IMG/VR virus record: IMGVR_UViG_2974629454_000001
Span: 59,119 to 123,118 of that record
DNA length: 64,000 bases
Reading direction: 5' to 3' (one strand)
Source: Streptomyces virus LukeCage
Lineage: Duplodnaviria > Heunggongvirae > Uroviricota > Caudoviricetes
In this document: positions 1 through 64,000 of the stretch, piece after piece
Layout: every line of letters starts with the position of its first letter
Numbering within the stretch: position 1 is the stretch's first letter
Position numbers and translations under genes: made by a program
The notes under the pieces: generated by a model
Told to the model about the DNA's origin: nothing
The model's input: the letters and a program-made list of their open reading frames with translations, nothing else
Database searches by the model: none

Positions 1-2511
1 GCTGAGGAGCAGCGCAATGCATTCCTTGAGCAGGGTATTGATCGAACCGATATCATCACCAATACGAATCTCGTAGCGGACATGATCGGTGACTATCCTT
101 ACCACGCTGGTCTCGACCTTCTTCCTAAGCCGAAGAATGAAGATCCACAGGCGCTGCTTGAAAAGAAGGCTCGTGCTGGTCTAAAGAATCTTGGTCTTGA
201 TGGAGATGAGAAGTATGTCGCTCGTCTCGAAGAGGAACTGAGCATCATCAAGCAGAAGGACTTCTCTGTCTACTTCATCATTGTAGGCAACATGATCAAG
301 TGGGCTAAGGATCAGGGCATTCGTGTCGGTCCTGGCCGTGGTTCTGCCGCTGGAAGCCTTGTGTGCTACACACTGGGAATTACAGAAGTAGATCCGATCA
401 AGTGGGGCCTGCTGTTTTTCCGATTTATCGACATCGGCCGTGACGACTGGCCTGACATCGACGTTGACTTTGCTGACCGTGATCGTGATAAGGTTAAGCA
501 GTATCTTCGTCGTCAGTACAAGCACGTTGCTGAGATTGCTACGATTAACAAGTTCCAGGGCAAGGCTGCCGTAAAGGCTGCCGCTCGTGTATTCCGAGTC
601 CCGGTGGGAGAGGTCAACTCTGCTACTAAGGATGTGGATGCACCTGCTGATAAGCCTGACCTGTTCTTCGATCTGTTTGGCAAGTCTGATAAGGGAAAGA
701 AGTTCACAGAGAAGTATCCAGAGGTTCTTGAGCTTGCTCATCACCTCAGTGGTCGTATTCAGTCAATGGGTAAGCACCCTGCTGGTATCGTAGTAGCGAA
801 GGAAGAAATTGCTCGCTACGCTCCAATCGAGACGGCAAAGGACCCCAACGACGCAAATGCACCACGACTTCCTATCGTTGCGTACGACATGAATGAGGCA
901 GCGGACATTGGGCTGATTAAGCTCGACGCCCTTGGTCTAAAGACTCTGACTGTCATCGACGATGCTCTTGCGATGATCAAGGATCGTACTAGTAAGGATA
1001 TCGATCTGCACAAGATCAATCTGGAAGACCGAAGTGTATATCAGATGCTTGCAGATGGTTACACGCTCGGTGTATTCCAGGCAGAAGGAAATACCTTCAC
1101 CAAGTGGATTCTTGAGGCCGGTGCTAGTGAGTTCAACGATCTAGTCATTGGTACATCAATCGCCCGTCCTGGTCCTCTAAACACTGTTGGTGTTAGCTAC
1201 AAGGCTAGGAAGAAGGGCAAGGAGAAGGTTGAATATGACCACTTCATTATGAAGAGGCACACTGAGGAAACTCTTGGTCTCATCATTTATCAGGAGCAGG
1301 TCATGCTTGCGATGACTGAGCTTGCCGGAATGTCAATGACAGAGGCAAACAAGGTCCGTAAGATCATCGGTAAGAAGCGTGATGCAAAGGAATTCGAGCA
1401 GTACAAGGACAGGTTTATTGAGGGTGCCAGTACAAAGGTTCATCGAGCTGTAGCTGAAAAGCTATGGCACGACTTTGAGCAGCACGCTGGCTATTCATTC
1501 AATAAGTCTCACGCGGTTGTATACTCTATGATCACGTACTGGACTGCTTGGTTGAAGAAGCATTATCCTCTGGAGTTCATGTGCGCTCTGCTCAGGAACG
1601 AAAAGGACACAAGTAAGAAGACTTCAAAGCTGACTGACTATCTCATCGAAGCTAAGCGTCTGGGGATCAAGATCCTTCTTCCTCACGTGAACGCTTCTAA
1701 GGAGGAGTTCAGCATTGAAGAAAACGCAATCAGGTTCGGTATCACCAACGTAAAGTACATTCGTGGAAACACGGGTAAGAGGCTTTTGGAGCATGCTCCG
1801 TACGCCAACTACAAGGCACTCTACGATAAGGTGAACGAGAAGGGCAGTGGACTGACAGTCCGAGTGCTCACCGCCTTGAACGCTATCGGTGGTGCAGCCT
1901 TTGATGACAATCCGCGTACTGGACATGAGCGCGACAACTTCTACGAATATCTAATGATTCCGGCGTTCGGAACTCAGAAGGTCATTCCTAGGGTCATGAA
2001 TCAGTTCAGAACTTTGGACGAATATTCTGGCACTGGAGCCTTCCCTGTTCTTGCAATGGTCAAGGATGTTCGTAGAGGTGAAGGATGGGCACGGGTGGAA
2101 ATGGTTGATGAAACAGGTACGGCTGGTGTGTTCACCGATAAGGAAACTCCTATCGAAGCAGGCCAGATGTATGCTATCCTGGTATCTGACAACCGAGTCC
2201 ACAGGTATGCTACGATGGATGAGTTGATCGGAAAGATCGACACTCCGTTTGTCGAGTATCTGTACGCGAAGGACTACAGTGACATTCCTCCGGGCATGTA
2301 CAAGGTCTTGAGCTTTATGCCATACAAGACAAAGGCAGGAAAGATGATGGCCTACACAATTCTTGCAGATTCTGAAAAGGCTCTGCTTCCTGTGATGGCC
2401 TTCCCAACTACATTTCACAAGGCTTACGGAAAGTGCAAGCCTGGTGCAGTGATCGATCCTGTATTGAAGCAGACCCAAGAGGGCTCATTTTTCTACGACA
2501 ACATTCTCTAG
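1..2511 (+). CDS. dnaE: DNA polymerase III alpha subunit (DnaE/C-family), N-terminus truncated by the window start
   Basis: The reading frame is open from nt 1 with no upstream stop. The motif GPGRGSAAGSLVCYTLGITEVDP and the 809-aa body are typical of DnaE. Confidence 0.85.
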   Translation, partial: AEEQRNAFLEQGIDRTDIITNTNLVADMIGDYPYHAGLDLLPKPKNEDPQALLEKKARAGLKNLGLDGDEKYVARLEEELSIIKQKDFSVYFIIVGNMIKWAKDQGIRVGPGRGSAAGSLVCYTLGITEVDPIKWGLLFFRFIDIGRDDWPDIDVDFADRDRDKVKQYLRRQYKHVAEIATINKFQGKAAVKAAARVFRVPVGEVNSATKDVDAPADKPDLFFDLFGKSDKGKKFTEKYPEVLELAHHLSGRIQSMGKHPAGIVVAKEEIARYAPIETAKDPNDANAPRLPIVAYDMNEAADIGLIKLDALGLKTLTVIDDALAMIKDRTSKDIDLHKINLEDRSVYQMLADGYTLGVFQAEGNTFTKWILEAGASEFNDLVIGTSIARPGPLNTVGVSYKARKKGKEKVEYDHFIMKRHTEETLGLIIYQEQVMLAMTELAGMSMTEANKVRKIIGKKRDAKEFEQYKDRFIEGASTKVHRAVAEKLWHDFEQHAGYSFNKSHAVVYSMITYWTAWLKKHYPLEFMCALLRNEKDTSKKTSKLTDYLIEAKRLGIKILLPHVNASKEEFSIEENAIRFGITNVKYIRGNTGKRLLEHAPYANYKALYDKVNEKGSGLTVRVLTALNAIGGAAFDDNPRTGHERDNFYEYLMIPAFGTQKVIPRVMNQFRTLDEYSGTGAFPVLAMVKDVRRGEGWARVEMVDETGTAGVFTDKETPIEAGQMYAILVSDNRVHRYATMDELIGKIDTPFVEYLYAKDYSDIPPGMYKVLSFMPYKTKAGKMMAYTILADSEKALLPVMAFPTTFHKAYGKCKPGAVIDPVLKQTQEGSFFYDNIL

Positions 2512-2518
2512 GAGCGCA

Positions 2519-2716
2519 ATGGAAGAGGCAGTAAAGGCGGAGGATCTTCTCCGCCTTCTGCTCCTCGCAAAGGGTGATATCGTAATCACCGCAGAGGAGC
2601 TGGAAAGAGCGGTCAATGATCGCACACGTTATTCAGTGGGTCTGAGTCATGATCCGCTTAAGAAGGAATTCACCTTTCACCTGATTGGAAACAATGAACG
2701 ACCTGTCAATGACTGA
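2519..2716 (+). CDS. hypothetical protein
   Basis: ORF track; AGGAG Shine-Dalgarno sequence directly after the dnaE stop; same strand as neighbours. Confidence 0.45.
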   Translation: MEEAVKAEDLLRLLLLAKGDIVITAEELERAVNDRTRYSVGLSHDPLKKEFTFHLIGNNERPVND

Positions 2717-3044
2717 TTACCAGATGGCTGCTGCTGAAACTGGCATCTATCCTGGTCATGGCGAAGCCACCACCGAGGCCATCAATTACACCATTCTTGG
2801 CCTGGTGGGAGAGGCTGGTGAAATCGCCAACGGATTCAAGAAGTCAATCCGAGATGAGAATGGCGTAGTAACTGCTGAGAAGGCGCAAGCGCTAGCTGCT
2901 GAGCTGGGAGATGTGCTTTGGTACGTTGCCAATCTTGCCAGTGAGCTTGGGTATCCGCTTGAGCTAATCGCTAAGCAGAATCTCCAGAAGCTAAAGTCTC
3001 GGGCCGCCCGTGGAGTGATTTCAGGTAGCGGAGACAACCGATAA
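2685..3044 (+). CDS. mazG: MazG-like nucleoside triphosphate pyrophosphohydrolase
   Basis: EAGEIANGF...LGDVLWYVANLA is a MazG/HisE-type all-alpha NTP-PPase motif. Confidence 0.75.
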   Translation: METMNDLSMTDYQMAAAETGIYPGHGEATTEAINYTILGLVGEAGEIANGFKKSIRDENGVVTAEKAQALAAELGDVLWYVANLASELGYPLELIAKQNLQKLKSRAARGVISGSGDNR

Positions 3045-3060
3045 CTGATATACTTGCTCC

Positions 3061-3345
3061 ATGAGCACAGAAGCATATTTCCTCCGGGGAGTCGAAGAAG
3101 AACACCTATTGGTATTCCGAGGCGATGACCCGGAGGAAATTTTGTTTATCATTAAGCGGTTGGCCGCCTGCCGCGATAAGAAAATAAAGGCAATGGCAGA
3201 AAAACTTGAAGAGGAATGGAACCGAAGAGAATATGGAACTGGAAGAGGAGATCCTAGCAAAGCTAAGTCCCAAGGTGCTAGCGCGGGCGAAGATGGGCTC
3301 AGAAGTAATTCTTCAAAAGCAGCCGACCCCAAGCACAGGACTTAA
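3061..3345 (+). CDS. hypothetical protein (C-terminal part overlaps the RecA-like gene in another frame)
   Basis: ORF track; the first ~60 aa look protein-like but the tail is low complexity. Confidence 0.3.
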   Translation: MSTEAYFLRGVEEEHLLVFRGDDPEEILFIIKRLAACRDKKIKAMAEKLEEEWNRREYGTGRGDPSKAKSQGASAGEDGLRSNSSKAADPKHRT

Positions 3346-4237
3346 TGCTGCATTGCGTGGAGGTATCGGCTACGGTCGTCAGACGCTAATCTGGGGCAGT
3401 AAGTCAGCCGGTAAGTCAACCTTCTGCCTGGGAACGCTAGGTCTGGCGCAGGCTGCGGGTAAGAAGGTAGCGTTCATCGACTCAGAGCAGTCCTTTGATC
3501 CGTCATGGGCTGAAAGACTGGGAGTCGACACAAGAAAGTTGATCTATACAGACGTAAAGACGATTGAAGATATGGTTGGGGCCGGTGTCGAATTTATGAA
3601 GGCTGGCATCGATGTTGTAACTGTAGACTCAATCTCAGCCCTATTGTCATCTGCATATTTTGAGAAGGACAAGAAGGGCGATGAGCTAAAGGAACTTAGC
3701 GGAACTAAGCAGATTGGTTCAGAGGCTCGTGAGCTTGCAAATGGTGTAAAGATGCTTAACTACGCCAACAAGAATACAGCACTTCTATTGATCTCACAGG
3801 TGAGAAACAAGATCACAACTTATGGCGCAATGCATCAGGCTACTGGTGGACATGCTGTAGACTTCTTTAGCAGCACGGTTATCAAGCTATGGTCATCTGC
3901 ACGTGAGGCCGATCAGATTCAGGGGGAAGTCTACAATGGAGACATGATTCTTAAGGAGCCTATCGGACGTGAAGTCACCTGGAGCATTGATAAGAACAAG
4001 CTAGGTCCGCCAAACAAGACCGGAAGTTACAACCTATTCTACGATGGTTCATTCATCGGAATTGATAATCTTGGCGAAGCCATCGATCTGGCAATCGCTC
4101 TGGGAATTGTAGAAAAGAAGGGCAACTGGCTTTACTACCAGGACATTAAGGAAAATGGCAAGGCCGGATTCACTGCTGTTCTGAGGGCAAGCGAGGAGCT
4201 TTCCGCCAAGCTAATTGGGGAGGTGGAAAGTGCATAA
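3233..4237 (+). CDS. RecA-family ATPase (Sak4/RadA-like recombinase); start uncertain (TTG 3206, ATG 3233 or ATG 3296)
   Basis: Walker A GSKSAGKST followed by FIDSEQSFDP and a RecA-like core. Confidence 0.7.
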   Translation: MELEEEILAKLSPKVLARAKMGSEVILQKQPTPSTGLNAALRGGIGYGRQTLIWGSKSAGKSTFCLGTLGLAQAAGKKVAFIDSEQSFDPSWAERLGVDTRKLIYTDVKTIEDMVGAGVEFMKAGIDVVTVDSISALLSSAYFEKDKKGDELKELSGTKQIGSEARELANGVKMLNYANKNTALLLISQVRNKITTYGAMHQATGGHAVDFFSSTVIKLWSSAREADQIQGEVYNGDMILKEPIGREVTWSIDKNKLGPPNKTGSYNLFYDGSFIGIDNLGEAIDLAIALGIVEKKGNWLYYQDIKENGKAGFTAVLRASEELSAKLIGEVESA

Positions 4238-4427
4238 TCCTTTCGAAGAAACCCCGGCGCAAGAGAGGCCGATTCAGCCAGGCATTTTGATTGATGGAAG
4301 CTTCTCTTGTATGACCTGTGGTGAAGTGGTTGACGAAGCGGAGTATTTGCCAGTCGATAAGATTCTCGGTTGGCTGTGCTCAGAAGGACATAAGTCCTTG
4401 ATTGAAAACTTTAACCTAGGAGCGTAA
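4230..4427 (+). CDS. Zn-ribbon protein (GTG start)
   Basis: GGAGG Shine-Dalgarno 7 nt upstream of GTG; cysteine/histidine pattern CMTCGEV...CSEGH. Confidence 0.45.
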   Translation: MHNPFEETPAQERPIQPGILIDGSFSCMTCGEVVDEAEYLPVDKILGWLCSEGHKSLIENFNLGA

Positions 4428-4747
4428 TGACAGAGCTGAATGAGATTAAGAGAGACGGCGGAAAAGCTCAAAAGAATTCTGGCCGTGGAAAGATTCAAAA
4501 GGGCGATGCCAAGCTAGGTCCATTCTGTTACGACATCAAGGAGTATGCTAATTCCTTTAGTGTCTCTAAGGATGTTTGGGGGAAGGTTTGCACAGATGCC
4601 TTCCGATCTGGTAGGATGGTACCGGCACTCAAGCTAGTTCTTGGAGCTGGCGATGAGAAGACCCGAGTTTGGGTCATCGGAGACAATATGTTTCACGAGA
4701 TGCTAGAAGCATGGGAGGAGAAGTATGGCGAAGCTAATGAGAGTTGA
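4427..4747 (+). CDS. hypothetical protein
   Basis: ORF track; the ATG overlaps the upstream stop (TAATG). Confidence 0.5.
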   Translation: MTELNEIKRDGGKAQKNSGRGKIQKGDAKLGPFCYDIKEYANSFSVSKDVWGKVCTDAFRSGRMVPALKLVLGAGDEKTRVWVIGDNMFHEMLEAWEEKYGEANES

Positions 4748-4937
4748 GTTTATCCGTCGTGATAATGGCGGATGGATGGTTTACGAGAAGTTTGAAGATG
4801 GAGCTGAGCAGGGCGGCCCGGTGGGATATGAAGAAGCCCGTCACGTCCTTGCAAATGCCTTCGGTGAAACCAATACCGAACCATTCAATATGGATCTAGT
4901 TAAGGAATCAGATGAAGCTAGTAATAACGGTTCCTGA
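4725..4937 (+). CDS. hypothetical protein
   Basis: ORF track; same strand as neighbours. Confidence 0.45.
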   Translation: MAKLMRVEFIRRDNGGWMVYEKFEDGAEQGGPVGYEEARHVLANAFGETNTEPFNMDLVKESDEASNNGS

Positions 4938-5094
4938 ACAAGTATTCGAGTACGAGATTCCAGACTATGTTGCTGAACGCTATCGTGAAATGATGGCTGA
5001 GCCTCACGAAGAATGGGAGGAGCAGGACTTCTGGGATACTTGGACATCTGATACATGGCCCGAAACATATTTGGAGGTAGTTGATGACGACTGA
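4912..5094 (+). CDS. hypothetical acidic protein
   Basis: ORF track. Confidence 0.4.
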   Translation: MKLVITVPEQVFEYEIPDYVAERYREMMAEPHEEWEEQDFWDTWTSDTWPETYLEVVDDD

Positions 5095-5425
5095 GGAAAA
5101 CCCTCTCGTCCTCATTTCAAGGATTTCTGAGTTCCAAGAAGTTCATGAATTCATGGAAGACGAAGATCTTGACAGGGCTCTGCACTATGTGATCAAGTTG
5201 ATGATGAAGCCAGACGTAAAAAACCCGGTGGCAGCACAACAACTCATTATTCAACTACAAGCATATGCAGCCAAGTTTGCCATGATGGCTACGATCTATT
5301 CTACAATCAAGAAGGATCGTGGTGGAACAGTAAATGGAATGAAGAAGAACATCTACTATACAGCCGCAGCCGAACTGGATAAGGTTGTTCAGTCCTTGAA
5401 GTATTCATTCAAGACTCAAGTATGA
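5081..5425 (+). CDS. hypothetical protein
   Basis: ORF track. Confidence 0.5.
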   Translation: MMTTEENPLVLISRISEFQEVHEFMEDEDLDRALHYVIKLMMKPDVKNPVAAQQLIIQLQAYAAKFAMMATIYSTIKKDRGGTVNGMKKNIYYTAAAELDKVVQSLKYSFKTQV

Positions 5426-5448
5426 TACAATGATATTCGTTAAGAGAA

Positions 5449-6231
5449 ATGGATACTATGTCTACAGGACTAATCAAAACAGTGCGGCTAGGGAAGAAGC
5501 TGTCTTTCGACACTAAGAAGTTTCTTTCTATCGTTGAGCAGGCTTATGTCAACTCACGGCCGAAGAGTAAGTATTCCAAGAAGGTTTCCTTTTCTCCATC
5601 TTCTGTAGGCTATGGTGCTGGTACTTGTCCAAGGTACTGGTACCTAGCCTTTACAGGTGGAGAATTCGAGAATACCTTCGACGGACTAAGTGTCGCCAAT
5701 ATGGCTAATGGTACGGCAGCTCACGATAGAATCGAAAAGCTATTTGCTGACGCAGGCGTACTTGAAGAAGCAGAGCGTGAAATCACACATCAGAATCCCC
5801 CAATCAGGGGATTTGTTGATGTTATCGTGAACTTTGAGGGAAAGCGTGTAGTCGGAGAGTTTAAGACAACTCGACAGGAGTCTTACATTCATCGTGAGGC
5901 AACTGGAACGGCTATCGATTACCACAAGGTTCAGGTCCTTATTTATATGCGTGTCCTCGGTCTAGACGAGGGCTTTGTTCTTTATGAGAACAAGAACACG
6001 CAGGAGCTTTTCCTTGTGCCTGTAATCATGGACGAGGCAAATGCTGAATATACGGACTACATCTTCAACTGGATGAACGAAGTTCGAAAGCTGTGGGAAG
6101 AAGATAAGCTTCCTACGCGGCCATTCAGTCAGAAGAATAAGGCATGCAAGTCATGCGCGCTATTCAATCTGTGTTGGAACGAATCTCCAGAAGGCGACGT
6201 TACTAAGGCACCATTGGAGGTGAAGAAGTAA
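5449..6231 (+). CDS. Cas4-like PD-(D/E)XK exonuclease with a C-terminal Cys cluster
   Basis: GFVDVIVNFEG...EFKT fits a D...E.K nuclease core; C-terminal CKSCALFNLC fits an Fe-S/Cys module. Confidence 0.7.
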   Translation: MDTMSTGLIKTVRLGKKLSFDTKKFLSIVEQAYVNSRPKSKYSKKVSFSPSSVGYGAGTCPRYWYLAFTGGEFENTFDGLSVANMANGTAAHDRIEKLFADAGVLEEAEREITHQNPPIRGFVDVIVNFEGKRVVGEFKTTRQESYIHREATGTAIDYHKVQVLIYMRVLGLDEGFVLYENKNTQELFLVPVIMDEANAEYTDYIFNWMNEVRKLWEEDKLPTRPFSQKNKACKSCALFNLCWNESPEGDVTKAPLEVKK

Positions 6232-6513
6232 TTGATTTGCGCCTATGGAGAGTGCGGCAACATGTTTGAACCCAAGACTCATAATCAGAAGTTTTGTAGT
6301 TCAGCATGTTGCCGTAAGGCGACCAACGCACGAATTATGGAAAAGTATTACGCCAGACGTGATCGTAAACGAGGAAAAATACGAACATGCTCTGAGTGCC
6401 CGACTGTTCTTTCCCGATATAACAGCTCAGAAAAGTGCGAGGGTTGCCAGGGAAAGACGCGGCGGGATGAGAGGGCCGAACTTTTGGAGTTGATTGGTAG
6501 TGCCTCTTTCTGA
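6232..6513 (+). CDS. Cys-rich Zn-finger protein
   Basis: Multiple CxxC pairs. Confidence 0.5.
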   Translation: MICAYGECGNMFEPKTHNQKFCSSACCRKATNARIMEKYYARRDRKRGKIRTCSECPTVLSRYNSSEKCEGCQGKTRRDERAELLELIGSASF

Positions 6514-6541
6514 CCTTCACAAGACGAAGGCTCAGAAGGTA

Positions 6542-7069
6542 ATGGGTATCGACTGCTCAACTAAGTCTATTGCATTTACAATCTTCGATGGAGAAAACTT
6601 CTACAGATGTGGAGAGGTTAATTTCAACGGTGAAACAGTTTTTGACAGAACTTATGACGCTCACGTAAAGACTTTGGCACTATTCGAAGAGTTCACTCCT
6701 GACTTTGTAGCAATCGAAGCGGCGATTATGGTTCGAAGCACATCAGTAGCTATCAAGATGGCTTATGTGTTTGGTGCAGTGATCGCTGCATTGCTCAAGA
6801 ATGGAGCGAAGGTAATTGAAGTGCCTCCTATGAGCTGGCAGTCATTTATTGGAAACAAGATTTTGACTAAAGCTGAGAAGGATGCAATTAAGGCTGAGTT
6901 CCCCGGAAAGTCTGCAAGCTGGTATCAGAATAAGGGCAGACAAATCAGGAAGCAGCGAACCATCACCTTTGCCAAGGATAAATTTGGCATCGAGCTAGAA
7001 AGCGATAACGTGGCTGACTCACTAGGAATTGGCTGGTGGGCAGTACAGAACAAAACTAGAAGGAGCTAA
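6542..7069 (+). CDS. RuvC-like Holliday junction resolvase
   Basis: N-terminal MGIDCSTKSIAF matches the RuvC GID.S motif, with VAIEAA downstream; Shine-Dalgarno GAAGGT precedes the ATG. Confidence 0.65.
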   Translation: MGIDCSTKSIAFTIFDGENFYRCGEVNFNGETVFDRTYDAHVKTLALFEEFTPDFVAIEAAIMVRSTSVAIKMAYVFGAVIAALLKNGAKVIEVPPMSWQSFIGNKILTKAEKDAIKAEFPGKSASWYQNKGRQIRKQRTITFAKDKFGIELESDNVADSLGIGWWAVQNKTRRS

Positions 7070-7070
7070 C

Positions 7071-7535
7071 ATGATAGTAGCGGGAACTGGACATCGAGAT
7101 CTGAGGGACCGTGACTGGATTGCTGGCCAAATCGAGAAGGCCCTCATTGATATGGGGGCCTCTCTTGTTTACGTCGGCATGGCCTCTGGAGCTGATCTCC
7201 TAATGGCGAAAATCTCTTGGGGTCTAGGTATTCCATTCATTGCTGCAAAGCCGTGGAGGGGTCACAAGCCTCGCCAGGCCGATGAGTATGACTACGGTCG
7301 AGCGCTTCACTACGCAGACGAGGTTATCAATGTTACCAACTATGACAGCTACCCTGGTGCATGGGTGTACGAGGAGCGAAACCGGTACATGGTTGACAAC
7401 GCTGATGCCTATCTGGCAGTATTGGAAGCTGGTAGGACTGGTGGCACGTACAATTGCGTCAAGTACGCATCCCGCAAGGGCAAGTCAGGCATAATCATCG
7501 ACCCTCTGATGAGGGAGGTGACAAAGCTTGGCTAA
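7071..7535 (+). CDS. SLOG/DprA-like Rossmann-fold protein
   Basis: MIVAGTGHR, GMASGADLL and VLEAGRTGGT resemble DprA/YpsA-type motifs; AGGAG Shine-Dalgarno. Confidence 0.5.
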   Translation: MIVAGTGHRDLRDRDWIAGQIEKALIDMGASLVYVGMASGADLLMAKISWGLGIPFIAAKPWRGHKPRQADEYDYGRALHYADEVINVTNYDSYPGAWVYEERNRYMVDNADAYLAVLEAGRTGGTYNCVKYASRKGKSGIIIDPLMREVTKLG

Positions 7536-7677
7536 GCTATATGAGAGCAAGGCGTGGTTGCAGGAAAGATATCGCAGAAAGACTGCGGCTCAGATTGCTA
7601 AGATCTGTGGTGTCTCTGAAATGACGATCACTCGATGGCTCGCAAAACATAATATTCCAATCAGGAGGAGCCGATGA
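7528..7677 (+). CDS. small HTH DNA-binding protein (49 aa, TTG start)
   Basis: AAQIAKICGVSEMTITRWL is a helix-turn-helix motif; GGAGG Shine-Dalgarno; its stop overlaps the next ATG. It is not in the ORF track because it is under 60 aa. Confidence 0.45.
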   Translation: MAKLYESKAWLQERYRRKTAAQIAKICGVSEMTITRWLAKHNIPIRRSR

Positions 7678-8465
7678 GATATAATTCTCGTCAAGAAGTC
7701 GAACGCGCTGGAGAGCGCGGCGCAAAGAGTGAAACAGATGAGCGAGGCACGCGCTATTGGATGCTAGACAGCTTCTGGATGTATGCAGAAGATGATGACT
7801 ACGCAATGACTCCACATTTTGCAGCGGGCCGGTGCTATTGGGAATCATGGGTTACAGCCTATATTTCTCAAAGGGTAGAGCCAGACGCAGTATTTGTAGA
7901 TGTTGGTGCTAATCTGGGCTACTACTCCTTGTGGGCTGCGAAGCATGGATGCAACGTATTTGCGTATGAACCAAACCACGAATTGTGGATGAAGCTATTC
8001 AACGCAAAGAGACTAAACGATCTAAAGATCTATCAGGGTCACGTTGCCCTTGGCGATAGCTGGGAGCCGGTGGAAAAGATTCTTTACATTCCAGAAGGTC
8101 ATTCTGGCGGAGCCAATATGTATGGTGCCAGTGGTAATTACACAATGCAGCATATGTATGTACAGAGTTTCGATAACGCAGTTCCTATTCCACGAGATTA
8201 CGATGGCACAATCTATGTCAAGATAGATGCCGAGGGCGCTGAGCCAGAGATTTTCGCAGGAATGAAATGGTGCTGGAAGCAGAGATCAATGGTTCTATTC
8301 ATGGAATGGGATCTCACCCGATACGATAAGTCATTTGGTGAAAAGCTTCTTGACAGTGGTAAGGTCAGCCTGATAGAGTACGATGGTACAGCCAGAGAGC
8401 TAGATCTTGATGGTCTACTGAGCCTAAAGGAACTACGAATGATTGTGGTGGAAAACAACAAGTGA
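7674..8465 (+). CDS. FkbM-family methyltransferase
   Basis: VFVDVGANLGYYSLW is the FkbM SAM-binding motif. Confidence 0.75.
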   Translation: MRYNSRQEVERAGERGAKSETDERGTRYWMLDSFWMYAEDDDYAMTPHFAAGRCYWESWVTAYISQRVEPDAVFVDVGANLGYYSLWAAKHGCNVFAYEPNHELWMKLFNAKRLNDLKIYQGHVALGDSWEPVEKILYIPEGHSGGANMYGASGNYTMQHMYVQSFDNAVPIPRDYDGTIYVKIDAEGAEPEIFAGMKWCWKQRSMVLFMEWDLTRYDKSFGEKLLDSGKVSLIEYDGTARELDLDGLLSLKELRMIVVENNK

Positions 8466-9085
8466 TTAAGATCGGAATGACCGGTGCTCAAGGCACTGGA
8501 AAAACATCAATGGCTCAAGCCATGGCACAAAGCCCGGCGTTCAAGGATTTCGTCCTTGTTCCATCAACAGCTAGACAGATCAAGGAATACGGCTACCCAA
8601 TCAATAGGGAAGCGACAGAGCTAAGCCAACTCCTTGTTCCAGTTCTTCGAATGGTGGACGAGTGGGAAACCATGACCAGTCCACAAAACACTCTGTATAA
8701 GCAGGGAATCATTTCTGACAGAACACTGATCGATTCACTGGCATACACCTATTACCAGAATGAATACGTCTGGGAGGATGGTGCACTCATTGAGAATGTG
8801 ACCAGACGACTGACAGAGATGCACATGCAGTCATACCACTTCGTCCTATATTTCCCAGTGTATTGGGAAGCAGAAGAAGACGGTGTGAGAGATGCAGATG
8901 AATCATATAGGAATCGTATTGATGACTATGTCATTCAGTCTCTAGAAATGCTGAATGTTCCCTATCTGACAGTTCCAGATATCTCACCAGAGGATCGAGT
9001 AGAATGGTTCATTGGTGAAGTACAGGAGCTATATGCCGAAGCAGAGAAGCAGTACCTACGCCGATTCGGCAATGGTCTGCTATAA
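8462..9085 (+). CDS. P-loop NTPase (AAA_28/NadR-like kinase family)
   Basis: Walker A GMTGAQGTGKTS. Confidence 0.55.
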   Translation: MIKIGMTGAQGTGKTSMAQAMAQSPAFKDFVLVPSTARQIKEYGYPINREATELSQLLVPVLRMVDEWETMTSPQNTLYKQGIISDRTLIDSLAYTYYQNEYVWEDGALIENVTRRLTEMHMQSYHFVLYFPVYWEAEEDGVRDADESYRNRIDDYVIQSLEMLNVPYLTVPDISPEDRVEWFIGEVQELYAEAEKQYLRRFGNGLL

Positions 9086-9106
9086 TAATCTTGAAAGCGA
9101 GGAGAT

Positions 9107-9427
9107 ATGGGAACACCTACTAGAAGACGTTCCAAGGTAAAGAACCCGGATGCGTGGTGGCAGCAAGCCTACCTTGGAATTGATTACATCGTTCCCGCGT
9201 TTGAATTCGAGCTTGATGGAGAAGTGATCTTGCCAAAGGCACTCATCAAGTTTAAGAACACGCGAGGCACTTACAAGTTTCGATGCGTTGCTACAAATGT
9301 AAGGACTGGAAAGACCTGGATCGATTGCATTAATGCAGACACAGGGGAATGGAAGTCTTTCTATGTAGAGCGCCTAAAGGGACTGGTGAAGCCAAAGCGT
9401 TCACGTAGAAGGAGAAAGGTTGCCTAA
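9107..9427 (+). CDS. hypothetical basic protein
   Basis: ORF track; Shine-Dalgarno GAGGAG. Confidence 0.5.
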   Translation: MGTPTRRRSKVKNPDAWWQQAYLGIDYIVPAFEFELDGEVILPKALIKFKNTRGTYKFRCVATNVRTGKTWIDCINADTGEWKSFYVERLKGLVKPKRSRRRRKVA

Positions 9428-9944
9428 AGAACTAGCAGAGATTGACAGAATTGAGCGAATGAATGAAGTCGTAACTGCATACCTTAAGGGCGACAATCCT
9501 ACCCAGATTGCCAAGATCACTGGGCTTAAGCGCGCAGAGGTGCTTGAATATATTGAAGAATGGCGTGTAGTTGCGCAGAACAACAAGACTATTCAGGCAC
9601 GGGCCACTGAGGCATTGACCTCAATGGATGAGCATTACAATATGATCATCCGTGAACTATGGGAAACCATGGAGCAGGCCGACCTCAATAACGACTTCAA
9701 GCTAAAGGCAACAGTTCTAAAGTCTCTTGCAGATGTTGAAGGCAAGAGAGTCGATCTGCTACAAAAGGCAGGACTTCTCGACAACCAGCAAATTGGTGAT
9801 GAAGTTGTCGAGATGGAGAAGAAGCACGAAATCCTTATCGGAATTCTGCGAGAAGTAACCTCCGACTGTCCTCATTGCAAGGTCGAAGTTGCTAGAAGGC
9901 TTTCCAGAGTAACAGGCAAGACAGAAACAATTGTCGTTCCCTGA
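9420..9944 (+). CDS. HTH protein, possible terminase small subunit (TTG start)
   Basis: N-terminal HTH (IAKITGLKRAEVLEYI) followed by coiled coil; lies immediately upstream of the terminase large subunit. Confidence 0.35.
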   Translation: MPKELAEIDRIERMNEVVTAYLKGDNPTQIAKITGLKRAEVLEYIEEWRVVAQNNKTIQARATEALTSMDEHYNMIIRELWETMEQADLNNDFKLKATVLKSLADVEGKRVDLLQKAGLLDNQQIGDEVVEMEKKHEILIGILREVTSDCPHCKVEVARRLSRVTGKTETIVVP

Positions 9945-9945
9945 T

Positions 9946-10002
9946 CAATAATCCTATATCCTTTCATGATATACTATTCAATATGAAAGGATATAGGATT
10001 TT
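9946..10002 (+). terminator. 18-bp perfect inverted repeat followed by a T-run
   Basis: aatcctatatcctttcat ... atgaaaggatataggatt tttt. Confidence 0.6.
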
Positions 10003-11826
10003 TTGATGTCAACAGATTTCACCGAGTTCTTCAATGCACTCTCTGATGAGGACTTTGAAGAGATTCCAGTCGATATTGAAACATTCGTGCAGAGTCAAGA
10101 CTATTTGGGAATGCCTCATCTGTCCGAATATCAGTATCAGCTTATTCGTGCATCCAGTCAGATTTACAAGGAGAGCACTCTTTACAACATTTACGAAGCA
10201 CAAAAGGCCCGGCAGAGATGGGCAGAGACATGTAACGAAGTCATTGCCTGTCTAGGTAAGGGTAGCGGTAAGGACTTCACATCCACCATCGCTTGTGCGT
10301 ATATCGTATATCTATTGCTATGTCTACGTAATCCAGCTAAGTATTTTGGTAAGCCTGCTGGAGACTCCATTGACATTTTGAACATCGCCATCAACGCAGC
10401 GCAGGCCAACAACGTCTTCTTCAAGGGCTTCAAGAGCCGTATCGAGGGGTCACCATGGTTTGTAGGAAAGTTCACGACTAAGGCGGGTCACATCGCATTT
10501 GATAAAAACGTGAACGTTTACTCAGGCCACTCCGAGCGTGAAGCCTGGGAGGGCTACAACCTGATCTACTGTGTGCTTGACGAGATCTCTGGTTTTGCAC
10601 TAGACTCTACATCAGGTAACGAACAGGCTAAGACGGCCGATGCTGTCTATAAGATGTATCGAGCATCTGTAGACTCTCGATTCCCAGCAGAAGGAAAGGT
10701 AGTTCTTCTATCATTCCCTCGCTTCAAGAACGACTTTATCTCTCAGAGATATGAAGCTGTTGTCGCTGATAAGCAGGTAATCGAGCGTAGCCACACATTT
10801 AAGCTTGATCCAGACCTTCCTGATGAAATTGAAGAAAACAAGTTCTCCATCAGGTGGGAAGAGGATCATATTATTTCCTACAACATTCCACGTGTATATG
10901 CATTGAAGCGTCCTACGTGGGAAGTCAATCCTACTCGTAAGATTGAAGACTTTACCACTGCATTCTTCACTGATCCTGTCGACGCATTGTCTCGATTTGC
11001 ATGTATGCCACCTGACGCAATTGATGCCTTCTTCAAGGACAAGGAGAAGGTAGAAGCGGCATTTTGTCGCCAAAACCCAATTGATGAAGATGGAACATAC
11101 AGTCCTGATTTTGTGCCAAAGGAAGGCGTGCGCTACTACGTTCACGTTGACCTTGCGCAGAAGCATGACCGTTGTGCCGTAGCACTAGCACATGTGGAGA
11201 AGTTTGTCCAGAAGAAAATCGGTGGGCAACTAAACGAAGTCCTGCCTTTTGTTGTAGTTGATGCTGTAAGATGGTGGACACCGAAGCCAGGTCAAGACAT
11301 TGACTTTGCCGACGTTCGAGAGTATATTACAGGATTGAAGCGAAGAGGATTTGACCTCAGACTTGTCACCTTTGACCGATGGAACTCTAATGACCAGATG
11401 AAGTATCTGCGAGGAGTTGGAATCAACTCAGAGGTCTTGTCTGTGGCAAAGAAGCATTATGAAGACTTGAGCTGGGTTGTCTATGATCAAAGGCTTGTTG
11501 GTCCAGATGCTGGTGTTCTTCGCAGAGAGCTGCTACAGTTGAGAATCATGCCGAACGACAAGATTGATCACCCAAGAACTGGATCAAAGGACTTGGCGGA
11601 CGCGGTGTGTGGAGCAGTTCACAATGCAATTACATACACTCCTCGTGAAGAGAACGCTGTCATTGAAGTGCAAACTTATCAGACTCTTCGACGTGCTGAG
11701 ATTCAGGCTCGTCAGGAAGAGGTTGACAGCCAGCGAGAACGTGATAATGTAATTATAGCTCCTCGTGAGAGGCGTGAGATGCCTGATGACATTCAGGAAT
11801 ATCTCACAAGGCTAGAAATTATCTAA
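10003..11826 (+). CDS. terminase large subunit
   Basis: Walker-A-like GKGSGKDF; C-terminal RNaseH-like Asp motifs (VHVDLAQKHDRC, IDHPRTGSKDLADAV); HNH endonuclease immediately downstream. Confidence 0.65.
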   Translation: MMSTDFTEFFNALSDEDFEEIPVDIETFVQSQDYLGMPHLSEYQYQLIRASSQIYKESTLYNIYEAQKARQRWAETCNEVIACLGKGSGKDFTSTIACAYIVYLLLCLRNPAKYFGKPAGDSIDILNIAINAAQANNVFFKGFKSRIEGSPWFVGKFTTKAGHIAFDKNVNVYSGHSEREAWEGYNLIYCVLDEISGFALDSTSGNEQAKTADAVYKMYRASVDSRFPAEGKVVLLSFPRFKNDFISQRYEAVVADKQVIERSHTFKLDPDLPDEIEENKFSIRWEEDHIISYNIPRVYALKRPTWEVNPTRKIEDFTTAFFTDPVDALSRFACMPPDAIDAFFKDKEKVEAAFCRQNPIDEDGTYSPDFVPKEGVRYYVHVDLAQKHDRCAVALAHVEKFVQKKIGGQLNEVLPFVVVDAVRWWTPKPGQDIDFADVREYITGLKRRGFDLRLVTFDRWNSNDQMKYLRGVGINSEVLSVAKKHYEDLSWVVYDQRLVGPDAGVLRRELLQLRIMPNDKIDHPRTGSKDLADAVCGAVHNAITYTPREENAVIEVQTYQTLRRAEIQARQEEVDSQRERDNVIIAPRERREMPDDIQEYLTRLEII

Positions 11827-11839
11827 GGAAGGTCATGCC

Positions 11840-12367
11840 ATGCCTGCTTTAAAGCAGAACCGTAAGGAAATTGTCAAGGCTCTCCTAGTACGTGATGGTA
11901 ACCTGTGTCGTCACCCCGATTGCGGGTTGCCATTCACCAAGGAGAAGCCTGCTACTATTGACCACTGGTTACCATTGAGTGCTGGTGGAACGTGGGAGCT
12001 AACTAACCTAGTTCTCATGCACCAGAAGTGTAATGCCGCCAAGGGCGACAAGATCCCTCTTGACGACGGCACACTTCCTGTGGTACAAAAGAAGCAGAGG
12101 GTTGATCGCGCTGTGAAGCGTGCGGCTCGTCCAGTAGTTTGTGAGCGTTGCCAGTCTGGTAGACTGCTCGGTCCAGACGAAGAGTGCGAGCAGTGTGGAA
12201 GCGGTCCTATGCCGCCAACATACCCTCAATGGTCCAAGATGAAGCCAAATGAGTGTACGCACGAAGGCATCTGGTGGTGCTGGTGCTGCATGTCTGGTAT
12301 CATACAAAGACAACCAGCAAGTAAGTACGTCTTTAATGGCGGTGAGCCGGGTATAGATCCGGCGTGA
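11840..12367 (+). CDS. HNH endonuclease
   Basis: IDHWLPLSAGG...NLVLMHQKCNAAKGDK is an H-N-H motif. Confidence 0.75.
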   Translation: MPALKQNRKEIVKALLVRDGNLCRHPDCGLPFTKEKPATIDHWLPLSAGGTWELTNLVLMHQKCNAAKGDKIPLDDGTLPVVQKKQRVDRAVKRAARPVVCERCQSGRLLGPDEECEQCGSGPMPPTYPQWSKMKPNECTHEGIWWCWCCMSGIIQRQPASKYVFNGGEPGIDPA

Positions 12368-12376
12368 AAGGATTAA

Positions 12377-12997
12377 ATGTCTACTACCACAGCAATGTTG
12401 CTCATCCTTGACCGATCTGGTAGCATGTCTAGTATCCAGATGGAGGCAGAGCAAGCGCTGAATGACTTCCTGACTAAGCAGAAGGCTGTTGACGGTCGAT
12501 GTGGAGTCAAGGTTGTTCAGTTTGACAGCGAAGTAGAAGATCTATTTGGTCCAGTTTCTCTAGCTAACGCACCTGAGATCAAGATCGTCCCTCGCGGAAT
12601 GACAGCACTACTTGACGCAATCGGCAAGTCTGTGACAGAATTCAGAGAGACGATGGACCATATGCCGGTGGATAAGCGACTCGTCGTTATCCTGACGGAT
12701 GGTCTAGAGAATGTTTCTCGGGAGTGGGATCTAGAAGCAGTTAACAAGCTGATTAGCGAGTCAAGGGAGTTGGGCTACGAGTTCATCTTCCTTGCCGCTA
12801 ACCAGGATGCAATTGCAACTGGTGCTCAAATGGGTATTCCAACAGCTTCAAGTTTGACCTTTGCAGCTAGTCCGGCTGGTGTGCGTGGCATGGGAATGAC
12901 CATGGACATGTATGTCACCAACTATCGTGAGGGTAAGTCAGCAGAATTCACTGATCAGGACAGGGCAACAGCCTCTGGCTTGACAGACGAAGACTAA
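12377..12997 (+). CDS. von Willebrand factor A (vWA) domain protein
   Basis: Metal-ion-dependent adhesion site (MIDAS) DRSGSMSS, then TALLDAIG and ILTDGLEN. Confidence 0.75.
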   Translation: MSTTTAMLLILDRSGSMSSIQMEAEQALNDFLTKQKAVDGRCGVKVVQFDSEVEDLFGPVSLANAPEIKIVPRGMTALLDAIGKSVTEFRETMDHMPVDKRLVVILTDGLENVSREWDLEAVNKLISESRELGYEFIFLAANQDAIATGAQMGIPTASSLTFAASPAGVRGMGMTMDMYVTNYREGKSAEFTDQDRATASGLTDED

Positions 12998-13104
12998 GCT
13001 GATAAAGTAGTAAATGTGGGTCGAAGGGCTCGGTCGGTTATCTTACATTGGAAATAGAAAGGTCATTAAATTGGCCACCCGACTCCCAACACTTATCCAC
13101 ATAT

Positions 13105-13178
13105 GCGGATGTAGTTTAATGGTAAAACCCCTGCCTTCCAAGCAGACGACGGGAGTTCGATTCTCCTCATCCGCTCCA
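13105..13178 (+). tRNA. tRNA-Gly(UCC), CCA encoded
   Basis: Acceptor gcggatg/catccgc; D arm gttt/aaac; anticodon loop cttccaa; T arm gggagttcgattctcct; CCA present. Confidence 0.8.
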
Positions 13179-13297
13179 AAGACCCGGATTCGCCTCTGCC
13201 ATCTTTTGTGGCATGCTACCGGCGAAATGCAGTCTAGAATGTATTTCGGTATCTGACCCGGATATGTTATGAGAGCGCCAGGCTCTTTAACTGGCAG

Positions 13298-13368
13298 GGT
13301 AACACATTCCCCTTTGGTGTAACGGCAACACAACAGACTCTGAATCTGTAGTTCCTAGTTCGAATCTA
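13298..13368 (+). tRNA. tRNA-Gln(CUG) (acceptor base imperfect)
   Basis: Anticodon arm acaga-ctctgaa-tctgt; T arm cctagttcgaatctagg; U1-A72. Confidence 0.5.
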
Positions 13369-13609
13369 GGTTGGGGAGCTGGTCCGACTTTACGATATCG
13401 GCGGATAGAACGGAACCGGAACTCACATAATAACCATGGTAAAGGTGAGGAATGGCGAAGGGAAATATGCGGGAAGCGATGGGTAAAACCTCCTCGGACC
13501 GACAATTTGTGGCCTAGTTGCAGGCCAGAATAGAACAATGAATCTCCCTGGGTTAGGCGCTTACGCCGTTCATTGTTTAAATTCAAAGGGGTCACGCCCA
13601 AGCAACTAT

Positions 13610-13680
13610 ATGTCCTAAGTGTTACGGTAGCACGGAAGGCTCCAACCCTTCAAGCGTGGGTTCGACTCCTACAGGACATG
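13610..13680 (+). tRNA. tRNA-Trp(CCA)
   Basis: Acceptor atgtcct/aggacat; anticodon arm gaagg-ctccaac-ccttc; T arm gtgggttcgactcctac. Confidence 0.65.
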
Positions 13681-13696
13681 CTTTTATAATAGAAAA

Positions 13697-13721
13697 CCCC
13701 GGTGCTAAGGTGCCGGGGTTT
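13697..13721 (+). terminator. rho-independent terminator after the tRNA cluster
   Basis: ccccgg tgctaaggtg ccgggg ttt. Confidence 0.55.
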
Positions 13722-14184
13722 AGCATTAGGAGCGATATGGGATACTACACCTCGATACCATCTTGAGATCGTCAGAGACAGTGAGAGAGCTAAGGATCTC
13801 ATTGATAATGCTGATAATGTCACCATTCCTGGAAGCTACGAACTGAATCTATCTAGACTGCTCAACGACAACTATGATACGATGAAGTGGTACGACTGGG
13901 AAGACGACATGGCTAGCCTGTCTAGAGATTGGCCAAACGTTCTGTTTGCCCTGAGTGGTGAAGGAGAGGAGCCCGGTGATCTTTGGAAGGCTTGGGTAAG
14001 AAACGGCAAGGTCATTAAGGTAGAGGGCAGAATCGTTTACGATGTCCCGAACCTTGACAAGGTGCTTCCGATCAACGATACTGTAGAAGAGAAGTACAGA
14101 GCAGAGAAGAAGGCAGAGCTTCAAGCCACTATCAAGGATCTTGAGAACAGGCTACAGGAGCTTAAGGGTCTATCTAAGGATTGA
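13702..14184 (+). CDS. hypothetical protein; start unresolved
   Basis: Long ORF. The only in-frame start upstream is a GTG inside the terminator hairpin. A Shine-Dalgarno-supported ATG at 13737 is in the +1 frame and stops after 9 codons. Confidence 0.4.
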   Translation: MLRCRGLALGAIWDTTPRYHLEIVRDSERAKDLIDNADNVTIPGSYELNLSRLLNDNYDTMKWYDWEDDMASLSRDWPNVLFALSGEGEEPGDLWKAWVRNGKVIKVEGRIVYDVPNLDKVLPINDTVEEKYRAEKKAELQATIKDLENRLQELKGLSKD

Positions 14185-14185
14185 T

Positions 14186-14353
14186 ATGGCACTCACTGGA
14201 AACCGCGATACTTGTTGGTTTCAGCGATGTGGCAATAAACCAATCCATCGAATTAGGTACTACAACAAGACCGTAATGGTTTGCAACAAGCACAAGAATC
14301 TCGATGGAGCAGGTTGTGCGCCAAGTCGCAGAAAGCCAAAGGGTTCAGCTTGA
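14186..14353 (+). CDS. Cys4 Zn-ribbon protein
   Basis: Shine-Dalgarno AAGGA; CWFQRCGN...CNKH. Confidence 0.45.
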   Translation: MALTGNRDTCWFQRCGNKPIHRIRYYNKTVMVCNKHKNLDGAGCAPSRRKPKGSA

Positions 14354-14407
14354 CAGACGCTACTGGGTCTGTTAGTATTAAGTACAACGCAGCGACAAAG
14401 CTGCTAT

Positions 14408-14479
14408 CTGGCACGGGGAAGATGGTAATCCATTCGCTTTGGAAGCGTAAGAAACCCGGTTCGATTCCGGGGTGCCAGA
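14408..14479 (+). tRNA. tRNA-Pro(UGG), C1:G72
   Basis: Acceptor ctggcac/gtgccag; loop tttggaa; T arm cccggttcgattccggg. Confidence 0.6.
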
Positions 14480-14502
14480 CTTGGACTGCAAAAGCAGTCT
14501 AT

Positions 14503-14577
14503 CGGGATGTAGCTCAGCTTGGTCAGAGCGCGCCGTTTGGGGCGGTGAAGTCGCAGGTTCGAATCCTGTCATCCCGA
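14503..14577 (+). tRNA. tRNA-Pro(UGG)-like second copy, C1:G72
   Basis: Acceptor cgggatg/catcccg; D arm gctc/gagc; loop tttgggg; T arm gcaggttcgaatcctgt. Confidence 0.55.
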
Positions 14578-14740
14578 CAATTTGGGTCGAATGGGATACG
14601 GTTATCATTCAATGGATAATAGGTTCGATTCCTATCGCTGGGTTCGCCCGGTAGATACAAGTCATCTGAGATTGTGTGTGGTAGGATGACATTAAGGACT
14701 ACACACTATCCGTTCCCGCCTTATACCTAAAGGACTTATT

Positions 14741-15262
14741 ATGACGGTACTTCTTAGGACTATCCACGGAAGCCATCTATATGGCCTCGCTCACAAAGGC
14801 TCTGACAAGGACATTTACGAAGTAATTGCAACCAGTCGAACCAAGCGTAAGCGAAACATTAAGCAAACCATTGTGAATGGTGTTGACAAGACGACGGTAG
14901 ATATGTCAACATTTATGAATATGGTTGATGAATGCGTACCTCAAGCACTTGAAGCGCTATGGACGCCGGTCGCTGAGATCGATAAGATCCACGAATTCCG
15001 GACTCAATATCGAGTGAATCGCGCCAAGATGAAGGAAGTATACATTCGAACCGCTCTAAACTTCGCTAAAAATGATGGAGTAAAGCAGAGGCGACACGCT
15101 ATCCGCCTGCTTCTCAATCTCGGCGCAGCTTTGGAATACGGAAAGTTTAACCCTCAGCTCTCCAACATGGACAAGTTCATTCTTGAATCTTCTATGGGCG
15201 AGACTGGAGCATATGAGGATGTCTTCCTAGGCGTTCTCGATGAAGTACAAAAGTGGGTCTGA
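14741..15262 (+). CDS. nucleotidyltransferase-fold protein (MNT-like)
   Basis: HGSHLYGLAHKGSDKD fits the GS...DxD motif. Confidence 0.55.
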   Translation: MTVLLRTIHGSHLYGLAHKGSDKDIYEVIATSRTKRKRNIKQTIVNGVDKTTVDMSTFMNMVDECVPQALEALWTPVAEIDKIHEFRTQYRVNRAKMKEVYIRTALNFAKNDGVKQRRHAIRLLLNLGAALEYGKFNPQLSNMDKFILESSMGETGAYEDVFLGVLDEVQKWV

Positions 15263-15279
15263 AAGATGGCTCACGCCAC

Positions 15280-15356
15280 TGGGGCGTATACCCTCTGTCT
15301 GATAAACAGTTGAAAGGTTAAGTGGTCACATGTGGGTTCAACTCCCACCGTCCCAA
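15280..15356 (+). other. tRNA-like element (acceptor stem plus canonical T arm; internal arms non-canonical)
   Basis: tggggcg ... gtgggttcaactcccac cgtccca. Confidence 0.35.
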
Positions 15357-15395
15357 CTGGTCTCCTTGGTGAGACAGTAGCAGAAAAACTAAATC

Positions 15396-17207
15396 ATGGT
15401 GGATTTCGACAAGAAGCATTCAAAAGAACTTGTGAAACTCCCTGACTCAGACCTAGAGCTTAGCTCTAGGTCTTTTAGGCTTTCCAGTCAGGGAGCGCTT
15501 AAGCATGTCTCAGGAGGGGCACGCCTAAGCATGAAGAATCTGGTTGACTGGTTGACTGTCGCAGACTACAAGATTGAGATTGCTAAGGCTAGACACGAAG
15601 GTAATCATGAGAAGGCTCGCAAGCTCCGAATGGAACAACAGAAGCACGCACAACCACGCAGGAAGAGATTCTACATTTGCGTAGCGGCGTCTCTAGCGAT
15701 GACAGCATGGCTTACAAGTGCCTTCGGTGCTGTCACATTTGGCGCGGTGGCAGTCAGTCTCTTGATCGCCTTTGCCATAGTAGGAGTAACTAACAAGACT
15801 TACATCTTCGGCGAAGAAGCAGAAGATCGGGAAGAAGATGCTATGGCACCTTTCCCAATTGCAGATGCTCGTAACAGAGAAGAAGCGATTGAGTGTCTAC
15901 GCAGAGCATTGCTTGCAGAGGGAATCACTCCTCGAAATATCCTTGAACCAACTCGATACAATTGGGGTTGGGAATTTCCAGTCATTCTTCGTAAGGGCAC
16001 TCCTGATGATGTAATGGCTAAGACCAAGGATATGGAAACTTTGATGAGACTTCCTGCTGATGGAATGCTTGTTGCAGCTACCAGATTCCGAGCCGAAGTA
16101 ATTATTCGTCTTATGCAGTCCGACCCATTTGCTGACATGACTGGACAGGGCAGAGCTGAGCCTCTATCTCGTTCAATCAAAAACAAGTACAAGGTCGCCC
16201 AGCGTATGGACGGACAGTTCCTTGAAATGTCTCTTCTAAGAAATCACGCAGTCATCATCGCCGCGCCTGGTGGTGGTAAGTCTATGTTCATGAGAACACT
16301 AGCAGACATTACGACGAGTTGTCGTGACTGTGTAACTTGGGACATTGACCCCGGTGGAAATGGTCTTGAAGTATTCGGAGATGCTATTGCACGTAGAGGT
16401 AGAACAGAAGCTGAAATTGAGGAAATGCTCACCGAGGCTCTTGAGTACACTAAGATTCGTGCAAAGAAGCTGACAAAGCTTCGCATGGGAGATAACTGGC
16501 AGCCAACGAGGGAACACCCTGCATTGGTAATCTTCATTGATGAGTTTATTCAGCTCAGCAAGAAGTGCAAGGATCTCGCCGTAGACATCATCCGTAATGG
16601 ACGTAAGTCAGCAATCACAGTCATTCTAGCTGCACAGCAGGCAACCAAGGATCAGCTTGGAGCGGCCATTGCAGACGCTGTATCAATTAAGATAATGTTT
16701 GCCTCTCGTCATGCCGACGTTCCTTTGGTATTTGGAGAGGGAGCCCTAAGTCAGGGTTGGAGGCCAGATAAGCTACACCCTGCCTCTGGAGAAGATCCAG
16801 AGGACGCAGGTAAGTGCTACATTATGGGCGGTGGCTCAAGAGAGCCATATCTCTACAAGGCATTCCCGATTGATCCAGATGAAGCTATTGAGATTGGTGA
16901 TGAGCGAGCCGGTGAAGGAATTGTCGAACTGGATAAGGACACTTATCTAGACGTAACAGTCACAGATGTAACAGACAGGAGACTGCTCGAAGACATCATG
17001 GACATCTTTGAGAACTTTGACGAGCATGACTGGCTGCCTGCCAGCATCTTGACTAAGGAACTCCGAGGTTACGGACACACCTTGACAGCTCGTCAGCTCC
17101 ATGAGATTCTAGGTAACACCGGTCGGGAGAGCCGAGTATGGGAAGGCTCTAAGTACAAGGTTGCCGGTTACTTTAGGAAGAACATCGAGAAGCAACTGGA
17201 GCAATAA
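15396..17207 (+). CDS. FtsK/SpoIIIE-family DNA translocase ATPase with an N-terminal transmembrane segment
   Basis: Hydrophobic segment at residues ~95-125; Walker A AAPGGGKSMF; Walker B VIFIDEF. Confidence 0.7.
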   Translation: MVDFDKKHSKELVKLPDSDLELSSRSFRLSSQGALKHVSGGARLSMKNLVDWLTVADYKIEIAKARHEGNHEKARKLRMEQQKHAQPRRKRFYICVAASLAMTAWLTSAFGAVTFGAVAVSLLIAFAIVGVTNKTYIFGEEAEDREEDAMAPFPIADARNREEAIECLRRALLAEGITPRNILEPTRYNWGWEFPVILRKGTPDDVMAKTKDMETLMRLPADGMLVAATRFRAEVIIRLMQSDPFADMTGQGRAEPLSRSIKNKYKVAQRMDGQFLEMSLLRNHAVIIAAPGGGKSMFMRTLADITTSCRDCVTWDIDPGGNGLEVFGDAIARRGRTEAEIEEMLTEALEYTKIRAKKLTKLRMGDNWQPTREHPALVIFIDEFIQLSKKCKDLAVDIIRNGRKSAITVILAAQQATKDQLGAAIADAVSIKIMFASRHADVPLVFGEGALSQGWRPDKLHPASGEDPEDAGKCYIMGGGSREPYLYKAFPIDPDEAIEIGDERAGEGIVELDKDTYLDVTVTDVTDRRLLEDIMDIFENFDEHDWLPASILTKELRGYGHTLTARQLHEILGNTGRESRVWEGSKYKVAGYFRKNIEKQLEQ

Positions 17208-17422
17208 TGGAAATGTTGATGGTTGGCCCGGTGTTCCTTTGGGGTCTGGTCACTCTCTATCTAGTGAAGAAGAAGGGTAGGCAGTGGCCAGATCTAATTT
17301 GGGGAATTCTTGGCGGGCTCATTGTAGCCAAGCTATTTCCGCAAACCGTAGACAGCGTTTTTAACCTGTTCAGCGGTGCATGGGACGCCATTGTCAGTAT
17401 CTTCAACAGCGTCAGTGGTTGA
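17207..17422 (+). CDS. small membrane protein
   Basis: Two hydrophobic helices; ATG overlaps the upstream stop. Confidence 0.5.
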   Translation: MEMLMVGPVFLWGLVTLYLVKKKGRQWPDLIWGILGGLIVAKLFPQTVDSVFNLFSGAWDAIVSIFNSVSG

Positions 17423-17470
17423 CAGACTGTCTGACACGCTGTAAGCTGTAGCTAAAGGTCTTCGGACCGA

Positions 17471-17544
17471 GCGCCTGTAGCATATGTGGTTGATGCGCCA
17501 GTCTTATAAACTGGAGAAAGCGGGTTCAAATCCCGCCAGGCGTA
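17471..17544 (+). tRNA. tRNA-Ile(UAU)
   Basis: Acceptor gcgcctg/caggcgt (G1-U72); anticodon arm ccagt-cttataa-actgg; T arm gcgggttcaaatcccgc. Confidence 0.7.
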
Positions 17545-17570
17545 CTTTGTAATCAACCGAAGGGATAGAG

Positions 17571-17744
17571 ATGGCTCTATCAAAGCTGTTTCCCGTGGGG
17601 ACTCGGGTGAAGGTTACTCGTGGCTCTTACAAGAACAAGTACGGCAAGGTTGCACTTGTGGGCAACGATCATAAGATCGTTGTTCTTGAAAAGGAAGGCA
17701 CTCCGCTGTATGGTGTGAGTGACGAAATGGTTCAGAAGGCATGA
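17571..17744 (+). CDS. small KOW-like protein
   Basis: Shine-Dalgarno AAGGGA; VGTRVKVTRGSYKNKYGKV is KOW-like; its stop overlaps the next ATG. Under 60 aa, so not in the ORF track. Confidence 0.45.
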   Translation: MALSKLFPVGTRVKVTRGSYKNKYGKVALVGNDHKIVVLEKEGTPLYGVSDEMVQKA

Positions 17745-18055
17745 TGAATCTGAATGAGCTAATGAAGTGCAGACGTTGTCATCGACACGAGCCCTTGTGG
17801 TCACATGCCCTTGGAACATTTTGCACGGAATGCGCACATCTTGCAGACAAAATTATGGACGATGACTGCAAGATTCTTGCGTTTCTTGCTTATGAAGTTC
17901 ATGAGTTTGTCGAGGGAGATCTTGTCTGGGATCTTGAAACTGGAGATCATGGATACTTCTTCACCGAAGGATTGCAGTGCCATCATGTGCTAGTCGATGG
18001 TGAAATCCGTCAGTACAACAAGATGAACATCTATCTCTCAAACGTGGAGGTCTAA
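17741..18055 (+). CDS. hypothetical Cys/His-rich protein
   Basis: ORF track. Confidence 0.5.
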   Translation: MMNLNELMKCRRCHRHEPLWSHALGTFCTECAHLADKIMDDDCKILAFLAYEVHEFVEGDLVWDLETGDHGYFFTEGLQCHHVLVDGEIRQYNKMNIYLSNVEV

Positions 18056-18234
18056 TGGACAGCAAGAAGGGTCTTGAAGTCGGAACCAAGGTAATTGTTG
18101 GTTCCGACAAGAAGAAGGGTGAGATCTGGGAGCTTGGAACCAATCCAACTCTCGTTAAGGTTCTCATGAAGGAAGGCGCTTGGGAGGGACAGGTTATGCT
18201 TGTCGTCCTTAAGCAGGTCAAGCTTGACAAGTAA
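18055..18234 (+). CDS. small KOW-like protein
   Basis: GGAGG Shine-Dalgarno; VGTKVIVGSDKKKGEI. Confidence 0.45.
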   Translation: MDSKKGLEVGTKVIVGSDKKKGEIWELGTNPTLVKVLMKEGAWEGQVMLVVLKQVKLDK

Positions 18235-18262
18235 GCAGGGGGCCTGATACACTCAGGCTATT

Positions 18263-18347
18263 GGAAGGTAAGCGATTGGTTAGCGGGCGTCTTGGAAAGG
18301 CGCTAAGGGTGTTAAAGCCCAGCAGGGTTCAATTCCCTGGCCTTCCG
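18263..18347 (+). tRNA. tRNA-Ser(GGA), class II
   Basis: Acceptor ggaaggt/gccttcc; anticodon arm gcgtc-ttggaaa-ggcgc; long variable arm; T arm cagggttcaattccctg. Confidence 0.7.
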
Positions 18348-18358
18348 CTGGAGGTGCT

Positions 18359-18586
18359 ATGATTATCTGTGGCGACATGGTTCAAGTAAAGCACAACCGT
18401 GAGAATATTGATCCTGCTTATTACGGTAAGCGCGGTCGAGTTCACAAGCGTACTCGATTTCTCAAGAGGCTCGGTGCCGGTGAGTACGAAATTATGTTCT
18501 TCGAGAAGGGTCTCAATCATCCTATCATGGGTGTAATGGGAGGCTTCCTTGAGGAAGATCTAGAAGTTGTTGGCGGTAAGTGCTGA
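18359..18586 (+). CDS. small KOW-like protein
   Basis: GGAGG Shine-Dalgarno. Confidence 0.45.
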   Translation: MIICGDMVQVKHNRENIDPAYYGKRGRVHKRTRFLKRLGAGEYEIMFFEKGLNHPIMGVMGGFLEEDLEVVGGKC

Positions 18587-18595
18587 CAGCTTTAT

Positions 18596-18683
18596 GGAGG
18601 CGTTAACGTCGGCAGTGTGGAAGGTCTTTGAACGGCCTACGGTGTAGGGATACGCCGCGAGAGTTCGAATCTCTCCGCCTCCG
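18596..18683 (+). tRNA. tRNA-Ser(UGA), class II
   Basis: Acceptor ggaggcg/cgcctcc; anticodon arm aggtc-tttgaac-ggcct; T arm gagagttcgaatctctc. Confidence 0.7.
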
Positions 18684-18686
18684 CTT

Positions 18687-18716
18687 AGTCCGGTACATTC
18701 GTGTACCGGACTTTTT
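18687..18716 (+). terminator. rho-independent terminator
   Basis: gtccggtaca ttcg tgtaccggac ttttt. Confidence 0.65.
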
Positions 18717-18880
18717 CATAGGAGCATTATGCTAGGAAAAGGAAAGAAACAGAAGGACTGCTATCACGTCAATGTGAGAAAGATCTACGGAGACGAGATT
18801 ATTGCAGCCGGATTCAATAGGGCCTATTGCTATGATTGCAAGAGGTTTTTGCCAACACTTCCACCCGAAAGGACTAAATA

Positions 18881-19096
18881 ATGGCAATGAGCGATCAGGA
18901 AGAAGTTCGCTTTTACTACAAGCTTGTGCGTGAACTTCCTGAAAAGGAAAGAGTTTACAAGGAGATGCTTAAGAACATTCGTGGTCTTAAGGGTGCAGAA
19001 AAGGATAAGGCTTCAAGGAAGGCCCTTCCTTATGGCATGGAGATTGGTGGAATGAAGGAAACCATCAAGTCTCTCAAGAAGAAGCACAAGCTGTGA
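18881..19096 (+). CDS. hypothetical protein
   Basis: ORF track. Confidence 0.5.
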   Translation: MAMSDQEEVRFYYKLVRELPEKERVYKEMLKNIRGLKGAEKDKASRKALPYGMEIGGMKETIKSLKKKHKL

Positions 19097-19485
19097 ACGC
19101 TGTACTCATCGGCGTTCTACTGCATTTCGTTGGTGACTATCTAATCCAGACGGATTGGATGGCTCAATTGAAGACAAAGAGATGGGCACCGGCCATTCTT
19201 CACGGAGTGACTTATGGTGCTCCATTTCTTTTTGTCACGCAGTCATGGCTAGCTCTACTAGTCATCATTGGAACGCATATCATAATTGATCATTATCGTC
19301 TGGCTCGTCATGTAGTCTGGGCAAAAAACCAATTGGCTCCGCGCGAGTTTAGATACTCCTGGGCCGAAGGTAGCAAGACAGGATACAGAGATGACGCACC
19401 TGTGTGGCTTACCACGTGGCTGATGATCATTGCTGACAACACTATTCATATTGCTATCAATACACTAGCCATCCTCTACCTATGA
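19093..19485 (+). CDS. membrane protein (GTG start)
   Basis: Several hydrophobic helices. Confidence 0.5.
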   Translation: MNAVLIGVLLHFVGDYLIQTDWMAQLKTKRWAPAILHGVTYGAPFLFVTQSWLALLVIIGTHIIIDHYRLARHVVWAKNQLAPREFRYSWAEGSKTGYRDDAPVWLTTWLMIIADNTIHIAINTLAILYL

Positions 19486-19494
19486 GGGTGGCTT

Positions 19495-19640
19495 TTGTCA
19501 TGTCACGACTGTCATGACATCGAGGTGACATGTCACGGTGACAGTGACACTTTTGTCACGGCCTCTGTCACGCTGTCACGCATTGAACAATGTCACGGTG
19601 TCACTCTGTCACGTGACACTTTTCTGATTTGTCACGGGCG
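19495..19640. repeat. iteron-like array: 8 perfect TGTCACG heptamers plus variants and inverted GTGACA, followed by a very AT-rich tract (19700-19820)
   Basis: Seen directly in the sequence at 19501, 19531, 19554, 19566, 19574, 19591, 19607 and 19630. Confidence 0.7.
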
Positions 19641-19821
19641 CGGCGGGCCGGTGCGGAGGGGTTACGTCTTTGCGGTTCTCCATATATCTAAAGGATACAA
19701 GGAAGGAGTTGACAGAACGACAGAGACCTGTTAAGGTAAATTATACTGGGAAGAGAAAAGAAAAAGAGTAAGTGAAATCGGTTTAGAAATCGATACCAAA
19801 TAATAATATAGGATAGTATAT

Positions 19822-20106
19822 ATGAGACTGTTCGAACTACATAGAGACATTGACTCATCAGGAGTCAGCGGCACGGGCATCGTTGCTCAGGGCGTAGAGT
19901 TTGACAACGGACAGTGTGCTATGTCATGGTTGTCTCAGTGGACCTCAGTCGCCTTGTATCCAGACATTGAGACGCTGGAAGCGATTCATGGACACAACGG
20001 CAACACTCGTGTAGTATGGCTAGAGAGCGATTCGAAACTAACTTTCCACGTCCCCCTTGATTCAGAACTTTGGGCCGGACTTGTGGAAAAATACTCTAAG
20101 GATTGA
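19822..20106 (+). CDS. hypothetical protein
   Basis: ORF track. Confidence 0.5.
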   Translation: MRLFELHRDIDSSGVSGTGIVAQGVEFDNGQCAMSWLSQWTSVALYPDIETLEAIHGHNGNTRVVWLESDSKLTFHVPLDSELWAGLVEKYSKD

Positions 20107-20107
20107 T

Positions 20108-20272
20108 ATGTTCAACGGCTTCGGCGACTTCCTTGACATGGTTGACAGGAATATGGCACAGTGGGAAGCAGAACAAGAGAAGATCCGAGAAGCATTCGCT
20201 GAGGGTGTTACTGTCGAGTTTGATGACGGAGAAGTACGAGAGTACGGACCGTTTGACAAGCCCTCACCTTGA
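20108..20272 (+). CDS. hypothetical acidic protein
   Basis: ATG directly after the upstream stop; Shine-Dalgarno AAGGA. Confidence 0.4.
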   Translation: MFNGFGDFLDMVDRNMAQWEAEQEKIREAFAEGVTVEFDDGEVREYGPFDKPSP

Positions 20273-20386
20273 TGCTACTGTAGTTATAGGTGGTCAGTCG
20301 TAAGGGTTACAAAATCCGAATCGGCCCGCTACCTATGAGCAAGTTATTCCTACGCTTAGGCGGAGAATCCCTGCTTGCTCATTATT

Positions 20387-20463
20387 GGCCTCTGGGACTG
20401 CTAGGTTGTGGTCACTGCCCTGTCAAGGCAGACATCAGGCGGGTTCGATTCCCGTAGGGGTCG
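20387..20463 (+). tRNA. candidate tRNA-Asp(GUC) with an enlarged D loop and a 7-nt variable loop
   Basis: Acceptor ggcctct/aggggtc; anticodon arm ctgcc-ctgtcaa-ggcag; T arm gcgggttcgattcccgt. Confidence 0.4.
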
Positions 20464-20501
20464 CTTAAAAGATTAAAACAATAAGGTAATAGCGAGGTTT
20501 A

Positions 20502-20693
20502 ATGACCAAGCGAGAAGCTGCCATTGTGGCAGTATTCACGGGAATACTCATCGGTGATTTTGCCGATATGCACGAGTACATTGAAGAACTAGTTGATCGT
20601 CCAGTGTGGACGCATGAGCTAGCATCAGAGGAGTTTGCTGCCAAGCTTAAGGAACTAGCGAGGCCAGACTTTATGGAAATCGTTGTAGAGTAA
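20502..20693 (+). CDS. hypothetical protein
   Basis: ORF track; Shine-Dalgarno GAGGT. Confidence 0.5.
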   Translation: MTKREAAIVAVFTGILIGDFADMHEYIEELVDRPVWTHELASEEFAAKLKELARPDFMEIVVE

Positions 20694-20708
20694 CCAACAA
20701 AGGATATC

Positions 20709-20945
20709 ATGGCAGACAAGAATTGGAATGTCGAAGGTCATTACACCAAGGACGGTGTAAAGAAGTCTTTCGATAATGTTTATTCAGCTCCGAGCCCTTC
20801 AAGGGCGGAGAAGAAGGCCAAGGCTGATTTCACAAGCTATGTTGCTGCTAAGTACGAAAAGGGCAGCTTCGGTAAGCTTGTAGTTACTAAGGTCACTGAG
20901 TGGACCGAAAAGGATCGCCAGGCGCTTCTTAAGAGGATTAAGTAA
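20709..20945 (+). CDS. hypothetical Lys-rich protein (paralogue of the next gene)
   Basis: ORF track. Confidence 0.5.
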   Translation: MADKNWNVEGHYTKDGVKKSFDNVYSAPSPSRAEKKAKADFTSYVAAKYEKGSFGKLVVTKVTEWTEKDRQALLKRIK

Positions 20946-21163
20946 TGGGTGCGGGCAACAGGGCTAATTGGCAGGTTACTGGGAAGTACGACGTTAAGTA
21001 TCCTGATTCAAAGAAGGCCGTGACAGAGTCTTACAATCTAGCTTTCGATGCAAAGAGTAAGTCTGACGCCCTCAATAAGGCAAAGCAAGACTTCAAGGCA
21101 AACTCCAAGGTTAACGGAATCGTGTATTCTAATCTCCGTGATCTCCAGGCGAAGCCTATTTGA
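20945..21163 (+). CDS. hypothetical Lys-rich protein (paralogue of the previous gene)
   Basis: ORF track; a gcccttcggggc hairpin follows. Confidence 0.5.
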   Translation: MGAGNRANWQVTGKYDVKYPDSKKAVTESYNLAFDAKSKSDALNKAKQDFKANSKVNGIVYSNLRDLQAKPI

Positions 21164-21182
21164 TGTAGCCCTTCGGGGCAAA

Positions 21183-21253
21183 CCCGGCGTAGTGTAATGG
21201 AAACACGATACGTTGTCAGCGTATTATCGAGGGTTCGATTCCCTTCGTCGGGA
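21183..21253 (+). tRNA. tRNA-Asp(GUC)
   Basis: Acceptor cccggcg/cgtcggg; D arm gtgt-aatggaa-acac; anticodon arm atacg-ttgtcag-cgtat; T arm gagggttcgattccctt. Confidence 0.7.
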
Positions 21254-21255
21254 CT

Positions 21256-21330
21256 TTTGGGTCGAATGACTATCGGTTATCTGTCTATGAAACAGACCGA
21301 AACACGGTTCGAATCCGTGGATTGCTTTGG
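21256..21330 (+). ncRNA. tRNA-like module (candidate Y-RNA-like) with canonical T arm and anticodon-like hairpin but no pairing acceptor
   Basis: gggtcgaatgactatcggttatc ... gtct-atgaaac-agac ... cacggttcgaatccgtg. Confidence 0.4.
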
Positions 21331-21374
21331 CGCTAGGTTTACGGTCGATGTCAACAACTTACCCATACAACTTA

Positions 21375-21445
21375 ATTCGGGCCGAATGGAATCGGTTATC
21401 TTACACTGCAAATATAAGGTCGATTCCTACCAACTTGCCCGATCT
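21375..21445 (+). ncRNA. tRNA-like module (candidate Y-RNA-like)
   Basis: Terminal stem tcgggc/gcccga; D-like hairpin ccga-atggaa-tcgg; T-loop-like ggtcgattcc; shares the CGGTTATCTTACA...AAGGTCGATTCC box with 13027-13100 and 14588-14650. Confidence 0.4.
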
Positions 21446-21471
21446 TTTCATTTCTACGGAAGGATCAAAGG

Positions 21472-21807
21472 TTGGACACCGAAGCACGCATTGCGCGTTT
21501 CAAGGAGCTGTGGTCATCAGGCCAAAGCTATTGGGCAGAAGATATCGTTGATGAAATCAATGAAGAACTCGGTGAAGATGAGTTCAAGCTAAAGCATGTG
21601 GAAACAGTCGAAGAGGATACCTCTCGCTGGATGGATCACATGCTAGACATCGTTGAGATTGACGAAGGTGTCTTTGTCGGAGTACGCTGGGAAAGCGGTA
21701 AGACAGAGATGCAAGAGAATATGTATGAAGACGATGATGTCTATCTGCTAGAACGAGTAGAGAAGATCGTTACCACTGTTGAATGGAACGATGTAAAGAC
21801 TCTCTAA
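21472..21807 (+). CDS. hypothetical acidic protein (TTG start)
   Basis: ORF track. Confidence 0.45.
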   Translation: MDTEARIARFKELWSSGQSYWAEDIVDEINEELGEDEFKLKHVETVEEDTSRWMDHMLDIVEIDEGVFVGVRWESGKTEMQENMYEDDDVYLLERVEKIVTTVEWNDVKTL

Positions 21808-21843
21808 AACTAAATGCCCTACGAGGGCCGGAAAGGAAACAAA

Positions 21844-23472
21844 ATGTCCAACGCACTAACTAATGCCGCAAAGGCAACCAACAAGACTTCTCAGAAGCTG
21901 CCAGCAAAGGCAGGACAGGTCAAGAACAACGCTGGTGGATTCGTCTTCCAGGTTTCTGATCAGTCACGCCTTGAGCGCTTTCTGATTCTTGGAACCGATG
22001 GAGGAACGTATTACGTTTCTGAGGTTAACCACACTCAGTCAAACGTAACCTTCCTCAACGAGATGATTGAGCGAGACGAAGCCTCTGTACTGAACACAAT
22101 TGTTGATGTATCTGTCAATGGTCGTGCGTACAAGCAGTCTCCTGCCCTGTTCGCTCTAGCCTCTGTCATTGTCAACGGCAAGGATAAGCAGGCGGTCAAG
22201 GCGGTATTCAACAGGGTCGTAAGGACTGCTACTCACCTCTACGAGGTGGTTAACTACCTTAACGAGCTTGGTGGATGGGGTCGCGCAAAGCGAGAGATCG
22301 TAGCTGGCTGGTTCGACAAGGACGCTGATAAGCTTGCTTATCAGGCTGTCAAGTATCGTTCCCGCACGTTCGGTGGAAACACCTGGACGCTACGAGACGT
22401 AATGCGAAAGGCTCACCCACAGAACGTCAACACGTCTGTTGCTGATTTCGTCCTTGGCAAGGAGCACGCGGCTGTAGATGACCTCCGGGTTATCGAGGGC
22501 TTCAAGCTTATGCAGAAGGCGGAGTCTGTAGAGGCTGTTCACGCAGTTCTGCGGGATTACGAGATGCTTAGCTGGGAGACTATTCCAACGCAGTTCCTCA
22601 CGGATGCTAGCGTTTGGAAGCGACTCTTTGCTAATGGTCAGCTTCGTGGTCAGGCTGCTGTTCGAAACATCACTCGCCTCGCGCGTATTGGTGCTTTCAA
22701 GGACATGCGGTTCGCTGCGAACTTTGCTAGCCAGCTAGCGAATGAGGAAATGATTCGTCAGTCTCGACTGCACCCAATTAACTTCCTTAACGCTGCCGTT
22801 GTTTACGCAGAAGGCCAGGTGGATCGAAAGAACATCTGGGGCGGACGTGTAAAGAACTGGGAGACTGAGGCCGTTATTGTCGATGCAATCGATGAGGCGT
22901 TCCACAAGTCATTCAAGACCATTGAGCCAGCCGGTAAGAGGACGATGCTAGCCATCGACTGTTCCGGTTCAATGAGCACACAGGCTATGGGTCTCGACCT
23001 AAGCTGTGCGCAGGTTGCTGGTGCTATGGCAATGACCATTGCTCGTACTGAGCCAGCTCACATCATCCGTGGTTTCTCTTCACAGGGATACAACTGGCGT
23101 GATAGCGGTATGGCTGAACTAAAGATTACTGGTCGCAGCTCTCTTGCTCAGGCAATGAGTGCAATGCGTGCGGTAAACTGGGGAGGCACAGACTGCTCAC
23201 TGCCAATGACGTGGGCTCTTGAGAATGGTGTGGAAGTTGACACCTTCGTTGTTATCACTGATAACGAGACGTGGGCTGGCAAGATTCACCCATTCCAGGC
23301 TCTCAAGAACTATCGTAAGAGCACAGGTATTGATGCACGACTTGCTGTTCTAGGAGTCGCTTCAACTCCATTCACTATTGCTGATAGTTCCGACCGAGGG
23401 ATGATGGATTTCGTAGGGTTCGACAGCAATGCACCTCGTGTGCTCGCTGACTTCTCTGCGGGTCGCATCTGA
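21844..23472 (+). CDS. rsr: Ro60/Rsr orthologue (TROVE domain + C-terminal vWA)
   Basis: N-terminal RLERFLILGTDGGTYYVSE is the Ro60 signature; C-terminal metal-ion-dependent adhesion site (MIDAS) IDCSGSMS and VVITDNETWAG; length is typical of Ro60. Confidence 0.8.
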   Translation: MSNALTNAAKATNKTSQKLPAKAGQVKNNAGGFVFQVSDQSRLERFLILGTDGGTYYVSEVNHTQSNVTFLNEMIERDEASVLNTIVDVSVNGRAYKQSPALFALASVIVNGKDKQAVKAVFNRVVRTATHLYEVVNYLNELGGWGRAKREIVAGWFDKDADKLAYQAVKYRSRTFGGNTWTLRDVMRKAHPQNVNTSVADFVLGKEHAAVDDLRVIEGFKLMQKAESVEAVHAVLRDYEMLSWETIPTQFLTDASVWKRLFANGQLRGQAAVRNITRLARIGAFKDMRFAANFASQLANEEMIRQSRLHPINFLNAAVVYAEGQVDRKNIWGGRVKNWETEAVIVDAIDEAFHKSFKTIEPAGKRTMLAIDCSGSMSTQAMGLDLSCAQVAGAMAMTIARTEPAHIIRGFSSQGYNWRDSGMAELKITGRSSLAQAMSAMRAVNWGGTDCSLPMTWALENGVEVDTFVVITDNETWAGKIHPFQALKNYRKSTGIDARLAVLGVASTPFTIADSSDRGMMDFVGFDSNAPRVLADFSAGRI

Positions 23473-23517
23473 TCTCTGAGAATTGCCGAAAACCCATCTG
23501 TATGGTATCCTTATCAT

Positions 23518-24042
23518 ATGGATGGGTTTTTTGGTGGTCATAAGGCGGGCGAAGAAGTCGCCGGAAAGAGACTCGTGGCGTATGCTGGCATGAATAAGCA
23601 TCGCCATCATGCATGGACCTGGGAATGTATAAATTGTGGGCGAGTCTCTGGCCCATCTACTTACTCCCATTTGAAGAGGTCTATCAGATGTATCGGCTGT
23701 AACGTTGGAGAAAATAGCGGCCGGTGGAAGGGGTACAAAGAGCTGACTGGTGTATGGTTGGGTCAGTACGCCTATGGAGCAAAGAAGCGCGGAATCGAGT
23801 GGGATGTTACACCTGAACAACTATGGGATCTTTGGATATCCCAAGATGGTAAGTGTGCGTATACTGGAAGACAGCTCAAGCATGGTGTAGACACCTCTCT
23901 TGACAGGATTGATAATAGCAAGGGTTACATTCCAGGAAATATCCAATGGGTTCATCCAGATATCAATAGGATGAAGAGTGATTTCGATGCCTCATACTTT
24001 ATTAAACTATGTGAGGAGGTAAGTAGAAATCAGCAGAATTGA
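23518..24042 (+). CDS. HNH endonuclease
   Basis: Zn-ribbon CINCG...CIGCN followed by SLDRIDNSKGYIPGNIQWVHPDIN (HNH motif). Confidence 0.7.
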   Translation: MDGFFGGHKAGEEVAGKRLVAYAGMNKHRHHAWTWECINCGRVSGPSTYSHLKRSIRCIGCNVGENSGRWKGYKELTGVWLGQYAYGAKKRGIEWDVTPEQLWDLWISQDGKCAYTGRQLKHGVDTSLDRIDNSKGYIPGNIQWVHPDINRMKSDFDASYFIKLCEEVSRNQQN

Positions 24043-24055
24043 AGACGTTGCCGAG

Positions 24056-24199
24056 ATGTATAGAGAAAAGTACGAAAGATCTCTTGCCATTGTTGCTGTT
24101 AAGGATGCAGCAGCTAGAGCACTAGAGCTTGGTGCGGATACTGGTCTCGTTAATCAGGCAATTAATGAAGCATTTGCGCTTTTCAATAAGGAGGCGTGA
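24056..24199 (+). CDS. small hypothetical protein
   Basis: 47-aa ORF ending at a strong terminator. Confidence 0.3.
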   Translation: MYREKYERSLAIVAVKDAAARALELGADTGLVNQAINEAFALFNKEA

Positions 24200-24203
24200 G
24201 CAA

Positions 24204-24232
24204 AGCCCCTTCTTCGGAGGGGTTTTTTGCTA
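24204..24232 (+). terminator. rho-independent terminator
   Basis: cccct tcttcgg agggg ttttttg. Confidence 0.65.
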
Positions 24233-24414
24233 TACTTGACAGATGATTAGTAAAGAAGAACGAAAGCAATTAAAGCTAGCAAGATCAAAGGCAGAGCTAG
24301 TAAGAACTGTGACGAGTGTCTTTCAGATGATTATTGCATCTGTCACTCTCATCATCCTGGTGTACGTGAACTTCCTACGTTGACAAGCTGAGCCAGATGC
24401 GATAGCTTAGAGAC

Positions 24415-24600
24415 ATGAAAGAGGACGAGCCAGGAGTAACGCTCTCCAGTCTGTTCCACATGATCTTTCGTAGGTCTGTCAAGGAACGCCCGGCGACAGA
24501 AGAGTCTACTTGCGGCTATTGTAAGACTAAGTACAATGTCAATGTAGGGCATATGTGCCCATACATCAGAGAACTCTACTCCAAACTGGGGGAACAGTGA
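24415..24600 (+). CDS. small Cys-containing protein
   Basis: ORF track; preferred over the antisense ORF 24352-24636. Confidence 0.4.
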   Translation: MKEDEPGVTLSSLFHMIFRRSVKERPATEESTCGYCKTKYNVNVGHMCPYIRELYSKLGEQ

Positions 24601-24809
24601 ATTACGAAACTCGAACGTATCGATTTCCTGGCTCAATGAAGCTTGCGGATGAGATTGCTATGCTGGCAATTAAGTATCAGCTTCGAGTGAGCAAGCGTAC
24701 TACAACGGGAATTATCAAGAAGTCTCATTTCTTTGAGATCTTTGGCGACACCCCTGCCTTTGGTCGATTTGAGTCAGCCATGGACAGCACTAAGCGGAGG
24801 CTTAAGTGA
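24597..24809 (+). CDS. hypothetical protein (GTG start overlapping the upstream stop)
   Basis: GTGA overlap. Confidence 0.4.
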   Translation: MNYETRTYRFPGSMKLADEIAMLAIKYQLRVSKRTTTGIIKKSHFFEIFGDTPAFGRFESAMDSTKRRLK

Positions 24810-25177
24810 CATTTGAACAGAAGTTCAAGCAGGCTTTCAAGAATGTTCGTAAGGAAAGCGTTGCTGCTAAGATGCAGGTTCAGGAATGCTGTCGAGGCTG
24901 CATTGGTAGGGAAAAGCTAGGAATGGATTCTGACTCCGACCCGTATGTTTACACATACGCTGGTCAGGGTTCAAGGTTGAGGTTTGCGGGCGATTCAGTT
25001 ATTTACGCTGACACTCGCAATCCTGTTCCTCACATCTATGTCTATCATGGAAATGGCGGCGGCGAGAAGTTCGCAGAGGTTGCCAAGTCCCTTGGTCTTG
25101 ATGTAGAGTGGGATGGAAGCAAGTGGTCAGCAATCGTAGTAAAGGTGCCAAATGAAGGAATGCCCAATCTGCGGTAA
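24806..25177 (+). CDS. hypothetical protein
   Basis: ORF track. Confidence 0.5.
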   Translation: MTFEQKFKQAFKNVRKESVAAKMQVQECCRGCIGREKLGMDSDSDPYVYTYAGQGSRLRFAGDSVIYADTRNPVPHIYVYHGNGGGEKFAEVAKSLGLDVEWDGSKWSAIVVKVPNEGMPNLR

Positions 25178-25469
25178 TGAAAAGGAACTTGATGAGTTTG
25201 GCAGGCAGATCACTAATCCTGCCAAGTTCTACAAGTGGTGCCGAGACTGTAGGCTATCGATGGCCAGACGGAAGACAAACAACTTTGACGAAGGTCGAAC
25301 ACTCCGGTCAAAGACTGTTCAGCTAAGAAAGCTGACAGATTCTCAGGTGACTGAGGTCAAGCTTCTTGCTGAATGGAATACTCCGTATGTCGAGATTGCT
25401 GAACAGTATGGTGTTTCCGCAACTACAATTTCAAAGGTCGTAAACAGAGGATATGCAAACGTTTACTGA
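25152..25469 (+). CDS. Zn-ribbon + HTH DNA-binding protein
   Basis: CPICGN...CRDC followed by IAEQYGVSATTISKVV (HTH). Confidence 0.55.
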   Translation: MKECPICGNEKELDEFGRQITNPAKFYKWCRDCRLSMARRKTNNFDEGRTLRSKTVQLRKLTDSQVTEVKLLAEWNTPYVEIAEQYGVSATTISKVVNRGYANVY

Positions 25470-25692
25470 CATGACTGGTCGCCTGCTTAATGTGGGCGAT
25501 AAAGTCATTTTCGCTAGGCCGCGCGGTGGAAATTCAAACGGAGGAATACTGGACACTGGCACTATTGTTAAGATCAGTAGTGACTCAGGTGTAATTTCTA
25601 TTCGTGTTGACAACGGGCCTAAGTCAAAGTATGGTAGAAGAACGGTAGCCACTCCGTGGCACCAACGAAAGTTCTATAAGCTGGAGGACTGA
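25453..25692 (+). CDS. hypothetical protein
   Basis: ORF track. Confidence 0.45.
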   Translation: MQTFTDMTGRLLNVGDKVIFARPRGGNSNGGILDTGTIVKISSDSGVISIRVDNGPKSKYGRRTVATPWHQRKFYKLED

Positions 25693-26084
25693 TGTCTAAT
25701 AGCTGGTTTCATGCTGTAAGCAGCTCTCGTAAGTGGGGCGGAAAGCCAGAAGATTATCTAGCAATCCACGAATGGATTGACGGATCAAAGGCACATTTTG
25801 GTGATGCTCGTCACCGGGCTCTACGACATCACACCGAAGGGTGCTGGGAGGCTGAACGAGTCTTTGGACCGACCATCACAGTAATGAAGAAAAACGGCAC
25901 GGGCTCCCATCAGGTTCCTGTTAGAGAAATTGCAGAGCAGCACGTCTTCGAGGATCTAGGACGTATCCCTAGCCTTGCTGACTGGTTGGAGTGCATGACT
26001 CTCAAGACATGGATGGGTGGAAAGATTAAGAAGTTCCTAGGACGCGAGGACGTTCTAAACAATGTAGTTAAGGATGCTAAATGA
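25692..26084 (+). CDS. hypothetical protein
   Basis: ORF track. Confidence 0.5.
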   Translation: MSNSWFHAVSSSRKWGGKPEDYLAIHEWIDGSKAHFGDARHRALRHHTEGCWEAERVFGPTITVMKKNGTGSHQVPVREIAEQHVFEDLGRIPSLADWLECMTLKTWMGGKIKKFLGREDVLNNVVKDAK

Positions 26085-26120
26085 GCGAAAGAGAAGAAGT
26101 AACCGGACGCCCTATCACAG

Positions 26121-26633
26121 GTGATCGTCAGTATGCCTCAAGTCACATGGTTGAGCAGCGAGATCCATCGAGAATTCGTTGAGGCTATGGATGCCGTTCT
26201 TGCGCATCCTAACGTAGTCGCAGTACGCTGGTCTCAGTACACACCAGGCTTTAATGATGGAGAACCCTGCACCTTTGATGGTCACTCTCCAGAAGTTAGA
26301 CTTACTGGTTTTCCTAAGATCGATGAGGAAGCCGAACTTGAGCTTGAGTCTGGAGATTATCTAGGCGAAGACGAAGAGGGAACCTGGCTTTCAGAATACG
26401 ATCTGTATGAATATCGTAACGAGGCCGGTGAAAGAGATTACCGTAATGGTAGTAGAGTCTATGAAGTCGGTGGACTCGACACTACTGAAATCTCTAAGCT
26501 ACTTGGAGACTTCGAAGGTGTGGTAACTTCTGGCGCACATGATGTGTGGATGAACACCAATTTTGGTGATCCTGCGCAAGTTGTTGCTACCACAGAAGGA
26601 TTCGAGGTAGAATATTACGAGTGTGGTTACTGA
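26121..26633 (+). CDS. hypothetical acidic protein (start 26121 GTG or 26133 ATG)
   Basis: ORF track. Confidence 0.5.
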   Translation: MIVSMPQVTWLSSEIHREFVEAMDAVLAHPNVVAVRWSQYTPGFNDGEPCTFDGHSPEVRLTGFPKIDEEAELELESGDYLGEDEEGTWLSEYDLYEYRNEAGERDYRNGSRVYEVGGLDTTEISKLLGDFEGVVTSGAHDVWMNTNFGDPAQVVATTEGFEVEYYECGY

Positions 26634-26641
26634 GGAGCTAA

Positions 26642-26827
26642 ATGTCTGTTGATAAGATCGATGCTGAACGCATCCTAGACGTTCTGACCAGTCATGTTGA
26701 CGGAGACTGGAACGATGGTCTAGAGTGTTATGTGGGGGCAAGCCACGACGGTGAAACATTGAAGGTCACCGTTACTGACGATGATGAGAATAAGAAGGTT
26801 TTCTATCTCACACTCGAAAGTGACTGA
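26642..26827 (+). CDS. hypothetical protein
   Basis: ORF track; a large hairpin lies at 26828-26875. Confidence 0.45.
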   Translation: MSVDKIDAERILDVLTSHVDGDWNDGLECYVGASHDGETLKVTVTDDDENKKVFYLTLESD

Positions 26828-26881
26828 TCCTCTTTCATAATCATTAGTCATATATAATGGCTAATGAAAGAGAGGTGAAGC

Positions 26882-27154
26882 ATGGCTTACTACCAGATTT
26901 CTCAGTTCTACTACAACTCAGAGACAAACAACATTGTTGTTCAGTTCTCCCTAGTTGGTGAGCCACCAGAGTATGAAACAAACGCTGGTGACCTGCCTTA
27001 CGACGTTTATGAGGCTGAAATCTTCCTAGACGCAGGGCAGAACAAGGTGGGGCAGTACATTCCTGGATCTGCTGATGGAACAGTTCTTCCGCAGACACTT
27101 GGGCGTGACATTGGTCAGTCTCCTGCGGAGATTCCTGACAACCCACTACCTTGA
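26882..27154 (+). CDS. hypothetical protein
   Basis: ORF track. Confidence 0.5.
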   Translation: MAYYQISQFYYNSETNNIVVQFSLVGEPPEYETNAGDLPYDVYEAEIFLDAGQNKVGQYIPGSADGTVLPQTLGRDIGQSPAEIPDNPLP

Positions 27155-27155
27155 G

Positions 27156-27184
27156 TTGACAGAGCTTGAGGACTACGATAGACT
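27156..27184 (+). promoter_or_regulatory. sigma70-like promoter TTGACA-N17-TAGACT
   Basis: Perfect -35, 17-bp spacer, TAnnnT -10; lies upstream of tRNA-Glu. Confidence 0.55.
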
Positions 27185-27223
27185 AGCTATACAGCGCAGG
27201 ACGGAGCGCTTTAATCCGTTCAT

Positions 27224-27299
27224 GCCCCGGTAGGATAGTCCGGTCAAATCCGCCAGACTCTCAATCTGGAGAACACGGGTTCAAATCCCGTTCGGGGTA
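27224..27299 (+). tRNA. tRNA-Glu(CUC)
   Basis: Acceptor gccccgg/tcggggt; D arm ggat/atcc; anticodon arm ccaga-ctctcaa-tctgg; T arm acgggttcaaatcccgt. Confidence 0.7.
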
Positions 27300-27300
27300 C

Positions 27301-27549
27301 GTGCCAGCAAAGATACCAACCCAAATAGAAGCAAGAATAGTAGTGGCCATTCTTTCAGGAATTATCGGCGCACTACTTTCAAGCTTCCTGTTAATGGGAT
27401 GTATCACTGAGAGCAATGAAACAAGCAAGATGAAAGCTTGTGTTTCTAAGAATATGGAGTGGGTAAACGCGCCCGGTGGTCCGGAGTGCAGGAAGCCACT
27501 TGACAGACTACCAGAACCAAGCTACAGTAGTACAAGTAAGCCAGAGTAA
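27301..27549 (+). CDS. putative lipoprotein (LLMGC lipobox); start uncertain
   Basis: Hydrophobic N-terminus then Cys. Confidence 0.4.
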   Translation: MPAKIPTQIEARIVVAILSGIIGALLSSFLLMGCITESNETSKMKACVSKNMEWVNAPGGPECRKPLDRLPEPSYSSTSKPE

Positions 27550-27591
27550 ATCCTCACGAAGTCACATAAGAAGTTGACAAGAGGAGGCACA

Positions 27592-27831
27592 ATGGATACG
27601 ATGGAGTACATCGAGTACATCAAGCAGTTCCCGAAGTGCGAACGGTGTGAGAAGTACGCTTGTCCGCCACACGCATACAAGGATCGCTCAATTACTCGGT
27701 ACGATTACAGCATGGTTTGTGATGGGATTCCGACATGGGGTCCTGATCCATTCGCAGAAGAGATTCACGACGATCACTCTGACTACTTCATGTGTGATGG
27801 TGAGCGTTATGAATCTGGTCAGTGTATCTGA
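27592..27831 (+). CDS. Cys-rich protein
   Basis: AGGAGG Shine-Dalgarno 5 nt upstream of the ATG. Confidence 0.45.
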   Translation: MDTMEYIEYIKQFPKCERCEKYACPPHAYKDRSITRYDYSMVCDGIPTWGPDPFAEEIHDDHSDYFMCDGERYESGQCI

Positions 27832-27848
27832 CAGCCCGTAAGGGCAAT

Positions 27849-27923
27849 GCCCCGTTGGTCTAGTGGTTTAGGATACCGGACTTTCAATCCGTGTGAACGT
27901 CGGTTCGAATCCGACACGGGGTA
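27849..27923 (+). tRNA. tRNA-Glu(UUC)
   Basis: Acceptor gccccgt/acggggt (G1-U72); D region tggtctagtggtttagga is E. coli Glu-like; loop ctttcaa; T arm gtcggttcgaatccgac. Confidence 0.75.
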
Positions 27924-27991
27924 CGTGGGCCGTGACGCAACAAACTCTTTAGGAGAAAATCCTGTAGTGTACATGCAGGAACACGGCTTAT

Positions 27992-28064
27992 GCGGGTGTC
28001 GTCTAGCGGCAAAGGCTCCTGCCTTACAAGCAGGTAATCGGAGGTTCGAGTCCTCTCACCCGTA
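27992..28064 (+). tRNA. tRNA-Val(UAC)
   Basis: Acceptor gcgggtg/cacccgt (G1-U72); anticodon arm cctgc-cttacaa-gcagg; T arm ggaggttcgagtcctct. Confidence 0.7.
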
Positions 28065-28068
28065 CGCA

Positions 28069-28164
28069 GGAGAATTAAAAGTTCCGAAAAGTTGGTCACT
28101 CAGTAGGAACGTTTTACATGTGGGTCTAACCAGCCCGGTGCCGGGGTCGAATCCGGATTCTCCG
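28069..28164 (+). other. over-long (96 nt) tRNA-like gene, isotype unresolved
   Basis: Perfect 7-bp acceptor ggagaat/attctcc; T-like ccgg-ggtcgaat-ccgg; internal stem gttcc...ggaac encloses 19 nt. Confidence 0.35.
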
Positions 28165-28172
28165 TTAAGTTT

Positions 28173-28250
28173 GGGTCTGACAGGTGTGACGTTACTGAAA
28201 GCCGACAATGGACCGGTAACGGATAGTGGGTTCGACTCCCACCAGATCCA
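28173..28250 (+). other. tRNA-like gene (78 nt), internal arms unresolved
   Basis: Acceptor gggtctg/cagatcc; T arm gtgggttcgactcccac. Confidence 0.35.
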
Positions 28251-28271
28251 CAGATGATATATTCATCGTAT

Positions 28272-28345
28272 GCGCTCGTAGCCCAACGGCAGGAGGCACA
28301 AGGCTTAGACCCTTGGTAGTGTCGGTTCGAATCCGACCGGGCGTA
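28272..28345 (+). tRNA. class I tRNA with anticodon UAG (leucine codon CUA) but a short variable loop
   Basis: Acceptor gcgctcg/cgggcgt (G1-U72, A73); anticodon arm caagg-cttagac-ccttg; variable gtagt; T arm gtcggttcgaatccgac. Confidence 0.6.
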
Positions 28346-28358
28346 CGTAAGAATTGAT

Positions 28359-28439
28359 GGGCTCGTGGTGGAATGGTATACACGTTAGTCTTAGGAACTA
28401 ATGCCGAAAGGATTGTGAGTTCGAGTCTCACCGGGCCTA
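28359..28439 (+). tRNA. tRNA-Leu(UAG), class II
   Basis: Acceptor gggctcg/cgggcct; anticodon arm ttagt-cttagga-actaa; 12-13 nt variable arm; T arm gtgagttcgagtctcac. Confidence 0.65.
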
Positions 28440-28493
28440 CTTTGATGGTAAACGCGATATCATCAAATGCATATCAGGTCGCTCCTGATATGA

Positions 28494-28619
28494 GGAGTGT
28501 AGTTTAATTGGCAAAACCGCGAAATGCAATGTCGAACGGGAAGTGCTGCTGAGCTAAAGGCAGGTCTTACCTTAGTAGATATCAGAGTAGCAGTTGCGGG
28601 TTCGAGTCCCGTCACTCCG
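28494..28619 (+). other. 126-nt tRNA-like RNA: acceptor + D arm + T arm with about 50 nt inserted between the D and T regions
   Basis: ggagtg...cactcc acceptor; D arm gttt-aattggca-aaac; T arm gcgggttcgagtcccgt; two hairpins upstream (28441-28491). Confidence 0.3.
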
Positions 28620-28759
28620 CTAGCCTGAGATGACGATCCGATGTAGGTCCCCTAGGGCTTGCGCAGGCCCGAAGGGCATTCGGGAAAGGTGCCTAGCTAG
28701 GTCCGTCTACCAATAAGGTGAGAGTTTTTCACGGTTTTCCTCATAATTAAACCGTGTTT

Positions 28760-28832
28760 GGTCCTTTGGCAGAGATGGTAATGCACTCGGTTGAAGCCCG
28801 AGATATCTCAGTTCGATTCTGAGGGGGACCAC
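28760..28832 (+). tRNA. tRNA-Phe(GAA)
   Basis: Acceptor ggtcctt/ggggacc; loop ttgaagc; T arm ctcagttcgattctgag. Confidence 0.6.
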
Positions 28833-28835
28833 AAT

Positions 28836-28900
28836 GAATAAGCCAGGAACGGTTCGATTCCGTGTTACCTAGGTTGGTGTATGGCGCATAGGCTTATTCA
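28836..28900 (+). other. hairpin with a 9-bp stem enclosing a canonical T-arm motif (permuted tRNA-like)
   Basis: gaataagcc agga acggttcgattccgt ... aggcttattc. Confidence 0.4.
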
Positions 28901-28905
28901 GTAAT

Positions 28906-28976
28906 CCGCAGTGGTGAAATGGTATCATGCGACCTTGCCAAGGTTGTGGCGCGAGTTCGATTCTCGTCTGCGGGAC
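28906..28976 (+). tRNA. tRNA-Gly(GCC)
   Basis: cgaccttgccaaggttg and gcgagttcgattctcgt match the E. coli Gly(GCC) arms; acceptor tccgcag/ctgcggg. Confidence 0.7.
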
Positions 28977-28981
28977 TCTTG

Positions 28982-29054
28982 CCCCGGTAGCGTAGTGGAT
29001 AACGCGGCTGTCTTCTAAACAGTTATAGGCAGGTTCGATTCCTGTCCGGGGTAC
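28982..29054 (+). tRNA. tRNA-Arg(UCU)
   Basis: Acceptor gccccgg/ccggggt; D arm gcgt/acgc; anticodon arm gctgt-cttctaa-acagt; T arm gcaggttcgattcctgt. Confidence 0.65.
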
Positions 29055-29073
29055 TTTCTACATTGGAGGCAGC

Positions 29074-29259
29074 ATGCCTGTAACGATGACTGAGCTTTTT
29101 CTGGCCGGTGTGATTGAGCATCATGGCGTAGAGTCAAATGGCGAAGCTCTAGTGAAGATTAACTGGGATGTTCTTCGTGAATACAACTATGATCTCTATG
29201 TCCACATGAAGGCGGCGGAGATTGACGCCGACCTAGATGGTGATACAATGGAGCCATGA
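29074..29259 (+). CDS. hypothetical acidic protein
   Basis: ORF track. Confidence 0.4.
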   Translation: MPVTMTELFLAGVIEHHGVESNGEALVKINWDVLREYNYDLYVHMKAAEIDADLDGDTMEP

Positions 29260-29583
29260 ATACATACGAAGTAGCTGTAAGCCTATTGGTTACAGTGGAA
29301 GCACCCGATGAGTCAGATGCAAGAGAAGCTGTCCGCGATGCATTTGATGTTGGCGAGTTTTGCGGACTAGATGTCAAAGACGTAGAGGTTGAGATCCTTG
29401 AGTCTTGATTTCAATATGATCTCTAACATGGTTCAAGATGTAGAGTTCTTGCTTAAGTGTACATTCTGTCCAGAACCAGCAACTACAGAGTTGACAGTAG
29501 AAGTTGGACCTGATACAGTAGTACCAATGCCAAGCTGCGAAGCCTGTAAGGTTGCAGAGGCACAATGAGGCCGGAAGGCCAAT

Positions 29584-29655
29584 GGGCGATTAGTGTTAAT
29601 GGTAGCACGTCTGTTTTGCAAGCAGATAGAGGGGGTTCGAGTCCCCCATTGTCCA
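29584..29655 (+). tRNA. tRNA-Ala(UGC)
   Basis: Acceptor gggcgat/attgtcc with G3-U70; anticodon arm tctgt-tttgcaa-gcaga; T arm gggggttcgagtccccc. Confidence 0.75.
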
Positions 29656-29681
29656 CAACTTCCTGCGCAGGAGGTGTTAAC

Positions 29682-29756
29682 ATGAGTGTAGAACGAGTGC
29701 TCGTAGTAGTGATTCTAGTAGTTCTTGCAGCATGGCTTATCATGACGCTGCTGTAA
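29682..29756 (+). CDS. tiny hydrophobic peptide (24 aa)
   Basis: Perfect AGGAGG Shine-Dalgarno 6 nt upstream; MSVERVLVVVILVVLAAWLIMTLL. Confidence 0.3.
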   Translation: MSVERVLVVVILVVLAAWLIMTLL

Positions 29757-29819
29757 CAGAATTGGCTGGCCGATACGAACCCCATCGTATCCTTGCCCGA
29801 GGGTTAGGGACCAGCGCTT

Positions 29820-29894
29820 GCTCCAGTCGCACAATCTGGTCGTGCAACGGACTCTTAATCCGTGTGGATGTCGGTTCAAATCCGACCTGGAGTA
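29820..29894 (+). tRNA. tRNA-Lys(CUU)
   Basis: Acceptor gctccag/ctggagt; D arm gcac/gtgc; anticodon arm acgga-ctcttaa-tccgt; T arm gtcggttcaaatccgac. Confidence 0.7.
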
Positions 29895-29901
29895 CATAAA
29901 C

Positions 29902-29932
29902 CACCCTATTCCTTGTGAATAGGGTTTCTTTT
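29902..29932 (+). terminator. rho-independent terminator
   Basis: ccctattc cttgt gaataggg tttcttttt. Confidence 0.65.
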
Positions 29933-29951
29933 TATGCTACAATAGTTGTTA

Positions 29952-30505
29952 TGACTACACCAAAGAAGTACACACCAAAGCCCGGTGACATTGGGCTCAC
30001 TCGTATTGGTGGTCTCACAGGCATCCTAGTAGGTCTAGGGCAATTTATCATTAGAGACGCAAGCCGATACACTCATGTGTTTGTCGTATTGGACAACAAC
30101 GAGATCATCGAAGCTATGCCTGGCGGAGCCATCATCAGTCCAGTGGACAAGTATGCTGGAACTATGAAGTATGGCAGCCCACGCGCAGCCTACCTTGACA
30201 TCAAGTTGACAGCAGAGCAGCGAGCACGTATTGTAGAGGAAGCTAGACAGCTCGTAGGAACGCCTTACAGCTTTCTTGACTATGTTGCTCTAGCTCTGGA
30301 ACGATTTGGTTTCAATTGGAAGTGGCTAGAGAACTATGTCACATCTACCAAGCATATGATCTGCTCTCAGCTAGCTGATGAAGTATACAAGCGTGCTGGC
30401 GTTCACCTGTTTGAAGATGGTAGACTACCACAGAAGGTCACTCCTGGTGATCTTACCTACGTTGGAATGGACCAGCGATATGAAGAAGAACTGCCTGGGC
30501 TGTAA
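29952..30505 (+). CDS. permuted papain-fold peptidase/amidase (YiiX/NlpC-P60-like)
   Basis: GDIGLTR ... THVFVVL (His) ... ICSQLADEVYKRAG (Cys) occur in the order typical of a permuted papain fold. Confidence 0.5.
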
Positions 30506-30671
30506 GAAGGATAAGCCTGTCAGTGATTTTGGAAAGACTGGCATGGAGAAGGTCTTGTGCAAGAGCTGCCGACCTGCTAGAGTAGTTACCAGTGGAAAGA
30601 AGTCCGGTGGCAAGGGTATTGTTGATGCCATTGGTGACATCTTCGACGGGATCGGTGATCTGTTCTCTTGA
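30480..30671 (+). CDS. Zn-ribbon protein
   Basis: CLGCKKDK...CKSCRP. Confidence 0.45.
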   Translation: MKKNCLGCKKDKPVSDFGKTGMEKVLCKSCRPARVVTSGKKSGGKGIVDAIGDIFDGIGDLFS

Positions 30672-30861
30672 CAAGAACTAAGCTGCTTGCTATGCTGGAG
30701 AACAAAGCTAAGCTAGCAAAGAGGAAGATGTCAGAAGCCAATCAGCGTGATGATCGCATTGAGACTCGCGCCTATGCGGTAGAATTGACAGAAACAAATG
30801 CTTTTATACAAGCATTGAAGAGACTAACCAGTCTCAACTAGTAAGTGCCCGAAAGGGCTAT

Positions 30862-30938
30862 TCCCACGATACACCTGTGTGGCTCGGTGTAGCAGACTGT
30901 TAATCTGCCGGTCGCTGGTTCGACTCCAGCCGTGGGAG
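30862..30938 (+). tRNA. tRNA-Asn(GUU)
   Basis: Acceptor tcccacg/cgtggga (U1-A72, as in E. coli Asn); anticodon arm gcaga-ctgttaa-tctgc; T arm gctggttcgactccagc. Confidence 0.7.
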
Positions 30939-31473
30939 CTGGCCGCCAAAGCTTGAGGAGATAGCTACCTTGGGCAAGGATATGCATGGATGGTAACGTA
31001 AGTATTCTAGAACAGGCTTACGTGAGAGTAGATGCGAAACAGGGAGACAAGCCCTGCTACGGCCAACCACTTGACACACTAGCTATCACACACTAGGATG
31101 GAAACATGAACGAGATCGAAGCGTGGCTTCTTAATATCGAAGGTGTTCCTACCTGGAAGGGCCTCTATCGAGAAGAGGCTGTAGTAGTGAATAACGAAAT
31201 CTGGGTTTGGTTTAAGATTGACGAAGGGCAATGGGCTCTCCAGAAGCCACAATGGATCGTTATTCCTGACTGACTTAACTCACGGCACGTAGACTCTAAG
31301 ATCGAAGGGGTTTTACGTCTTTTCAAATCCCGGCGTCGAAGATGAAGAACAGTTTAGCGGCTGTACTTGTACAAGAGGAAGACGTTGAGTACAATCGTGC
31401 TAGAGTAAAAGAAGCTGACGGACAGCTTAGAGCAAGAGACCCGGCTCAAACGGGGAGTGCTGCATCCGACTAT

Positions 31474-31546
31474 GGCCTATAGCTTAATTGGCAGAGCGGT
31501 TGGTTGTTACCCAATCTGGTGCAGGTTCGAGTCCTGCTAGGTCAGC
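31474..31546 (+). tRNA. tRNA-Asn(GUU)-like second copy
   Basis: Acceptor tggccta/taggtca; D arm gctt/gagc; loop ttgttac; T arm gcaggttcgagtcctgc. Confidence 0.55.
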
Positions 31547-31573
31547 TCCAACAATGGCTAACAAAGGAAACAA

Positions 31574-32443
31574 ATGGCATATCTGGTATTCGCCATCATC
31601 ATGGTGGTAATTATCCTTGGCGGCGCAGCAGGTTATCTGTTCACTAAGGATAAGCTAGGTGTACTAGTAGCTGTTGGTGGCGTAGCGGTGCTAGGTGCTG
31701 TATCACTAATCTGGTCCATCACTAGCGTCGATAGTCGTAGCGTCGGTATCCAGACCTCATTTAATCGATACCAGGGAACACTTGACAGTGGTTTCCAGCT
31801 TACGGCTCCTTGGACAGAGCACGAAGACTTTACTACCCGCATTCAGTACCTCGATCTTGATGGTGAAAAGTGGTCCGATGGAGCACCTGTTACCTTTAAG
31901 GGCGGCGGTCGTGGTGTAGTCTTCGCAACCCCTCGCTGGAAGATCGATGAGGCTTCCGCTGGTAAGCTTTGGAACAAGTACAAGACTTTTGACAATGTTC
32001 AGGAGCAGCTTGTGCGTTCCTCAGTAAAGGATTCATTCCGAGCTGTGCTTACCGACTATACTCCGAATGAGGCTCGTGAGAATGTTCGTGAGATCACTGG
32101 AGCTGTTGAGAGGGATCTAGCCAAGACCCTTACTGATGATGGTATTAAGATCGACTCCATCAGCATTAAGGACATCAAGCTTGACGACCGCACTCAGGCT
32201 TCTCTGGACAAGATTGTTCAGGCCAACAACGATATTGAGCGTGCTCGTGCAGAGCAGGAGCGTGCAAAGATCGATGCTGAGACCTTGAAGATCAAGGAGA
32301 AGGCTGGTACTCTGTCTCAGTATGGTCAGTCAGACAAGTGTCTGACCATGATGGACAAGTGGGATGTCAAGAAGAACGGACATCTTCCGCCTGGCTTTAA
32401 TTGCAATGGTGGTCAGGTTCCGTTTACCGTCACTAACAAGTAA
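31574..32443 (+). CDS. SPFH/band-7 (stomatin/HflK-like) membrane protein
   Basis: N-terminal transmembrane helix followed by an SPFH-like core and a coiled-coil tail. Confidence 0.7.
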   Translation: MAYLVFAIIMVVIILGGAAGYLFTKDKLGVLVAVGGVAVLGAVSLIWSITSVDSRSVGIQTSFNRYQGTLDSGFQLTAPWTEHEDFTTRIQYLDLDGEKWSDGAPVTFKGGGRGVVFATPRWKIDEASAGKLWNKYKTFDNVQEQLVRSSVKDSFRAVLTDYTPNEARENVREITGAVERDLAKTLTDDGIKIDSISIKDIKLDDRTQASLDKIVQANNDIERARAEQERAKIDAETLKIKEKAGTLSQYGQSDKCLTMMDKWDVKKNGHLPPGFNCNGGQVPFTVTNK

Positions 32444-32446
32444 TGT

Positions 32447-32470
32447 CATGCCGCCCTTCGGGGCGGCTTT
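32447..32470 (+). terminator. rho-independent terminator
   Basis: gccgccc ttcg gggcggc ttttgg. Confidence 0.65.
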
Positions 32471-32499
32471 TGGCAGTTAGAGGCCCGGTGCAGAAGATG

Positions 32500-32528
32500 T
32501 TGACAGCACTCCCTGCCTCTAGTAGAGT
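32500..32528 (+). promoter_or_regulatory. sigma70-like promoter TTGACA-N17-TAGAGT(AGTA)
   Basis: Consensus -35, 17-bp spacer, conserved extended -10. Confidence 0.55.
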
Positions 32529-32590
32529 AGTAACTAAGCGAGCGAGGCAAAAGTATGGTATCCTTTAGTACACAATTAAAGGAGCCGTAT

Positions 32591-32758
32591 ATGCTTAAGT
32601 TTGCTAAGAGTCTAAAGCCTGGCGACGTAACGACGTATGGACGAATCGTTGCGAACCAGCTACTATGGACTAACAAGACTGTTCAGCTAACGATTGCTGA
32701 ACAGAGCGAGAACGTTTACCTGAAAAAGTATAAGATCGTTCGGACTAACAAGGGATAA
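32591..32758 (+). CDS. hypothetical protein
   Basis: AGGAG Shine-Dalgarno. Confidence 0.4.
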   Translation: MLKFAKSLKPGDVTTYGRIVANQLLWTNKTVQLTIAEQSENVYLKKYKIVRTNKG

Positions 32759-32761
32759 AAA

Positions 32762-33148
32762 TTGAGCATCGAAGACGACATTGCCAAGGAGATTGCGGGC
32801 GAGGCTGAGGCTGAGGCCGCTTCTGGTAAGTCATGGAAGAAGATTGCCGCTGAGGCAGCATGGAAGTTCTCAAAGGAAAAGGGCTATCCTGCATTCAAGG
32901 CTGGTGTAAAGTATCTTTACGCACAGGGTAAGGATATGAAGAACAAGCCTATGAAGCCCGGTGAGAAGAAGGCGTCAGCCCTTCGCCCTGGTGACATGAC
33001 TGTTCTTGGTCAGGTCTCAGAGGCTAAGCGAGACCCGATTCAGAAGAATAACTACCAGATCTCATTCATTTCCTCAACTGGGGTTAAGGTTGAGAGCGTG
33101 CCTGGCAACAAGAAGTTCGGCGTATTCGAGCGTCGAAGCATTCGTTGA
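32762..33148 (+). CDS. hypothetical Lys-rich protein (TTG start)
   Basis: ORF track; a ggccttcgggcc terminator hairpin follows. Confidence 0.45.
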   Translation: MSIEDDIAKEIAGEAEAEAASGKSWKKIAAEAAWKFSKEKGYPAFKAGVKYLYAQGKDMKNKPMKPGEKKASALRPGDMTVLGQVSEAKRDPIQKNNYQISFISSTGVKVESVPGNKKFGVFERRSIR

Positions 33149-33167
33149 TCGTCGGCCTTCGGGCCTA

Positions 33168-33239
33168 GTCTCCATAGTTTAATGGACAGAACGGTTGCCT
33201 CCTAAGCAACAGATTCCGGTTCGAATCCGGGTGGGGACA
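33168..33239 (+). tRNA. tRNA-Arg(CCU)
   Basis: Acceptor gtctcca/tggggac; anticodon arm gttgc-ctcctaa-gcaac; T arm tccggttcgaatccggg. Confidence 0.7.
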
Positions 33240-33241
33240 CG

Positions 33242-33270
33242 TTGACAGATCGGCCCGGTGAGGGTAGAGT
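33242..33270 (+). promoter_or_regulatory. sigma70-like promoter TTGACA-N17-TAGAGT(AGTT)
   Basis: Same family as the promoters at 32500 and 35742. Confidence 0.55.
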
Positions 33271-33321
33271 AGTTAACAGATCGAAGGTGAGCGTCTTGAA
33301 GCACACTACACTGGAGGTCAA

Positions 33322-33474
33322 ATGAAGGTTTGGGTTATCACCGAAGAGTGCGGATGTGGCTGGTACTCTGGAGAGGTGATCAAGGGTACATACTCTACGG
33401 AAGACAAGGCAAAGAAGGCGCTCGAAAAGATGGGCGACAGCTACCTTGAAATTCGTGAGTTGGAAGTAGAATAA
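33322..33474 (+). CDS. small Cys-containing protein (50 aa)
   Basis: GGAGG Shine-Dalgarno; ECGCGW. Confidence 0.45.
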   Translation: MKVWVITEECGCGWYSGEVIKGTYSTEDKAKKALEKMGDSYLEIRELEVE

Positions 33475-33489
33475 GCCCTTCGGGGTTAT

Positions 33490-33562
33490 GGGGTTGTAGC
33501 TCAATTGGAAGAGCATCTGCATGGCATGCAGAAGGTTGTGGGTTCGAGTCCCATCTTCTCCA
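33490..33562 (+). tRNA. tRNA-Ala(GGC) (two U-U mismatches in the acceptor)
   Basis: G3-U70 present; D arm gctc/gagc; anticodon arm tctgc-atggcat-gcaga; T arm gtgggttcgagtcccat. Confidence 0.5.
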
Positions 33563-33797
33563 CTCTTTTAATGGTTCTTCACAGAGGTGATAGTAACCAT
33601 GCGGGTCAGCTCTAGCAGGCTGATATTGGGTGCAAGGTAATAGCCCGTACACACCCCTTGCAGCAGACACACCACATGTGCTAGCATGGTCTGTAGATGG
33701 CAACGAGCTGGTAACTTGAAGCCATCGATTATTTCCCGAGGAACTGACGCGCTATGCGCTAAGCCTCTATTCGCTGTAAGGTACCTTGCAGCAACCA

Positions 33798-33870
33798 GCT
33801 CCGGTAGCTCAGTTGGTAGAGCAGTTGACTCTTAATCATCAGGTCCACGGTTCGAGTCCGTGTCGGAGTA
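33798..33870 (+). tRNA. tRNA-Lys(CUU)
   Basis: gcagttgactcttaatcatc resembles the E. coli Lys anticodon arm; acceptor gctccgg/tcggagt; T arm cacggttcgagtccgtg. Confidence 0.65.
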
Positions 33871-33883
33871 CAAAGCAAGGTTG

Positions 33884-33936
33884 CAAACTTGCTCAATCAT
33901 GTTGGGGTTCGATTCCCTCTGGTGAAACAACATGGT
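33884..33936 (+). other. structured element: nested inverted repeats enclosing a ggg-ttcgatt-ccc T-arm-like hairpin
   Basis: ctcaat catgttg gggttcgattccc ... caacatg ... attgag. Confidence 0.35.
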
Positions 33937-33995
33937 GTAATTGAGTAGGAAAAGGCGGCACCATTATGCGGTGCGCTGTCTAGCCTCTCTCTTAT

Positions 33996-34069
33996 GATCC
34001 AGTCGCACAATTGGCCGTGCAATGGGCTCTTAACCCTTGTGAATGTGAGTTCGAGTCTCACCTGGATCA
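33996..34069 (+). tRNA. tRNA-Lys(CUU) (paralogue of the 29820 gene)
   Basis: Acceptor gatccag/ctggatc; loop ctcttaa; T arm gtgagttcgagtctcac. Confidence 0.65.
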
Positions 34070-34253
34070 CGTTTGGAAGCAGGCAAGCATACGCCCCACG
34101 ACTAGCCCAGAAGCCTGTGTAAGCTAGTCCGGCATAGAAGCGGCGCAGACAAGGGAAGGGCCGCCAGGTGGGAGTACCGCTACAGTGTGGCGATTGTAGT
34201 AGGCACAAGGGATGAGACCACCAGCCAACATTAATTCAATTCTCTGGGGAGCT

Positions 34254-34424
34254 ATGGCTAACAACAAGGTATGGAAGGTCGGGGACAAAGTAAAGTCCAA
34301 CGACAACAAGTATAGTGGAACTGTCAGTAAGATCGTTGACGCCAATCATGTAAATGTTAACGTCAGTGGTCATGGAGATATGCAATTCCGTAACAGGGAG
34401 CTAAAGCGCCAGTTTGGTGGCTGA
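34254..34424 (+). CDS. small KOW-like protein
   Basis: Shine-Dalgarno GGGGAG; KVWKVGDKVKS. Confidence 0.45.
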   Translation: MANNKVWKVGDKVKSNDNKYSGTVSKIVDANHVNVNVSGHGDMQFRNRELKRQFGG

Positions 34425-34432
34425 GGCCCTAT

Positions 34433-34507
34433 GATTCCTTAGCTCAGTTGGTAGAGCACCAGACTTTTAATCTGTTGTGGTCCTCGGTTCGAGTCCGAGA
34501 GGAATCA
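34433..34507 (+). tRNA. tRNA-Lys(UUU)
   Basis: Perfect acceptor gattcct/aggaatc; D arm gctc/gagc; loop cttttaa; T arm ctcggttcgagtccgag. Confidence 0.7.
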
Positions 34508-34508
34508 C

Positions 34509-34655
34509 GTGAAGAATGGTGATATAGTCAAGATAACGGAAGGCCCGAATAAGGGTAAGTCGGGCATAATAGAAGGTAAGGCTGGTAAGACCTACATTGT
34601 TAGGACAAATTCAGGCACCTACTACGTTCACGAAAATCATGTAAAACCTGTTTGA
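34509..34655 (+). CDS. small KOW-domain protein (GTG start)
   Basis: KNGDIVKITEGPNKGKSGII is a classical KOW motif. Confidence 0.4.
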   Translation: MKNGDIVKITEGPNKGKSGIIEGKAGKTYIVRTNSGTYYVHENHVKPV

Positions 34656-34692
34656 CAGCAACACCATCTAGGAGTACAGTTACTTCTAGCTT

Positions 34693-34765
34693 CCCTCTGT
34701 GGCGCAACGGATAGCGCAGCGGTCTTCGAAGTCGTTGGTTGGGGGTTCGAATCCCTCCAGAGGGG
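34693..34765 (+). tRNA. tRNA-Arg(UCG) candidate (wobble-rich anticodon stem, C1:G72)
   Basis: Acceptor ccctctg/cagaggg; D arm gcgc/gcgc; loop cttcgaa; T arm gggggttcgaatccctc. Confidence 0.5.
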
Positions 34766-34945
34766 CAACCTCTCCAAGAGGTTCTTGACATAGCCAGAAT
34801 GGCATGTCATATTATAAGAGAGAGCACACGGACAAGGCTTAGGCGGATGAGGGATAAACAGGGGATGCCTGCTAACCAACAAGCCGGTGGGATGCGAGTG
34901 GTGATGCTCTCTCTTTCTAATATCCAATCCTAAACAAGGAGCACC

Positions 34946-35740
34946 ATGGGATTCCTTTCCCGTAAGATTAAGCCGACCTTCGTTCCGGCTAAGAATCTCT
35001 CAGCGAAGAAGACAGTAACCCTTACGCCGATTGTTTCTGGTCAGCCTGCTGCGAATGTCAGCCTGATCAAGCAGAATGGTGTCAGCTTCGAGAAGAAGGT
35101 CGAAAGCGCCGTCAAGCTCCAGAAGGACGCTGGCGTTGCAAGTCGATTCGATGTAATTGGTCTGGTGGATGAGTCCTACTCAATGGACTACATGTTCGCC
35201 AATGGTACTGTTCAGGCAATCACCGAACGAGTGCTTGCATGGACTGCCGGTGTGGATGCTGATGGCATGGCACCTGTTGGCGGATTTGCCAATGGCTTCC
35301 AGTGGCATGGTGAAATCGACCTGACAAATGTCATGGGTTGTGCATCAAGCTGGGGATGCTGGGGAGGCACTGACCTTGCAGCCGGTCTTCGAGAGGCTTT
35401 TGAGGTTGCTAAGGGTGCGGACAATCCTGTTTATCTGTTCATTGTCACCGATGGTGCGCCTAACGATCAGAAGGCTGTGATTGAGCTGGTTTCTCAGATG
35501 AGCGAATACCCGATCTTCATCAAGATTGTTCTTGTCGGTGATGATCCGTTCGGTAAGCGTTTCGTTGACTATCTGGACGACCTTGAGAAGCACGAGCCTG
35601 GCCGCCGTCTCTTTGACAACGTGGACACTCAGCACATCCGTGACGCTTCTCGTGTCAGCGATGACGATTTCAACAAGGCGATGACGGAGGAAGTTCCGTC
35701 AGCGATTGACGCAATGCGTCAGGTTGGTCTAGTCGTCTGA
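34946..35740 (+). CDS. vWA domain protein
   Basis: Metal-ion-dependent adhesion site (MIDAS) DESYSMD; LFIVTDGAPND. Confidence 0.65.
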   Translation: MGFLSRKIKPTFVPAKNLSAKKTVTLTPIVSGQPAANVSLIKQNGVSFEKKVESAVKLQKDAGVASRFDVIGLVDESYSMDYMFANGTVQAITERVLAWTAGVDADGMAPVGGFANGFQWHGEIDLTNVMGCASSWGCWGGTDLAAGLREAFEVAKGADNPVYLFIVTDGAPNDQKAVIELVSQMSEYPIFIKIVLVGDDPFGKRFVDYLDDLEKHEPGRRLFDNVDTQHIRDASRVSDDDFNKAMTEEVPSAIDAMRQVGLVV

Positions 35741-35741
35741 T

Positions 35742-35770
35742 TTGACAAGCCCTGCTTGATCCTGTAGAGT
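35742..35770 (+). promoter_or_regulatory. sigma70-like promoter TTGACA-N17-TAGAGT(AGTT)
   Basis: Lies upstream of the tRNA-Met pair. Confidence 0.55.
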
Positions 35771-35861
35771 AGTTACTACAAACCAGCTCATACTTGGCCG
35801 AATGGCCCGGTGGCGTTCAGGGAAGCTGGGTAGTGTGGTAGAGTGAACGTACCCACACAAT

Positions 35862-35934
35862 GGCTCGGTAGTGAAACTGGCTATCACGCTTCGCTCATAA
35901 CGAAGTATTTCGGGTTCGAGTCCCGGCTGAGCTA
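35862..35934 (+). tRNA. tRNA-Met(CAU) (elongator or Ile2-type)
   Basis: Acceptor ggctcgg/ctgagct; D arm gtga/tcac; anticodon arm cttcg-ctcataa-cgaag; T arm tcgggttcgagtcccgg. Confidence 0.7.
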
Positions 35935-35937
35935 CAA

Positions 35938-36005
35938 AGCGGATTAGTGAAACGGTATCACGCGAGGCTCATAATCTCGTATTCCTGTTCGAATCAGGGT
36001 CCGCC
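35938..36005 (+). tRNA. second CAU-anticodon tRNA with a 4-bp T stem and an A1-C72 mismatch
   Basis: D arm gtga/tcac; anticodon arm cgagg-ctcataa-tctcg; T arm cctg-ttcgaat-cagg. Confidence 0.5.
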
Positions 36006-36087
36006 CCCACGTGATAGTGAAAGGAAGCATCATACCGATGCGATACGACTAAACTCCTTCTACCGTTAAAAGTAGAAGGAGGTGCAA

Positions 36088-36207
36088 ATGCCAGGACCAA
36101 TGAGTCGCCCTGATGGCATTCGAGAGAATGCCGAACAGCGCAAAGAGCGCGGGCGCAAGATCATGACCGGTAAGCCTGTTAAGACAGGCAAGACTGCAAA
36201 GAAGTGA
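36088..36207 (+). CDS. small basic protein (39 aa)
   Basis: AAGGAGGT Shine-Dalgarno. Confidence 0.4.
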   Translation: MPGPMSRPDGIRENAEQRKERGRKIMTGKPVKTGKTAKK

Positions 36208-36213
36208 GGTGCT

Positions 36214-36399
36214 ATGCCACAACGCTTCGTCAAGGATCTTGGCGAGGCTAACAGTGAAGAACATGCTTGGGAAATCTGTGTAGAACTTCGACAGAATATG
36301 TCAAAGGGAGCAGTAGCGGAATTCAAGCGTAAGAATTATATCTTCAAGCCTCATAAGATCAAGAGCAGATGGCATGCCTGTCTGTTCCAGAACTACTGA
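36214..36399 (+). CDS. hypothetical protein
   Basis: ORF track; a ggccttcgggcc terminator follows. Confidence 0.45.
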   Translation: MPQRFVKDLGEANSEEHAWEICVELRQNMSKGAVAEFKRKNYIFKPHKIKSRWHACLFQNY

Positions 36400-36419
36400 T
36401 AAACGGCCTTCGGGCCTAA

Positions 36420-36501
36420 GCATGAGCGGCGAAGTTGGAGAGACGCGGTGGTCTGTAAAACCATTCCTTCGGGTGAGTCAGTTCGAATCTGACCTCATGC
36501 A
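36420..36501 (+). tRNA. tRNA-Tyr(GUA), class II
   Basis: Perfect acceptor gcatgag/ctcatgc; loop ctgtaaa; long variable arm; T arm gtcagttcgaatctgac. Confidence 0.7.
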
Positions 36502-36557
36502 CGTACAGTATAATAGAAAGAAGAGGTTGTAGCAGCTCCTCTGGAAAAGCTGCCTAT

Positions 36558-36629
36558 GCATGTAAGCCAGGGATAAGCTAGGCGGGCCTGTAAAGCCCTA
36601 CCTTGTTGGTTCGAATCCAACTACATGCA
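36558..36629 (+). tRNA. class I tRNA with anticodon GUA (Tyr-decoding) and no long variable arm
   Basis: Acceptor gcatgta/tacatgc; anticodon arm gggc-ctgtaaa-gccc; T arm gttggttcgaatccaac. Confidence 0.5.
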
Positions 36630-36631
36630 CT

Positions 36632-36704
36632 GTGACGTAAGCCGAGCGGTTAAGGCACTTGGTTGTGACCCAAGGTTTGGCGGGTTCGACTCCCGTACGT
36701 CACC
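36632..36704 (+). tRNA. tRNA-His(GUG), no encoded G-1, C73
   Basis: Acceptor gtgacgt/acgtcac; anticodon arm cttgg-ttgtgac-ccaag; T arm gcgggttcgactcccgt. Confidence 0.7.
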
Positions 36705-36735
36705 CTCTACACGTCCCTCTAACATTGGAACAAAC

Positions 36736-37113
36736 ATGGAAGACAAGTGGGGCAGGCAGGGTTTTCTCAATCCCGTAGACAGCCGTGATGACGGTTGGTA
36801 CAAGTTCGCTACTGAGTTCACCAAGGATGATCGTAAGATCTGTGTGAACACTCAGTTCACAATTTCAGACTGTTCAAACAAGGCTTATCTAGAGTTTGAT
36901 GTTCGATATCTCTACTTCGGTACAACTTCTCTGGACGAGATCTCTGAGCGCCAGAAGGAAATAAATGCCCGGCGCAAGAAGGTCAAGGAACTTCGTGATG
37001 CTGTAGCAGAATGGGCAGAAGAAACCCTCGCTATTTACGACAAATACGAGGATGCCCTAAAGAGCATCAAGAAGGAAGCCAAGAAGAATGGGAAAAAGAA
37101 GGGTAGCAAGTAG
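36736..37113 (+). CDS. hypothetical protein
   Basis: The ORF-track ORF 36625-37113 was trimmed to the first ATG downstream of tRNA-His. Confidence 0.5.
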   Translation: MEDKWGRQGFLNPVDSRDDGWYKFATEFTKDDRKICVNTQFTISDCSNKAYLEFDVRYLYFGTTSLDEISERQKEINARRKKVKELRDAVAEWAEETLAIYDKYEDALKSIKKEAKKNGKKKGSK

Positions 37114-37420
37114 TCTTGCGATCATGCTACTGAGTGTAGTAGCATGTAGTCGTGGGGAATCAGACTTCTCTACTAAAGACAAGGCTTTTCTCAAGACTGT
37201 GAGACAAGAGATCACAGCAAGTAGAGACATGTCTGATGGTCAATTGATTGAGTCTGCTAAGGCTGTTTGCAATATAGCAAAGGAAGAACAAAATTTCCTA
37301 GTTGTAGTTAGCAAAACACGCCCGGCGCTAGGATTCACCCCAAGTGATACTAGCTACTATGTAGGCGCATCAATTGCTGCTTACTGCCCTGAAAACAAAG
37401 ACATCATTCCTGGAGCATAA
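37088..37420 (+). CDS. lipoprotein
   Basis: Signal peptide with lipobox VVAC. Confidence 0.55.
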   Translation: MGKRRVASSLAIMLLSVVACSRGESDFSTKDKAFLKTVRQEITASRDMSDGQLIESAKAVCNIAKEEQNFLVVVSKTRPALGFTPSDTSYYVGASIAAYCPENKDIIPGA

Positions 37421-37421
37421 A

Positions 37422-37676
37422 ATGCAGATTGGTTTTGAATACATTGAGGGCAATGGTCCTTTCACAGTAGTAGGCTATATCGGAGACAGCTTCAATCCCT
37501 TGAAGCAGCCTTTCGAGCTTCACTATCATGATGGATTCGCAGAACTCATTATCATCACAGATGACTATGTAGTTCGTGCCACTGGAGAATACAACAGAGG
37601 CATTGGCGTTCTCAATGCTGGAGAAACTGGTCAGCTCATTTTTAACCTAGTCCATCAACTTGACAACGGGGACTAA
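37422..37676 (+). CDS. hypothetical protein
   Basis: ORF track, trimmed. Confidence 0.45.
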   Translation: MQIGFEYIEGNGPFTVVGYIGDSFNPLKQPFELHYHDGFAELIIITDDYVVRATGEYNRGIGVLNAGETGQLIFNLVHQLDNGD

Positions 37677-37695
37677 CTCCTGTAATGTAGTTAAT

Positions 37696-37771
37696 GGCGC
37701 TGTTGCAGATGGTTCTTCTGCCGATAGTCTGCAAAACTATTCGATAGAGGGTTCAATTCCCTCCAGTGCCT
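37696..37771 (+). tRNA. tRNA-Cys(GCA) candidate (extra nt near position 26, 6-nt variable loop)
   Basis: Acceptor ggcgctg/cagtgcc; anticodon arm atagt-ctgcaaa-actat; T arm gagggttcaattccctc. Confidence 0.5.
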
Positions 37772-37773
37772 CT

Positions 37774-37848
37774 GCCGGATTAGCTCATTTGGTGTAGAGC
37801 GGCTGTCTTGTAAACAGCAGGTGATCGGTTCGAAACCGATATCCGGCT
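37774..37848 (+). tRNA. tRNA-Thr(UGU)
   Basis: Perfect acceptor gccggat/atccggc; anticodon arm gctgt-cttgtaa-acagc; T arm atcggttcgaaaccgat. Confidence 0.7.
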
Positions 37849-37940
37849 CAATGGAGGACCAACCCAGGGAGAATGCAACCGAACTGGGCAATGGGAATTC
37901 AGGACGGTCTAGTACCTAGTTGCAGGGGAACGGCCTTTAT

Positions 37941-38012
37941 GCCCCCATAGTGCTAGTGGTAACACGGTATCTTGGTAAGATACTATCGTCAGTTCGATTC
38001 TGACTGGGGGAT
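37941..38012 (+). tRNA. tRNA-Thr(GGU) (G1-A72 mismatch)
   Basis: Anticodon arm gtatc-ttggtaa-gatac; T arm gtcagttcgattctgac. Confidence 0.6.
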
Positions 38013-38145
38013 CTGGAAAGGATGTGTTTTAATGAACACTCTTAAGCTAAGGGCAAAGGCACTATACCTAAAGGCCAAGCCTTACTTTCCACTGGCACTT
38101 GTCTGGTGGAATTCACGCAAGAAGAAGGCTAAGTAAGCCTTCCAT

Positions 38146-38218
38146 CTCTCTATAGGCTAATTGGATAAACCAAGGTGCTACGAACGCCTAATTGTCGGTT
38201 CGAGTCCGGCTAGAGAGA
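38146..38218 (+). tRNA. tRNA-Arg(ACG)
   Basis: Perfect acceptor ctctcta/tagagag; anticodon arm aggtg-ctacgaa-cgcct; T arm gtcggttcgagtccggc. Confidence 0.6.
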
Positions 38219-38219
38219 C

Positions 38220-38250
38220 TGGCCCCGATCTAATGATCGGGGCCTTAATT
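38220..38250 (+). terminator. rho-independent terminator
   Basis: ggccccgatc taat gatcggggcc ttaatt. Confidence 0.6.
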
Positions 38251-38270
38251 CATGTTAGGGATGATTTAAC

Positions 38271-38420
38271 ATGTGTGAAATCGAACGGTGGGAAAGTGAG
38301 GGAGGAAAGGCAACAAAGATTCCCTGCATTTTTCACGGAAAAGAATACAAACAACACGACTTCTACTACGGAGATCAATGTCGTAGATGTGGAGTCTGGA
38401 AAGATGAGGAACAAGATTGA
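38271..38420 (+). CDS. small Zn-ribbon protein (49 aa)
   Basis: C...C...CxxC; its stop overlaps the next start. Confidence 0.35.
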   Translation: MCEIERWESEGGKATKIPCIFHGKEYKQHDFYYGDQCRRCGVWKDEEQD

Positions 38421-38974
38421 AGATCTTTTATGACACTGAATTTTATGAAACTGGACCGGAAGAGCCTGTTAGGTTCATCAGTCTAGGAGCGGTGCGCGAG
38501 GATGGTGAGAGGCTGTATCTGATCACCAATAACCTCTACGTGCTCAACAGAGCAAATGAGAATGAGTGGATGAGGGAGAACGTCATCGCCCATTTGCCAG
38601 TAAAGCAGACGGCCACTGGAAGCCTCGCATGGGACACTCAGCATCCTGACTATGCAAGGGTGCTACCGAACGAAGCGATTGCTGGATTGTGGAGAGACTT
38701 CGTTTTGGACTACGATGAGGCACATGAGTTTGACAAGCCTGAGCTGTGGGCATACTATGGAGCCTATGACCATGTGGTTGTCAGCCAACTCTTTGGACGT
38801 ATGATTGACTTGCCAGATGGCATGCCAATGTATACGATGGATCTAAAGCAGCGGTGGCACAATGAGGGAAGACCTCCACTACCAAAGCAGGATGGCGGAG
38901 AGCACAACGCCCTTGACGATGCACTGTGGAATAAGATAGTATCAGAATATCTAGACGCCTACGGCGAGAGGTAA
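38417..38974 (+). CDS. DEDDh 3'-5' exonuclease (DnaQ/RNase T-like), TTG start
   Basis: N-terminal FYDTEFYETG matches exonuclease motif I (Exo I); C-terminal HNALDDALW matches exonuclease motif III (Exo III, H..D). Confidence 0.7.
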   Translation: MKIFYDTEFYETGPEEPVRFISLGAVREDGERLYLITNNLYVLNRANENEWMRENVIAHLPVKQTATGSLAWDTQHPDYARVLPNEAIAGLWRDFVLDYDEAHEFDKPELWAYYGAYDHVVVSQLFGRMIDLPDGMPMYTMDLKQRWHNEGRPPLPKQDGGEHNALDDALWNKIVSEYLDAYGER

Positions 38975-38976
38975 AA

Positions 38977-39147
38977 ATGGGTAATAACAGCGGCCTCAAT
39001 GAGTACGTTTGTCAGACATGCAATCTGTTTACCAATATAGCTGATCAAGGCAAGGCGAAGGCATTTCATCGTAAGTTCATCAAGGAGCACGCTCCCGATT
39101 TGGTAACAGTCGCAGAGTGGAACCGTAAGCTAGAGAAGGGCAAGTAA
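38977..39147 (+). CDS. small hypothetical protein (56 aa)
   Basis: Shine-Dalgarno GAGAGG; CxxC. Confidence 0.4.
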   Translation: MGNNSGLNEYVCQTCNLFTNIADQGKAKAFHRKFIKEHAPDLVTVAEWNRKLEKGK

Positions 39148-39542
39148 TGGGTGATCGCACCAATGTTGGCGTAGTTATGCGTGGAAGCAACGGGCAGGAG
39201 AAGCTTGGCATTCTGTGGGTTTACTCACATTGGGGTTTGCCTGGCATCACTGCTTCAATTGCAAAGGCTCTTGACAACGCCAAGGGCAGGTGGGATGATG
39301 ATATGTATGGACAGCGAATCTTCGTTCAGTCCATCATGGAGGCCGGTGGCATGGAAGGTGGTTCTGAGCTAGGAGGTGGCCTAAGCTTTAATTTCATTGC
39401 TGACAATGAGCATAAGCTTTGGGTTGCAGACTTCTACGATCAGACGATGTATCTCTTCCCTGAGTATAGCGGTGGTCTTGACACACCGGAGCCTCTTGTG
39501 GCAACATCATTTCAGAACTTCGTCACTAAGTATCTTAAGTGA
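39147..39542 (+). CDS. hypothetical protein
   Basis: ORF track; a gcccttcggggc hairpin follows. Confidence 0.5.
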   Translation: MGDRTNVGVVMRGSNGQEKLGILWVYSHWGLPGITASIAKALDNAKGRWDDDMYGQRIFVQSIMEAGGMEGGSELGGGLSFNFIADNEHKLWVADFYDQTMYLFPEYSGGLDTPEPLVATSFQNFVTKYLK

Positions 39543-39563
39543 CGTAAGCCCTTCGGGGCTCTA

Positions 39564-39841
39564 GGGGATGCCTTGGTTTCGACTGGGGTGGATGACTTTA
39601 GTTTGCAGCCTGACATTGAGGAGATGTCATTAAAAAGCCTCAAACCTATAAATGCCAACTCTAACGTTGCATCTGCCTACGCCCTAGCGGCGTGATGGCC
39701 GGGCGGCAACTGCCTAGGAACAGAAAGTTGCGAATGTTTGGCCCGGTGGGGATAAACACACGCAGTATCTGCTTGACACATGGCTGTGTATAGACTACTG
39801 TTTGAAGCATCAGGACGCGGGTTCGACTCCCGCCATCTCCA
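39564..39841 (+). ncRNA. ssrA: tmRNA (SsrA), compact about 278-nt form; tag peptide ANSNVASAYALAA
   Basis: The 5' end ggggatgccttggtttcgactgggg and the 3' end ggacgcgggttcgactcccgccatctcc align with the E. coli tmRNA termini. The acceptor ggggatg/catctcc carries G3-U70. The tag ORF gcc...tga at 39664-39705 ends in YALAA. Confidence 0.85.
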
Positions 39842-39854
39842 CTTAAGGATCAAA

Positions 39855-40169
39855 ATGAACTTGACAGGACGGTCTACCATGGTAGACTTTGATCTGACCG
39901 AGCAAGACGCCAGAACCATTCAGAAGAGTATGCGAACTGGCCCTGTGACTCTCAAGGTTACTAGAGTTCAGATCAGCTACACTTATGGCATGGTGCTGGT
40001 AGGTCTTGATCGGAATCCCGGTCCTCACTACAAGGTGAGAGTGTCAGGATATAGAATGAAGGCTGGTATGAAGCAACGCGATACTGTTGTTCAGCACAGC
40101 TATCTAAATCCTGATCTTCCTGACTGGCTAGAGCAAATGGTTGTTGACAACGCCCCCAACTGGTACTAG
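39855..40169 (+). CDS. hypothetical protein
   Basis: Trimmed to the first ATG after the tmRNA; Shine-Dalgarno AAGGA. Confidence 0.5.
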   Translation: MNLTGRSTMVDFDLTEQDARTIQKSMRTGPVTLKVTRVQISYTYGMVLVGLDRNPGPHYKVRVSGYRMKAGMKQRDTVVQHSYLNPDLPDWLEQMVVDNAPNWY

Positions 40170-40178
40170 GATGTAAAC

Positions 40179-40403
40179 ATGCCGAAATGGATGCGACTTC
40201 CGGGAACGGACAAGCACAACAGCCTTGGTTACAGGGTTGGATCTGCTTTCGAAAATGGTTATGGCGATGAAGGGCCTCTGGCCAAGGGAATCGTCGTAGG
40301 AGGATGCGTCTTTCTTCCTCTTCTCATCGCTGCTGGTGCCCTTGGTGGTGCTGGTTATGGACTGTGGAGGCTTGCCGAATGGCTCTGGACTATGATAGCC
40401 TGA
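40179..40403 (+). CDS. small membrane-anchored protein
   Basis: C-terminal hydrophobic helix. Confidence 0.45.
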   Translation: MPKWMRLPGTDKHNSLGYRVGSAFENGYGDEGPLAKGIVVGGCVFLPLLIAAGALGGAGYGLWRLAEWLWTMIA

Positions 40404-40448
40404 TGAAGAAGTGGATGGAAACCATCCGAAGAATTGAAGGGCAAAGAA

Positions 40449-40628
40449 ATGACTGAGGCTTTCATCGTTTATTATCGAGACGCCAATTCATGGAACTCAG
40501 TGAATGAGTTGCCCAAGGCGATCTTCCTTGACAGAGAATCAGCCGAAGAGTATGCTGGTAAGCAGCCAGGATACGGATTGAATCAAGATTGGTTCGTAGA
40601 GGCGAGACCTCTTAACCCAAAGGACTAA
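40449..40628 (+). CDS. hypothetical protein
   Basis: ORF track, trimmed. Confidence 0.4.
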   Translation: MTEAFIVYYRDANSWNSVNELPKAIFLDRESAEEYAGKQPGYGLNQDWFVEARPLNPKD

Positions 40629-40629
40629 C

Positions 40630-41034
40630 GTGCGTACCAAAACAGTTACCAAGCTGGTGCGTAATCTCACGCAAAAAGAGTACAGCCAATGCAAGTCTCT
40701 GAACTTCCGCTATGATGGCTGTATGATGTATGATCTTCCCTGGTCTAAGAAGGCTTTCCCAAGGCAGGCCAGGGTGGTCATGATCAAGGATGCTGAGACT
40801 GACATGCTTATTGCATGGTGTCTAGCATATCCAAACAATGCGGGTGACAATTTCATCACTCAGTATTACACTAGAGTGAAGTTCCGCAACATGGGCTACG
40901 GAAGCCGTCTGATTTACCATGTCAGAAAGTTCGCTCCCAGTCCTGTAGTAATGCCGCACGATCCAAATAGTCGTGCATTCTTCCGTAAGCACGAAGACAA
41001 GATCACTGTCCGTGCTTCTCACTCTCTTTACTGA
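40630..41034 (+). CDS. GNAT-family acetyltransferase (GTG start)
   Basis: FRNMGYGSRLI matches the acetyl-CoA-binding motif A. Confidence 0.55.
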   Translation: MRTKTVTKLVRNLTQKEYSQCKSLNFRYDGCMMYDLPWSKKAFPRQARVVMIKDAETDMLIAWCLAYPNNAGDNFITQYYTRVKFRNMGYGSRLIYHVRKFAPSPVVMPHDPNSRAFFRKHEDKITVRASHSLY

Positions 41035-41044
41035 AAGGCCCAAA

Positions 41045-41260
41045 ATGGCTAAGCGTGTTAAGGCTGTCGAGCTTCGTTCCACCGACCGTTCCAACTTCTC
41101 CAACCTGTATGTTGCTGGTAATTGGATCGGTCTTGTCGAGACCAGCAAGGTTGGCCGAAGGACTAACTACCGACTGCACCACGGCAAGCGTAACTTCGAG
41201 GACTTTCTTGGCACCAAGAAGGACTTCGAGGCTTTTGCCAAGGAGCGCTTCACCAAGTGA
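41045..41260 (+). CDS. hypothetical basic protein
   Basis: Shine-Dalgarno AAAGG; the C-terminal part of ORF 40973-41260. Confidence 0.45.
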   Translation: MAKRVKAVELRSTDRSNFSNLYVAGNWIGLVETSKVGRRTNYRLHHGKRNFEDFLGTKKDFEAFAKERFTK

Positions 41261-41264
41261 GGTA

Positions 41265-41513
41265 ATGATGTTTGACAGGGTTGTCAAGAGTTACGACTAC
41301 TCCTGCTACGCCTGTCCGGTAATTGTAGATGGCTTCCTTAAGTCTGGGGAGCCATTCTATTTCCGCCTTCGTCATGGTGTCGCCAGGCTCGTTCTGGAGG
41401 ATACAAAACGCGCGGCGGTGATGGAAGCAATTGACGGTCTAGACGGCACATGTAGCGATGAGCAGTTCAAGCAAATGTTCAATCGTCTGTACCTTGAAAT
41501 CGTAATGGGCTGA
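41265..41513 (+). CDS. hypothetical protein
   Basis: Shine-Dalgarno GAGGT; the protein-like C-terminal part of ORF 41055-41513. Confidence 0.45.
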   Translation: MMFDRVVKSYDYSCYACPVIVDGFLKSGEPFYFRLRHGVARLVLEDTKRAAVMEAIDGLDGTCSDEQFKQMFNRLYLEIVMG

Positions 41514-41523
41514 AAGGCCCTAA

Positions 41524-41594
41524 TGCTACGTAGCTTAATATGGCAAAGCAACTCTTGGCCAGAGTGTCATGTGGTTCGAATCCCATCGTAGCAG
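41524..41594 (+). other. tRNA-like gene with a degenerate T stem (possible pseudo-tRNA)
   Basis: Perfect acceptor tgctacg/cgtagca; D arm gctt/aagc; ggttcgaatcc T loop but only 2-3 bp of T stem. Confidence 0.4.
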
Positions 41595-41673
41595 CCATAT
41601 CAATTAGACTTCATAATCTCTCTCCTGCTATACTATAGATGCCTAATTCATCAGAGGCAGGAGGATTGATTAT

Positions 41674-42114
41674 ATGGATTTTGTAGAACATCTGGGCTAC
41701 CAATACCTCACTGACCTTCTGACGGAAATCCGCGTAGGCCAGCAGGGATTGGAGGAAAGAATGGCAGACCTAACAACTGAGGTTGCAAACCTCCGTGAGG
41801 CAGTAAGCGGTGTTAGCGCACGTGTAGATGCTCTTGTTGGTCCACTAACGGATGCCGTTAGAGAGGCACAGGATGCACTAGCAGCCGAGCGTCAGGCAGC
41901 AGCAGATCTTGCAGCAGCCGAAGATGCAGAGGACGTAGCGCAGAACCAGGCTCTTGCAGATGCGCAGGCTGCAACAGATGCCGCACTTGCAAACGCTCAG
42001 ACAGCAGCCGACGAGATCAGTGCAGAAACTGCACGTCTTAACGAGGTTGCAAAGCCAGCCGAGGAACCTACTCCAGAGCCAGAGCAGCCATCTGGTCCAG
42101 TAGTAGAAGGTTGA
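41674..42114 (+). CDS. Ala-rich coiled-coil protein
   Basis: Shine-Dalgarno CAGGAGGA; low-complexity Ala/Asp/Gln repeats. Confidence 0.5.
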   Translation: MDFVEHLGYQYLTDLLTEIRVGQQGLEERMADLTTEVANLREAVSGVSARVDALVGPLTDAVREAQDALAAERQAAADLAAAEDAEDVAQNQALADAQAATDAALANAQTAADEISAETARLNEVAKPAEEPTPEPEQPSGPVVEG

Positions 42115-42125
42115 TAAAAAAGGAG

Positions 42126-42155
42126 TTGACAGCCCCTATAGGTCTCTAGTAGACT
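42126..42155 (+). promoter_or_regulatory. sigma70-like promoter TTGACA-N18-TAGACT
   Basis: Lies upstream of the long tRNA-like element. Confidence 0.45.
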
Positions 42156-42170
42156 AGCTGTCATAAGCAT

Positions 42171-42298
42171 GGCCCCAAAGAGTCACTAGCGGTCTACGGT
42201 AGCGCTGCCGCCCGTTAGACTCCATGCGGCACCAGGCTTGTGCAACCGACGGGTTGAGAACATAAGCAAAGGGGAGGGTTCGAATCCCTCTGGGGTCC
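42171..42298 (+). other. 128-nt tRNA-like RNA: acceptor + canonical T arm + a D stem with a 32-nt loop
   Basis: Acceptor ggcccca/tggggtc; D-like stem gagtc...gactc; T arm gagggttcgaatccctc. Confidence 0.35.
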
Positions 42299-42369
42299 AC
42301 TATGATTATAAACTATGACCCTGGTTAAGTAGCTTGACAAGCTACACTACAACAACTAGGATGTGATGT

Positions 42370-42666
42370 ATGGCTACCATCAAGGAACGCGGCACCGACA
42401 AGTGGAACATGAGCAAGGCGACTCGTCGCAGCGCTCGCAACTTTGTCGAGCGGGAGAAGGTTGGCAAGGCTAAGAAGAAGAACACTCGCAAGTGGTGCAA
42501 GGGCAAGGAAGGACGTAAGCACACTCTCGCCCTTTACAACAAGTACACTTGGCGTCACGGCTACAAGTGCCTCAAGTGCAGCAAGGAGTTCTACTTCCCC
42601 ATCAGCCGCGAGGACTTCGACTTCGTTGAGCGCAAGTGGGAAGATGACTACAACTGGGGCAACTGA
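42370..42666 (+). CDS. basic Zn-finger-like protein
   Basis: ORF track; CKGKEGRKH...CLKC. Confidence 0.5.
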   Translation: MATIKERGTDKWNMSKATRRSARNFVEREKVGKAKKKNTRKWCKGKEGRKHTLALYNKYTWRHGYKCLKCSKEFYFPISREDFDFVERKWEDDYNWGN

Positions 42667-42851
42667 TGCAGCTTAAGATGTACGCTATTGCCTGTGATCA
42701 AGCAGAAGCTATCAAAAACTGCTACACAGGCAAGTACACAAATCAACCATTCTGGCCAGAGCATAAGACTCTGGTTCCATATCTAGAAAGAGCCAGGGAA
42801 GAAAACCCTGATCTTCAACTCAAGATCTTTGTCATTAAGGTGAGCGGATGA
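42666..42851 (+). CDS. hypothetical protein
   Basis: ORF track. Confidence 0.45.
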   Translation: MQLKMYAIACDQAEAIKNCYTGKYTNQPFWPEHKTLVPYLERAREENPDLQLKIFVIKVSG

Positions 42852-43003
42852 TTTTTTACGCAATTGCCAAAGATGAGTCTCGCGCACTTCGTAGCGATTT
42901 TCGTTTCTCCAGCAAGGAAGAAACAAAGAAGAAGTGTGCAGAGATCAATGAGAAGACGGATGGCGGATACTTCGTATTCGAACTAACTGTTAAGAAGGTG
43001 TAA
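42848..43003 (+). CDS. small hypothetical protein (51 aa)
   Basis: ATGA overlap with the upstream stop; preferred over the antisense ORF 42856-43314. Confidence 0.35.
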   Translation: MIFYAIAKDESRALRSDFRFSSKEETKKKCAEINEKTDGGYFVFELTVKKV

Positions 43004-43005
43004 AA

Positions 43006-43269
43006 TTGGCCGGTAACAAGAACAGCCGTAAGAAGTGGCTTTGTCTTGACTGCGGTGTTGACACTGGTAGGATTGGCGAACACTTCTTTCTGATCAACGA
43101 TGTCTGGTCCTTGACAGGGCTTGGACACAAGGGTATGCTCTGTGTAGAGCACGTTGAGAAGCGCATCGGCAGGCGTCTTGTTCCGGCCGATTTTGCTTCT
43201 GTATGGATTAATGGACCGCGAGGCGGAACGAAGAGTCAGCGCCTTGCCAATCGATTGGGATATAAATGA
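43006..43269 (+). CDS. Zn-finger protein
   Basis: CLDCG...CVEH. Confidence 0.5.
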   Translation: MAGNKNSRKKWLCLDCGVDTGRIGEHFFLINDVWSLTGLGHKGMLCVEHVEKRIGRRLVPADFASVWINGPRGGTKSQRLANRLGYK

Positions 43270-43490
43270 GTGCTGGTCTTCGCACAGTTGACATCTTCGA
43301 TGAGATGCGTGCAAAGTCTAAGGGTGAATATGTAGAGACTGTCAACGGATTTGAAATCTGGGATGTTGGCACGCATGGTCACAGCACATACATGCTTTTT
43401 AAGCGGCGGGGCAAGCAGATGTTCATGTCTACAGGCTCCTTCTCCCCTTTGAGTTATGCTCAAAGGTTGGCAAGAGAAACAAAGCTGTGA
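43266..43490 (+). CDS. hypothetical protein
   Basis: ORF track. Confidence 0.45.
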   Translation: MSAGLRTVDIFDEMRAKSKGEYVETVNGFEIWDVGTHGHSTYMLFKRRGKQMFMSTGSFSPLSYAQRLARETKL

Positions 43491-43666
43491 AGTCTCTAGG
43501 CATTAAAGTTGGCGATACAGTCTGTGACTGTCGCTTCCTTCACCTAAAGGTCTTGAAGATCTGGCCCGATGGTGATACAGTGTCACTAGAAGATGGATCA
43601 AGTTGCTCCATCAGACATTGCTTGGATGCCGCTGATCACGAATGGCAGCATCCAGAAAACTACTAA
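43487..43666 (+). CDS. small KOW-like protein (GTG start)
   Basis: GIKVGDTV; GTGA overlap with the upstream stop. Confidence 0.35.
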   Translation: MKSLGIKVGDTVCDCRFLHLKVLKIWPDGDTVSLEDGSSCSIRHCLDAADHEWQHPENY

Positions 43667-43678
43667 CCTGGAGGACCG

Positions 43679-44755
43679 ATGAAGTTCACCAAGATCTTCT
43701 CACAGGAGTTGCTTGACGAGATGATCTCAGAGGGCTATGTCCGGGCGCAGTTTCATCCGGTCCTGCCTCTCAAGATTCTCAACTACTCTGAGAAGACTCA
43801 GTTCGCTGGAAAGTGGAACGACTGCACGCTTAACTGTCGTGGGTTGATCGTTGATCTCGACGGCAACTTGATTGCTCGTCCTTTCATGAAGTTCTTCAAC
43901 TTGGGTGATTCTCAGTCCGCACAACTTGACTGGGACGCTCCGGTTGAGGTTACGGACAAGAAGGACGGATCAATGGGAGTCCTGTACTCCTATGGTGGTC
44001 AGTTGGCGATTGCTACTCGTGGATCATTCATGTCAGATCAGGCAATCCACGGTACTCGTATTCTTAACGAGCGCTACAGCCACATTCAGTTCGTCTCAGA
44101 CTACACATTTATCTTCGAGATCGTTTACCCTGAGAACAGGATTGTTCTGGACTACGGTTCAATGGACGACCTGATTCTTCTGGGTGCGGTTCACAAGGAA
44201 TACGGTTACGTTTGTGGTCCTCTGGAGGCTCAGGCAATTGTAGATTGGGACGGGCCGGTGACGGAGGTCTTCAATTACAGCTCATTGCGTGAGGCGTCTG
44301 GAGCGCAGTACAGGAAGAACGCAGAGGGTTTCGTAGTCCGCTCTGGCAACAAGATGGTCAAGATCAAGCAGGCAGATTACGTTGAGCTGCACCGCATGAT
44401 CTCCATGCTTTCAGAGCGTTCCGTATGGAGTCAGCTTACCGAGGGCAAGACGATTCTTGAGATTTGTGAGGCACTGCCTGACGAGTTCCACGGATTTGTC
44501 AAGGACGTTGGTGGCAAGCTCCTTGAGGACTACGAGCGCATTGAGGTTGAGGTTTATGGTATCTACCAGAACCTTCTAACTTCTCTGGGCGAGGGCTTCA
44601 CGCGACGTGATTTCGCAATGGCTGCAAACCGAATTGATCTCTACAGGTCTCACATGTTCAACCTGCTTGACGGGAAGAGCATCAATGAGCTAATCTGGAA
44701 GCAGATCAGGCCGGAAGCCAAGCGAGAGGACGTACACCCTACCAATGCGGGCTAA
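43679..44755 (+). CDS. ATP-dependent RNA ligase, Rnl2-like nucleotidyltransferase
   Basis: Motif I TDKKDGSMG (KxDG), motif IV NAEGFVVRS (EGFVV) and motif V MVKIKQADY; Shine-Dalgarno GGAGGA. Confidence 0.7.
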   Translation: MKFTKIFSQELLDEMISEGYVRAQFHPVLPLKILNYSEKTQFAGKWNDCTLNCRGLIVDLDGNLIARPFMKFFNLGDSQSAQLDWDAPVEVTDKKDGSMGVLYSYGGQLAIATRGSFMSDQAIHGTRILNERYSHIQFVSDYTFIFEIVYPENRIVLDYGSMDDLILLGAVHKEYGYVCGPLEAQAIVDWDGPVTEVFNYSSLREASGAQYRKNAEGFVVRSGNKMVKIKQADYVELHRMISMLSERSVWSQLTEGKTILEICEALPDEFHGFVKDVGGKLLEDYERIEVEVYGIYQNLLTSLGEGFTRRDFAMAANRIDLYRSHMFNLLDGKSINELIWKQIRPEAKREDVHPTNAG

Positions 44756-45035
44756 CGAGGAATGGCGTAAAGATCCTCGTCGTAGGTCACTGGCCGAGCA
44801 CCTTTGCAAGAAGCGTGCTCGGCTGTACCTTATGATGATCGAAGATCTTGAGCGCGCACAAAGAAGTCTCCGAATGATTCAGGAGACTAAAGAAGAGATT
44901 CCGAATGCCGCCAACGGATATCGAGCAATGAATTTCGCTTTCGATATCGAAGAGGCCCGGCGCAAGTACAATCACTACAACAACCCCACAGAAACCCTAA
45001 TAGGCAACATGGCTGCCTTCGGAGAGGGAGCATAA
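44745..45035 (+). CDS. hypothetical protein
   Basis: ORF track. Confidence 0.45.
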   Translation: MRANEEWRKDPRRRSLAEHLCKKRARLYLMMIEDLERAQRSLRMIQETKEEIPNAANGYRAMNFAFDIEEARRKYNHYNNPTETLIGNMAAFGEGA

Positions 45036-45093
45036 TGAACGAGTTTATTGCTAAGCACCCTGTTGCATTCGCTGTCACATTCTTTGTGATCGG

Positions 45094-45300
45094 ATGGATT
45101 ATCGGGTGAATGAAGCAAGAAGGAAGGCACAAGCAGCAGTTGGCAAGGGCAAGTGTGTAAGTCTTGCTGGTCTTCCAATAGGATGCGGAGCGTCAGTCTC
45201 AGAAAATGATTTCCGAGACGAACTCTCCAAGAGGGAGTATAAGATCTCTGGTCTCTGCCAGTCTTGTCAAGACAGATTTGAGGCGATGCTTGATGAGTGA
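45094..45300 (+). CDS. hypothetical Cys-containing protein
   Basis: ORF track. Confidence 0.4.
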   Translation: MDYRVNEARRKAQAAVGKGKCVSLAGLPIGCGASVSENDFRDELSKREYKISGLCQSCQDRFEAMLDE

Positions 45301-45391
45301 AAAGAACTTCGTCTGCATGGATTGCGGAACTCCGTTTCCAAATCATCAGCCCACGTGCCCTTGGCACCCTAACAACCTAGGCAAGAAGTGA
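45206..45391 (+). CDS. small Zn-ribbon protein (likely starts at ATG 45294)
   Basis: CMDCG...CPWH. Confidence 0.35.
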   Translation: MISETNSPRGSIRSLVSASLVKTDLRRCLMSEKNFVCMDCGTPFPNHQPTCPWHPNNLGKK

Positions 45392-45503
45392 TCGCACTGA
45401 CAGCAGGTCTCGTTATCGGGACCTGCGTCTTTGTTTACGGACTCATAGATGGGTTGACAGACAGAGGCAGGCGCGATAGTCTGGTTACAGATCGAACGAA
45501 GGA

Positions 45504-46400
45504 GTGAAGATGCAGCTTCTCATCCTCCGGGGAATTCCCGGTTGTGGTAAGAGCACTTGGGCGCATGATGTGTGGCTCAAGGAAAACCCGAATGGTGTTC
45601 GAGTCAATCGTGATGACATTCGTATGCAGCTCTTTGGCCGGGAGACCGGAGTAGACGAGGAGCTTGTTACTCGAATTGAGCACGGAATGGTGGATGGGGC
45701 TCTGTCAAAGGGCTACTCTGTCGTTGTCGATGACACGAACATTCGACACAAGTACATCAAGGAATTCGTCAAGATCGGTCAGCGCCATGGTGCTAGTGTT
45801 TCAGTTAAGCAGTTTGACGTTTCACTTGAGACGGCAATTCAGCGAAACACTGTTCGTGCTGCACTCGGTGGTCGAGACGTTCCTGAGTCTGTCATTCGCA
45901 AGATGCACCAGTCCATGAAGTCTAGTGGAGTTTTCACTGACTTCCACACAAGCGTTACGGCTGTTCGTCCTTACGATCGTCCCGAAGGTGCAGAGAAGGT
46001 TTACCTCTTTGACATTGATGGCACGCTTGCTGAGATGAACACTCGTGATCCTTTCTACTGGAAGGGTGTTGGCGAGGACGATCCGCGACGACAGGTGATC
46101 ATCACTGCTCAGGCTCATGCTAAGGCAGGATACAAGATCATCGTTATGAGCGGTCGAGATGGCTCATGCCGCAATGAAACAATCGCTTGGCTGGAACTCT
46201 ACGACATTCCTTTCTCAGAATTGCACATGCGTGCTGAGGGGGACATGCGTAAGGACTCTGTCGTCAAGCAAGAGCTGTTCGATGAGCACATTCGTGACAT
46301 CTATGATGTTGTGGCTGTGTACGATGATCGTCAGCAGGTTGTTGACATGTGGCGTGCGATGGGCATAGACTGTTTCCAGGTAGCACCCGGAAACTTCTGA
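45504..46400 (+). CDS. polynucleotide 5'-kinase/3'-phosphatase (T4 Pnk-like)
   Basis: N-terminal P-loop GIPGCGKST; C-terminal HAD motifs VYLFDIDGTLAE, IIVMSGRD and AVYDDRQQ. Confidence 0.8.
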   Translation: MKMQLLILRGIPGCGKSTWAHDVWLKENPNGVRVNRDDIRMQLFGRETGVDEELVTRIEHGMVDGALSKGYSVVVDDTNIRHKYIKEFVKIGQRHGASVSVKQFDVSLETAIQRNTVRAALGGRDVPESVIRKMHQSMKSSGVFTDFHTSVTAVRPYDRPEGAEKVYLFDIDGTLAEMNTRDPFYWKGVGEDDPRRQVIITAQAHAKAGYKIIVMSGRDGSCRNETIAWLELYDIPFSELHMRAEGDMRKDSVVKQELFDEHIRDIYDVVAVYDDRQQVVDMWRAMGIDCFQVAPGNF

Positions 46401-46432
46401 CAAAAGGGAGCTTCGGCTCCCTTTTGTTGTTT
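46401..46432 (+). terminator. rho-independent terminator
   Basis: aaagggagc ttcg gctcccttt tgttgttt. Confidence 0.65.
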
Positions 46433-46441
46433 GGAGAATAA

Positions 46442-46630
46442 ATGGAAATTGTAGGAATAATTGCAGTCACCCTGATATTCGGATACCTTGCTCTCATTGG
46501 TATTGCAATCAATTTCATTCCTGCCGAAATGAATGCGTATCAAAGATTGATTGCTCTGGCATGGTCTGCTGCATGGGTGTGGCTCTGGTGGATAGTTGTA
46601 GGATCTGACATACATGTGACGGTGAACTGA
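46442..46630 (+). CDS. small membrane protein
   Basis: Two hydrophobic helices. Confidence 0.45.
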   Translation: MEIVGIIAVTLIFGYLALIGIAINFIPAEMNAYQRLIALAWSAAWVWLWWIVVGSDIHVTVN

Positions 46631-46836
46631 TGTTGCCAAACCCCGAGAAGTACACTAACATCTATACATACCAGACCAGAGAATGGGTAGTCCTTGGGAC
46701 GGATGGGTATCGTCCTGAAACTATTAAGTCTGGCTTCAAGAGCCAAGAGCTTGCAGAAGCCTGGATGAGAGTGTATCTTGAGAACTACGTCAAGCAGAAT
46801 ATGTTGCGCGGCGACGAAGAGTACGAACTGTCTTGA
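46630..46836 (+). CDS. hypothetical protein
   Basis: ORF track. Confidence 0.45.
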   Translation: MLPNPEKYTNIYTYQTREWVVLGTDGYRPETIKSGFKSQELAEAWMRVYLENYVKQNMLRGDEEYELS

Positions 46837-46861
46837 CAGCAACACTCCAGCACGATAGAGT
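46833..46861 (+). promoter_or_regulatory. sigma70-like promoter TTGACA-N17-TAGAGT(AGTA)
   Basis: Same family as the promoters at 32500, 33242 and 35742. Confidence 0.55.
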
Positions 46862-46890
46862 AGTATCAACAACAACGACGAAGGGTCGAA

Positions 46891-47322
46891 ATGAAGACTA
46901 AGCTTATCCCGTCCGTTATCGCTGGTGCGGTTGTCAGTGCAGTTGTGCTGACAGGCTGCAAGGAAGCGAGCAACGAATTTAAGCAGGACTGCAAGCAGCG
47001 CGGCGGCAAGGTTGTTCGTGAGGACGACTTCGAGGGCGAATACCTCGGTATGGCTCCGATGGCTTTTGGTCTGCCGAAGCCTCCTGCTCCCGTCAAGCCT
47101 GCTGCTCCAAAGGTTCCGAAGGCACCGAAGGTTGACAAGCTTCCCAAGAATGATGCTCCGAAGCCTGCAAAGCCGAAGACTTCTAAGCCTGACACTGTAA
47201 ACGGAAACGATCTGGCCTTTGGTGACACTACAAAGCCGAAGAAGGCCAAGAAGCCGAAGAAGGACGACAACGACTTCCTTTGCGTGAAGAATGGCGAAGT
47301 GCTGTTCGAAGAAGACGAGTAA
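46891..47322 (+). CDS. lipoprotein with Pro/Lys-rich PKxP repeats
   Basis: Lipobox LTGC; repeats PKPPAPVKPAAPKVPKAPK; the antisense 262-aa ORF is judged spurious. Confidence 0.6.
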   Translation: MKTKLIPSVIAGAVVSAVVLTGCKEASNEFKQDCKQRGGKVVREDDFEGEYLGMAPMAFGLPKPPAPVKPAAPKVPKAPKVDKLPKNDAPKPAKPKTSKPDTVNGNDLAFGDTTKPKKAKKPKKDDNDFLCVKNGEVLFEEDE

Positions 47323-47348
47323 GATCAACTACTAACGAAAGCTGATCA

Positions 47349-47747
47349 ATGGGACTAATGGATTTCCTCACCGGAGTTGGTAATCCCCTAAGTGCGACTT
47401 CACGCGCTGGGCGAAAGCTAGAAAATGAAGCGCTCCGGTGGGCGTGTAATCGATGCAAGCTGCACACTCCATATTATGTCCGAGCTGAGATTGCTGATCG
47501 GCATAAGGCTACTTATGCTGGCACTAATCCTGACGGATATGTCTACATGGAGTATGTATTCACCAAGAAGAGTCTGGTTCATAAGATTCCGATGACTGAT
47601 TACGGAACCCGTGCGAATCAGATCTATTACTACTACAATGGTGAAATTACTGACAAGCGGCCGAAGAACTATCTGACAAAGAAGCAGCTTCGGGACCTTG
47701 AGGCTCGCATCATGAAGGAGTGTCAGGAAGGTTTCACCTTCGACTGA
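47349..47747 (+). CDS. hypothetical protein
   Basis: ORF track. Confidence 0.5.
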   Translation: MGLMDFLTGVGNPLSATSRAGRKLENEALRWACNRCKLHTPYYVRAEIADRHKATYAGTNPDGYVYMEYVFTKKSLVHKIPMTDYGTRANQIYYYYNGEITDKRPKNYLTKKQLRDLEARIMKECQEGFTFD

Positions 47748-47908
47748 TGGCAAAGTACACAGAGGGCGATAAGGTTGAATTCATCCGAGGTCGCCTGGAT
47801 GGTAAAAAGGGTAAGGTCAAGTTCGTCACCGCTCACGGCAAGTTGCTTGTTGACTTGAATGAGGGTGGGGATGTATACTGTAACCCAGAAGATGTTAAGC
47901 CTGCGTAA
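47747..47908 (+). CDS. small KOW-domain protein
   Basis: EGDKVEFIRGRLDGKKGKVKFV is a KOW motif; a hairpin follows. Confidence 0.45.
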   Translation: MAKYTEGDKVEFIRGRLDGKKGKVKFVTAHGKLLVDLNEGGDVYCNPEDVKPA

Positions 47909-47917
47909 GCAGGCCCC

Positions 47918-47999
47918 GCGCCCATGGTGGAATGGCAGACACACTAGGCTGAGACCCTAGGCTCGAATGAGCGTCCGAGTTCGATTCTCGGTGGGCGTA
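47918..47999 (+). tRNA. tRNA-Leu(GAG), class II
   Basis: Acceptor gcgccca/tgggcgt; anticodon arm ctagg-ctgagac-cctag; variable-arm hairpin gctc-gaat-gagc; T arm ccgagttcgattctcgg. Confidence 0.7.
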
Positions 48000-48000
48000 C

Positions 48001-48204
48001 ATGGCAAGATACAGAGTGGGTCAGCAAATTGTTGTAACACAATTTGTTCAAAAGGGCGTTGAGTATGCTGGACGCCGGGGCTTTGTTGAGATTGTAGAGA
48101 GCCGAGGACGCTATACGGTTCTTCTTTATGAAACAGAGTACAATGGGATTAAGGTCCCTGAATGCACTATCGATGTCAGGGAAAACAATATCCGAAAAGC
48201 TTAA
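48001..48204 (+). CDS. small KOW-like protein
   Basis: ORF track. Confidence 0.45.
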   Translation: MARYRVGQQIVVTQFVQKGVEYAGRRGFVEIVESRGRYTVLLYETEYNGIKVPECTIDVRENNIRKA

Positions 48205-48339
48205 GGAAGTAAAATGAGCTGGTGGGCAATCGTTCTCATTACGCTTGGCTGCGTGGCATCAGTCGGCATTGGTTTGTTTGTATACGCAATGATCCGGATC
48301 ACTAAGTCTCCCGGCAACTGGGGACTCTGAAAGGATAAA

Positions 48340-48561
48340 ATGAACACCGATTTCAAGAAGTTCGTAGAGGCTGGGAAGATCCTCGGCACGATGGTTCTTG
48401 ATGTTGCTGAACTTGTTCTTCTTGCTCGTAAGGCTGACATTGCACAGCGCAAGGCGGCTGAGGCGTACATGAGCGCTTACGAGGAGCAAAAGGGTAAGGT
48501 CAAGAACAAGGAGGACTGGACCGTCTTCTACAATGGCGTGAAGAAGCGTCTGACGGTTTGA
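48340..48561 (+). CDS. hypothetical protein
   Basis: ORF track. Confidence 0.45.
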   Translation: MNTDFKKFVEAGKILGTMVLDVAELVLLARKADIAQRKAAEAYMSAYEEQKGKVKNKEDWTVFYNGVKKRLTV

Positions 48562-48587
48562 ACAATGGGAGTGGCAACACTCCACCA

Positions 48588-48658
48588 ACCCGCTTAGTTC
48601 AATGGTAGAGCGCCTGCTCGACACGCAGGGGACGGGAGTTCGATTCTCCCAGTGGGTA
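48588..48658 (+). tRNA. tRNA-Val(GAC)
   Basis: Acceptor acccgct/agtgggt; anticodon arm cctgc-tcgacac-gcagg; T arm gggagttcgattctccc. Confidence 0.65.
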
Positions 48659-48680
48659 CTCCATCGACCGAAGGGTTTCA

Positions 48681-49118
48681 ATGAATCTCATTCGAGCCGA
48701 GCGCCTTGCGCGCGACCTTATGTGGGAATTCGACCTCTTCACTAGAGGTTGGGATTTTGGTTGGAATCGTATGGTGAAGACATACGGAACGACTTACCAC
48801 GTCCAGAAGATGATTAAGCTGTCAAAGACCTGCACTCCGAATCTTACGGAAGATCAGGTTGACAACGTAATCCGACATGAAATTGCACACGCTCTGGTTG
48901 GGCCGGGGCATGGTCACAATGCAATTTGGCGGGCAAAGGCAATCGAGATTGGTTGCACGGGAAATACCTGTGAAAACTACACTCCTGCTACGCCAAAGTG
49001 GAAGGCTGTTTGTCCTAATGGGCATACTGCTGGAACACGTTACCGACGACCGGCGCGAGGTAGAATCCTTGTTTGTGCCGTTCATCGCAAGCAAGTTGAT
49101 TGGGTAGCTAATGGATAA
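48681..49118 (+). CDS. SprT-like Zn metalloprotease with a C-terminal Zn ribbon
   Basis: HEIAHAL matches HExxH; CPNGH...CAVH. Confidence 0.65.
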   Translation: MNLIRAERLARDLMWEFDLFTRGWDFGWNRMVKTYGTTYHVQKMIKLSKTCTPNLTEDQVDNVIRHEIAHALVGPGHGHNAIWRAKAIEIGCTGNTCENYTPATPKWKAVCPNGHTAGTRYRRPARGRILVCAVHRKQVDWVANG

Positions 49119-49311
49119 GAACGAAGTAAAGGTCGCTCTCATTGTTGCGTCAGTGTTCATTGCACTGTTTGCAACAATCGGAATCGCTGTCAACTACAAT
49201 GATTACCTAAAGAATCAGACCATTCAGAAGTGTATTGCTTCTGACAAGGTCTGGGGCGAAGGCTCCTGTGTTGACAACGTAGAAGATCTCAAGTATATTG
49301 ATAATGACTGA
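49111..49311 (+). CDS. small membrane protein
   Basis: N-terminal transmembrane helix. Confidence 0.45.
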   Translation: MDKNEVKVALIVASVFIALFATIGIAVNYNDYLKNQTIQKCIASDKVWGEGSCVDNVEDLKYIDND

Positions 49312-49579
49312 ACACGACAACGTTAGGAACAGCATGCATTCCTCTGAACACCCTCTTGCTCGCACGACTGTGACTGTTAAGTCTGGTCCTTATGCTGGCA
49401 AGCAGTACGAGATTGAAGACTGGTTTGACCGTGTCGTGGGTACCTCATGGAAGAATCTTGTTTTCCGTGGACATGGCGCTGCGATGCAATACGAGATGTC
49501 AGGACAGACTAAGGATGATGAAGTTCTCTATGGAAAGATTGGTGGCTTCGGCTACGCAATCAACGTAGAGCACATCTGA
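49298..49579 (+). CDS. hypothetical protein
   Basis: ORF track; a ggccgaaaggcc hairpin follows. Confidence 0.45.
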   Translation: MIMTEHDNVRNSMHSSEHPLARTTVTVKSGPYAGKQYEIEDWFDRVVGTSWKNLVFRGHGAAMQYEMSGQTKDDEVLYGKIGGFGYAINVEHI

Positions 49580-49599
49580 TAAAAGGCCGAAAGGCCGAT

Positions 49600-49673
49600 G
49601 GCCCTGTAGCAGAATGGTATATGCGGCGGTCTCAAAAACCGCGTCAATGTGGGTTCGAGTCCCATCAGGGCTA
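49600..49673 (+). tRNA. class I tRNA with anticodon CAA (leucine codon UUG), short variable loop
   Basis: Acceptor ggccctg/cagggct (G1-U72, A73); perfect anticodon arm gcggt-ctcaaaa-accgc; T arm gtgggttcgagtcccat. Confidence 0.55.
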
Positions 49674-49674
49674 C

Positions 49675-49902
49675 ATGGCATATACAATAGGTAAGGCACC
49701 GAAGGGTTACGAATGGACACTTGAATCTGCTGACGGAGATCCAATGTTCATGAATCGTAAAGGCAAGACTTGGGGAATTCTTGTAACCAAGGATGGCAAG
49801 TTTGTAGAACGTCGAGGGGTATTTGTTCCAGCCGATCGAGAAAAGGAAACGCAATCCTTTATCACCGCAATGGAAGAAAGCCTTCGTCAGTCTCTTAAGT
49901 GA
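49675..49902 (+). CDS. hypothetical protein
   Basis: Trimmed to the ATG after the tRNA; a terminator hairpin gtctc-ttaagt-gagac follows. Confidence 0.45.
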   Translation: MAYTIGKAPKGYEWTLESADGDPMFMNRKGKTWGILVTKDGKFVERRGVFVPADREKETQSFITAMEESLRQSLK

Positions 49903-49908
49903 GACATT

Positions 49909-49999
49909 GGAAGTGTGGCTGAGTCCGGTTTAAGGCGCATCACTGCTAATGATGTGAGTGAATCAAGTAGCTCCGCAGGTTCGAATCCTGTCACTTCCG
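49909..49999 (+). tRNA. tRNA-Ser(GCU), class II
   Basis: ggaagtgtggctgag... resembles E. coli Ser; anticodon arm catca-ctgctaa-tgatg; T arm gcaggttcgaatcctgt. Confidence 0.75.
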
Positions 50000-50017
50000 C
50001 AATGATATAATCTTCAC

Positions 50018-50311
50018 ATGGAGATTAATCGTCATAGAAAAGAGGGGAGCTTTGTTAGGCGTCATAGTCTTTCACTAGCTCTCCTCTTTGTTTTTGTTTT
50101 GCAGTCTGTCATCGTATGGTTCTCAGGATATGAAGACTGGGCCGGTGATCAGATGGCCCACAAGCAACCTGTTGACATCTGGCCTGGTTACCTGATACAT
50201 TGGGTCTATGAAATGGCAGTCAGCCTGGTAGCTGACACATACGGCGCACTCGTGTTGGTCCTCTTTGCTAAATGGTTTTATGAACAGGGTAGCCCAGAGA
50301 GCGAGGATTAA
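50018..50311 (+). CDS. membrane protein
   Basis: Three hydrophobic helices. Confidence 0.5.
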   Translation: MEINRHRKEGSFVRRHSLSLALLFVFVLQSVIVWFSGYEDWAGDQMAHKQPVDIWPGYLIHWVYEMAVSLVADTYGALVLVLFAKWFYEQGSPESED

Positions 50312-50425
50312 TGTTTTATTTGAACTGTAGTCGCTGTGGTCCCCACTATAGCGACGATGACTACATGGAAAACGGAGTGTGCGCCCCGTGTATCCTTGTA
50401 GAGATTACTGAGGAGTTGGGACTAT

Positions 50426-50632
50426 ATGAGAAAGACGAAGTGGATTAAGCCTGGCAATCGTGTGATGGACCGGGCTTATATGTATGACAAGAGTGGCAAT
50501 GTCCACACTGGTGAAGCTCTACTGCTAGCGCTACTCCTGCATGCCAAGGGAAGAACTAAGCGCGGCGAGAAAGAGCTTCTAGAAGTAAGCAAGATTATGA
50601 AGGACCCGAATCTACCAAAGGATAAGAAGTGA
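50426..50632 (+). CDS. hypothetical protein
   Basis: ORF track. Confidence 0.45.
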   Translation: MRKTKWIKPGNRVMDRAYMYDKSGNVHTGEALLLALLLHAKGRTKRGEKELLEVSKIMKDPNLPKDKK

Positions 50633-51012
50633 TTCAGAGCAAGCTTCCTGAACTTGTTACTCGCTACGAGTGGCACTACATTGACATGGAAGAGTTTATT
50701 CAGGAACTTTGGGGTCAAAAGTGGGAAGGCGGTGCTGCAATGGGTTTTCCTGCGCAGGATACCTACCACGACTTTGAGGTAACCGGTGGCTATATCGGCG
50801 AAGGAATTGACTCAGAGGGCAACACTCTCACCACCCGATGGATGGATGAAGAGTACACCTATGATCAGGCCAAGGAGCTGATCGAGAAGTTCAAGGTTGA
50901 CGGCATGCCCCGCGAGGAGTATGCTAATCCTGGAGCTGAACTTCTGCTCAACTGGCTGGCATTCGAAGGCCACATTCCCACTGGAAACTACCGTATTATC
51001 GTTTGGTGGTGA
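50629..51012 (+). CDS. hypothetical protein
   Basis: ORF track. Confidence 0.5.
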   Translation: MIQSKLPELVTRYEWHYIDMEEFIQELWGQKWEGGAAMGFPAQDTYHDFEVTGGYIGEGIDSEGNTLTTRWMDEEYTYDQAKELIEKFKVDGMPREEYANPGAELLLNWLAFEGHIPTGNYRIIVWW

Positions 51013-51278
51013 CAATGTTTCATCCGAAGCGTGAAGTGTATTACACCATTGAGGCGTTCGATCTGAATGAGCTTGTTGAGGGCGAGTTTGGATTTGCTTG
51101 GGATTTCGTTGCTGCGGAAGAGTGCAGTAATGATAGCGCTCATGTCATTCATCCTGATCTTAATGGTCTCGAAGAGGATGATGAGATTCAGTATGTTCCC
51201 GCTCGAACCATCATTGGTGAACTTGTGAAGCGAGAGATTCTTCCTTCTGGTAAGTATCTCGTGGAGGTGTGCTGGTAA
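51003..51278 (+). CDS. hypothetical acidic protein
   Basis: ORF track. Confidence 0.5.
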   Translation: MVVTMFHPKREVYYTIEAFDLNELVEGEFGFAWDFVAAEECSNDSAHVIHPDLNGLEEDDEIQYVPARTIIGELVKREILPSGKYLVEVCW

Positions 51279-51511
51279 TGGGTTGGGGATCAGGAACAAG
51301 TTACTTTGACGTGCCTCTAGATCTCATGCTAGAGTATGTCCCAGAAGACAAGCGCAAGGAAGTGGTTGAGGCTCTTTACAATCACGTGCGTGACGGAGAC
51401 TGGGATACAGTTGACGAGTCCGCATACTGGGATTTGCTTGTCGAATATGACATTGACGGCTACGGAAAGTACGCGGATGAACTTCACGACGAAGCAGAAG
51501 AACCTTGGTAA
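51269..51511 (+). CDS. hypothetical acidic protein
   Basis: ORF track. Confidence 0.5.
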   Translation: MLVMGWGSGTSYFDVPLDLMLEYVPEDKRKEVVEALYNHVRDGDWDTVDESAYWDLLVEYDIDGYGKYADELHDEAEEPW

Positions 51512-51884
51512 GTGTAGGTGTGGCCGTAACAAGCTAACGGGAAACCTTCGCACCTATAATGGATATGACAAGAATCTCTGTCCGCAGTGCAATGCTGAAA
51601 GAATCATTTATGAAATCACGGGTCGCACTGCTGCTGACCATCTTGATAGCAATCGGAGCGCTGGGGAATCTGGCGTTGATGATGGCGCTGAATGAGGCAG
51701 AGCAGCAATTCGTAAAGGAAATAAATGAGATACAGTGATATGCGCGAAGATATGCCAATCAAGCATAGCGAGACTGGCAGGACGGCAGTAATTGCTAAGA
51801 TCAAGAACGGTAAGTTCCAGATCGTAGACAGCAAGGGTCACCCTGAAACACTTGACAGGTATTACGCTGGTGAGTGGGAGCGCA

Positions 51885-52253
51885 ATGGCTAACGGAGAAT
51901 CGACCGGTCTTTCTAAGAAGGACCGGTCATTCCTGTCTCTCGCAATGGAGTTGTCTGCCAACTCTAACATGAAGCAGAAGCATGGAGCTGTTATTGTTAG
52001 GTCTGGCAGGGTTCTGGCGCGAGGCTGGAACACGTTGAAGAACGATCCTAGTAATGTCAGTGATGAGCACATTGAGCGTTTCTGCTCTGTGCATGCCGAA
52101 GCAATGGCCATTGCCCGGTGCAAGAAGGCCGCTGGAGCAATTATTTATATCGCACGCAATAAGGACGGCCAGCCGGTTTTCTCAAAGCCCTGTGACGCTT
52201 GTGACAAGGCGATCAGGTTTGCTGGGATCAAGCGTGTTGTGTACACATGTTGA
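51885..52253 (+). CDS. CMP/dCMP-type zinc deaminase
   Basis: HAEAMAI (H.E) and PCDACDKAI (PCxxC) are the Zn-binding motifs. Confidence 0.75.
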   Translation: MANGESTGLSKKDRSFLSLAMELSANSNMKQKHGAVIVRSGRVLARGWNTLKNDPSNVSDEHIERFCSVHAEAMAIARCKKAAGAIIYIARNKDGQPVFSKPCDACDKAIRFAGIKRVVYTC

Positions 52254-52307
52254 CGAAGTGATCAGCACTGTGTTAATGTTGTACTAACAACGAACGAAAG
52301 GAACGAC

Positions 52308-53078
52308 ATGGCAAAGATCATGATCGCTGGTGACTGGCATGGTGATACAGTTCATGCCCGTAAGACTGTCCGACGTGCGGATGCCATGGGTGTTCGTAAG
52401 ATCATGCAGGTTGGTGACTTCGGTTACTGGGAGCATGACGAGGACGGTGTCACGTACCTTGATGCTCTGAATGAGGAGTGTCGGAAGTACGGAATCAAGG
52501 TTTATTTCGTTGCTGGTAACCATGAGAATTGGGATCGACTCGACTGGCTTGAGAAGAACAATCCCAAGACTTACAATGGTCTGACAATCATCCGAAGCCA
52601 TATCCGCTACACTGGACGAGTGAACCGGTGGCGTTTCGATGATCGTTGGTTCCAGGCTGTAGGCGGCGCGGTGTCAATTGACAAGAATCGTCGTAAGCTG
52701 GGTAAGACTTGGTGGGCTCAGGAGGCTGTTCCGGAGAGAGTTGTTAAGAATCTTGAGATTCATGGCAACCAGTCCGACATTCTTCTTACTCATGACTGTC
52801 CGACTCATGCACCATTTGGTTTCCGGTTGAAGGATGATCCTGATTCAACGGCTCATCGTCAGCTCATGGACAGGGTTGGTCGAGTTGTTCGGCCTACATT
52901 GTGGTTTCACGGTCACTATCACACATGGATGGAGAATTATCCATTCGCTCATCAGCTTGGTGAGGCCAGCGTTTATGGCCTTGAGATGAACGGGATGTTC
53001 TACAACTACTGTGTTCTTGACACGGATAACCTGTCTGTCCAGACTGCCACCGGAAAGGTCAACCATCTGCTTGCTTGA
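52308..53078 (+). CDS. calcineurin-like metallophosphoesterase
   Basis: GDWHGD, GDFGYW and GNHEN motifs. Confidence 0.8.
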   Translation: MAKIMIAGDWHGDTVHARKTVRRADAMGVRKIMQVGDFGYWEHDEDGVTYLDALNEECRKYGIKVYFVAGNHENWDRLDWLEKNNPKTYNGLTIIRSHIRYTGRVNRWRFDDRWFQAVGGAVSIDKNRRKLGKTWWAQEAVPERVVKNLEIHGNQSDILLTHDCPTHAPFGFRLKDDPDSTAHRQLMDRVGRVVRPTLWFHGHYHTWMENYPFAHQLGEASVYGLEMNGMFYNYCVLDTDNLSVQTATGKVNHLLA

Positions 53079-53164
53079 TCCGCCTTATAAACAAGTCTGT
53101 GCTATTCTTTTAGAGAATTCTTCAAGAATGCGCAGACTTGAAGACAAGGAGGTGAAAGTAAAAG

Positions 53165-53512
53165 ATGGCAGATAACAAGGATTACCAGTACAAGTCTTCA
53201 CAGGACGTAGTTGCTCCACATCTTGACCCGCTAGCGGGCGAGGATGCAAAGCGTGCTGAGGAAGCCGGTGTAAAGGACTCCGCATACGTTGACTACGAAG
53301 AGGCTCTAAAGAACTACGAATCCCGTCCAGACGTTGAAACCCTAGCGGCTCGACGTGCTCGTGAGGGTGGTTGGAAGTTTGAAGATGCTGCATTCCGTCG
53401 TTCCGCAAAGGACGACGAACTAACCGGTGGTGGCGTTGTAACTTCTGATGATGCAACTTCTAAGGAAGCAGAGCAGAAGTCAGCTACTACCGCTCGTAAG
53501 TCAAGCAAGTAA
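53165..53512 (+). CDS. hypothetical acidic protein
   Basis: ORF track. Confidence 0.5.
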   Translation: MADNKDYQYKSSQDVVAPHLDPLAGEDAKRAEEAGVKDSAYVDYEEALKNYESRPDVETLAARRAREGGWKFEDAAFRRSAKDDELTGGGVVTSDDATSKEAEQKSATTARKSSK

Positions 53513-53527
53513 TCAGACTTTGTAGTA

Positions 53528-53567
53528 CAATTGAACAGGAGGGAATGTTTCCTTCCTGTTCTTTTGT
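53528..53567 (+). terminator. rho-independent terminator
   Basis: aacaggaggga atgtt tccttcctgtt cttttgt. Confidence 0.65.
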
Positions 53568-53603
53568 ATCTTACAAACAAATAAGCACTATCTAAGGAAA
53601 AAC

Positions 53604-53843
53604 ATGTCTGTTGTTCTGGATTACAATTCAGCCGATACGTTCGTCAATGAGCAGCGCAAGCTAAACAACGACGTTCGATGGGAAGGTTGGACACTAGTAT
53701 TCTTCCGCAAGAGTCGTAAGAATCTCGGTTGGAACAAGCGTGAAGGCGCTTACCGAAATGGCAACTGGGGCTTTGAGACTCGCGTAGCGGTGGACAATGA
53801 TGGGAAGTGGAGGGTACCTTCTCGCAATGTCCGGAATTCTTGA
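53604..53843 (+). CDS. hypothetical protein
   Basis: ORF track. Confidence 0.45.
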   Translation: MSVVLDYNSADTFVNEQRKLNNDVRWEGWTLVFFRKSRKNLGWNKREGAYRNGNWGFETRVAVDNDGKWRVPSRNVRNS

Positions 53844-54138
53844 ACAGAGGGGCATAAGTCCGGATGAAGTACAGTGGGAAGACTTGGCTCTGTGTCGTGG
53901 TCTTCCCACTTCCTTCTTCTTCGAGACTTACGAAGAGGATAAAATCTCTGCCCGATACGTAGATGAAATGTGCCTTCGCTGTCCTGTCATGAAACAATGT
54001 GCAATGGCAGCCAAGGAGAACTCAGGCTTCGGAGTTTGGGGCGGCGTTTATTGGAACGCTGCTAGAGTAGACAAGTATCGTAATGCTCACAAGACTCCGG
54101 AAACATGGGAGAGAATCAAGGAAAGGCTGAGTGAATGA
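53827..54138 (+). CDS. whiB: WhiB-like (Wbl) Fe-S transcription regulator
   Basis: Four Cys arranged C-Xn-C-X2-C-X5-C (LCRG...MCLRCPVMKQC) plus the GVWGG turn motif. Confidence 0.7.
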   Translation: MSGILEQRGISPDEVQWEDLALCRGLPTSFFFETYEEDKISARYVDEMCLRCPVMKQCAMAAKENSGFGVWGGVYWNAARVDKYRNAHKTPETWERIKERLSE

Positions 54139-54443
54139 GCGTAGAGAACGCCTTTGCGCTCATGGCCATAGACAACGCTAGGAAGGCGTTCAGGGAATTC
54201 AGGTTTGAGTCTGGCACAGGATTCACGTGTGACCTTGTTCAATACCCTGCAACGCAGCATGACGTTCCTAACTTTGCTCTGCGAGCCTATAGCAGCACCT
54301 TTGATCACCTCTCTGAACACAACAGGATGTTGATCACCGAGCAGATCAGCGACCTGATTAAAAAGATCCGTTCTCTTGGTGTAAACTGTATTTTGGAGGT
54401 CCATGATGCACCGGGAAAGCCAAGTGGTTCTGGTAGTCAGTGA
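54135..54443 (+). CDS. hypothetical protein
   Basis: ORF track. Confidence 0.45.
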   Translation: MSVENAFALMAIDNARKAFREFRFESGTGFTCDLVQYPATQHDVPNFALRAYSSTFDHLSEHNRMLITEQISDLIKKIRSLGVNCILEVHDAPGKPSGSGSQ

Positions 54444-54578
54444 AGGTGTCTACGGAATAATCACCGAAGTTCATAGTTATATGTGCAAGGTCAAGTATTC
54501 TGTAGGCGGAATCGAATTCAACGAGTATTTCGATAACGATGATCTTGAGGTCATCGGAGAGATTGGATATGAAGAGGA

Positions 54579-54809
54579 GTGAGCGAACTGGTTTGTCAGA
54601 TTTGTGACAAGCAAAGAAATTCACTGGTGAATTACAAGTCACGGCTCAATCCATCCATGGATTTCGTGGTTTGCTCCGAATGCGCGGCAAACGAACGTGA
54701 GCCTAGATGGCTTATAATTCTGATGGCTCGTTCAGGCACCAACGTAGACAGATGGCGAAACGATAGACTCTACGTTGGTGGAGACATCACCGATGAACAT
54801 TTGAATTAA
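54579..54809 (+). CDS. Zn-ribbon protein
   Basis: CQICDKQ...CSECAAN. Confidence 0.45.
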   Translation: MSELVCQICDKQRNSLVNYKSRLNPSMDFVVCSECAANEREPRWLIILMARSGTNVDRWRNDRLYVGGDITDEHLN

Positions 54810-54880
54810 GCCATCAGGCCGGGTATACTAGCCAAGACTAGGGAACTATGGGGTTCGAATCCCTACCGGCCGCAATAAAT
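54810..54880 (+). other. mini tRNA-like element (acceptor-like stem plus canonical T arm; too short for a full tRNA)
   Basis: ggccgg ... tggggttcgaatcccta ccggcc. Confidence 0.3.
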
Positions 54881-54898
54881 CCCCTTGACGGGAGGATA

Positions 54899-55147
54899 AT
54901 GTACTTTGATGACGAGTATTCAACAGCAGAATGCATAAAGGATCTCACAAAAAGCATCTGGATCACCATTAAGCTTGTATTGAGATCAGAAGCAACTCCG
55001 GAAGAAATCTCCGGTGCTGCTGAAAAGGCCCAATTTCTGCGTCTATACATCACTAGGTATCACAACAAGAGAATGACAGCGTTGACTGATACTGAAATTT
55101 GGCTGGCACAAGAAGTGGCCGAGGCTGTTGAGGACTTGATTGATTGA
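54899..55147 (+). CDS. hypothetical protein
   Basis: Shine-Dalgarno GGGAGGA; trimmed from ORF 54848-55147. Confidence 0.45.
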   Translation: MYFDDEYSTAECIKDLTKSIWITIKLVLRSEATPEEISGAAEKAQFLRLYITRYHNKRMTALTDTEIWLAQEVAEAVEDLID

Positions 55148-55172
55148 CTTTTAACTCATCAATGATTACAAT

Positions 55173-55580
55173 TTGCATATGTCCAAGATATCAGCAGTTC
55201 TAGTCAAAGCTTACGCACATCCCCTCGTGATTATCGAGGTGATTATAGCTGTTGGTCTTTTGGTCTCCGGATTGTATGCGATGAGTTGGTTGTATCAGCC
55301 TAGCGCCACGACACCTTTGGGGCAGGCAATTGATTCAACTTACGTGAGAATGACTATAGGGGCTTTCTATGCTTCCGCTTCATTGGCGATTATAGCCGGT
55401 GCTAAAAGAGGTAGCATGGTACTAGAGTCAACTGGTCTATTTATGGCATCATTGAGCTACGGTTTCATGACACTGCTCAGATGGCTAACAATTGGGTTCG
55501 TACCTTTGACATGGGTATTCAGCCTTACTCTTATGCTCATCGTGGCATTCCTATACTTTAGGATAAGGTTGCTGAGATGA
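55173..55580 (+). CDS. polytopic membrane protein
   Basis: Four predicted transmembrane helices. Confidence 0.55.
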   Translation: MHMSKISAVLVKAYAHPLVIIEVIIAVGLLVSGLYAMSWLYQPSATTPLGQAIDSTYVRMTIGAFYASASLAIIAGAKRGSMVLESTGLFMASLSYGFMTLLRWLTIGFVPLTWVFSLTLMLIVAFLYFRIRLLR

Positions 55581-55879
55581 TGCCCGAGATGACTACGGCT
55601 TGGATTGCCCTTTTGGGAACAGTGCTGGGTGGGGTTGGACTTAAGTTTGTCGAACACTGGCTCAGTCGTAGCAAGGTTCGGGATGATACTGCCGCTCAGC
55701 TTAGAAATGAGCTAAGGACTGAAATTCAGGGCCTCAAGCAAGAGCTGAACAATGTTGAAGCCGACCTAGACAAGTGGCGCGGAAAGTATTACGAATTGAT
55801 GGACAACTTCATCAAGGTAAAGAGTGAGCTAGAAGCAGCCATGAGGCAGCTACAAAACAATCAACCCCCTAGCCCATAA
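55577..55879 (+). CDS. membrane-anchored coiled-coil protein
   Basis: N-terminal transmembrane helix then coiled coil; a terminator ccctagc-ccataa-gctaggg follows. Confidence 0.5.
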   Translation: MMPEMTTAWIALLGTVLGGVGLKFVEHWLSRSKVRDDTAAQLRNELRTEIQGLKQELNNVEADLDKWRGKYYELMDNFIKVKSELEAAMRQLQNNQPPSP

Positions 55880-55910
55880 GCTAGGGGTGTTGTGCTAAGT
55901 AAGGAGCACT

Positions 55911-56102
55911 ATGCAAACAGTTGCGGAACGTCCGCTAAGGAAGACAGAAGACCGTTGCGACAAGTGCAACGCTCAGGCATTCGTAATTGCAGAAAAGGGA
56001 GATCTGGCCCTTCTCTTCTGCGGGCATCATGGCAAGCAATACAAGCAATCACTTGAAGTAAAGGGATGGAGTCTACTAGACTTCACAGACGAGATCGGAT
56101 GA
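55911..56102 (+). CDS. Zn-ribbon protein
   Basis: CDKCN...CGHH. Confidence 0.45.
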   Translation: MQTVAERPLRKTEDRCDKCNAQAFVIAEKGDLALLFCGHHGKQYKQSLEVKGWSLLDFTDEIG

Positions 56103-56105
56103 TCA

Positions 56106-56327
56106 ATGGGTTACATCGAAGTATGGGTAGATGAAGAGGAATTCGAGGAAGGGTTCCTTGACGCACTACGCGACGGAGAGTATGATGAACATGTGAAGAG
56201 AAGGGCTGAGGCTCTAGGTCTAGACTTCTCAATTGCTCAGACATATCATGAGATTCTGCATCCACAGGGTGTGTTGACAGTGGGCCGGTGCAGAGAGTAT
56301 CCTTGTAATCAAGTCGAGGAGGACTGA
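56106..56327 (+). CDS. hypothetical acidic protein
   Basis: ORF track. Confidence 0.45.
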   Translation: MGYIEVWVDEEEFEEGFLDALRDGEYDEHVKRRAEALGLDFSIAQTYHEILHPQGVLTVGRCREYPCNQVEED

Positions 56328-56509
56328 TGGAACAGTATCCACGAACAAGGGCGCTCTGCCGAGATGACTATGAGCGAAAGTTCTTTGATGGACTCTTGAC
56401 CATGGTCAATTGTGATTATGCCAAATATCATCACACATACTGGCAAGCAGCTCATGATGCTCTGAACAACTACATGGAAATGCTGCTCAATCGAGAGGTT
56501 CGAAAGTGA
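56327..56509 (+). CDS. hypothetical protein
   Basis: ORF track. Confidence 0.45.
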   Translation: MEQYPRTRALCRDDYERKFFDGLLTMVNCDYAKYHHTYWQAAHDALNNYMEMLLNREVRK

Positions 56510-56940
56510 ACGTTGGAGACGTCGTAATTCTCAAGAATGACCCCGATGCTGGTACTGGCTGGGAAGGTCTGCGATGCAGGGTTGTTGAGAACGATGCAAA
56601 GCCAGGATACATGTGGGTTCAGCCGCTGTCTGATCGTCCCGATGGATTTGCAACTTCTCGATTCTTCTGGAAGACGCGACTCATGGAGATCGAAGGTGTA
56701 ACCAGTACTCAGCCTGCCGGGGACTCCTTGCCAGTTGGCACACGGGTGATGATTGTCAACACTTACGAAGAAGTTCTCCAGAAGCCATTTCTTGAGAAGT
56801 GGCAAGGTCTCATCGGTCGAACAACTGGAAAGCCTTTCAATGGTAAGGTTCGCATAAGGCTGGATGGTCCTCGTCCTGACGGGATTGACAACGATTCAAA
56901 TGATTTCTTCTGGAATCTAACTGGTCTGATGACTGATTGA
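56506..56940 (+). CDS. hypothetical protein (GTG start)
   Basis: ORF track; a gcccttcggggc hairpin follows. Confidence 0.5.
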   Translation: MNVGDVVILKNDPDAGTGWEGLRCRVVENDAKPGYMWVQPLSDRPDGFATSRFFWKTRLMEIEGVTSTQPAGDSLPVGTRVMIVNTYEEVLQKPFLEKWQGLIGRTTGKPFNGKVRIRLDGPRPDGIDNDSNDFFWNLTGLMTD

Positions 56941-56961
56941 TCCAGTGCCCTTCGGGGCTAT

Positions 56962-57041
56962 TCCCCAGTTGCTCTGTTTGGCAGGGGCCGCCTGACTTTG
57001 AATCAGGATTAGCGACGTAGGTTCGAATCCTACCTGGGGAG
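56962..57041 (+). tRNA. tRNA-Gln(UUG) with an enlarged D loop and a 9-nt variable region
   Basis: Perfect acceptor tccccag/ctgggga (U1-A72, as in E. coli Gln); anticodon arm cctga-ctttgaa-tcagg; T arm gtaggttcgaatcctac. Confidence 0.6.
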
Positions 57042-57068
57042 CTTCCAATTCCAATACGAGGGGTATCA

Positions 57069-57314
57069 ATGGCTGCTGTATTCAGCTTTAATGATCCAAA
57101 GAAGAAGCCAGTAAATAAGGTTGATTTCGTAAAGGTAAAGGGTGCTCCGCGAGGACTCAAGAAGTGGAACAACGTCATCTGTATGGTGATGAGTGTGCCT
57201 CTTCCTGATGGCACAGTGCTTCTGTCAATTGAGAAGAACAAGCCAGCGGATTATGATCAGAGGATTGTTTACATTCCAACTCAGTACCTTTATCTTCACG
57301 AGAAGAGGACTTGA
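57069..57314 (+). CDS. hypothetical protein
   Basis: ORF track. Confidence 0.45.
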   Translation: MAAVFSFNDPKKKPVNKVDFVKVKGAPRGLKKWNNVICMVMSVPLPDGTVLLSIEKNKPADYDQRIVYIPTQYLYLHEKRT

Positions 57315-57324
57315 TTTGAAAGAC

Positions 57325-57519
57325 ATGGCTGGCAACACTCTTTATGGCAACAGCACAGTAGAGCTGTATCACGACGGACCTTGGAGTGGCTTCCGAGCTA
57401 AAGTATTAAATAAGCGTGGGGAAAACCTCGTGTGGCTTTCTCCATTAGCTCCTAGGCCCGATGGGAACGGTATGAACAAGTTCGTATGGCCACTAAACAG
57501 TTTGACGGTGGTCGGATAA
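57325..57519 (+). CDS. hypothetical protein
   Basis: Trimmed from ORF 57193-57519. Confidence 0.4.
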   Translation: MAGNTLYGNSTVELYHDGPWSGFRAKVLNKRGENLVWLSPLAPRPDGNGMNKFVWPLNSLTVVG

Positions 57520-57551
57520 TCAACTACTATAGAGGTAGTTGAAAGGAAGAC

Positions 57552-57761
57552 ATGGACGAATACAGATTGACTGTGGAAGGAGCGGTTCTAGACTCAGACA
57601 AGGCTGCGATTGCAAGTCTTAATAAGGGTTTCGGACTGCTTCTTTCTATTTTGACAGAGCAGATCGAAGATCCAGATCATTACACTCAACAGGCATTCAT
57701 TGTGTCAGCACAACTGCATGACGCTGTGGCTATGTATCTTGAGAGACATGGTGAATGGTGA
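57552..57761 (+). CDS. hypothetical protein
   Basis: ORF track. Confidence 0.45.
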   Translation: MDEYRLTVEGAVLDSDKAAIASLNKGFGLLLSILTEQIEDPDHYTQQAFIVSAQLHDAVAMYLERHGEW

Positions 57762-58018
57762 CAGAACTTGCTGAGGAAATCAAGAAGCTTTTCGATGAGA
57801 AGCAATATCGCTGGAGAGTAAACGGAAGGCTTAAGAAGCCAACACTGCGCGACTTGACAGACGCCCTTGAAAAGATTCAGGATAAGCTCAAGGACGAGCC
57901 GTTGGGCTCATGGGTTTATGTTGGCCGTCTGATTGTCGTAAAAGATGTGGAGGGCAAGCTGGACGTTTATGTTCATCACGGAACAATTGAAGAGGAAAAT
58001 GCGAACGCTGATCAATAA
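57755..58018 (+). CDS. hypothetical protein
   Basis: ORF track. Confidence 0.45.
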   Translation: MVTELAEEIKKLFDEKQYRWRVNGRLKKPTLRDLTDALEKIQDKLKDEPLGSWVYVGRLIVVKDVEGKLDVYVHHGTIEEENANADQ

Positions 58019-58048
58019 GCTTCGCAAAGTCATCTACGAAGGAATTAA

Positions 58049-58468
58049 ATGAACAAATACGAGTTCCCTTACACCGATCACTTCACCGCAAACAGCAGCG
58101 TAATTGACGCTGTGTATTTCAACAAGAGCGAGCAGAAGCTAGCTGTCCTTTTCAATCGTGGTGATGTTCAGGTTTATAGCGGTGTGAGTGCAGATGAGTT
58201 CAGTCGTATGCATTCAGCTCTGAGTGTTGGCGTTTACTACAACAGCAAAATTCGTGGGCGATACAATTCAGAAGGCTGGGGAGATAGGGTCAAGTTCTAC
58301 AAGCTGGTAGACAAGAAGCCGCTTGAGATGCATCCTGAGTTCAACACTGTTGAAGAGAAGTCCGGCGACGTTCATGTAACTGTTAACATTTACGTCAATG
58401 GTAATCCGGAGGACATTGCAAAGGCTGTCGAGCGCCTTGCTCCGTCATTCCGAGCTATGAGGAGGTAA
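58049..58468 (+). CDS. hypothetical protein
   Basis: ORF track. Confidence 0.5.
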   Translation: MNKYEFPYTDHFTANSSVIDAVYFNKSEQKLAVLFNRGDVQVYSGVSADEFSRMHSALSVGVYYNSKIRGRYNSEGWGDRVKFYKLVDKKPLEMHPEFNTVEEKSGDVHVTVNIYVNGNPEDIAKAVERLAPSFRAMRR

Positions 58469-58477
58469 GATATTCTA

Positions 58478-58774
58478 GTGAATGTTGCCTCTCCTTCTGC
58501 ATTGGAGGAGCAGGTAAAGGAAAGAGCACTGGTTGTCTTTTCTGCCCCAGCGTGGTGTGCGCCTTGTCGTGCACTTGCGCCACATGTCATTGCACTAAGC
58601 GAAGAAGTTGACTATCCTATCGTTTATGTGGACATCGATGAGGCTGAGGCAATTAGAGTAATGTACGATGTCATGTCAGTGCCGCGTATTTATGAATTCG
58701 TCAACGGCGAACCTACACGCGAACTAAAGGGCCGTACGATTCTAGCTCTACGAACGGAATTGGCCGCTGAGTAA
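58478..58774 (+). CDS. thioredoxin
   Basis: WCAPC active site within a thioredoxin-sized protein. Confidence 0.75.
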   Translation: MNVASPSALEEQVKERALVVFSAPAWCAPCRALAPHVIALSEEVDYPIVYVDIDEAEAIRVMYDVMSVPRIYEFVNGEPTRELKGRTILALRTELAAE

Positions 58775-59152
58775 TCAGCGGCCTTTGCCGTACCTTGACA
58801 GATAATCTGCACGAGAGTATGGTTTAACCATGAACGTTTACATAGCACAGGTAATTGGTTTGATTCTGGGCGTTGTCGGAGTGATTATAGGTCACTACTC
58901 ATATGAGTTGACAAGCCGTATAACTGATTCGAAGGGGATGATCATATGACGTGTGCTGCGTGTGGTGGTGAGTGCGACGAAACTATTTGTTTCGAAACAT
59001 TTGGCGACAAGATGAGACGGTTCTTCTTCTGTAGTATCTCACATCGTGCCGCCTGGTTCTTCGGATGGATGGTATGAGAATTATTTTAATAGGAGGGGTC
59101 ATAGTATGGCTCCTTCTTATTCTTTTTATTTGTAGGTGGTTCTACGTAATCA

Positions 59153-59650
59153 GTGAGAGGCGAGAACGTGAGGGTAAGTCCGATCGTGAAGTTCGTTGGT
59201 GAGGATTACTACCTCTCCAATTTCTATTCAGCTCCAGTAAAGCTAGGCAATCTCACATTCAAGACTAATGAGGCTGCCTTTCAGGCGTCTAAGTATCGGG
59301 CGATGACTGGCACACAGCAAGAGCAGTACGCATATATTGCTGCAATTCTTGATTGTGAAAAGCCTGGTGAGACTAAGAAGCTTGGCAAGCAAGTAGCAAT
59401 AGACCTTGACAAATGGGAGCAAATCAAGGTACGTTGTATGAGAGACATTGTACGAGCGAAGTTCGATCAGAACCAAGATCTAAAGACTAAGCTCATGGCA
59501 ACAGGTGCAGCTCTACTAGTTGAAGGTAATGACTGGGGAGATACATTTTGGGGCCGGTGCAACGGTAAGGGTGGTAATGTCCTTGGCTCCATACTAATGG
59601 AACTAAGAGGCTTCTACTACTGGTCAGAGATGGATTCAGTTAACTTCTGA
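59153..59650 (+). CDS. NADAR/YbiA-like (DUF1768) domain protein
   Basis: NFYSAPVKLGNLTFKTNEAAFQASKY fits the NADAR signature. Confidence 0.6.
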   Translation: MRGENVRVSPIVKFVGEDYYLSNFYSAPVKLGNLTFKTNEAAFQASKYRAMTGTQQEQYAYIAAILDCEKPGETKKLGKQVAIDLDKWEQIKVRCMRDIVRAKFDQNQDLKTKLMATGAALLVEGNDWGDTFWGRCNGKGGNVLGSILMELRGFYYWSEMDSVNF

Positions 59651-59653
59651 GAG

Positions 59654-60151
59654 GTGCTAATGGCACTAATGAACGATCTCGTTCGCATGAGTGATGCCGA
59701 GATCTCAAACAAGTTTAAGGGCCTTGTCGAGGGCTATGCCAAGGATCTTGCTAAGAGCAACAAGAGCAAGGGCGACCCTGGAACAGCTTCTATCGCCTCT
59801 GTGCGAGTCGGTAAGGTAAAGAGAAAGAAGGGGCAGCTAATCCCCTCACAGATCCTTCTTGCAATGCGTGCAGCCATCTGGAAGATGGGATGGGCACAAG
59901 GTGTTCTTCAAGACGAAGAGGGAAAGCTGTGTCTTCGTGGAGCAATGGTGTGGCTCTATCGTAAGGGCTATTTCCATCAGGAAGACGGCGACATTGCTGC
60001 ACAGTGGCTTCACGATGAAGTTCGCAGGAAGAATGGCGATGCGCAGAAGTACAATTTCATTTACTGGAACAATGATCCCCGCCGCACCCTTGCAGAGATT
60101 CTAAAGATTCTGGAGGATGCAGGTAATCGTGCCAAGCTGGCAGGAGAGTGA
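59654..60151 (+). CDS. hypothetical protein
   Basis: ORF track. Confidence 0.5.
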   Translation: MLMALMNDLVRMSDAEISNKFKGLVEGYAKDLAKSNKSKGDPGTASIASVRVGKVKRKKGQLIPSQILLAMRAAIWKMGWAQGVLQDEEGKLCLRGAMVWLYRKGYFHQEDGDIAAQWLHDEVRRKNGDAQKYNFIYWNNDPRRTLAEILKILEDAGNRAKLAGE

Positions 60152-60563
60152 CTGGGAGCTAGCTGGATATCTATCCGCTGAGGATTTTCAGCTAGCTCAG
60201 GTACAATGGGAAAGAGTAGCGGAGGAGCTGGTAACGCTACGAGATCGAATGCGAGAAATAGGCCCGGTGGCAGAGGCTGCCTCTATTTCTCTCAATGCAT
60301 TCAGAGAGGCACAGGATATGGCAGTGGACATTCGACACAGCGAATACCCAATGCGTGATGGTTATGGAACCTATTGGTATGACCCAAGTGGTTTCCATGG
60401 TGATCACGAAGAGAATTGTTTCATCTGTGGGGAGTTCACCAACAGAGTAGACATTGATTATCATGGCTACTTCTGCAATTCAGACGAGTGCAACGAAGTC
60501 ATTCGTAAGGATCTTGAACGTCTGAACGGTGGTCCGGAGGAAACAAATGAAAATCGGGATTGA
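60117..60563 (+). CDS. hypothetical Cys-containing protein
   Basis: ORF track; CFICGEF...CNSDEC. Confidence 0.45.
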   Translation: MQVIVPSWQESDWELAGYLSAEDFQLAQVQWERVAEELVTLRDRMREIGPVAEAASISLNAFREAQDMAVDIRHSEYPMRDGYGTYWYDPSGFHGDHEENCFICGEFTNRVDIDYHGYFCNSDECNEVIRKDLERLNGGPEETNENRD

Positions 60564-60774
60564 GATCAAGACGCTCAACAAGAACATGTTCTTCTCAGAC
60601 TTGCTAGACTTGTCAGACAAGACAGAGGATGAGCGAGAGCAGGTTGTCAACACTATCGAAGATGTTCTAGATGGTGTTGCCTCCGGTTCAGGAATCGGCA
60701 TTAAGGTAGAGGGAAAGCACATCGCCATCCCTTCTAGCGCAATTGAATACGCAACAACCTACGAAGCTGATTGA
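60547..60774 (+). CDS. hypothetical protein
   Basis: GGAGGA Shine-Dalgarno. Confidence 0.45.
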   Translation: MKIGIEIKTLNKNMFFSDLLDLSDKTEDEREQVVNTIEDVLDGVASGSGIGIKVEGKHIAIPSSAIEYATTYEAD

Positions 60775-60809
60775 CAAATCCATATGTTCTGATCTAGCAT
60801 AAGAACATT

Positions 60810-61046
60810 ATGAGATATACAATTGTAAAGGAGTCTCTGAAAAGAGGCAGAGTGGTGGAAGGCTACAACTACTGCATCCTTGATACCAAGGTAGACAGAG
60901 TAGTCTTTCGCCATTCATCCGAATTCAAAGCTGAGTTCATCAAGGACTCTTTCAATGAGGCAAACGTCAGTAGCCGATTCGAGTATGAATTGCCAGGCAA
61001 CGAGAGCATTGAAGATCTAGATGATTCAGCATTTCAAGGGGAATAA
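60810..61046 (+). CDS. hypothetical protein
   Basis: ORF track. Confidence 0.45.
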   Translation: MRYTIVKESLKRGRVVEGYNYCILDTKVDRVVFRHSSEFKAEFIKDSFNEANVSSRFEYELPGNESIEDLDDSAFQGE

Positions 61047-61325
61047 ATGCTGGAGAAAATGGCCTGGCGATATCTGGCCCGGCGCATGGAGTCCCATCGT
61101 AAAGCAGGTAGACATCACGATGCAGATCACATCAGAGCAGCCCTTGCAACTAGACCACAGAAGCAATGCGCCCTCTGCTGCATAATGGAGAATACAGACT
61201 GGCTTGCATGGGCATCACGGTTTGATCCGTCCTTTAACATGGACGAAGACAAGGAACTGTATGGAAGTGCTACTAGTAATGCCGCCCGGTTTAGAGATGT
61301 GGTTCGGAGAAGTGGACTGGACTGA
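61047..61325 (+). CDS. hypothetical protein
   Basis: ORF track; terminator hairpin ggactacc-gattt-ggtagtcc ttttcc at 61349-61382. Confidence 0.45.
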   Translation: MLEKMAWRYLARRMESHRKAGRHHDADHIRAALATRPQKQCALCCIMENTDWLAWASRFDPSFNMDEDKELYGSATSNAARFRDVVRRSGLD

Positions 61326-61380
61326 CGAATACTGGGACGAGGACGAGGACTACCGATTTGGTAGTCCTTTTCCGTTTTCC

Positions 61381-61446
61381 TGGATTTTTAGTCAACGACT
61401 GATTTTTTAGTCACGAACTGATTGGCCAGATTTTTAGTCACAAAAA
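61381..61446. repeat. three direct repeats of GATTTTT(T)AGTCA(C)
   Basis: Seen at 61385, 61403 and 61431. Confidence 0.6.
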
Positions 61447-61693
61447 GCCCGGTGGCTAGAGTTCCCCCATACATATAAGACTCATAAGACATAACCATAT
61501 AAGACTAGACAATCAAGACAGAGCAGACAGAAGGCTTCATACGCCTTTGTAATAAAGAAGGCATAGTCAGACACGTCAATCAATTAAAGCAATGCGAGAA
61601 GCGAACGTAGGCATGCTGACAGCCTTGTTGAGAGACTGATGTGAGATGGCAGTAGACAGGGGAATAAGCAGAGTATCTTGATGTCGAGCTAAG

Positions 61694-61726
61694 TTATCCA
61701 CAGGTAGATGCACAGGTTGTGGATAA
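61694..61726. promoter_or_regulatory. inverted pair of perfect DnaA-box consensus nonamers (TTATCCACA ... TGTGGATAA), 15 bp apart
   Basis: Exact match to the E. coli-type DnaA box in both orientations, inside a 1.3-kb gene-free divergent region. Confidence 0.5.
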
Positions 61727-62089
61727 CTTTTGAAGATTCATATTTAATCTTCTATTGAGACACTAACTAAAAGATAGTGTGTAATGGTGCAGGTAATCGA
61801 AAGGTTTCGTAAGCACATTTCCTTCATTTCTAAGGTCAGAAGGGGGTTCCAGCCTTCAATATGCAGCCAACATAGCCAGCCAGCCTAATAAAGTATCGAT
61901 TCAAGGGTGTAGACGGCCTCTAAAAACCAGCAAAAATAGCCCCAAAACCTGCCAAATCTGCCAATAATCGGCCCAAATCCTTCGAAAACACAGTATTTCC
62001 CCGAGATTTTACACTCATTCGTAAAGCCGAAGGCAGATAGACCTTAGAATCATAGGTCAGATTGTCTATTTAGCCTTAGATTCACAGCC

Positions 62090-62170
62090 AGACTACTCAA
62101 TTGATCAATCAGCCTACTATGACAGCCAAAGTATGCAGCCATGGCTATACAGCCTGCATACTCAGCCAAG
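62090..62170. repeat. six (A/T)CAGCC repeats at about 13-bp period
   Basis: acagcca, tcagcct, acagcca, gcagcca, acagcct, tcagcca. Confidence 0.55.
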
Positions 62171-62184
62171 ACAGATTGATTGTG

Positions 62185-62360
62185 TTGTGTCTTATATGTA
62201 GAATTGACCCGGTGGAGTATTGGTTGGCTCTCTATGTCTTATATACAAGGACACCTAATGCCACCGGCCAACAATCTCTCCTTGTCCTATGTCTTATATC
62301 AGAAAACAGAAGAAGCCTCCCAAAAAGCGGGAGGCTTTGTTTCATGTCTTATATAAGACA
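62185..62360. repeat. four copies of ATGTCTTATAT at 45-55 bp spacing; the inverse motif TATAAGAC occurs three times at 61470-61510
   Basis: Seen at 62191, 62236, 62289 and 62344. Confidence 0.6.
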
Positions 62361-62684
62361 GACCGAACTAGCAATCAGAATCTTCCGCAGATTTTAGAGC
62401 CATTCGTAAATGCGCTTCGATGATCTTTGTCAGATCTTCCGGGAATTTCAGGCCCATTCGTAAAGGGCGAAAACTCGGACATGTAGGACAAATCAAAAAT
62501 CAGACTGGTAGTCATTGTGTTAGTTAGGCTAAGCAATGAACCGGGGCGGTTAAATTGAAAGGTCCCTGGGTTGCAGCCGACCATCTGCTATTTAACCCCT
62601 TGCCCGAATGGACTGATAGGGGACCCAGGAACACACCTTATGACCTCACTACAATAGTGTAACAAGGTCATTGCTCTGTGTCAA

Positions 62685-62927
62685 TCACCACTGCAATTCG
62701 TCAGTGACGTTGTAGTGCGAGACGAACGGCACGACCCAACGGGAATTCAGGAGCTTTCCCTTCTCCTCCCACAGAGTGAGAGTGCCAGTCTTGACATCGA
62801 ACTCGATGCCATTGTCCATGATGCCTGTGAACTCCAGCTCCCTTCGAACACCCTCTTCGAGAACGATCACAGTCACAGTGCGAGTCATGTTCTGTCCCTT
62901 CGTTGATACTAGTCTAACAGAGTACAA
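62685..62927 (-). CDS. hypothetical protein (first - strand gene after the divergent region)
   Basis: ORF track. Confidence 0.5.
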   Translation of the reverse strand: MYSVRLVSTKGQNMTRTVTVIVLEEGVRRELEFTGIMDNGIEFDVKTGTLTLWEEKGKLLNSRWVVPFVSHYNVTDELQW

Positions 62928-62959
62928 GGGAGCTGTCTACCACCGGGCCAAAATAACCG

Positions 62960-62992
62960 GGGCGGCCAAAAGCCCCCGCCTAAGCGGGGGCC
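62960..62992 (-). terminator. rho-independent terminator for the upstream - strand gene
   Basis: On the - strand, a gcccccgc-ttag-gcgggggc hairpin followed by ttttggcc. Confidence 0.55.
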
Positions 62993-62998
62993 GTTGAC

Positions 62999-64000
62999 TC
63001 AGGCAGCCAGGGAGTAACCCAGGACGACCTTACGGATCTTGTTCTTCTCGGTGTTCGTGACCGGGTCGAATCCGGAAGCGGCGGCGAACAGGTTGTCCAC
63101 CTCACCCTTACGCGGCATACGGTACCAGTCCTTGAACTCAGTGAAGGCGTTCAGCGCACCGGCCATGGTACCGGCCAGAGACTGAGTGGTCTTAGGACCG
63201 TCGCCCGTGTCGGTGAAGATGCCCATGTGCAGATCACGCTTGTTGTCCCACTTGACCTGAGAACCCTTGACGTTCTCCTTGGGACGCTCACCGTAGATCG
63301 CAGCGAACATCTCATCGAACTTGTCCTTCGTGCACTGCACGCGGAACAGCTCGTTCATCTCACGCTCGAACTCATCCGCGTACGTGAACGTGATGCTCAG
63401 TGCCTCACGCGCGGCGGCCATGCGACCCTCGATGGTCTGAGTGTGGCGCATCTTGAACTGCTGCTTCACACCGTTACGGAGTGCGAAGTTCAGCGTGTTC
63501 TGACACACGACACGGACCGGAGTGACGCTCACCTGAACAGCGAGAGAACCATCGTGGGAGGTGTTCACGAGCAGATACATGTTCGTGACATCCTCGTCAC
63601 CGACCAGCACCTCACGACCGATACGCAGAGATCCGAAGACCTGCGTACCATCCTTGATAGAACCAGCCGTCTCCCAGACGCCACCACCCGCAAGGATGCC
63701 GTCACCGAATGCGAACAGCTCCTCATTCTGGACGACCTTATACCGCTCCGCGACGATACCAAGGCTGTCAGCCTCACCATCGAACGGGTTGGTACGGATC
63801 ACCTCGAAGGCACTCTTCTTGGCGCGACCCTTACGCTCCAACAGCTCCAACCGAACATTCCAGTCGGAAAGGTGGGCGAGTCGCAGCATCTCAGAGGTGG
63901 TGAGTTCCCCGTCGAAGACGGTGCCAAGCTGGTGCCATGCGGGCTCCAGACGAGAGGCGAACGCGACCTGACCACGGGAACCGATTTCGAGACCGTGCAT
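62999..64000 (-). CDS. DUF932-like phage/plasmid-family protein, N-terminus possibly beyond the window end
   Basis: 333-aa ORF running to the window edge; the segment LRLAHLSDWNVRLELL resembles DUF932/TIGR03299 family N-termini. This is a recalled similarity, not a confirmed one. Confidence 0.4.
   Translation of the reverse strand: MHGLEIGSRGQVAFASRLEPAWHQLGTVFDGELTTSEMLRLAHLSDWNVRLELLERKGRAKKSAFEVIRTNPFDGEADSLGIVAERYKVVQNEELFAFGDGILAGGGVWETAGSIKDGTQVFGSLRIGREVLVGDEDVTNMYLLVNTSHDGSLAVQVSVTPVRVVCQNTLNFALRNGVKQQFKMRHTQTIEGRMAAAREALSITFTYADEFEREMNELFRVQCTKDKFDEMFAAIYGERPKENVKGSQVKWDNKRDLHMGIFTDTGDGPKTTQSLAGTMAGALNAFTEFKDWYRMPRKGEVDNLFAAASGFDPVTNTEKNKIRKVVLGYSLAA

Follow-up and report, generated by a model that had tools for sequence, protein, structure and literature searches.

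Streptomyces phage LukeCage is a cluster BE siphovirus of the genus Karimacvirus with a genome of 133 kb. The stretch of DNA analyzed here, referred to as the window, covers 64 kb of that genome, and positions in it correspond to those of MH590597.1 minus 59118. ARAGORN identified 42 tRNA genes and a tmRNA in the window, all on the plus strand. Besides the tmRNA, the phage encodes an RnlA-like ligase (1.4e-21), a polynucleotide kinase, and the nucleotidyltransferase gp109, whose match to Pfam RlaP is weak or borderline (22.3 bits, cutoff 23). It also encodes gp129, a Ro60 ortholog annotated in the record as "Ro-like RNA binding protein" (gene 129), with Pfam matches to TROVE (3.7e-35) and vWA_Ro60 (2e-59) and full-length matches to the structures of Deinococcus radiodurans Rsr (2NVO, 1.7e-98) and vertebrate Ro60 (1YVP, 2.8e-82). 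In nine Streptomyces phage records that we inspected, no RNA features are annotated besides tRNA and tmRNA. In some relatives, genes for HNH and LAGLIDADG endonucleases are inserted nearby.

Four related elements, designated A to D, lie close to the sites at which the initial annotation had placed four tRNA-like sequences. All are on the plus strand, each between tRNAs and open reading frames (ORFs) inside plus-strand transcription units (Table 1). The extents first assigned were too short at the ends, most clearly in B, which measures 151 nt and not 63. Adjacency to genuine tRNAs had been recognized correctly: the gap between A and tRNA-Gly is 2 nt (2 to 4 nt in A orthologs), B begins 4 nt after the discriminator base of tRNA-Pro, and C begins about 4 nt after tRNA-Asp. 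D follows C at a distance of 11 nt and lies 30 nt upstream of gp128.

Table 1. Features of the LukeCage window (positions are those of the window)
Feature	Position	Strand	Description	Basis
Promoter-like site	12980..13008	+	TTGACA-17-TG-n-TAAAGT	Consensus scan 10/12, extended -10
Element A, Y RNA-like	13014..13102	+	89 nt	Sequence, MFE fold, R1 97.5 bits
A lower stem	13014-13021 with 13095-13102		ATGTGGGT with ATCCACAT	
A bulged C	13022			
A G.U and A-U pairs	13023-24 with 13093-94		GA with TT	
A upper stem	13026-13037 with 13079-13087		GGG/G/GTCGG with CCGAC/T/CCC	
A UUAUC	13038-13042			
A inner hairpin	13061-13076			
tRNA-Gly(tcc)	13105..13178	+	2 nt 3' of A	ARAGORN, Rfam
tRNA-Pro(tgg)	14503..14578	+	Directly 5' of B	ARAGORN, Rfam
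Element B, Y RNA-like	14581..14731	+	151 nt, YrlA-like	Comparative 3'-partner search, RNAalifold, pair counts
B lower stem	14581-87 with 14725-31		TTTGGGT with ACCTAAA	
B bulged C	14588			
B upper stem	14593-14601 with 14710-17		GGGA-ACGG with CCGT-TCCC	
B V hairpin	14603-14618			
B T arm	14619-14635		ATAGG-TTCGATT-CCTAT; 5-bp stem, 7-nt loop	
B acceptor-like hairpin	14637-14652		After T arm	
B possible H-type pseudoknot	S1 14661-67 with 14684-90; S2 14674-79 with 14701-06		At the place of the YrlA D arm	
gp109 nucleotidyltransferase	14741..15262	+		Record annotation
tRNA-Asp(gtc)	21183..21254	+	Directly 5' of C	ARAGORN, Rfam
Element C, Y RNA-like	21258..21365	+	108 nt	R1, RNAalifold
C lower stem	21258-62 with 21361-65		TGGGT with ACCCA	
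C bulged C	21263			
C G.U/A-U step	21264-65 with 21359-60		GA with TT	
C upper stem	21267-75 with 21346-53		TGAC(T)ATCG with CGATGTCA	
C hairpin	21280-96		TCTGT-CUAUGAA-ACAGA	
C T arm	21303-21319		CACGG-TTCGAAT-CCGTG; 5-bp stem, 7-nt loop	
Element D, Y RNA-like	21377..21442	+	66 nt, short, YrlB-like	R1, MFE fold
D lower stem	21377-82 with 21437-42		TCGGGC with GCCCGA	
D bulged C	21383			
D G.U/A-U step	21384-85 with 21435-36		GA with TT	
D upper stem	21388-94 with 21421-27		GGAATCG with CGATTCC	
gp129, Ro60 ortholog	21844..23472	+	TROVE HEAT-repeat ring and vWA	Pfam, full-length structure matches

The sequence CGGTTATC occurs at five sites in the window against 0.98 expected, a count that 0 of 100 shuffles reached, and four of the five sites are elements A to D. 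The shared box described previously holds in all four only loosely: scanned across the window with up to three mismatches, its full 22-nt form matches B and C alone, while the box of A carries a 3-nt insertion (GGTCGAAGGGCTCGGTCGGTTATC) and that of D (GGCCGAATGGAATCGGTTATC) is one base shorter. The exact box was replaced by a looser one that allows the gap to vary. The second motif said to be common to the family, TTACAYTGSAAATAKAA, is present in A and D and not in B or C. In addition, a covariance model (R1) was built from 11 orthologs of A only and run on the window with filters off. A, B, C, and D were its only convincing matches in the 64 kb, the next best scoring 11.3 bits (E = 1.8). B itself scored 11.6 bits and was misaligned because of its 110-nt interior, and it was therefore assessed on its own 13-sequence alignment. 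The window contains four copies.

Architecture and covariation of the four elements

The four elements share one plan. Outermost is a lower stem that joins the 5' end to a distant 3' strand; above it come a bulged C, a G.U pair and usually an A-U pair (GA opposite UU), an internal loop, and an upper stem. The 5' strand of the upper stem ends in the CGG of CGGUUAUC, which also holds the YUAY of YrlA. Beyond the upper stem, UUAUC leads into a variable module, which is a loop with a small hairpin in A and D, a hairpin and a T arm in C, and, in B, a V hairpin, a T arm, an acceptor-like hairpin, and a possible pseudoknot. Read against this plan, the box of the initial annotation resolves into G-N-C-G-A-A-(N)-G, a variable stretch, and CGG-UUAU-C. 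The observation that the conserved core adopts no consistent cloverleaf was correct: the partner of the 5' box is a remote 3' strand beyond the end points first drawn, which is why cloverleaf folding fails. When each element was folded singly by minimum free energy (MFE), the lower and upper stems were recovered in all four, with modest thermodynamic z-scores of -0.5 to -2.5.

Chen et al. (2014, PMC4201824) named two sequence signatures of bacterial and phage Y RNAs, GNCGAAN0-1G near the 5' end and the YUAY that opens YrlA's V region, and both are present here. GNCGAAN0-1G is present in every element (GTCGAAG in A, GTCGAATG in B and C, and GCCGAATG in D) and starts 5 to 7 nt from the 5' end of the closing stem. 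YUAY follows the upper stem in all four as UUAU within GGUUAUC. The GNCGAAN0-1G sequence is the counterpart of vertebrate GGUCCGA, which is contacted by Ro60 and, within a bulged helix, is paired to 3' residues (PMC4201824). In systems already characterized, Ro60 contacts the region made up of the bulged C, the G.U/A-U step, and GNCGAA(N)G.

The structure of A was evaluated across its 11 orthologs, in which 91.8% of cells are paired, compared with 36 to 51% in slid controls. Its covariation score exceeded those of all 500 shuffles, and the upper-stem pair 21-75 is GC in seven orthologs, AU in three, and UA in one. R1 scored 97.5 bits on A and 8.8 bits on its reverse strand, which points to a signal at the RNA level, since conserved G.U pairs become A-C mismatches on the opposite strand. 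A promoter-like site ends 6 nt 5' of A, and both of its hexamers are kept upstream of all 15 distinct A orthologs. From its sequence and position, we infer that this site starts a transcript comprising A, tRNA-Gly, tRNA-Gln, and tRNA-Trp.

For B, the complement of the seven bases preceding the bulged C was sought in every box-containing sequence, and in every B ortholog it turned up, as ACCTAAA, about 146 nt downstream. TTCGCCC at about 14643, which would have made a 65-nt RNA, had been considered as the 3' partner; the comparative search overturned it in favor of 14725-14731, and the TTCG hairpin is the acceptor-like stem-loop. The structure was also obtained by RNAalifold on the 13 orthologs. 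Across them, 96.8% of cells are paired, compared with 39 to 52% when slid, and double changes are seen in the upper stem (AU in seven, GC in six), the T stem, S1, and S2. One pair of S2 is unpaired in five sequences, and the pseudoknot predicted from S1 and S2 is tentative.

R1, which contains no C sequence, aligned C with both stems at 28 to 39 bits (E values of 1e-4 to 2e-6). RNAalifold on nine positional orthologs of C gave the lower stem, the upper stem, the T arm, and a 4-bp hairpin following it, with five covarying pairs; no D arm was found in this alignment. D was matched by R1 with both stems intact (38 bits, E = 3e-7), and its MFE fold is the same structure (z = -2.5). In the Stanimal ortholog of D, the upper-stem strands GGAATCG and CGATTCC are replaced by AGTATCGA and TCGATATT, a compensatory change. 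Because this change keeps the helix and destroys the T-loop-like sequence, CGATTCC in D is a helix strand and not a T-loop. The T-loop-like GGT(T)CGATTCC ending once attributed to the whole family is real in B and C only, and the corresponding region of A is an unrelated hairpin.

Detection extended across families. On 48 related or metagenomic phage loci, R1 gave 87 matches, often two to five per locus. Among the 80 distinct matches, 20 of the 23 pairs show double changes, 89.4% of cells are paired (35 to 46% when slid), and the covariation score is 0.481 versus 0.179 for shuffled alignments, none of 500 reaching 0.481; this alignment was fitted to R1 and is biased towards the structure, and the slid controls and the independent family alignments agree with its result. 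Below the bulge, 66 of these sequences have a G.U pair and 13 a G-C pair; above it, the counts are 66 and 14, respectively. The bulged C together with G.U is conserved in 66 of the 80. Within the single-family alignments of A and B, the lower stem hardly varies. Alignment and folding, proposed in the initial annotation as a check, favor a conserved RNA structure when applied to orthologs (RNAalifold, pair counts): both stems covary.

Association with Ro60 genes and with tRNAs

The Ro60 gene of LukeCage starts 400 nt 3' of D, which places C and D 0.4 to 0.6 kb upstream of it; for A and B, the upstream distance is larger than usual, at 8.7 and 7.1 kb. A search of other genomes for the box was also suggested at the outset; homologous elements lie beside Ro60 genes in other phages and in bacteria. 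IMG/VR loci were fetched by the DNA pattern GGGTCGAA-N4-12-CGGTTATC alone. With 16 specified bases, the pattern gave many chance matches in GC-rich coding DNA, as expected, and loci were retained only if stem closure, the covariance model, or a Ro60 gene confirmed them. A Ro60 ortholog with 31 to 94% identity to gp129 lies within the few kilobases covered in 27 of the 120 pattern loci. A set of 80 bacterial Ro60 loci (Actinomycetota, Gemmatimonadota, Myxococcota, and other phyla) was fetched via a three-protein alignment. R1 gave 46 matches in it at E ≤ 0.01, all on the strand of the Ro60 gene and nearly all within about 400 nt upstream of it. In mycobacteriophage ScottMcG, of the Bxz1 type, three elements with the box directly precede Ro60, and the second of them has a canonical T arm, acceptor-like hairpin, and D arm; the Bxz1 group is where phage Y RNAs were first reported. 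By tblastn, Ro60 is found in 358 phage records, 115 of them from Streptomyces phages. The protein gp129 is the presumed partner of A to D.

Association with tRNAs is likewise recurrent. A same-strand tRNA lies within 15 nt, mostly at 0 to 6 nt, of 35 of the 80 distinct R1 matches, compared with 1.8% for random placement in the same loci. Unrelated phages are among the cases: one locus (L018) carries a Y/tRNA/Y/tRNA/Y/tRNA array followed by Ro60, and abutment also occurs in loci L022 and L052 and in Gordonia phage BlueNGold. This arrangement suggests maturation by tRNA-processing enzymes. Elements A to D would be transcribed with the plus-strand tRNA and ORF units, A from its own conserved promoter-like site. 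As A ends 2 nt before tRNA-Gly, cleavage by RNase P at the 5' end of that tRNA could create the 3' end of A and free it as a structured 5' leader. As B and C start about 4 nt after tRNA-Pro and tRNA-Asp, the 3'-end processing of these tRNAs could free their 5' ends.

Identity of the elements and alternative readings

A Y RNA identity was among the options listed in the initial annotation, and it has gained strong support from the position of Ro60 400 nt 3' of D, the Ro-binding motif, the bulged closing stem, the covariation, and the Ro60-linked homologs. We conclude that A to D are very probably four paralogous Y RNA (Yrl RNA) genes whose products are partners of the phage Ro60 protein gp129. 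Ro60 would bind the closing-stem module and protect the RNA, and the variable modules would either link Ro60 to various partners or regulate entry to its cavity. Host PNPase, a partner in the RYPER complex, is one candidate; tRNA-binding enzymes are others for the forms with a T arm. The likely purpose would be RNA surveillance or repair during infection, alongside the 42 tRNAs, the tmRNA, the RnlA-like ligase, the polynucleotide kinase, and the nucleotidyltransferase.

A more ambitious version of this model can be formulated, which taken as a whole we consider unlikely. In phages rich in tRNAs, the Y RNAs would be integral modules of the tRNA operons, with ends made by RNase P and tRNA 3'-end enzymes. 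Through its own distal module (a T arm with pseudoknot, a T arm without one, or plain loops), each paralog would bring Ro60 together with a partner of its own, which could be PNPase of the host, the RnlA-like ligase with the polynucleotide kinase, or the RlaP-like nucleotidyltransferase, and together they would form a hub for tRNA surveillance and repair against host anticodon-nuclease defenses. Ro60 bound to B could also control translation of the nucleotidyltransferase, the ribosome-binding site of which overlaps the closing stem.

That overlap also bears on the possibility that the elements are cis-acting structures of tRNA and mRNA operons that work independently of Ro60, as processing or insulator hairpins or as regulators in 5' untranslated regions. 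Their location between tRNAs and ORFs in plus-strand units would suit such a role. The AAAGGA ribosome-binding site of gp109 overlaps ACCUAAA, the 3' strand of the B closing stem, and the ACCTAAA-GGA junction is kept in all B orthologs; B could occlude this Shine-Dalgarno sequence, and D, with gp128 starting 30 nt 3' of it, could control gp128 and Ro60. However, A is followed by a tRNA and not by an ORF, and in unrelated phages and bacteria this architecture is found linked to Ro60 regardless of which gene lies downstream. The elements moreover contain the motif that Ro60 contacts in known systems, and a cis role, which B and D may have, leaves the association with Ro60 unexplained. As a replacement for the Y RNA assignment, we regard a cis role as very improbable. 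The two roles are not exclusive, since the Y RNAs of Salmonella are also made from an operon transcript.

The tRNA-like character assigned to the elements from the start, and with it the notion that they are tRNA pseudogenes, found no support. ARAGORN called none of the four, and the Rfam tRNA model matched none of them even at E ≤ 10. Attempts to draw cloverleafs by hand had also failed, the 5' box having no acceptor or D-arm partner nearby. The conserved box is a Y RNA stem and not a tRNA arm. Genuine tRNAs do adjoin the elements, B and C have perfect T arms (GG-TTCGAWT-CC), and YrlA-type Y RNAs may themselves descend from tRNAs (PMC4201824). Yet the stems that no tRNA has are conserved and covary across phage subfamilies and bacteria, and compensatory changes are not expected of pseudogenes. 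We therefore give hardly any credence to decay of duplicated tRNA genes in the array into sequences with no function of their own. Equally slight is the chance of repeats that act at the DNA level, be they promoters, recombination sites, or sites for homing endonucleases or other double-stranded-DNA-binding proteins: the box is indeed a repeated, conserved sequence in intergenic DNA, with HNH or LAGLIDADG genes near it in some relatives, but what is conserved is the pairing of distant segments, in which the 3' partner changes along with the 5' strand, with G.U wobbles that exist only in plus-strand RNA, with all matches in the direction of transcription, and with the reverse strand at background. 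The association with Ro60 also counts against both the pseudogene and the DNA-repeat readings.

Comparison with Rfam was uninformative. At the gathering score and at E ≤ 10, no family was found on A to D beyond chance-level matches (SNORA42, DicF, and similar). Control loci with canonical YrlA-like RNAs gave no Rfam match either, so the negative result says little about bacterial Y RNAs.

Comparison with known Ro60-associated RNAs

YrlA and YrlB are known from Salmonella Typhimurium, Mycobacterium smegmatis, and mycobacteriophages (Chen et al. 2014, PMC4201824), and YrlA's tRNA-like domain has been described structurally (bioRxiv 10.1101/312249). The LukeCage elements resemble both in the nearby Ro60 (Rsr) gene, GNCGAAN0-1G, the pairing of 5' and 3' ends, and YUAY past the upper stem. 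ScottMcG has the same box as LukeCage, also upstream of Ro60. Several paralogs occur per locus, and the short A and D compare with YrlB or with the phiLo RNAs discussed below. B and C share with YrlA a T stem-loop of tRNA T-loop consensus (AUAGG-UUCGAUU-CCUAU and CACGG-UUCGAAU-CCGUG, respectively), with a G-C closing pair, a UUCGAWU loop, and stem covariation in orthologs; A and D have none. The YrlA order of T arm, acceptor stem, and D arm was not found in any element of the LukeCage window. None of A to D has a D stem-loop: at its place B has a longer region of interleaved helices, possibly a pseudoknot, and C has nothing. Because the D stem-loop that defines YrlA is missing, we do not file B and C as YrlA proper on their predicted structures. 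Canonical elements of that order do occur in related phages (L125, 4390-4536; L127, 10363-10499; L131, 3103), and Samistivirus relatives have an extra canonical YrlA right after tRNA-Ile(tat) that LukeCage does not.

The LukeCage copies differ from YrlA and YrlB also in genomic setting, two of them lying 7 to 9 kb from Ro60 and copies directly abutting tRNAs. The 2014 survey kept only candidates within 4 kb of Ro60 and discarded matches overlapping tandem tRNAs (PMC4201824); with these two filters, it would miss copies of the LukeCage type.

Yrn1 of D. radiodurans, which functions in the Rsr/Y RNA/PNPase complex RYPER, combines a Ro-binding stem, an anticodon-arm-like hairpin, and a T stem-loop and has no full D arm (PMC4201824). 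C has the same order, a 5-bp hairpin with a 7-nt loop and then the T arm, and is likened to Yrn1 by this layout. Tethering of PNPase is known for Yrn1, whereas for the phage RNAs it is a conjecture. Another phage system is that of Thermus phage phiLo, for which binding of Yrl1 and Yrl2 to the phage Ro60 has been demonstrated, as have complexes of the two with host PNPase (PMC12135203). There, too, a phage Ro60 gene has several short Y RNA-like genes upstream, and Yrl1 and Yrl2 were recognized by a CGAA motif and a stem-bulge-stem layout, as in LukeCage. The phiLo copies are two, directly upstream of Ro60, whereas the four of LukeCage, predicted from sequence, are spread through an array of 42 tRNAs, and two of them have T arms.

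The metazoan RNAs hY1, hY3, hY4, and hY5 share with A to D the closing stem, the bulged C beside a GGUCCGA-like 5' strand, the upper stem, and the large loop (PMC4201824). They differ in that the Rfam Y_RNA model gave no match on A to D, and in transcription and end formation: excision from operons is the apparent route for A to D, whereas Pol III makes the metazoan Y RNAs, whose U tails are bound by La. The LukeCage box presumably resembles the 5' end of hY4.

Several consequences follow for the study of these RNAs. Ro60 is annotated in about 115 Streptomyces phage records and a partner RNA in none of the nine inspected, which amounts to an annotation gap. Elements A to D provide four candidate Ro60 ligands in a cultivable phage-host pair, with naturally differing distal modules that are useful for asking what the effector module of a Y RNA does, a question open for YrlA. 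From the recurrent abutment with tRNAs, a simple and testable way in which Y RNAs may mature can be proposed.

A 2014 study described Y RNAs close to phage Ro60 genes (PMC4201824), and biochemical work followed in 2025 (PMC12135203). Our literature search found no report of Y RNAs in cluster BE Streptomyces phages, the papers there mentioning the Ro60 protein only. The kind of RNA is already known, and A to D leave the concept of Ro60 and its Y RNAs unchanged. What they add to the known systems are previously unrecognized members: four paralogs, two of them 7 to 9 kb from Ro60, tightly integrated with tRNAs and including, in B and C, variants that lack the D arm.

Element B and the start of gp109

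Element B, one of the four Y RNA-like elements (A to D) of LukeCage, runs directly into the translation start of the adjacent gene. At 14725-14743, ACCUAAA, the 3' strand of the B closing stem, is continuous with an AAAGGA Shine-Dalgarno sequence and the ATG (14741) of gp109, and this junction was retained in every B ortholog compared (13 of 13). The gp109 product is a nucleotidyltransferase with a borderline match to the Pfam family RlaP ("RNA repair pathway"; 22.3 bits versus a cutoff of 23). Translation of gp109 might be coupled to folding of the B Y RNA or to its binding by Ro60.

An RnlA-family RNA ligase and a polynucleotide kinase together make up the classic repair pair for tRNAs that have been cut in the anticodon loop. 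Beside its gp207 ligase and gp210 kinase (see the table), LukeCage carries genes for Ro60 and a tmRNA as well as for a band-7-like protein.

tRNA genes and promoter-like sites

Several tRNA genes were called by only some of the sources consulted, as set out in the table. Just after the gp109 stop codon, a weak tRNA-like match at 15280-15356 (Rfam tRNA, 30.3 bits versus a gathering score of 29) has neither an ARAGORN call nor a GenBank annotation and may be a degenerate tRNA. Another Rfam tRNA match (28493-28620; 32.5 bits) lies between tRNA-Leu and tRNA-Phe; at 128 nt it is well above tRNA length, and it could have arisen by chance or could mark a tRNA that is interrupted or contains an intron. 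The promoter-like sites preceding two of the tRNA units share the extended form CTTGACAGACG-N-TG-N-TA(A/G)(A/T)GT, which may be the LukeCage promoter type for tRNA operons.

Features of LukeCage, in window positions, and of related phage loci (L124, L125, L129), in their own coordinates
Feature	Position	Basis or context
Promoter-like site	12980-13008	In front of the A/tRNA-Gly unit
Promoter-like site	14350-14378	In front of the tRNA-Pro/B unit
tRNA-Ser(tga)	18596-18684	ARAGORN; absent from MH590597.1 feature table
Second tRNA-Met(cat)	35938-36009	ARAGORN; absent from MH590597.1 feature table
Second tRNA-Tyr	36558-36629	GenBank and Rfam (35.3 bits); missed by ARAGORN
RNA ligase gp207, T4 RnlA-family	43679-44755	TIGR02308, 1.4e-21, under curated cutoff
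Polynucleotide kinase gp210	about 45510-46400	
tRNA-Ser(gct)	49909-50000	ARAGORN; absent from MH590597.1 feature table
Extra Y RNA, canonical YrlA layout	L124 6169-6315; L125 4390-4536; L129 6142-6288	Samistivirus phages Braelyn, Jay2Jay, Pepperwood

Y RNAs of other phages

In the subfamily Loccivirinae, represented by phages Comrade, Limpid, and Forrest (L126, L127, and L130), G replaces the first A of CGAA, which gives a Ro-binding motif of GUCGGAUG or GUCGGCUG. The stems are retained despite this substitution, and CGRA is therefore tolerated in the motif.

The extra Y RNA of the Samistivirus phages, comprising a T arm, an acceptor-like hairpin, and the D arm GUAGCUCAAUGGCAGAGC, lies directly 3' of tRNA-Ile(tat). 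Because only 25 nt separate tRNA-Ile(tat) (17471-17545) from the next open reading frame in LukeCage, this phage lacks a YrlA copy of the Samistivirus type. On an unrelated phage contig (L018; IMG/VR UViG 3300028837_000518), Y RNA and tRNA alternate strictly three times over positions 622-1214, and this array is followed, from position 1395, by a Ro60 gene whose product shares 35% identity with gp129, the LukeCage Ro60 ortholog.

Follow-up and report, generated by a model that had tools for sequence, protein, structure and literature searches.

The stretch of DNA analysed here (the window, 64,000 nucleotides) is 100% identical to Streptomyces phage LukeCage (NC_048723.1, 133,195 bp), and record positions are obtained by adding 59,118 to window positions. 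LukeCage is a Karimacvirus of the Boydwoodruffvirinae and is placed by relatedness in actinophage subcluster BE2. The BE-type phages are presumed to be lytic siphoviruses; their genomes, at about 49% G+C, encode more than 40 tRNAs and carry terminal repeats of about 12 kb, and their hosts have 71-72% G+C (PMC10690885). The locus of interest is the 336-bp gap between gp120 and gp121, which holds, in this order, a terminator hairpin, a cluster of short repeats that we call array B and that takes up the first 140 bp, a GC-rich block, a promoter, and an AT-rich leader with a small hairpin (Table 1).

Table 1. Features of the array B locus and of the related loci in the LukeCage genome. Positions are those of the window unless marked as record positions.
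Feature	Position	Strand	Description
gp110	15396-17207	+	FtsK/TraB-like DNA translocase
gp120	19093-19485		DUF3307 membrane protein, upstream transcription unit
Lone outlying TGTCACG	19233-19239	+	Within the gp120 gene
Terminator-like hairpin	19467-19493	+	10-bp stem, then TTTTG; found by terminator scan; closes the gp120 unit
79-codon ORF	19495-19734	+	Spans array B; annotated as a gene in some relatives
Array B	19496-19636	both	16 TGTCA[C/T] sites in 141 bp: 11 on +, 5 on -
GC-rich block GGGCGCGGCGGGCCGGTGCGGAGGGG	19636-19661		Between array B and the promoter region
Predicted sigma-70/HrdB-type promoter	19709-19737	+	TTGACA (19709-19714), 17 nt, TAAGGT (19732-19737)
AT-rich gp121 5' leader	19738-19821	+	Conserved small hairpin at about 19777-19794, ribosome-binding region
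gp121	start 19822		94-aa protein; neighbour of array B
Array A	record 14081-14506	both	29 TGTCA[C/T] sites, 15 of them full heptamers; outside the window
Gene 33 (gp33)	record 14141-15025	-	DUF2637 four-helix membrane protein

The initial annotation had reported eight perfect TGTCACG copies accompanied by inverted and TGTCATG variant sites, and our analysis bears out both observations. The eight copies on the + strand start at 19501, 19531, 19554, 19566, 19574, 19591, 19607 and 19630, a ninth lies on the - strand at 19612-19618, and nine of the 16 sites are therefore the full heptamer; the remaining 63.9 kb of the window hold just six more copies. The hexamer TGTCAC is found 13 times within 19501-19635 (nine on the + and four on the - strand) and 29 times elsewhere in the window, a number no higher than chance would give. 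We describe the recognition element as a core TGTCAY with the best form TTGTCACG, and some of the sites pair as palindromes (GTGACATGTCAC, TGTCACGTGACA). The start-to-start spacings are irregular (5, 9, 4, 11, 6, 7, 6, 10, 12, 8, 17, 8, 8, 6 and 17 bp), and no helical phasing of the array B sites was found, the phase resultant being 0.21-0.25 at 10.5-11 bp and 0.11 at 22 bp, with a maximum of 0.36. As a chance control, 100 first-order Markov simulations of the window were scanned in 136-bp stretches; the simulated maximum was two heptamers and three hexamers per stretch, compared with nine and 13 observed.

The possibility that the heptamer is merely a common k-mer was raised together with its original description, and the similar genome-wide density that this would imply was not seen: outside both arrays the 133,195-bp genome has 16 copies of TGTCACG, a chance density, and with array B alone excluded the density is 0.23 per kb. 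When every 6-mer was scanned for local clustering across the whole LukeCage genome, TGTCAC/GTGACA gave the two strongest clusters, exactly two in number, which are array B and a larger one in and beyond gene 33 that we call array A. The genome-wide motif enrichment that had been proposed confirms the clustering and shows that the motif is not confined to this locus. In addition, 185,579 genomes were searched for sets of three heptamers lying close together, which returned at least 120 scattered matches in unrelated bacteria. Three of those loci were inspected; one Streptomyces match proved to be a coding repeat and the other an unclear locus without an evident link to the array. There was no sign of host copies at the loci inspected. 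No mention of the arrays was found in the literature searched on BE phages or their satellites.

The features that surround array B were examined one by one. The stem of the terminator hairpin is invariant or compensated in seven relatives, and since the terminator precedes the array, little read-through transcription is expected across it. This bears on the explanation that array B has no binding function and is a side effect of a small gene, of a structured RNA, of terminators in tandem or of a k-mer that is simply common, which we consider extremely improbable. It is true that the 79-codon ORF spans the array; its protein, however, is only 37% identical, with gaps, where the DNA is 81.5% identical, the frame crosses the promoter, and it has no PHROG match, so that we rejected it as a gene, and the same probably holds for the ORFs that several GenBank records annotate across array B. 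Likewise, motif copies within the array form two terminator-like hairpins and the RNA fold of 19460-19670 has a z of -4.4, but this good score could be traced to the upstream terminator and to the self-complementary motif copies, the covariation term of the consensus fold is unfavourable (+2.19), and the pairs break in divergent relatives; a structured RNA was rejected on these grounds. The single-strand DNA fold at array B has a z of -1.7, and an Rfam scan of the whole window at gathering thresholds returned only tRNAs and the tmRNA, with nothing at array B. Moreover, the k-mer is at chance elsewhere in the genome, and neither array A nor the arrays in homologous genes described below can be explained as by-products of this kind.

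Downstream of the array, a GC-rich block of the same kind is kept in Karimacvirus and in LilMartin, and a small hairpin with G-C/C-G swaps is seen at it. The TTGACA that had been noted as a promoter-like box is part of a good predicted sigma-70-type promoter, although the hexamer starts one nucleotide later than the 19708 first given. Both of its hexamers are invariant across seven aligned genomes, and this predicted promoter drives gp121 and the genes after it. About 40 promoters of the rightward arm share its design (perfect TTGACA at -35, a spacer of 16-18 nt, and TAnnnT at -10), and as these lack the array, it is not a general part of such promoters. The AT-rich stretch of 80 bp, put at about 75% A+T in the initial annotation, is real, with a measured content of 72.5-73.75% in the 80-bp windows starting at 19729-19757, which belong to the five genome segments richest in A+T (top 0.03% of windows). 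The order of the two elements had been misread: TTGACA does not follow the AT-rich tract but lies upstream, overlapping its first bases only. The tract is about 75-100 bp downstream of array B, with the GC-rich block in between, and another of the top five spots directly follows a consensus promoter (record 50766/50786). Given these similar promoters and a similar leader elsewhere, what is peculiar to the locus is the array, not the promoter or the AT-rich leader.

The gap can be aligned across 34 Karimacvirus records. In five Karimacvirus relatives, the site columns are 94% identical to LukeCage compared with 76% for the spacers (Fisher P = 1e-11, a value that carries no phylogenetic correction). 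Arrays at the same position, between the DUF3307 gene and the next gene, are present in Karimacvirus, Samistivirus and Coruscantvirus. In LilMartin (Samistivirus) the gap has TGTCAC, TGTCAT and TGTCCC sites that are rearranged relative to LukeCage, and in Coruscant (Coruscantvirus) it has six TGTCAC sites abutting the -35 box, with seven further GTGACA/TGTCAC copies in the DUF3307 gene. Turnover of single sites at a constant position is what marks a cluster of binding sites. Array B of Wofford has decayed in its right half, with array A intact, which means that array B may be dispensable. The proposal of a dense array of specific protein-binding sites finds support in the clustering, in the higher conservation of sites than of spacers, in synteny with turnover and in the existence of a sister array. 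On this comparative evidence, array B is a genuine, selected cluster of candidate protein-binding sites.

One candidate role for such a cluster is that of an operator or enhancer array controlling the promoter at 19709-19737, where it might act as a timing switch for the block of gp121, tRNA-Asp and the Ro-like gene. The array always lies upstream of this invariant promoter, its last sites in Coruscant abut the -35 box, and dense arrays of mixed orientation are typical of some phage regulators. We nevertheless regard this role as quite unlikely. The distance from the array to the -35 box varies from about 10 to 170 bp between genera, about 40 near-identical promoters have no array, no operator-like pairs of the motif occur elsewhere in the genome, and array A lies in a coding region with no credible promoter found after it.

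Array A covers the 3' 365 nt of gene 33 and runs about 60 bp beyond the stop codon, and no AT-rich neighbour was found beside it. Within gene 33 either strand carries the motif, each time in two reading frames, and only the frame that creates TGA is avoided; the encoded stretch is rich in VT, RDK and DK. The product, gp33, matches DUF2637 (PF10935) over residues 23-165 with 30 bits (cut-off 22.8), and phrog_10376 matches full-length both gp33 and the proteins of the two satellites discussed below. A structural model built with 27 homologues shows four long helices in the membrane and, with good confidence, a domain of three helices at the C-terminus, at about residues 236-294 (pLDDT 82 when modelled alone); the linker between them, residues 180-242, is disordered (pLDDT 31-36) and corresponds exactly to the array-bearing part. 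Across homologues this linker is hypervariable in length and sequence and stays rich in the residues that the motif encodes. In array A, a feature of the DNA is superimposed on a linker that is hypervariable and disordered; given that the linker is shaped by selection at the DNA level, its peptide repeats should not be over-interpreted. The C-terminal domain is, as modelled, a predicted HTH-like three-helix fold whose best structural match is a small-terminase HTH domain. A profile of this domain gave nothing significant against PDB sequences and Pfam, a Foldseek search of the PDB with the full-length gp33-type model gave no meaningful match, and no Rep, ATPase (AAA+), primase, helicase or helicase-loader domain was found in gp33. 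Homology of the gp33 family to SpdB was not supported: the pIJ101 SpdB has no DUF2637 Pfam match, the hhalign probability is 2%, and the likeness is limited to the four-helix membrane layout and the gene neighbourhood (GntR, FtsK-like).

Homologues of gp33 were identified in 102 phage records, including all BE-type phages, the Wakanda-type phages and the satellites MiniFlayer and Mulchroom, as well as in integrated Mulchroom-like elements of Streptomyces chromosomes. The satellites have been reported to lack replication genes (replicase, primase) and to share a predicted membrane protein (PMC10690885, PMC13587820), and the shared membrane protein of the first of these reports (PMC10690885) matches the DUF2637 genes found here. 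In an unbiased scan, the strongest k-mer cluster of each satellite lay inside the 3' half of its own DUF2637 gene, whose product is gp15 in Mulchroom and gp19 in MiniFlayer. The Mulchroom array has about 25 copies of CGACA and about 16 of ACGACA (motif TGTCGT/CGACA) in three reading frames, and that of MiniFlayer has 13-15 copies of TGCGAA (TTCGCA), mostly in one frame, so that the latter could partly reflect an Ala-Asn/Lys peptide repeat. The TGTCAC motif itself recurs in the homologous genes of LilMartin, Coruscant and a metagenomic relative. In the 3' part of the gene, LukeCage, LilMartin, Coruscant, the metagenomic relative, Mulchroom and MiniFlayer have 11-23 copies of their respective motifs compared with a Markov-null maximum of 6-8, and the 5' halves of these phage and satellite genes show no motif enrichment against such nulls. 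On plasmid NZ_CP108353 (motif GAGCGC) the 3' part has 22 copies compared with a null maximum of 12, and the longer 5' part holds 13 copies of the overlapping hexamer CGCTCA. The arrays of the integrated satellites are borderline against Markov nulls, the Wakanda homologue keeps the C-terminal domain and has no in-gene array by the same measure, and none was found in three DUF2637 genes that are more distantly related and have different C-termini. In the C-terminal domain, the third helix differs with the motif: it reads xNT(I/V)xxAxSR with TGTCAC, STLNTCIQRY with TGTCGT and KAKVSKALSYT with TTCGCA.

The relation between satellites and helpers is informative about the identity of the reader. 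The helper of MiniFlayer has a TGTCACG array, no TGTCAC cluster was found in the MiniFlayer genome, and as the MiniFlayer motif is unrelated to that of the helper, the satellite array would not be read by the protein that reads the helper array. No FtsK-like gene was found in the satellites, and this, taken together with the unlike motif of MiniFlayer, indicates that the reader should be the DUF2637 protein encoded together with each array. Beyond the phages, at least 70 Streptomyces plasmids carry DUF2637 genes, next to genes of the transfer type. In two plasmids the DUF2637 gene comes after a GntR regulator, as in transfer/spread operons, and in one plasmid and one metagenomic contig FtsK/TrwB-like ATPases adjoin it.

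Taken together, array B is the lesser of two loci in a system that is linked to a DUF2637 membrane protein with an HTH-like tail, and the arrays suggest a module for DNA handling that has not been described before, more than they suggest a classical replication origin. The explanation that we put first, tentatively and as a possibility that falls short of being probable, is that array B is a cis-acting docking site for the HTH-like tail of gp33, which would attach phage DNA to the membrane in a manner similar to the clt and sps sites of plasmids. The C-terminal domain would recognise the TGTCAY cores in arrays A and B, many membrane-anchored copies of gp33 would bind both arrays and so keep these two regions of the phage chromosome attached to the cytoplasmic membrane, and the complex would serve some step of phage DNA handling, as clt does with TraB and sps with SpdA2. 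We infer all three of its elements, namely the binding protein, the membrane tethering and the use of the complex. Several observations were counted against gp33 docking: the Wakanda homologue without an in-gene array, the borderline arrays of the integrated satellites, the unsupported homology to SpdB, the decay of array B in Wofford, the mostly single-frame repeats of MiniFlayer, and the fact that the arrays of the helper phages track gp110, which fits gp110 as the reader equally well.

The closest plasmid parallels come from Streptomyces. The clt loci are clusters of 7-9-bp repeats that span about 50-200 bp and are read by TraB-type translocases, with an 8-bp TRS (PMC4447253, PMC3583192); that of pWTY27 has four 7-bp TGACACC repeats plus inverted repeats and is bound by TraA, and that of pJV1 has nine 9-bp repeats (PMC3583192, PMC4447253). 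As in clt (4-10 copies of 7-9 bp), array B is a cluster of short elements in non-coding or gene-end DNA, direct with some inverted and irregularly spaced, and the pWTY27 repeat TGACACC shares TGACA with the complement of the phage motif. The clt readers are FtsK-like motors anchored in the membrane that end in a winged helix, and LukeCage encodes a candidate motor of this type. In contrast to clt, the phage is presumed lytic, there are two loci per genome, the larger array lies in the DUF2637 gene and not at that of the translocase, and arrays occur in satellites that have no translocase. The second parallel is SpdA2 of pIJ101-type plasmids, which binds sites within its own gene (sps) and affects plasmid stability (PMC4170104). 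As in array A, these sites lie inside the coding region of the DNA-binding protein (PMC4170104), and with sps inside spdA2 the DNA motif imposes a recurrent peptide motif on the protein; however, sps is a 12-bp palindrome present one to three times, compared with 16-29 copies of a 6-7-bp core here, and SpdA2 is small, unrelated to DUF2637, and binds through its N-terminal region.

The likeness to clt also supports gp110 as the reader, in which case array B would be a clt-like site recognised by the tail of the FtsK/TraB-like gp110; this translocase would load at the TGTCACG repeats and pump DNA, for example across cross-walls or in segregation. From its N- to its C-terminus, the protein consists of a membrane segment, a motor domain and a tail; by eye this tail looks winged-helix-like, and no domain match was found for it. 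Its PHROG is FtsK/SpoIIIE-like, Pfam gives only a weak AAA_22 match, and its homologues occur in BE-type phages only. The reading draws on the TraB layout of gp110 and its best curated (NCBIfam) family match, plasmid_TraB; on the known clt architecture that array B reproduces, with nine TGTCACG and 16 TGTCAY in 141 bp; on the position of the array, 2.3 kb past the end of the gp110 gene and on its strand; on the conservation of the gp110 tail across the genera that share TGTCAC; and on the helper phages, where the BE-type have arrays and gp110, the Wakanda-type lack gp110, and Wakanda lacks the in-gene array. Despite this, we judge it unlikely: the plasmid_TraB match is weak, scoring 32 bits where the cut-off is 800, arrays occur in satellites that lack any translocase, the TTCGCA of MiniFlayer could not be read by the helper translocase without a separate specificity, and the arrays are tightly linked in position to DUF2637 genes and not to the translocase gene. 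Wofford does not separate gp33 and gp110 as readers, since its translocase is 76% identical overall to that of LukeCage and nearly identical in the C-terminal tail. It is also important to consider that, as DUF2637 genes lie beside FtsK/TrwB-like ATPases, gp33 and gp110 may act together.

A replication origin, proposed originally as a secondary origin, would use the repeats as iterons for an initiator, possibly gp33, with the AT-rich tract unwinding with the aid of transcription from the promoter at 19709; in the satellites, the DUF2637 gene and its array would be the missing replicon. The layout of repeats, an AT-rich tract from the genome's top five and a strong promoter, both next to array B, agrees with this idea. 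In phage P4 two separated iteron clusters, ori and crr, with 8-bp elements, are read by a primase-helicase, and LukeCage likewise has a second repeat cluster elsewhere in its genome. In phage lambda, ori-lambda lies in the linker-coding part of the O gene itself, with phased iterons of 19 bp, and the repeats of array A also lie in the gene part that encodes a flexible linker between two domains. One metagenomic phage has its DUF2637 gene after YqaJ/RecT genes, a position frequent for replication genes, and the satellites, with no reported replicase or primase, must replicate, DUF2637 being among their few shared non-structural genes (PMC10690885).

We consider an origin unlikely all the same, and it is not established by our results. 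Iteron origins have several direct repeats of about 17-22 bp, or shorter units, set in helical register; here the core has just 6-7 bp, the sites are spaced unevenly (4-17 bp) and point both ways, and they show no phasing (resultant no greater than 0.36). The Streptomyces DnaA box has the consensus TTGTCCACA; no match to it with up to one mismatch was found in 19495-19820, and its count across the window is at chance. There is no GC-skew inflection at array B, an observation of little weight since skew follows gene orientation, and no initiator-type gene adjoins the array, its neighbours being the DUF3307 protein and the 94-aa protein. The AT-rich tract lies about 75-100 bp off behind the GC-rich block and is a 5' leader whose promoter is one of about 40 similar ones, and the sister array has no AT-rich neighbour. 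Unlike the readers in lambda and P4, gp33 is an integral membrane protein with no enzymatic domain, that is, no ATPase, primase or helicase-loader. The at least 70 Streptomyces plasmids that bear DUF2637 beside transfer-type genes presumably have their own Rep and ori, and MiniFlayer has more classical repeats, four with a 22-bp period, in a different gene. As for the par site that had been suggested alongside the origin, nothing supports it: the phage is presumed lytic, no ParA is annotated in LukeCage, and the only ParB-related gene encodes a 119-aa fragment of the N-terminal domain without a Pfam match.

Small-terminase genes offer a further comparison. Packaging (pac) sites with short repeats lie inside the small-terminase gene in P1 (pacA) and P22 (gene 3), and gene 33 resembles them in having a short-repeat array in the gene of a candidate HTH reader, with a tail that best matches a small-terminase HTH. 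It differs from them in that gp33 is a four-helix membrane protein, that the satellites have separate small and large terminases, and that both arrays lie outside the 12-kb terminal repeats, array A being separated from the left repeat by about 2 kb and array B from both repeats by tens of kb.

If docking by gp33 is correct, the arrays would belong to a cis/trans module common to large lytic Streptomyces phages, to satellites without a replicase and to at least one Streptomyces plasmid. It would offer a handle on the replication or partition of MiniFlayer- and Mulchroom-type satellites, which have no recognisable replication gene, and on why actinophages retain FtsK/TraB-like translocases. SpdB2 homologues on actinophages have been suggested to aid the spread of phage DNA (PMC4447253). 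A bolder version, which we hold to be very doubtful, is that BE phages and their satellites carry a plasmid-like DNA-spreading kit consisting of the TraB-like translocase, the DUF2637-HTH protein and the clt-like arrays. Viral genomes tethered to the membrane would then be pumped through hyphal cross-walls, the infection would spread without virions, and each satellite would bring its own adaptor and array to ride the same machine.

Among the remaining repeats, two other k-mer clusters of the window, at about 47116 and 42489, were set aside as ordinary coding repeats, and a cluster of TATGTACC repeats lies at record 11.4 kb.

In the replicase-less satellite MiniFlayer, four copies of GTGTCTGTCCTC, repeated with a period of exactly 22 bp and accompanied by inverted GGACAG copies nearby, lie within gene 13, whose product has no match in PHROG or NCBIfam. 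These repeats resemble classical iterons more closely than does the array in the MiniFlayer DUF2637 gene, and we consider them a candidate origin of this satellite. In LukeCage itself, the 316 bp that separate the divergently oriented gene 26 and HNH gene 27 contain a cluster of approximately five copies of TATGTACC(C) and four of ATGCCC. This cluster belongs to the left terminal repeat, whose boundary is about 0.8 kb away, and may serve as a signal for packaging or replication.

Two plasmids with DUF2637 genes were also analyzed. In NZ_CP109008.1, the 8-mer GTGGGGCA/TGCCCCAC occurs ten times within 176 bp of non-coding DNA, to which all its copies in the 14-kb locus are confined. An operon with GntR, DUF2637 and FtsK-like genes lies 3.6 kb away, and the cluster resembles a clt or an origin. 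The second plasmid, NZ_CP108353.1 (93 kb), has a GAGCGC array inside its DUF2637 gene, whose protein shares 44% identity with gp33 over the membrane domain. Like LukeCage, it also has genes for a ParB N-terminal domain and for an HNH protein; it is possibly a phage-plasmid or some related kind of element.

Several Streptomyces genomes contain integrated satellites similar to Mulchroom, of about 12-13 kb, beside a glutamine synthetase gene (loci L016-L019, from Streptomyces chromosomes and a contig of one sequencing run). This family of satellites is thus distributed more widely than the two to three described isolates would indicate. The genes of these integrated copies include integrase, HTH regulator, DUF6879, Lsr2, DUF2637, terminase, portal, scaffold and capsid.

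In GenBank, a hypothetical protein is annotated across array B (the TGTCAC/TGTCAT sites between the gp120 and gp121 genes), namely gp123 of BoomerJR and its counterparts in PumpkinSpice, JimJam, Spelly, Enygma, Spilled, Birchlyn, Genie2, Sollertia and Yaboi. Based on our comparison, such ORF calls are probably spurious.

Around 40 near-consensus promoters of the sigma-70 type (TTGACA, 16-18 nt, TAnnnT) are distributed across the rightward tRNA-rich arm, many of them immediately preceding a tRNA gene or a small ORF, which suggests that LukeCage makes heavy use of the host primary sigma factor. All 42 tRNA genes called in the window are on the + strand, and three additional tRNA-like Rfam matches have no ARAGORN call; the one of 128 nt is possibly a tRNA with an interruption or an intron.

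Features of the LukeCage window and of the comparison sequences
Feature	Sequence	Position	Detail
BoomerJR gp123	L004 (BoomerJR locus)	1564-1803	
GTGTCTGTCCTC repeats	OQ357865.1 (MiniFlayer, L011)	12249-12410	
Gene 13	OQ357865.1	11911-13017	368 aa
TATGTACC/ATGCCC cluster	LukeCage record (L008)	11400-11520	outside window
8-mer cluster	NZ_CP109008.1 (L024)	540-716	
Locus with DUF2637 (in-gene array), ParB-N-terminal-domain and HNH genes	NZ_CP108353.1 (L021)	1-9016	
Sigma-70-type promoters (examples)	window	12980, 14350, 17419, 18224, 19709, 20253, 24380, 27156, 27500	
tRNA-like match	window	15280-15356	
tRNA-like match	window	28493-28620	128 nt
tRNA-like match	window	36558-36629	tRNA-Tyr in RefSeq
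tmRNA, phage-encoded	window	39564-39844	tag peptide ANSNVASAYALAA
Ro60-like RNA-binding protein gene	window	21814-23472	TROVE + vWA

Bacterial Ro genes usually have a Y RNA or a YrlA-type RNA adjacent to them; neither was detected near the Ro60-like gene when the window was scanned with Rfam at gathering thresholds. A TROVE gene is also present in an unrelated metagenomic phage (L027) that has a DUF2637 gene.
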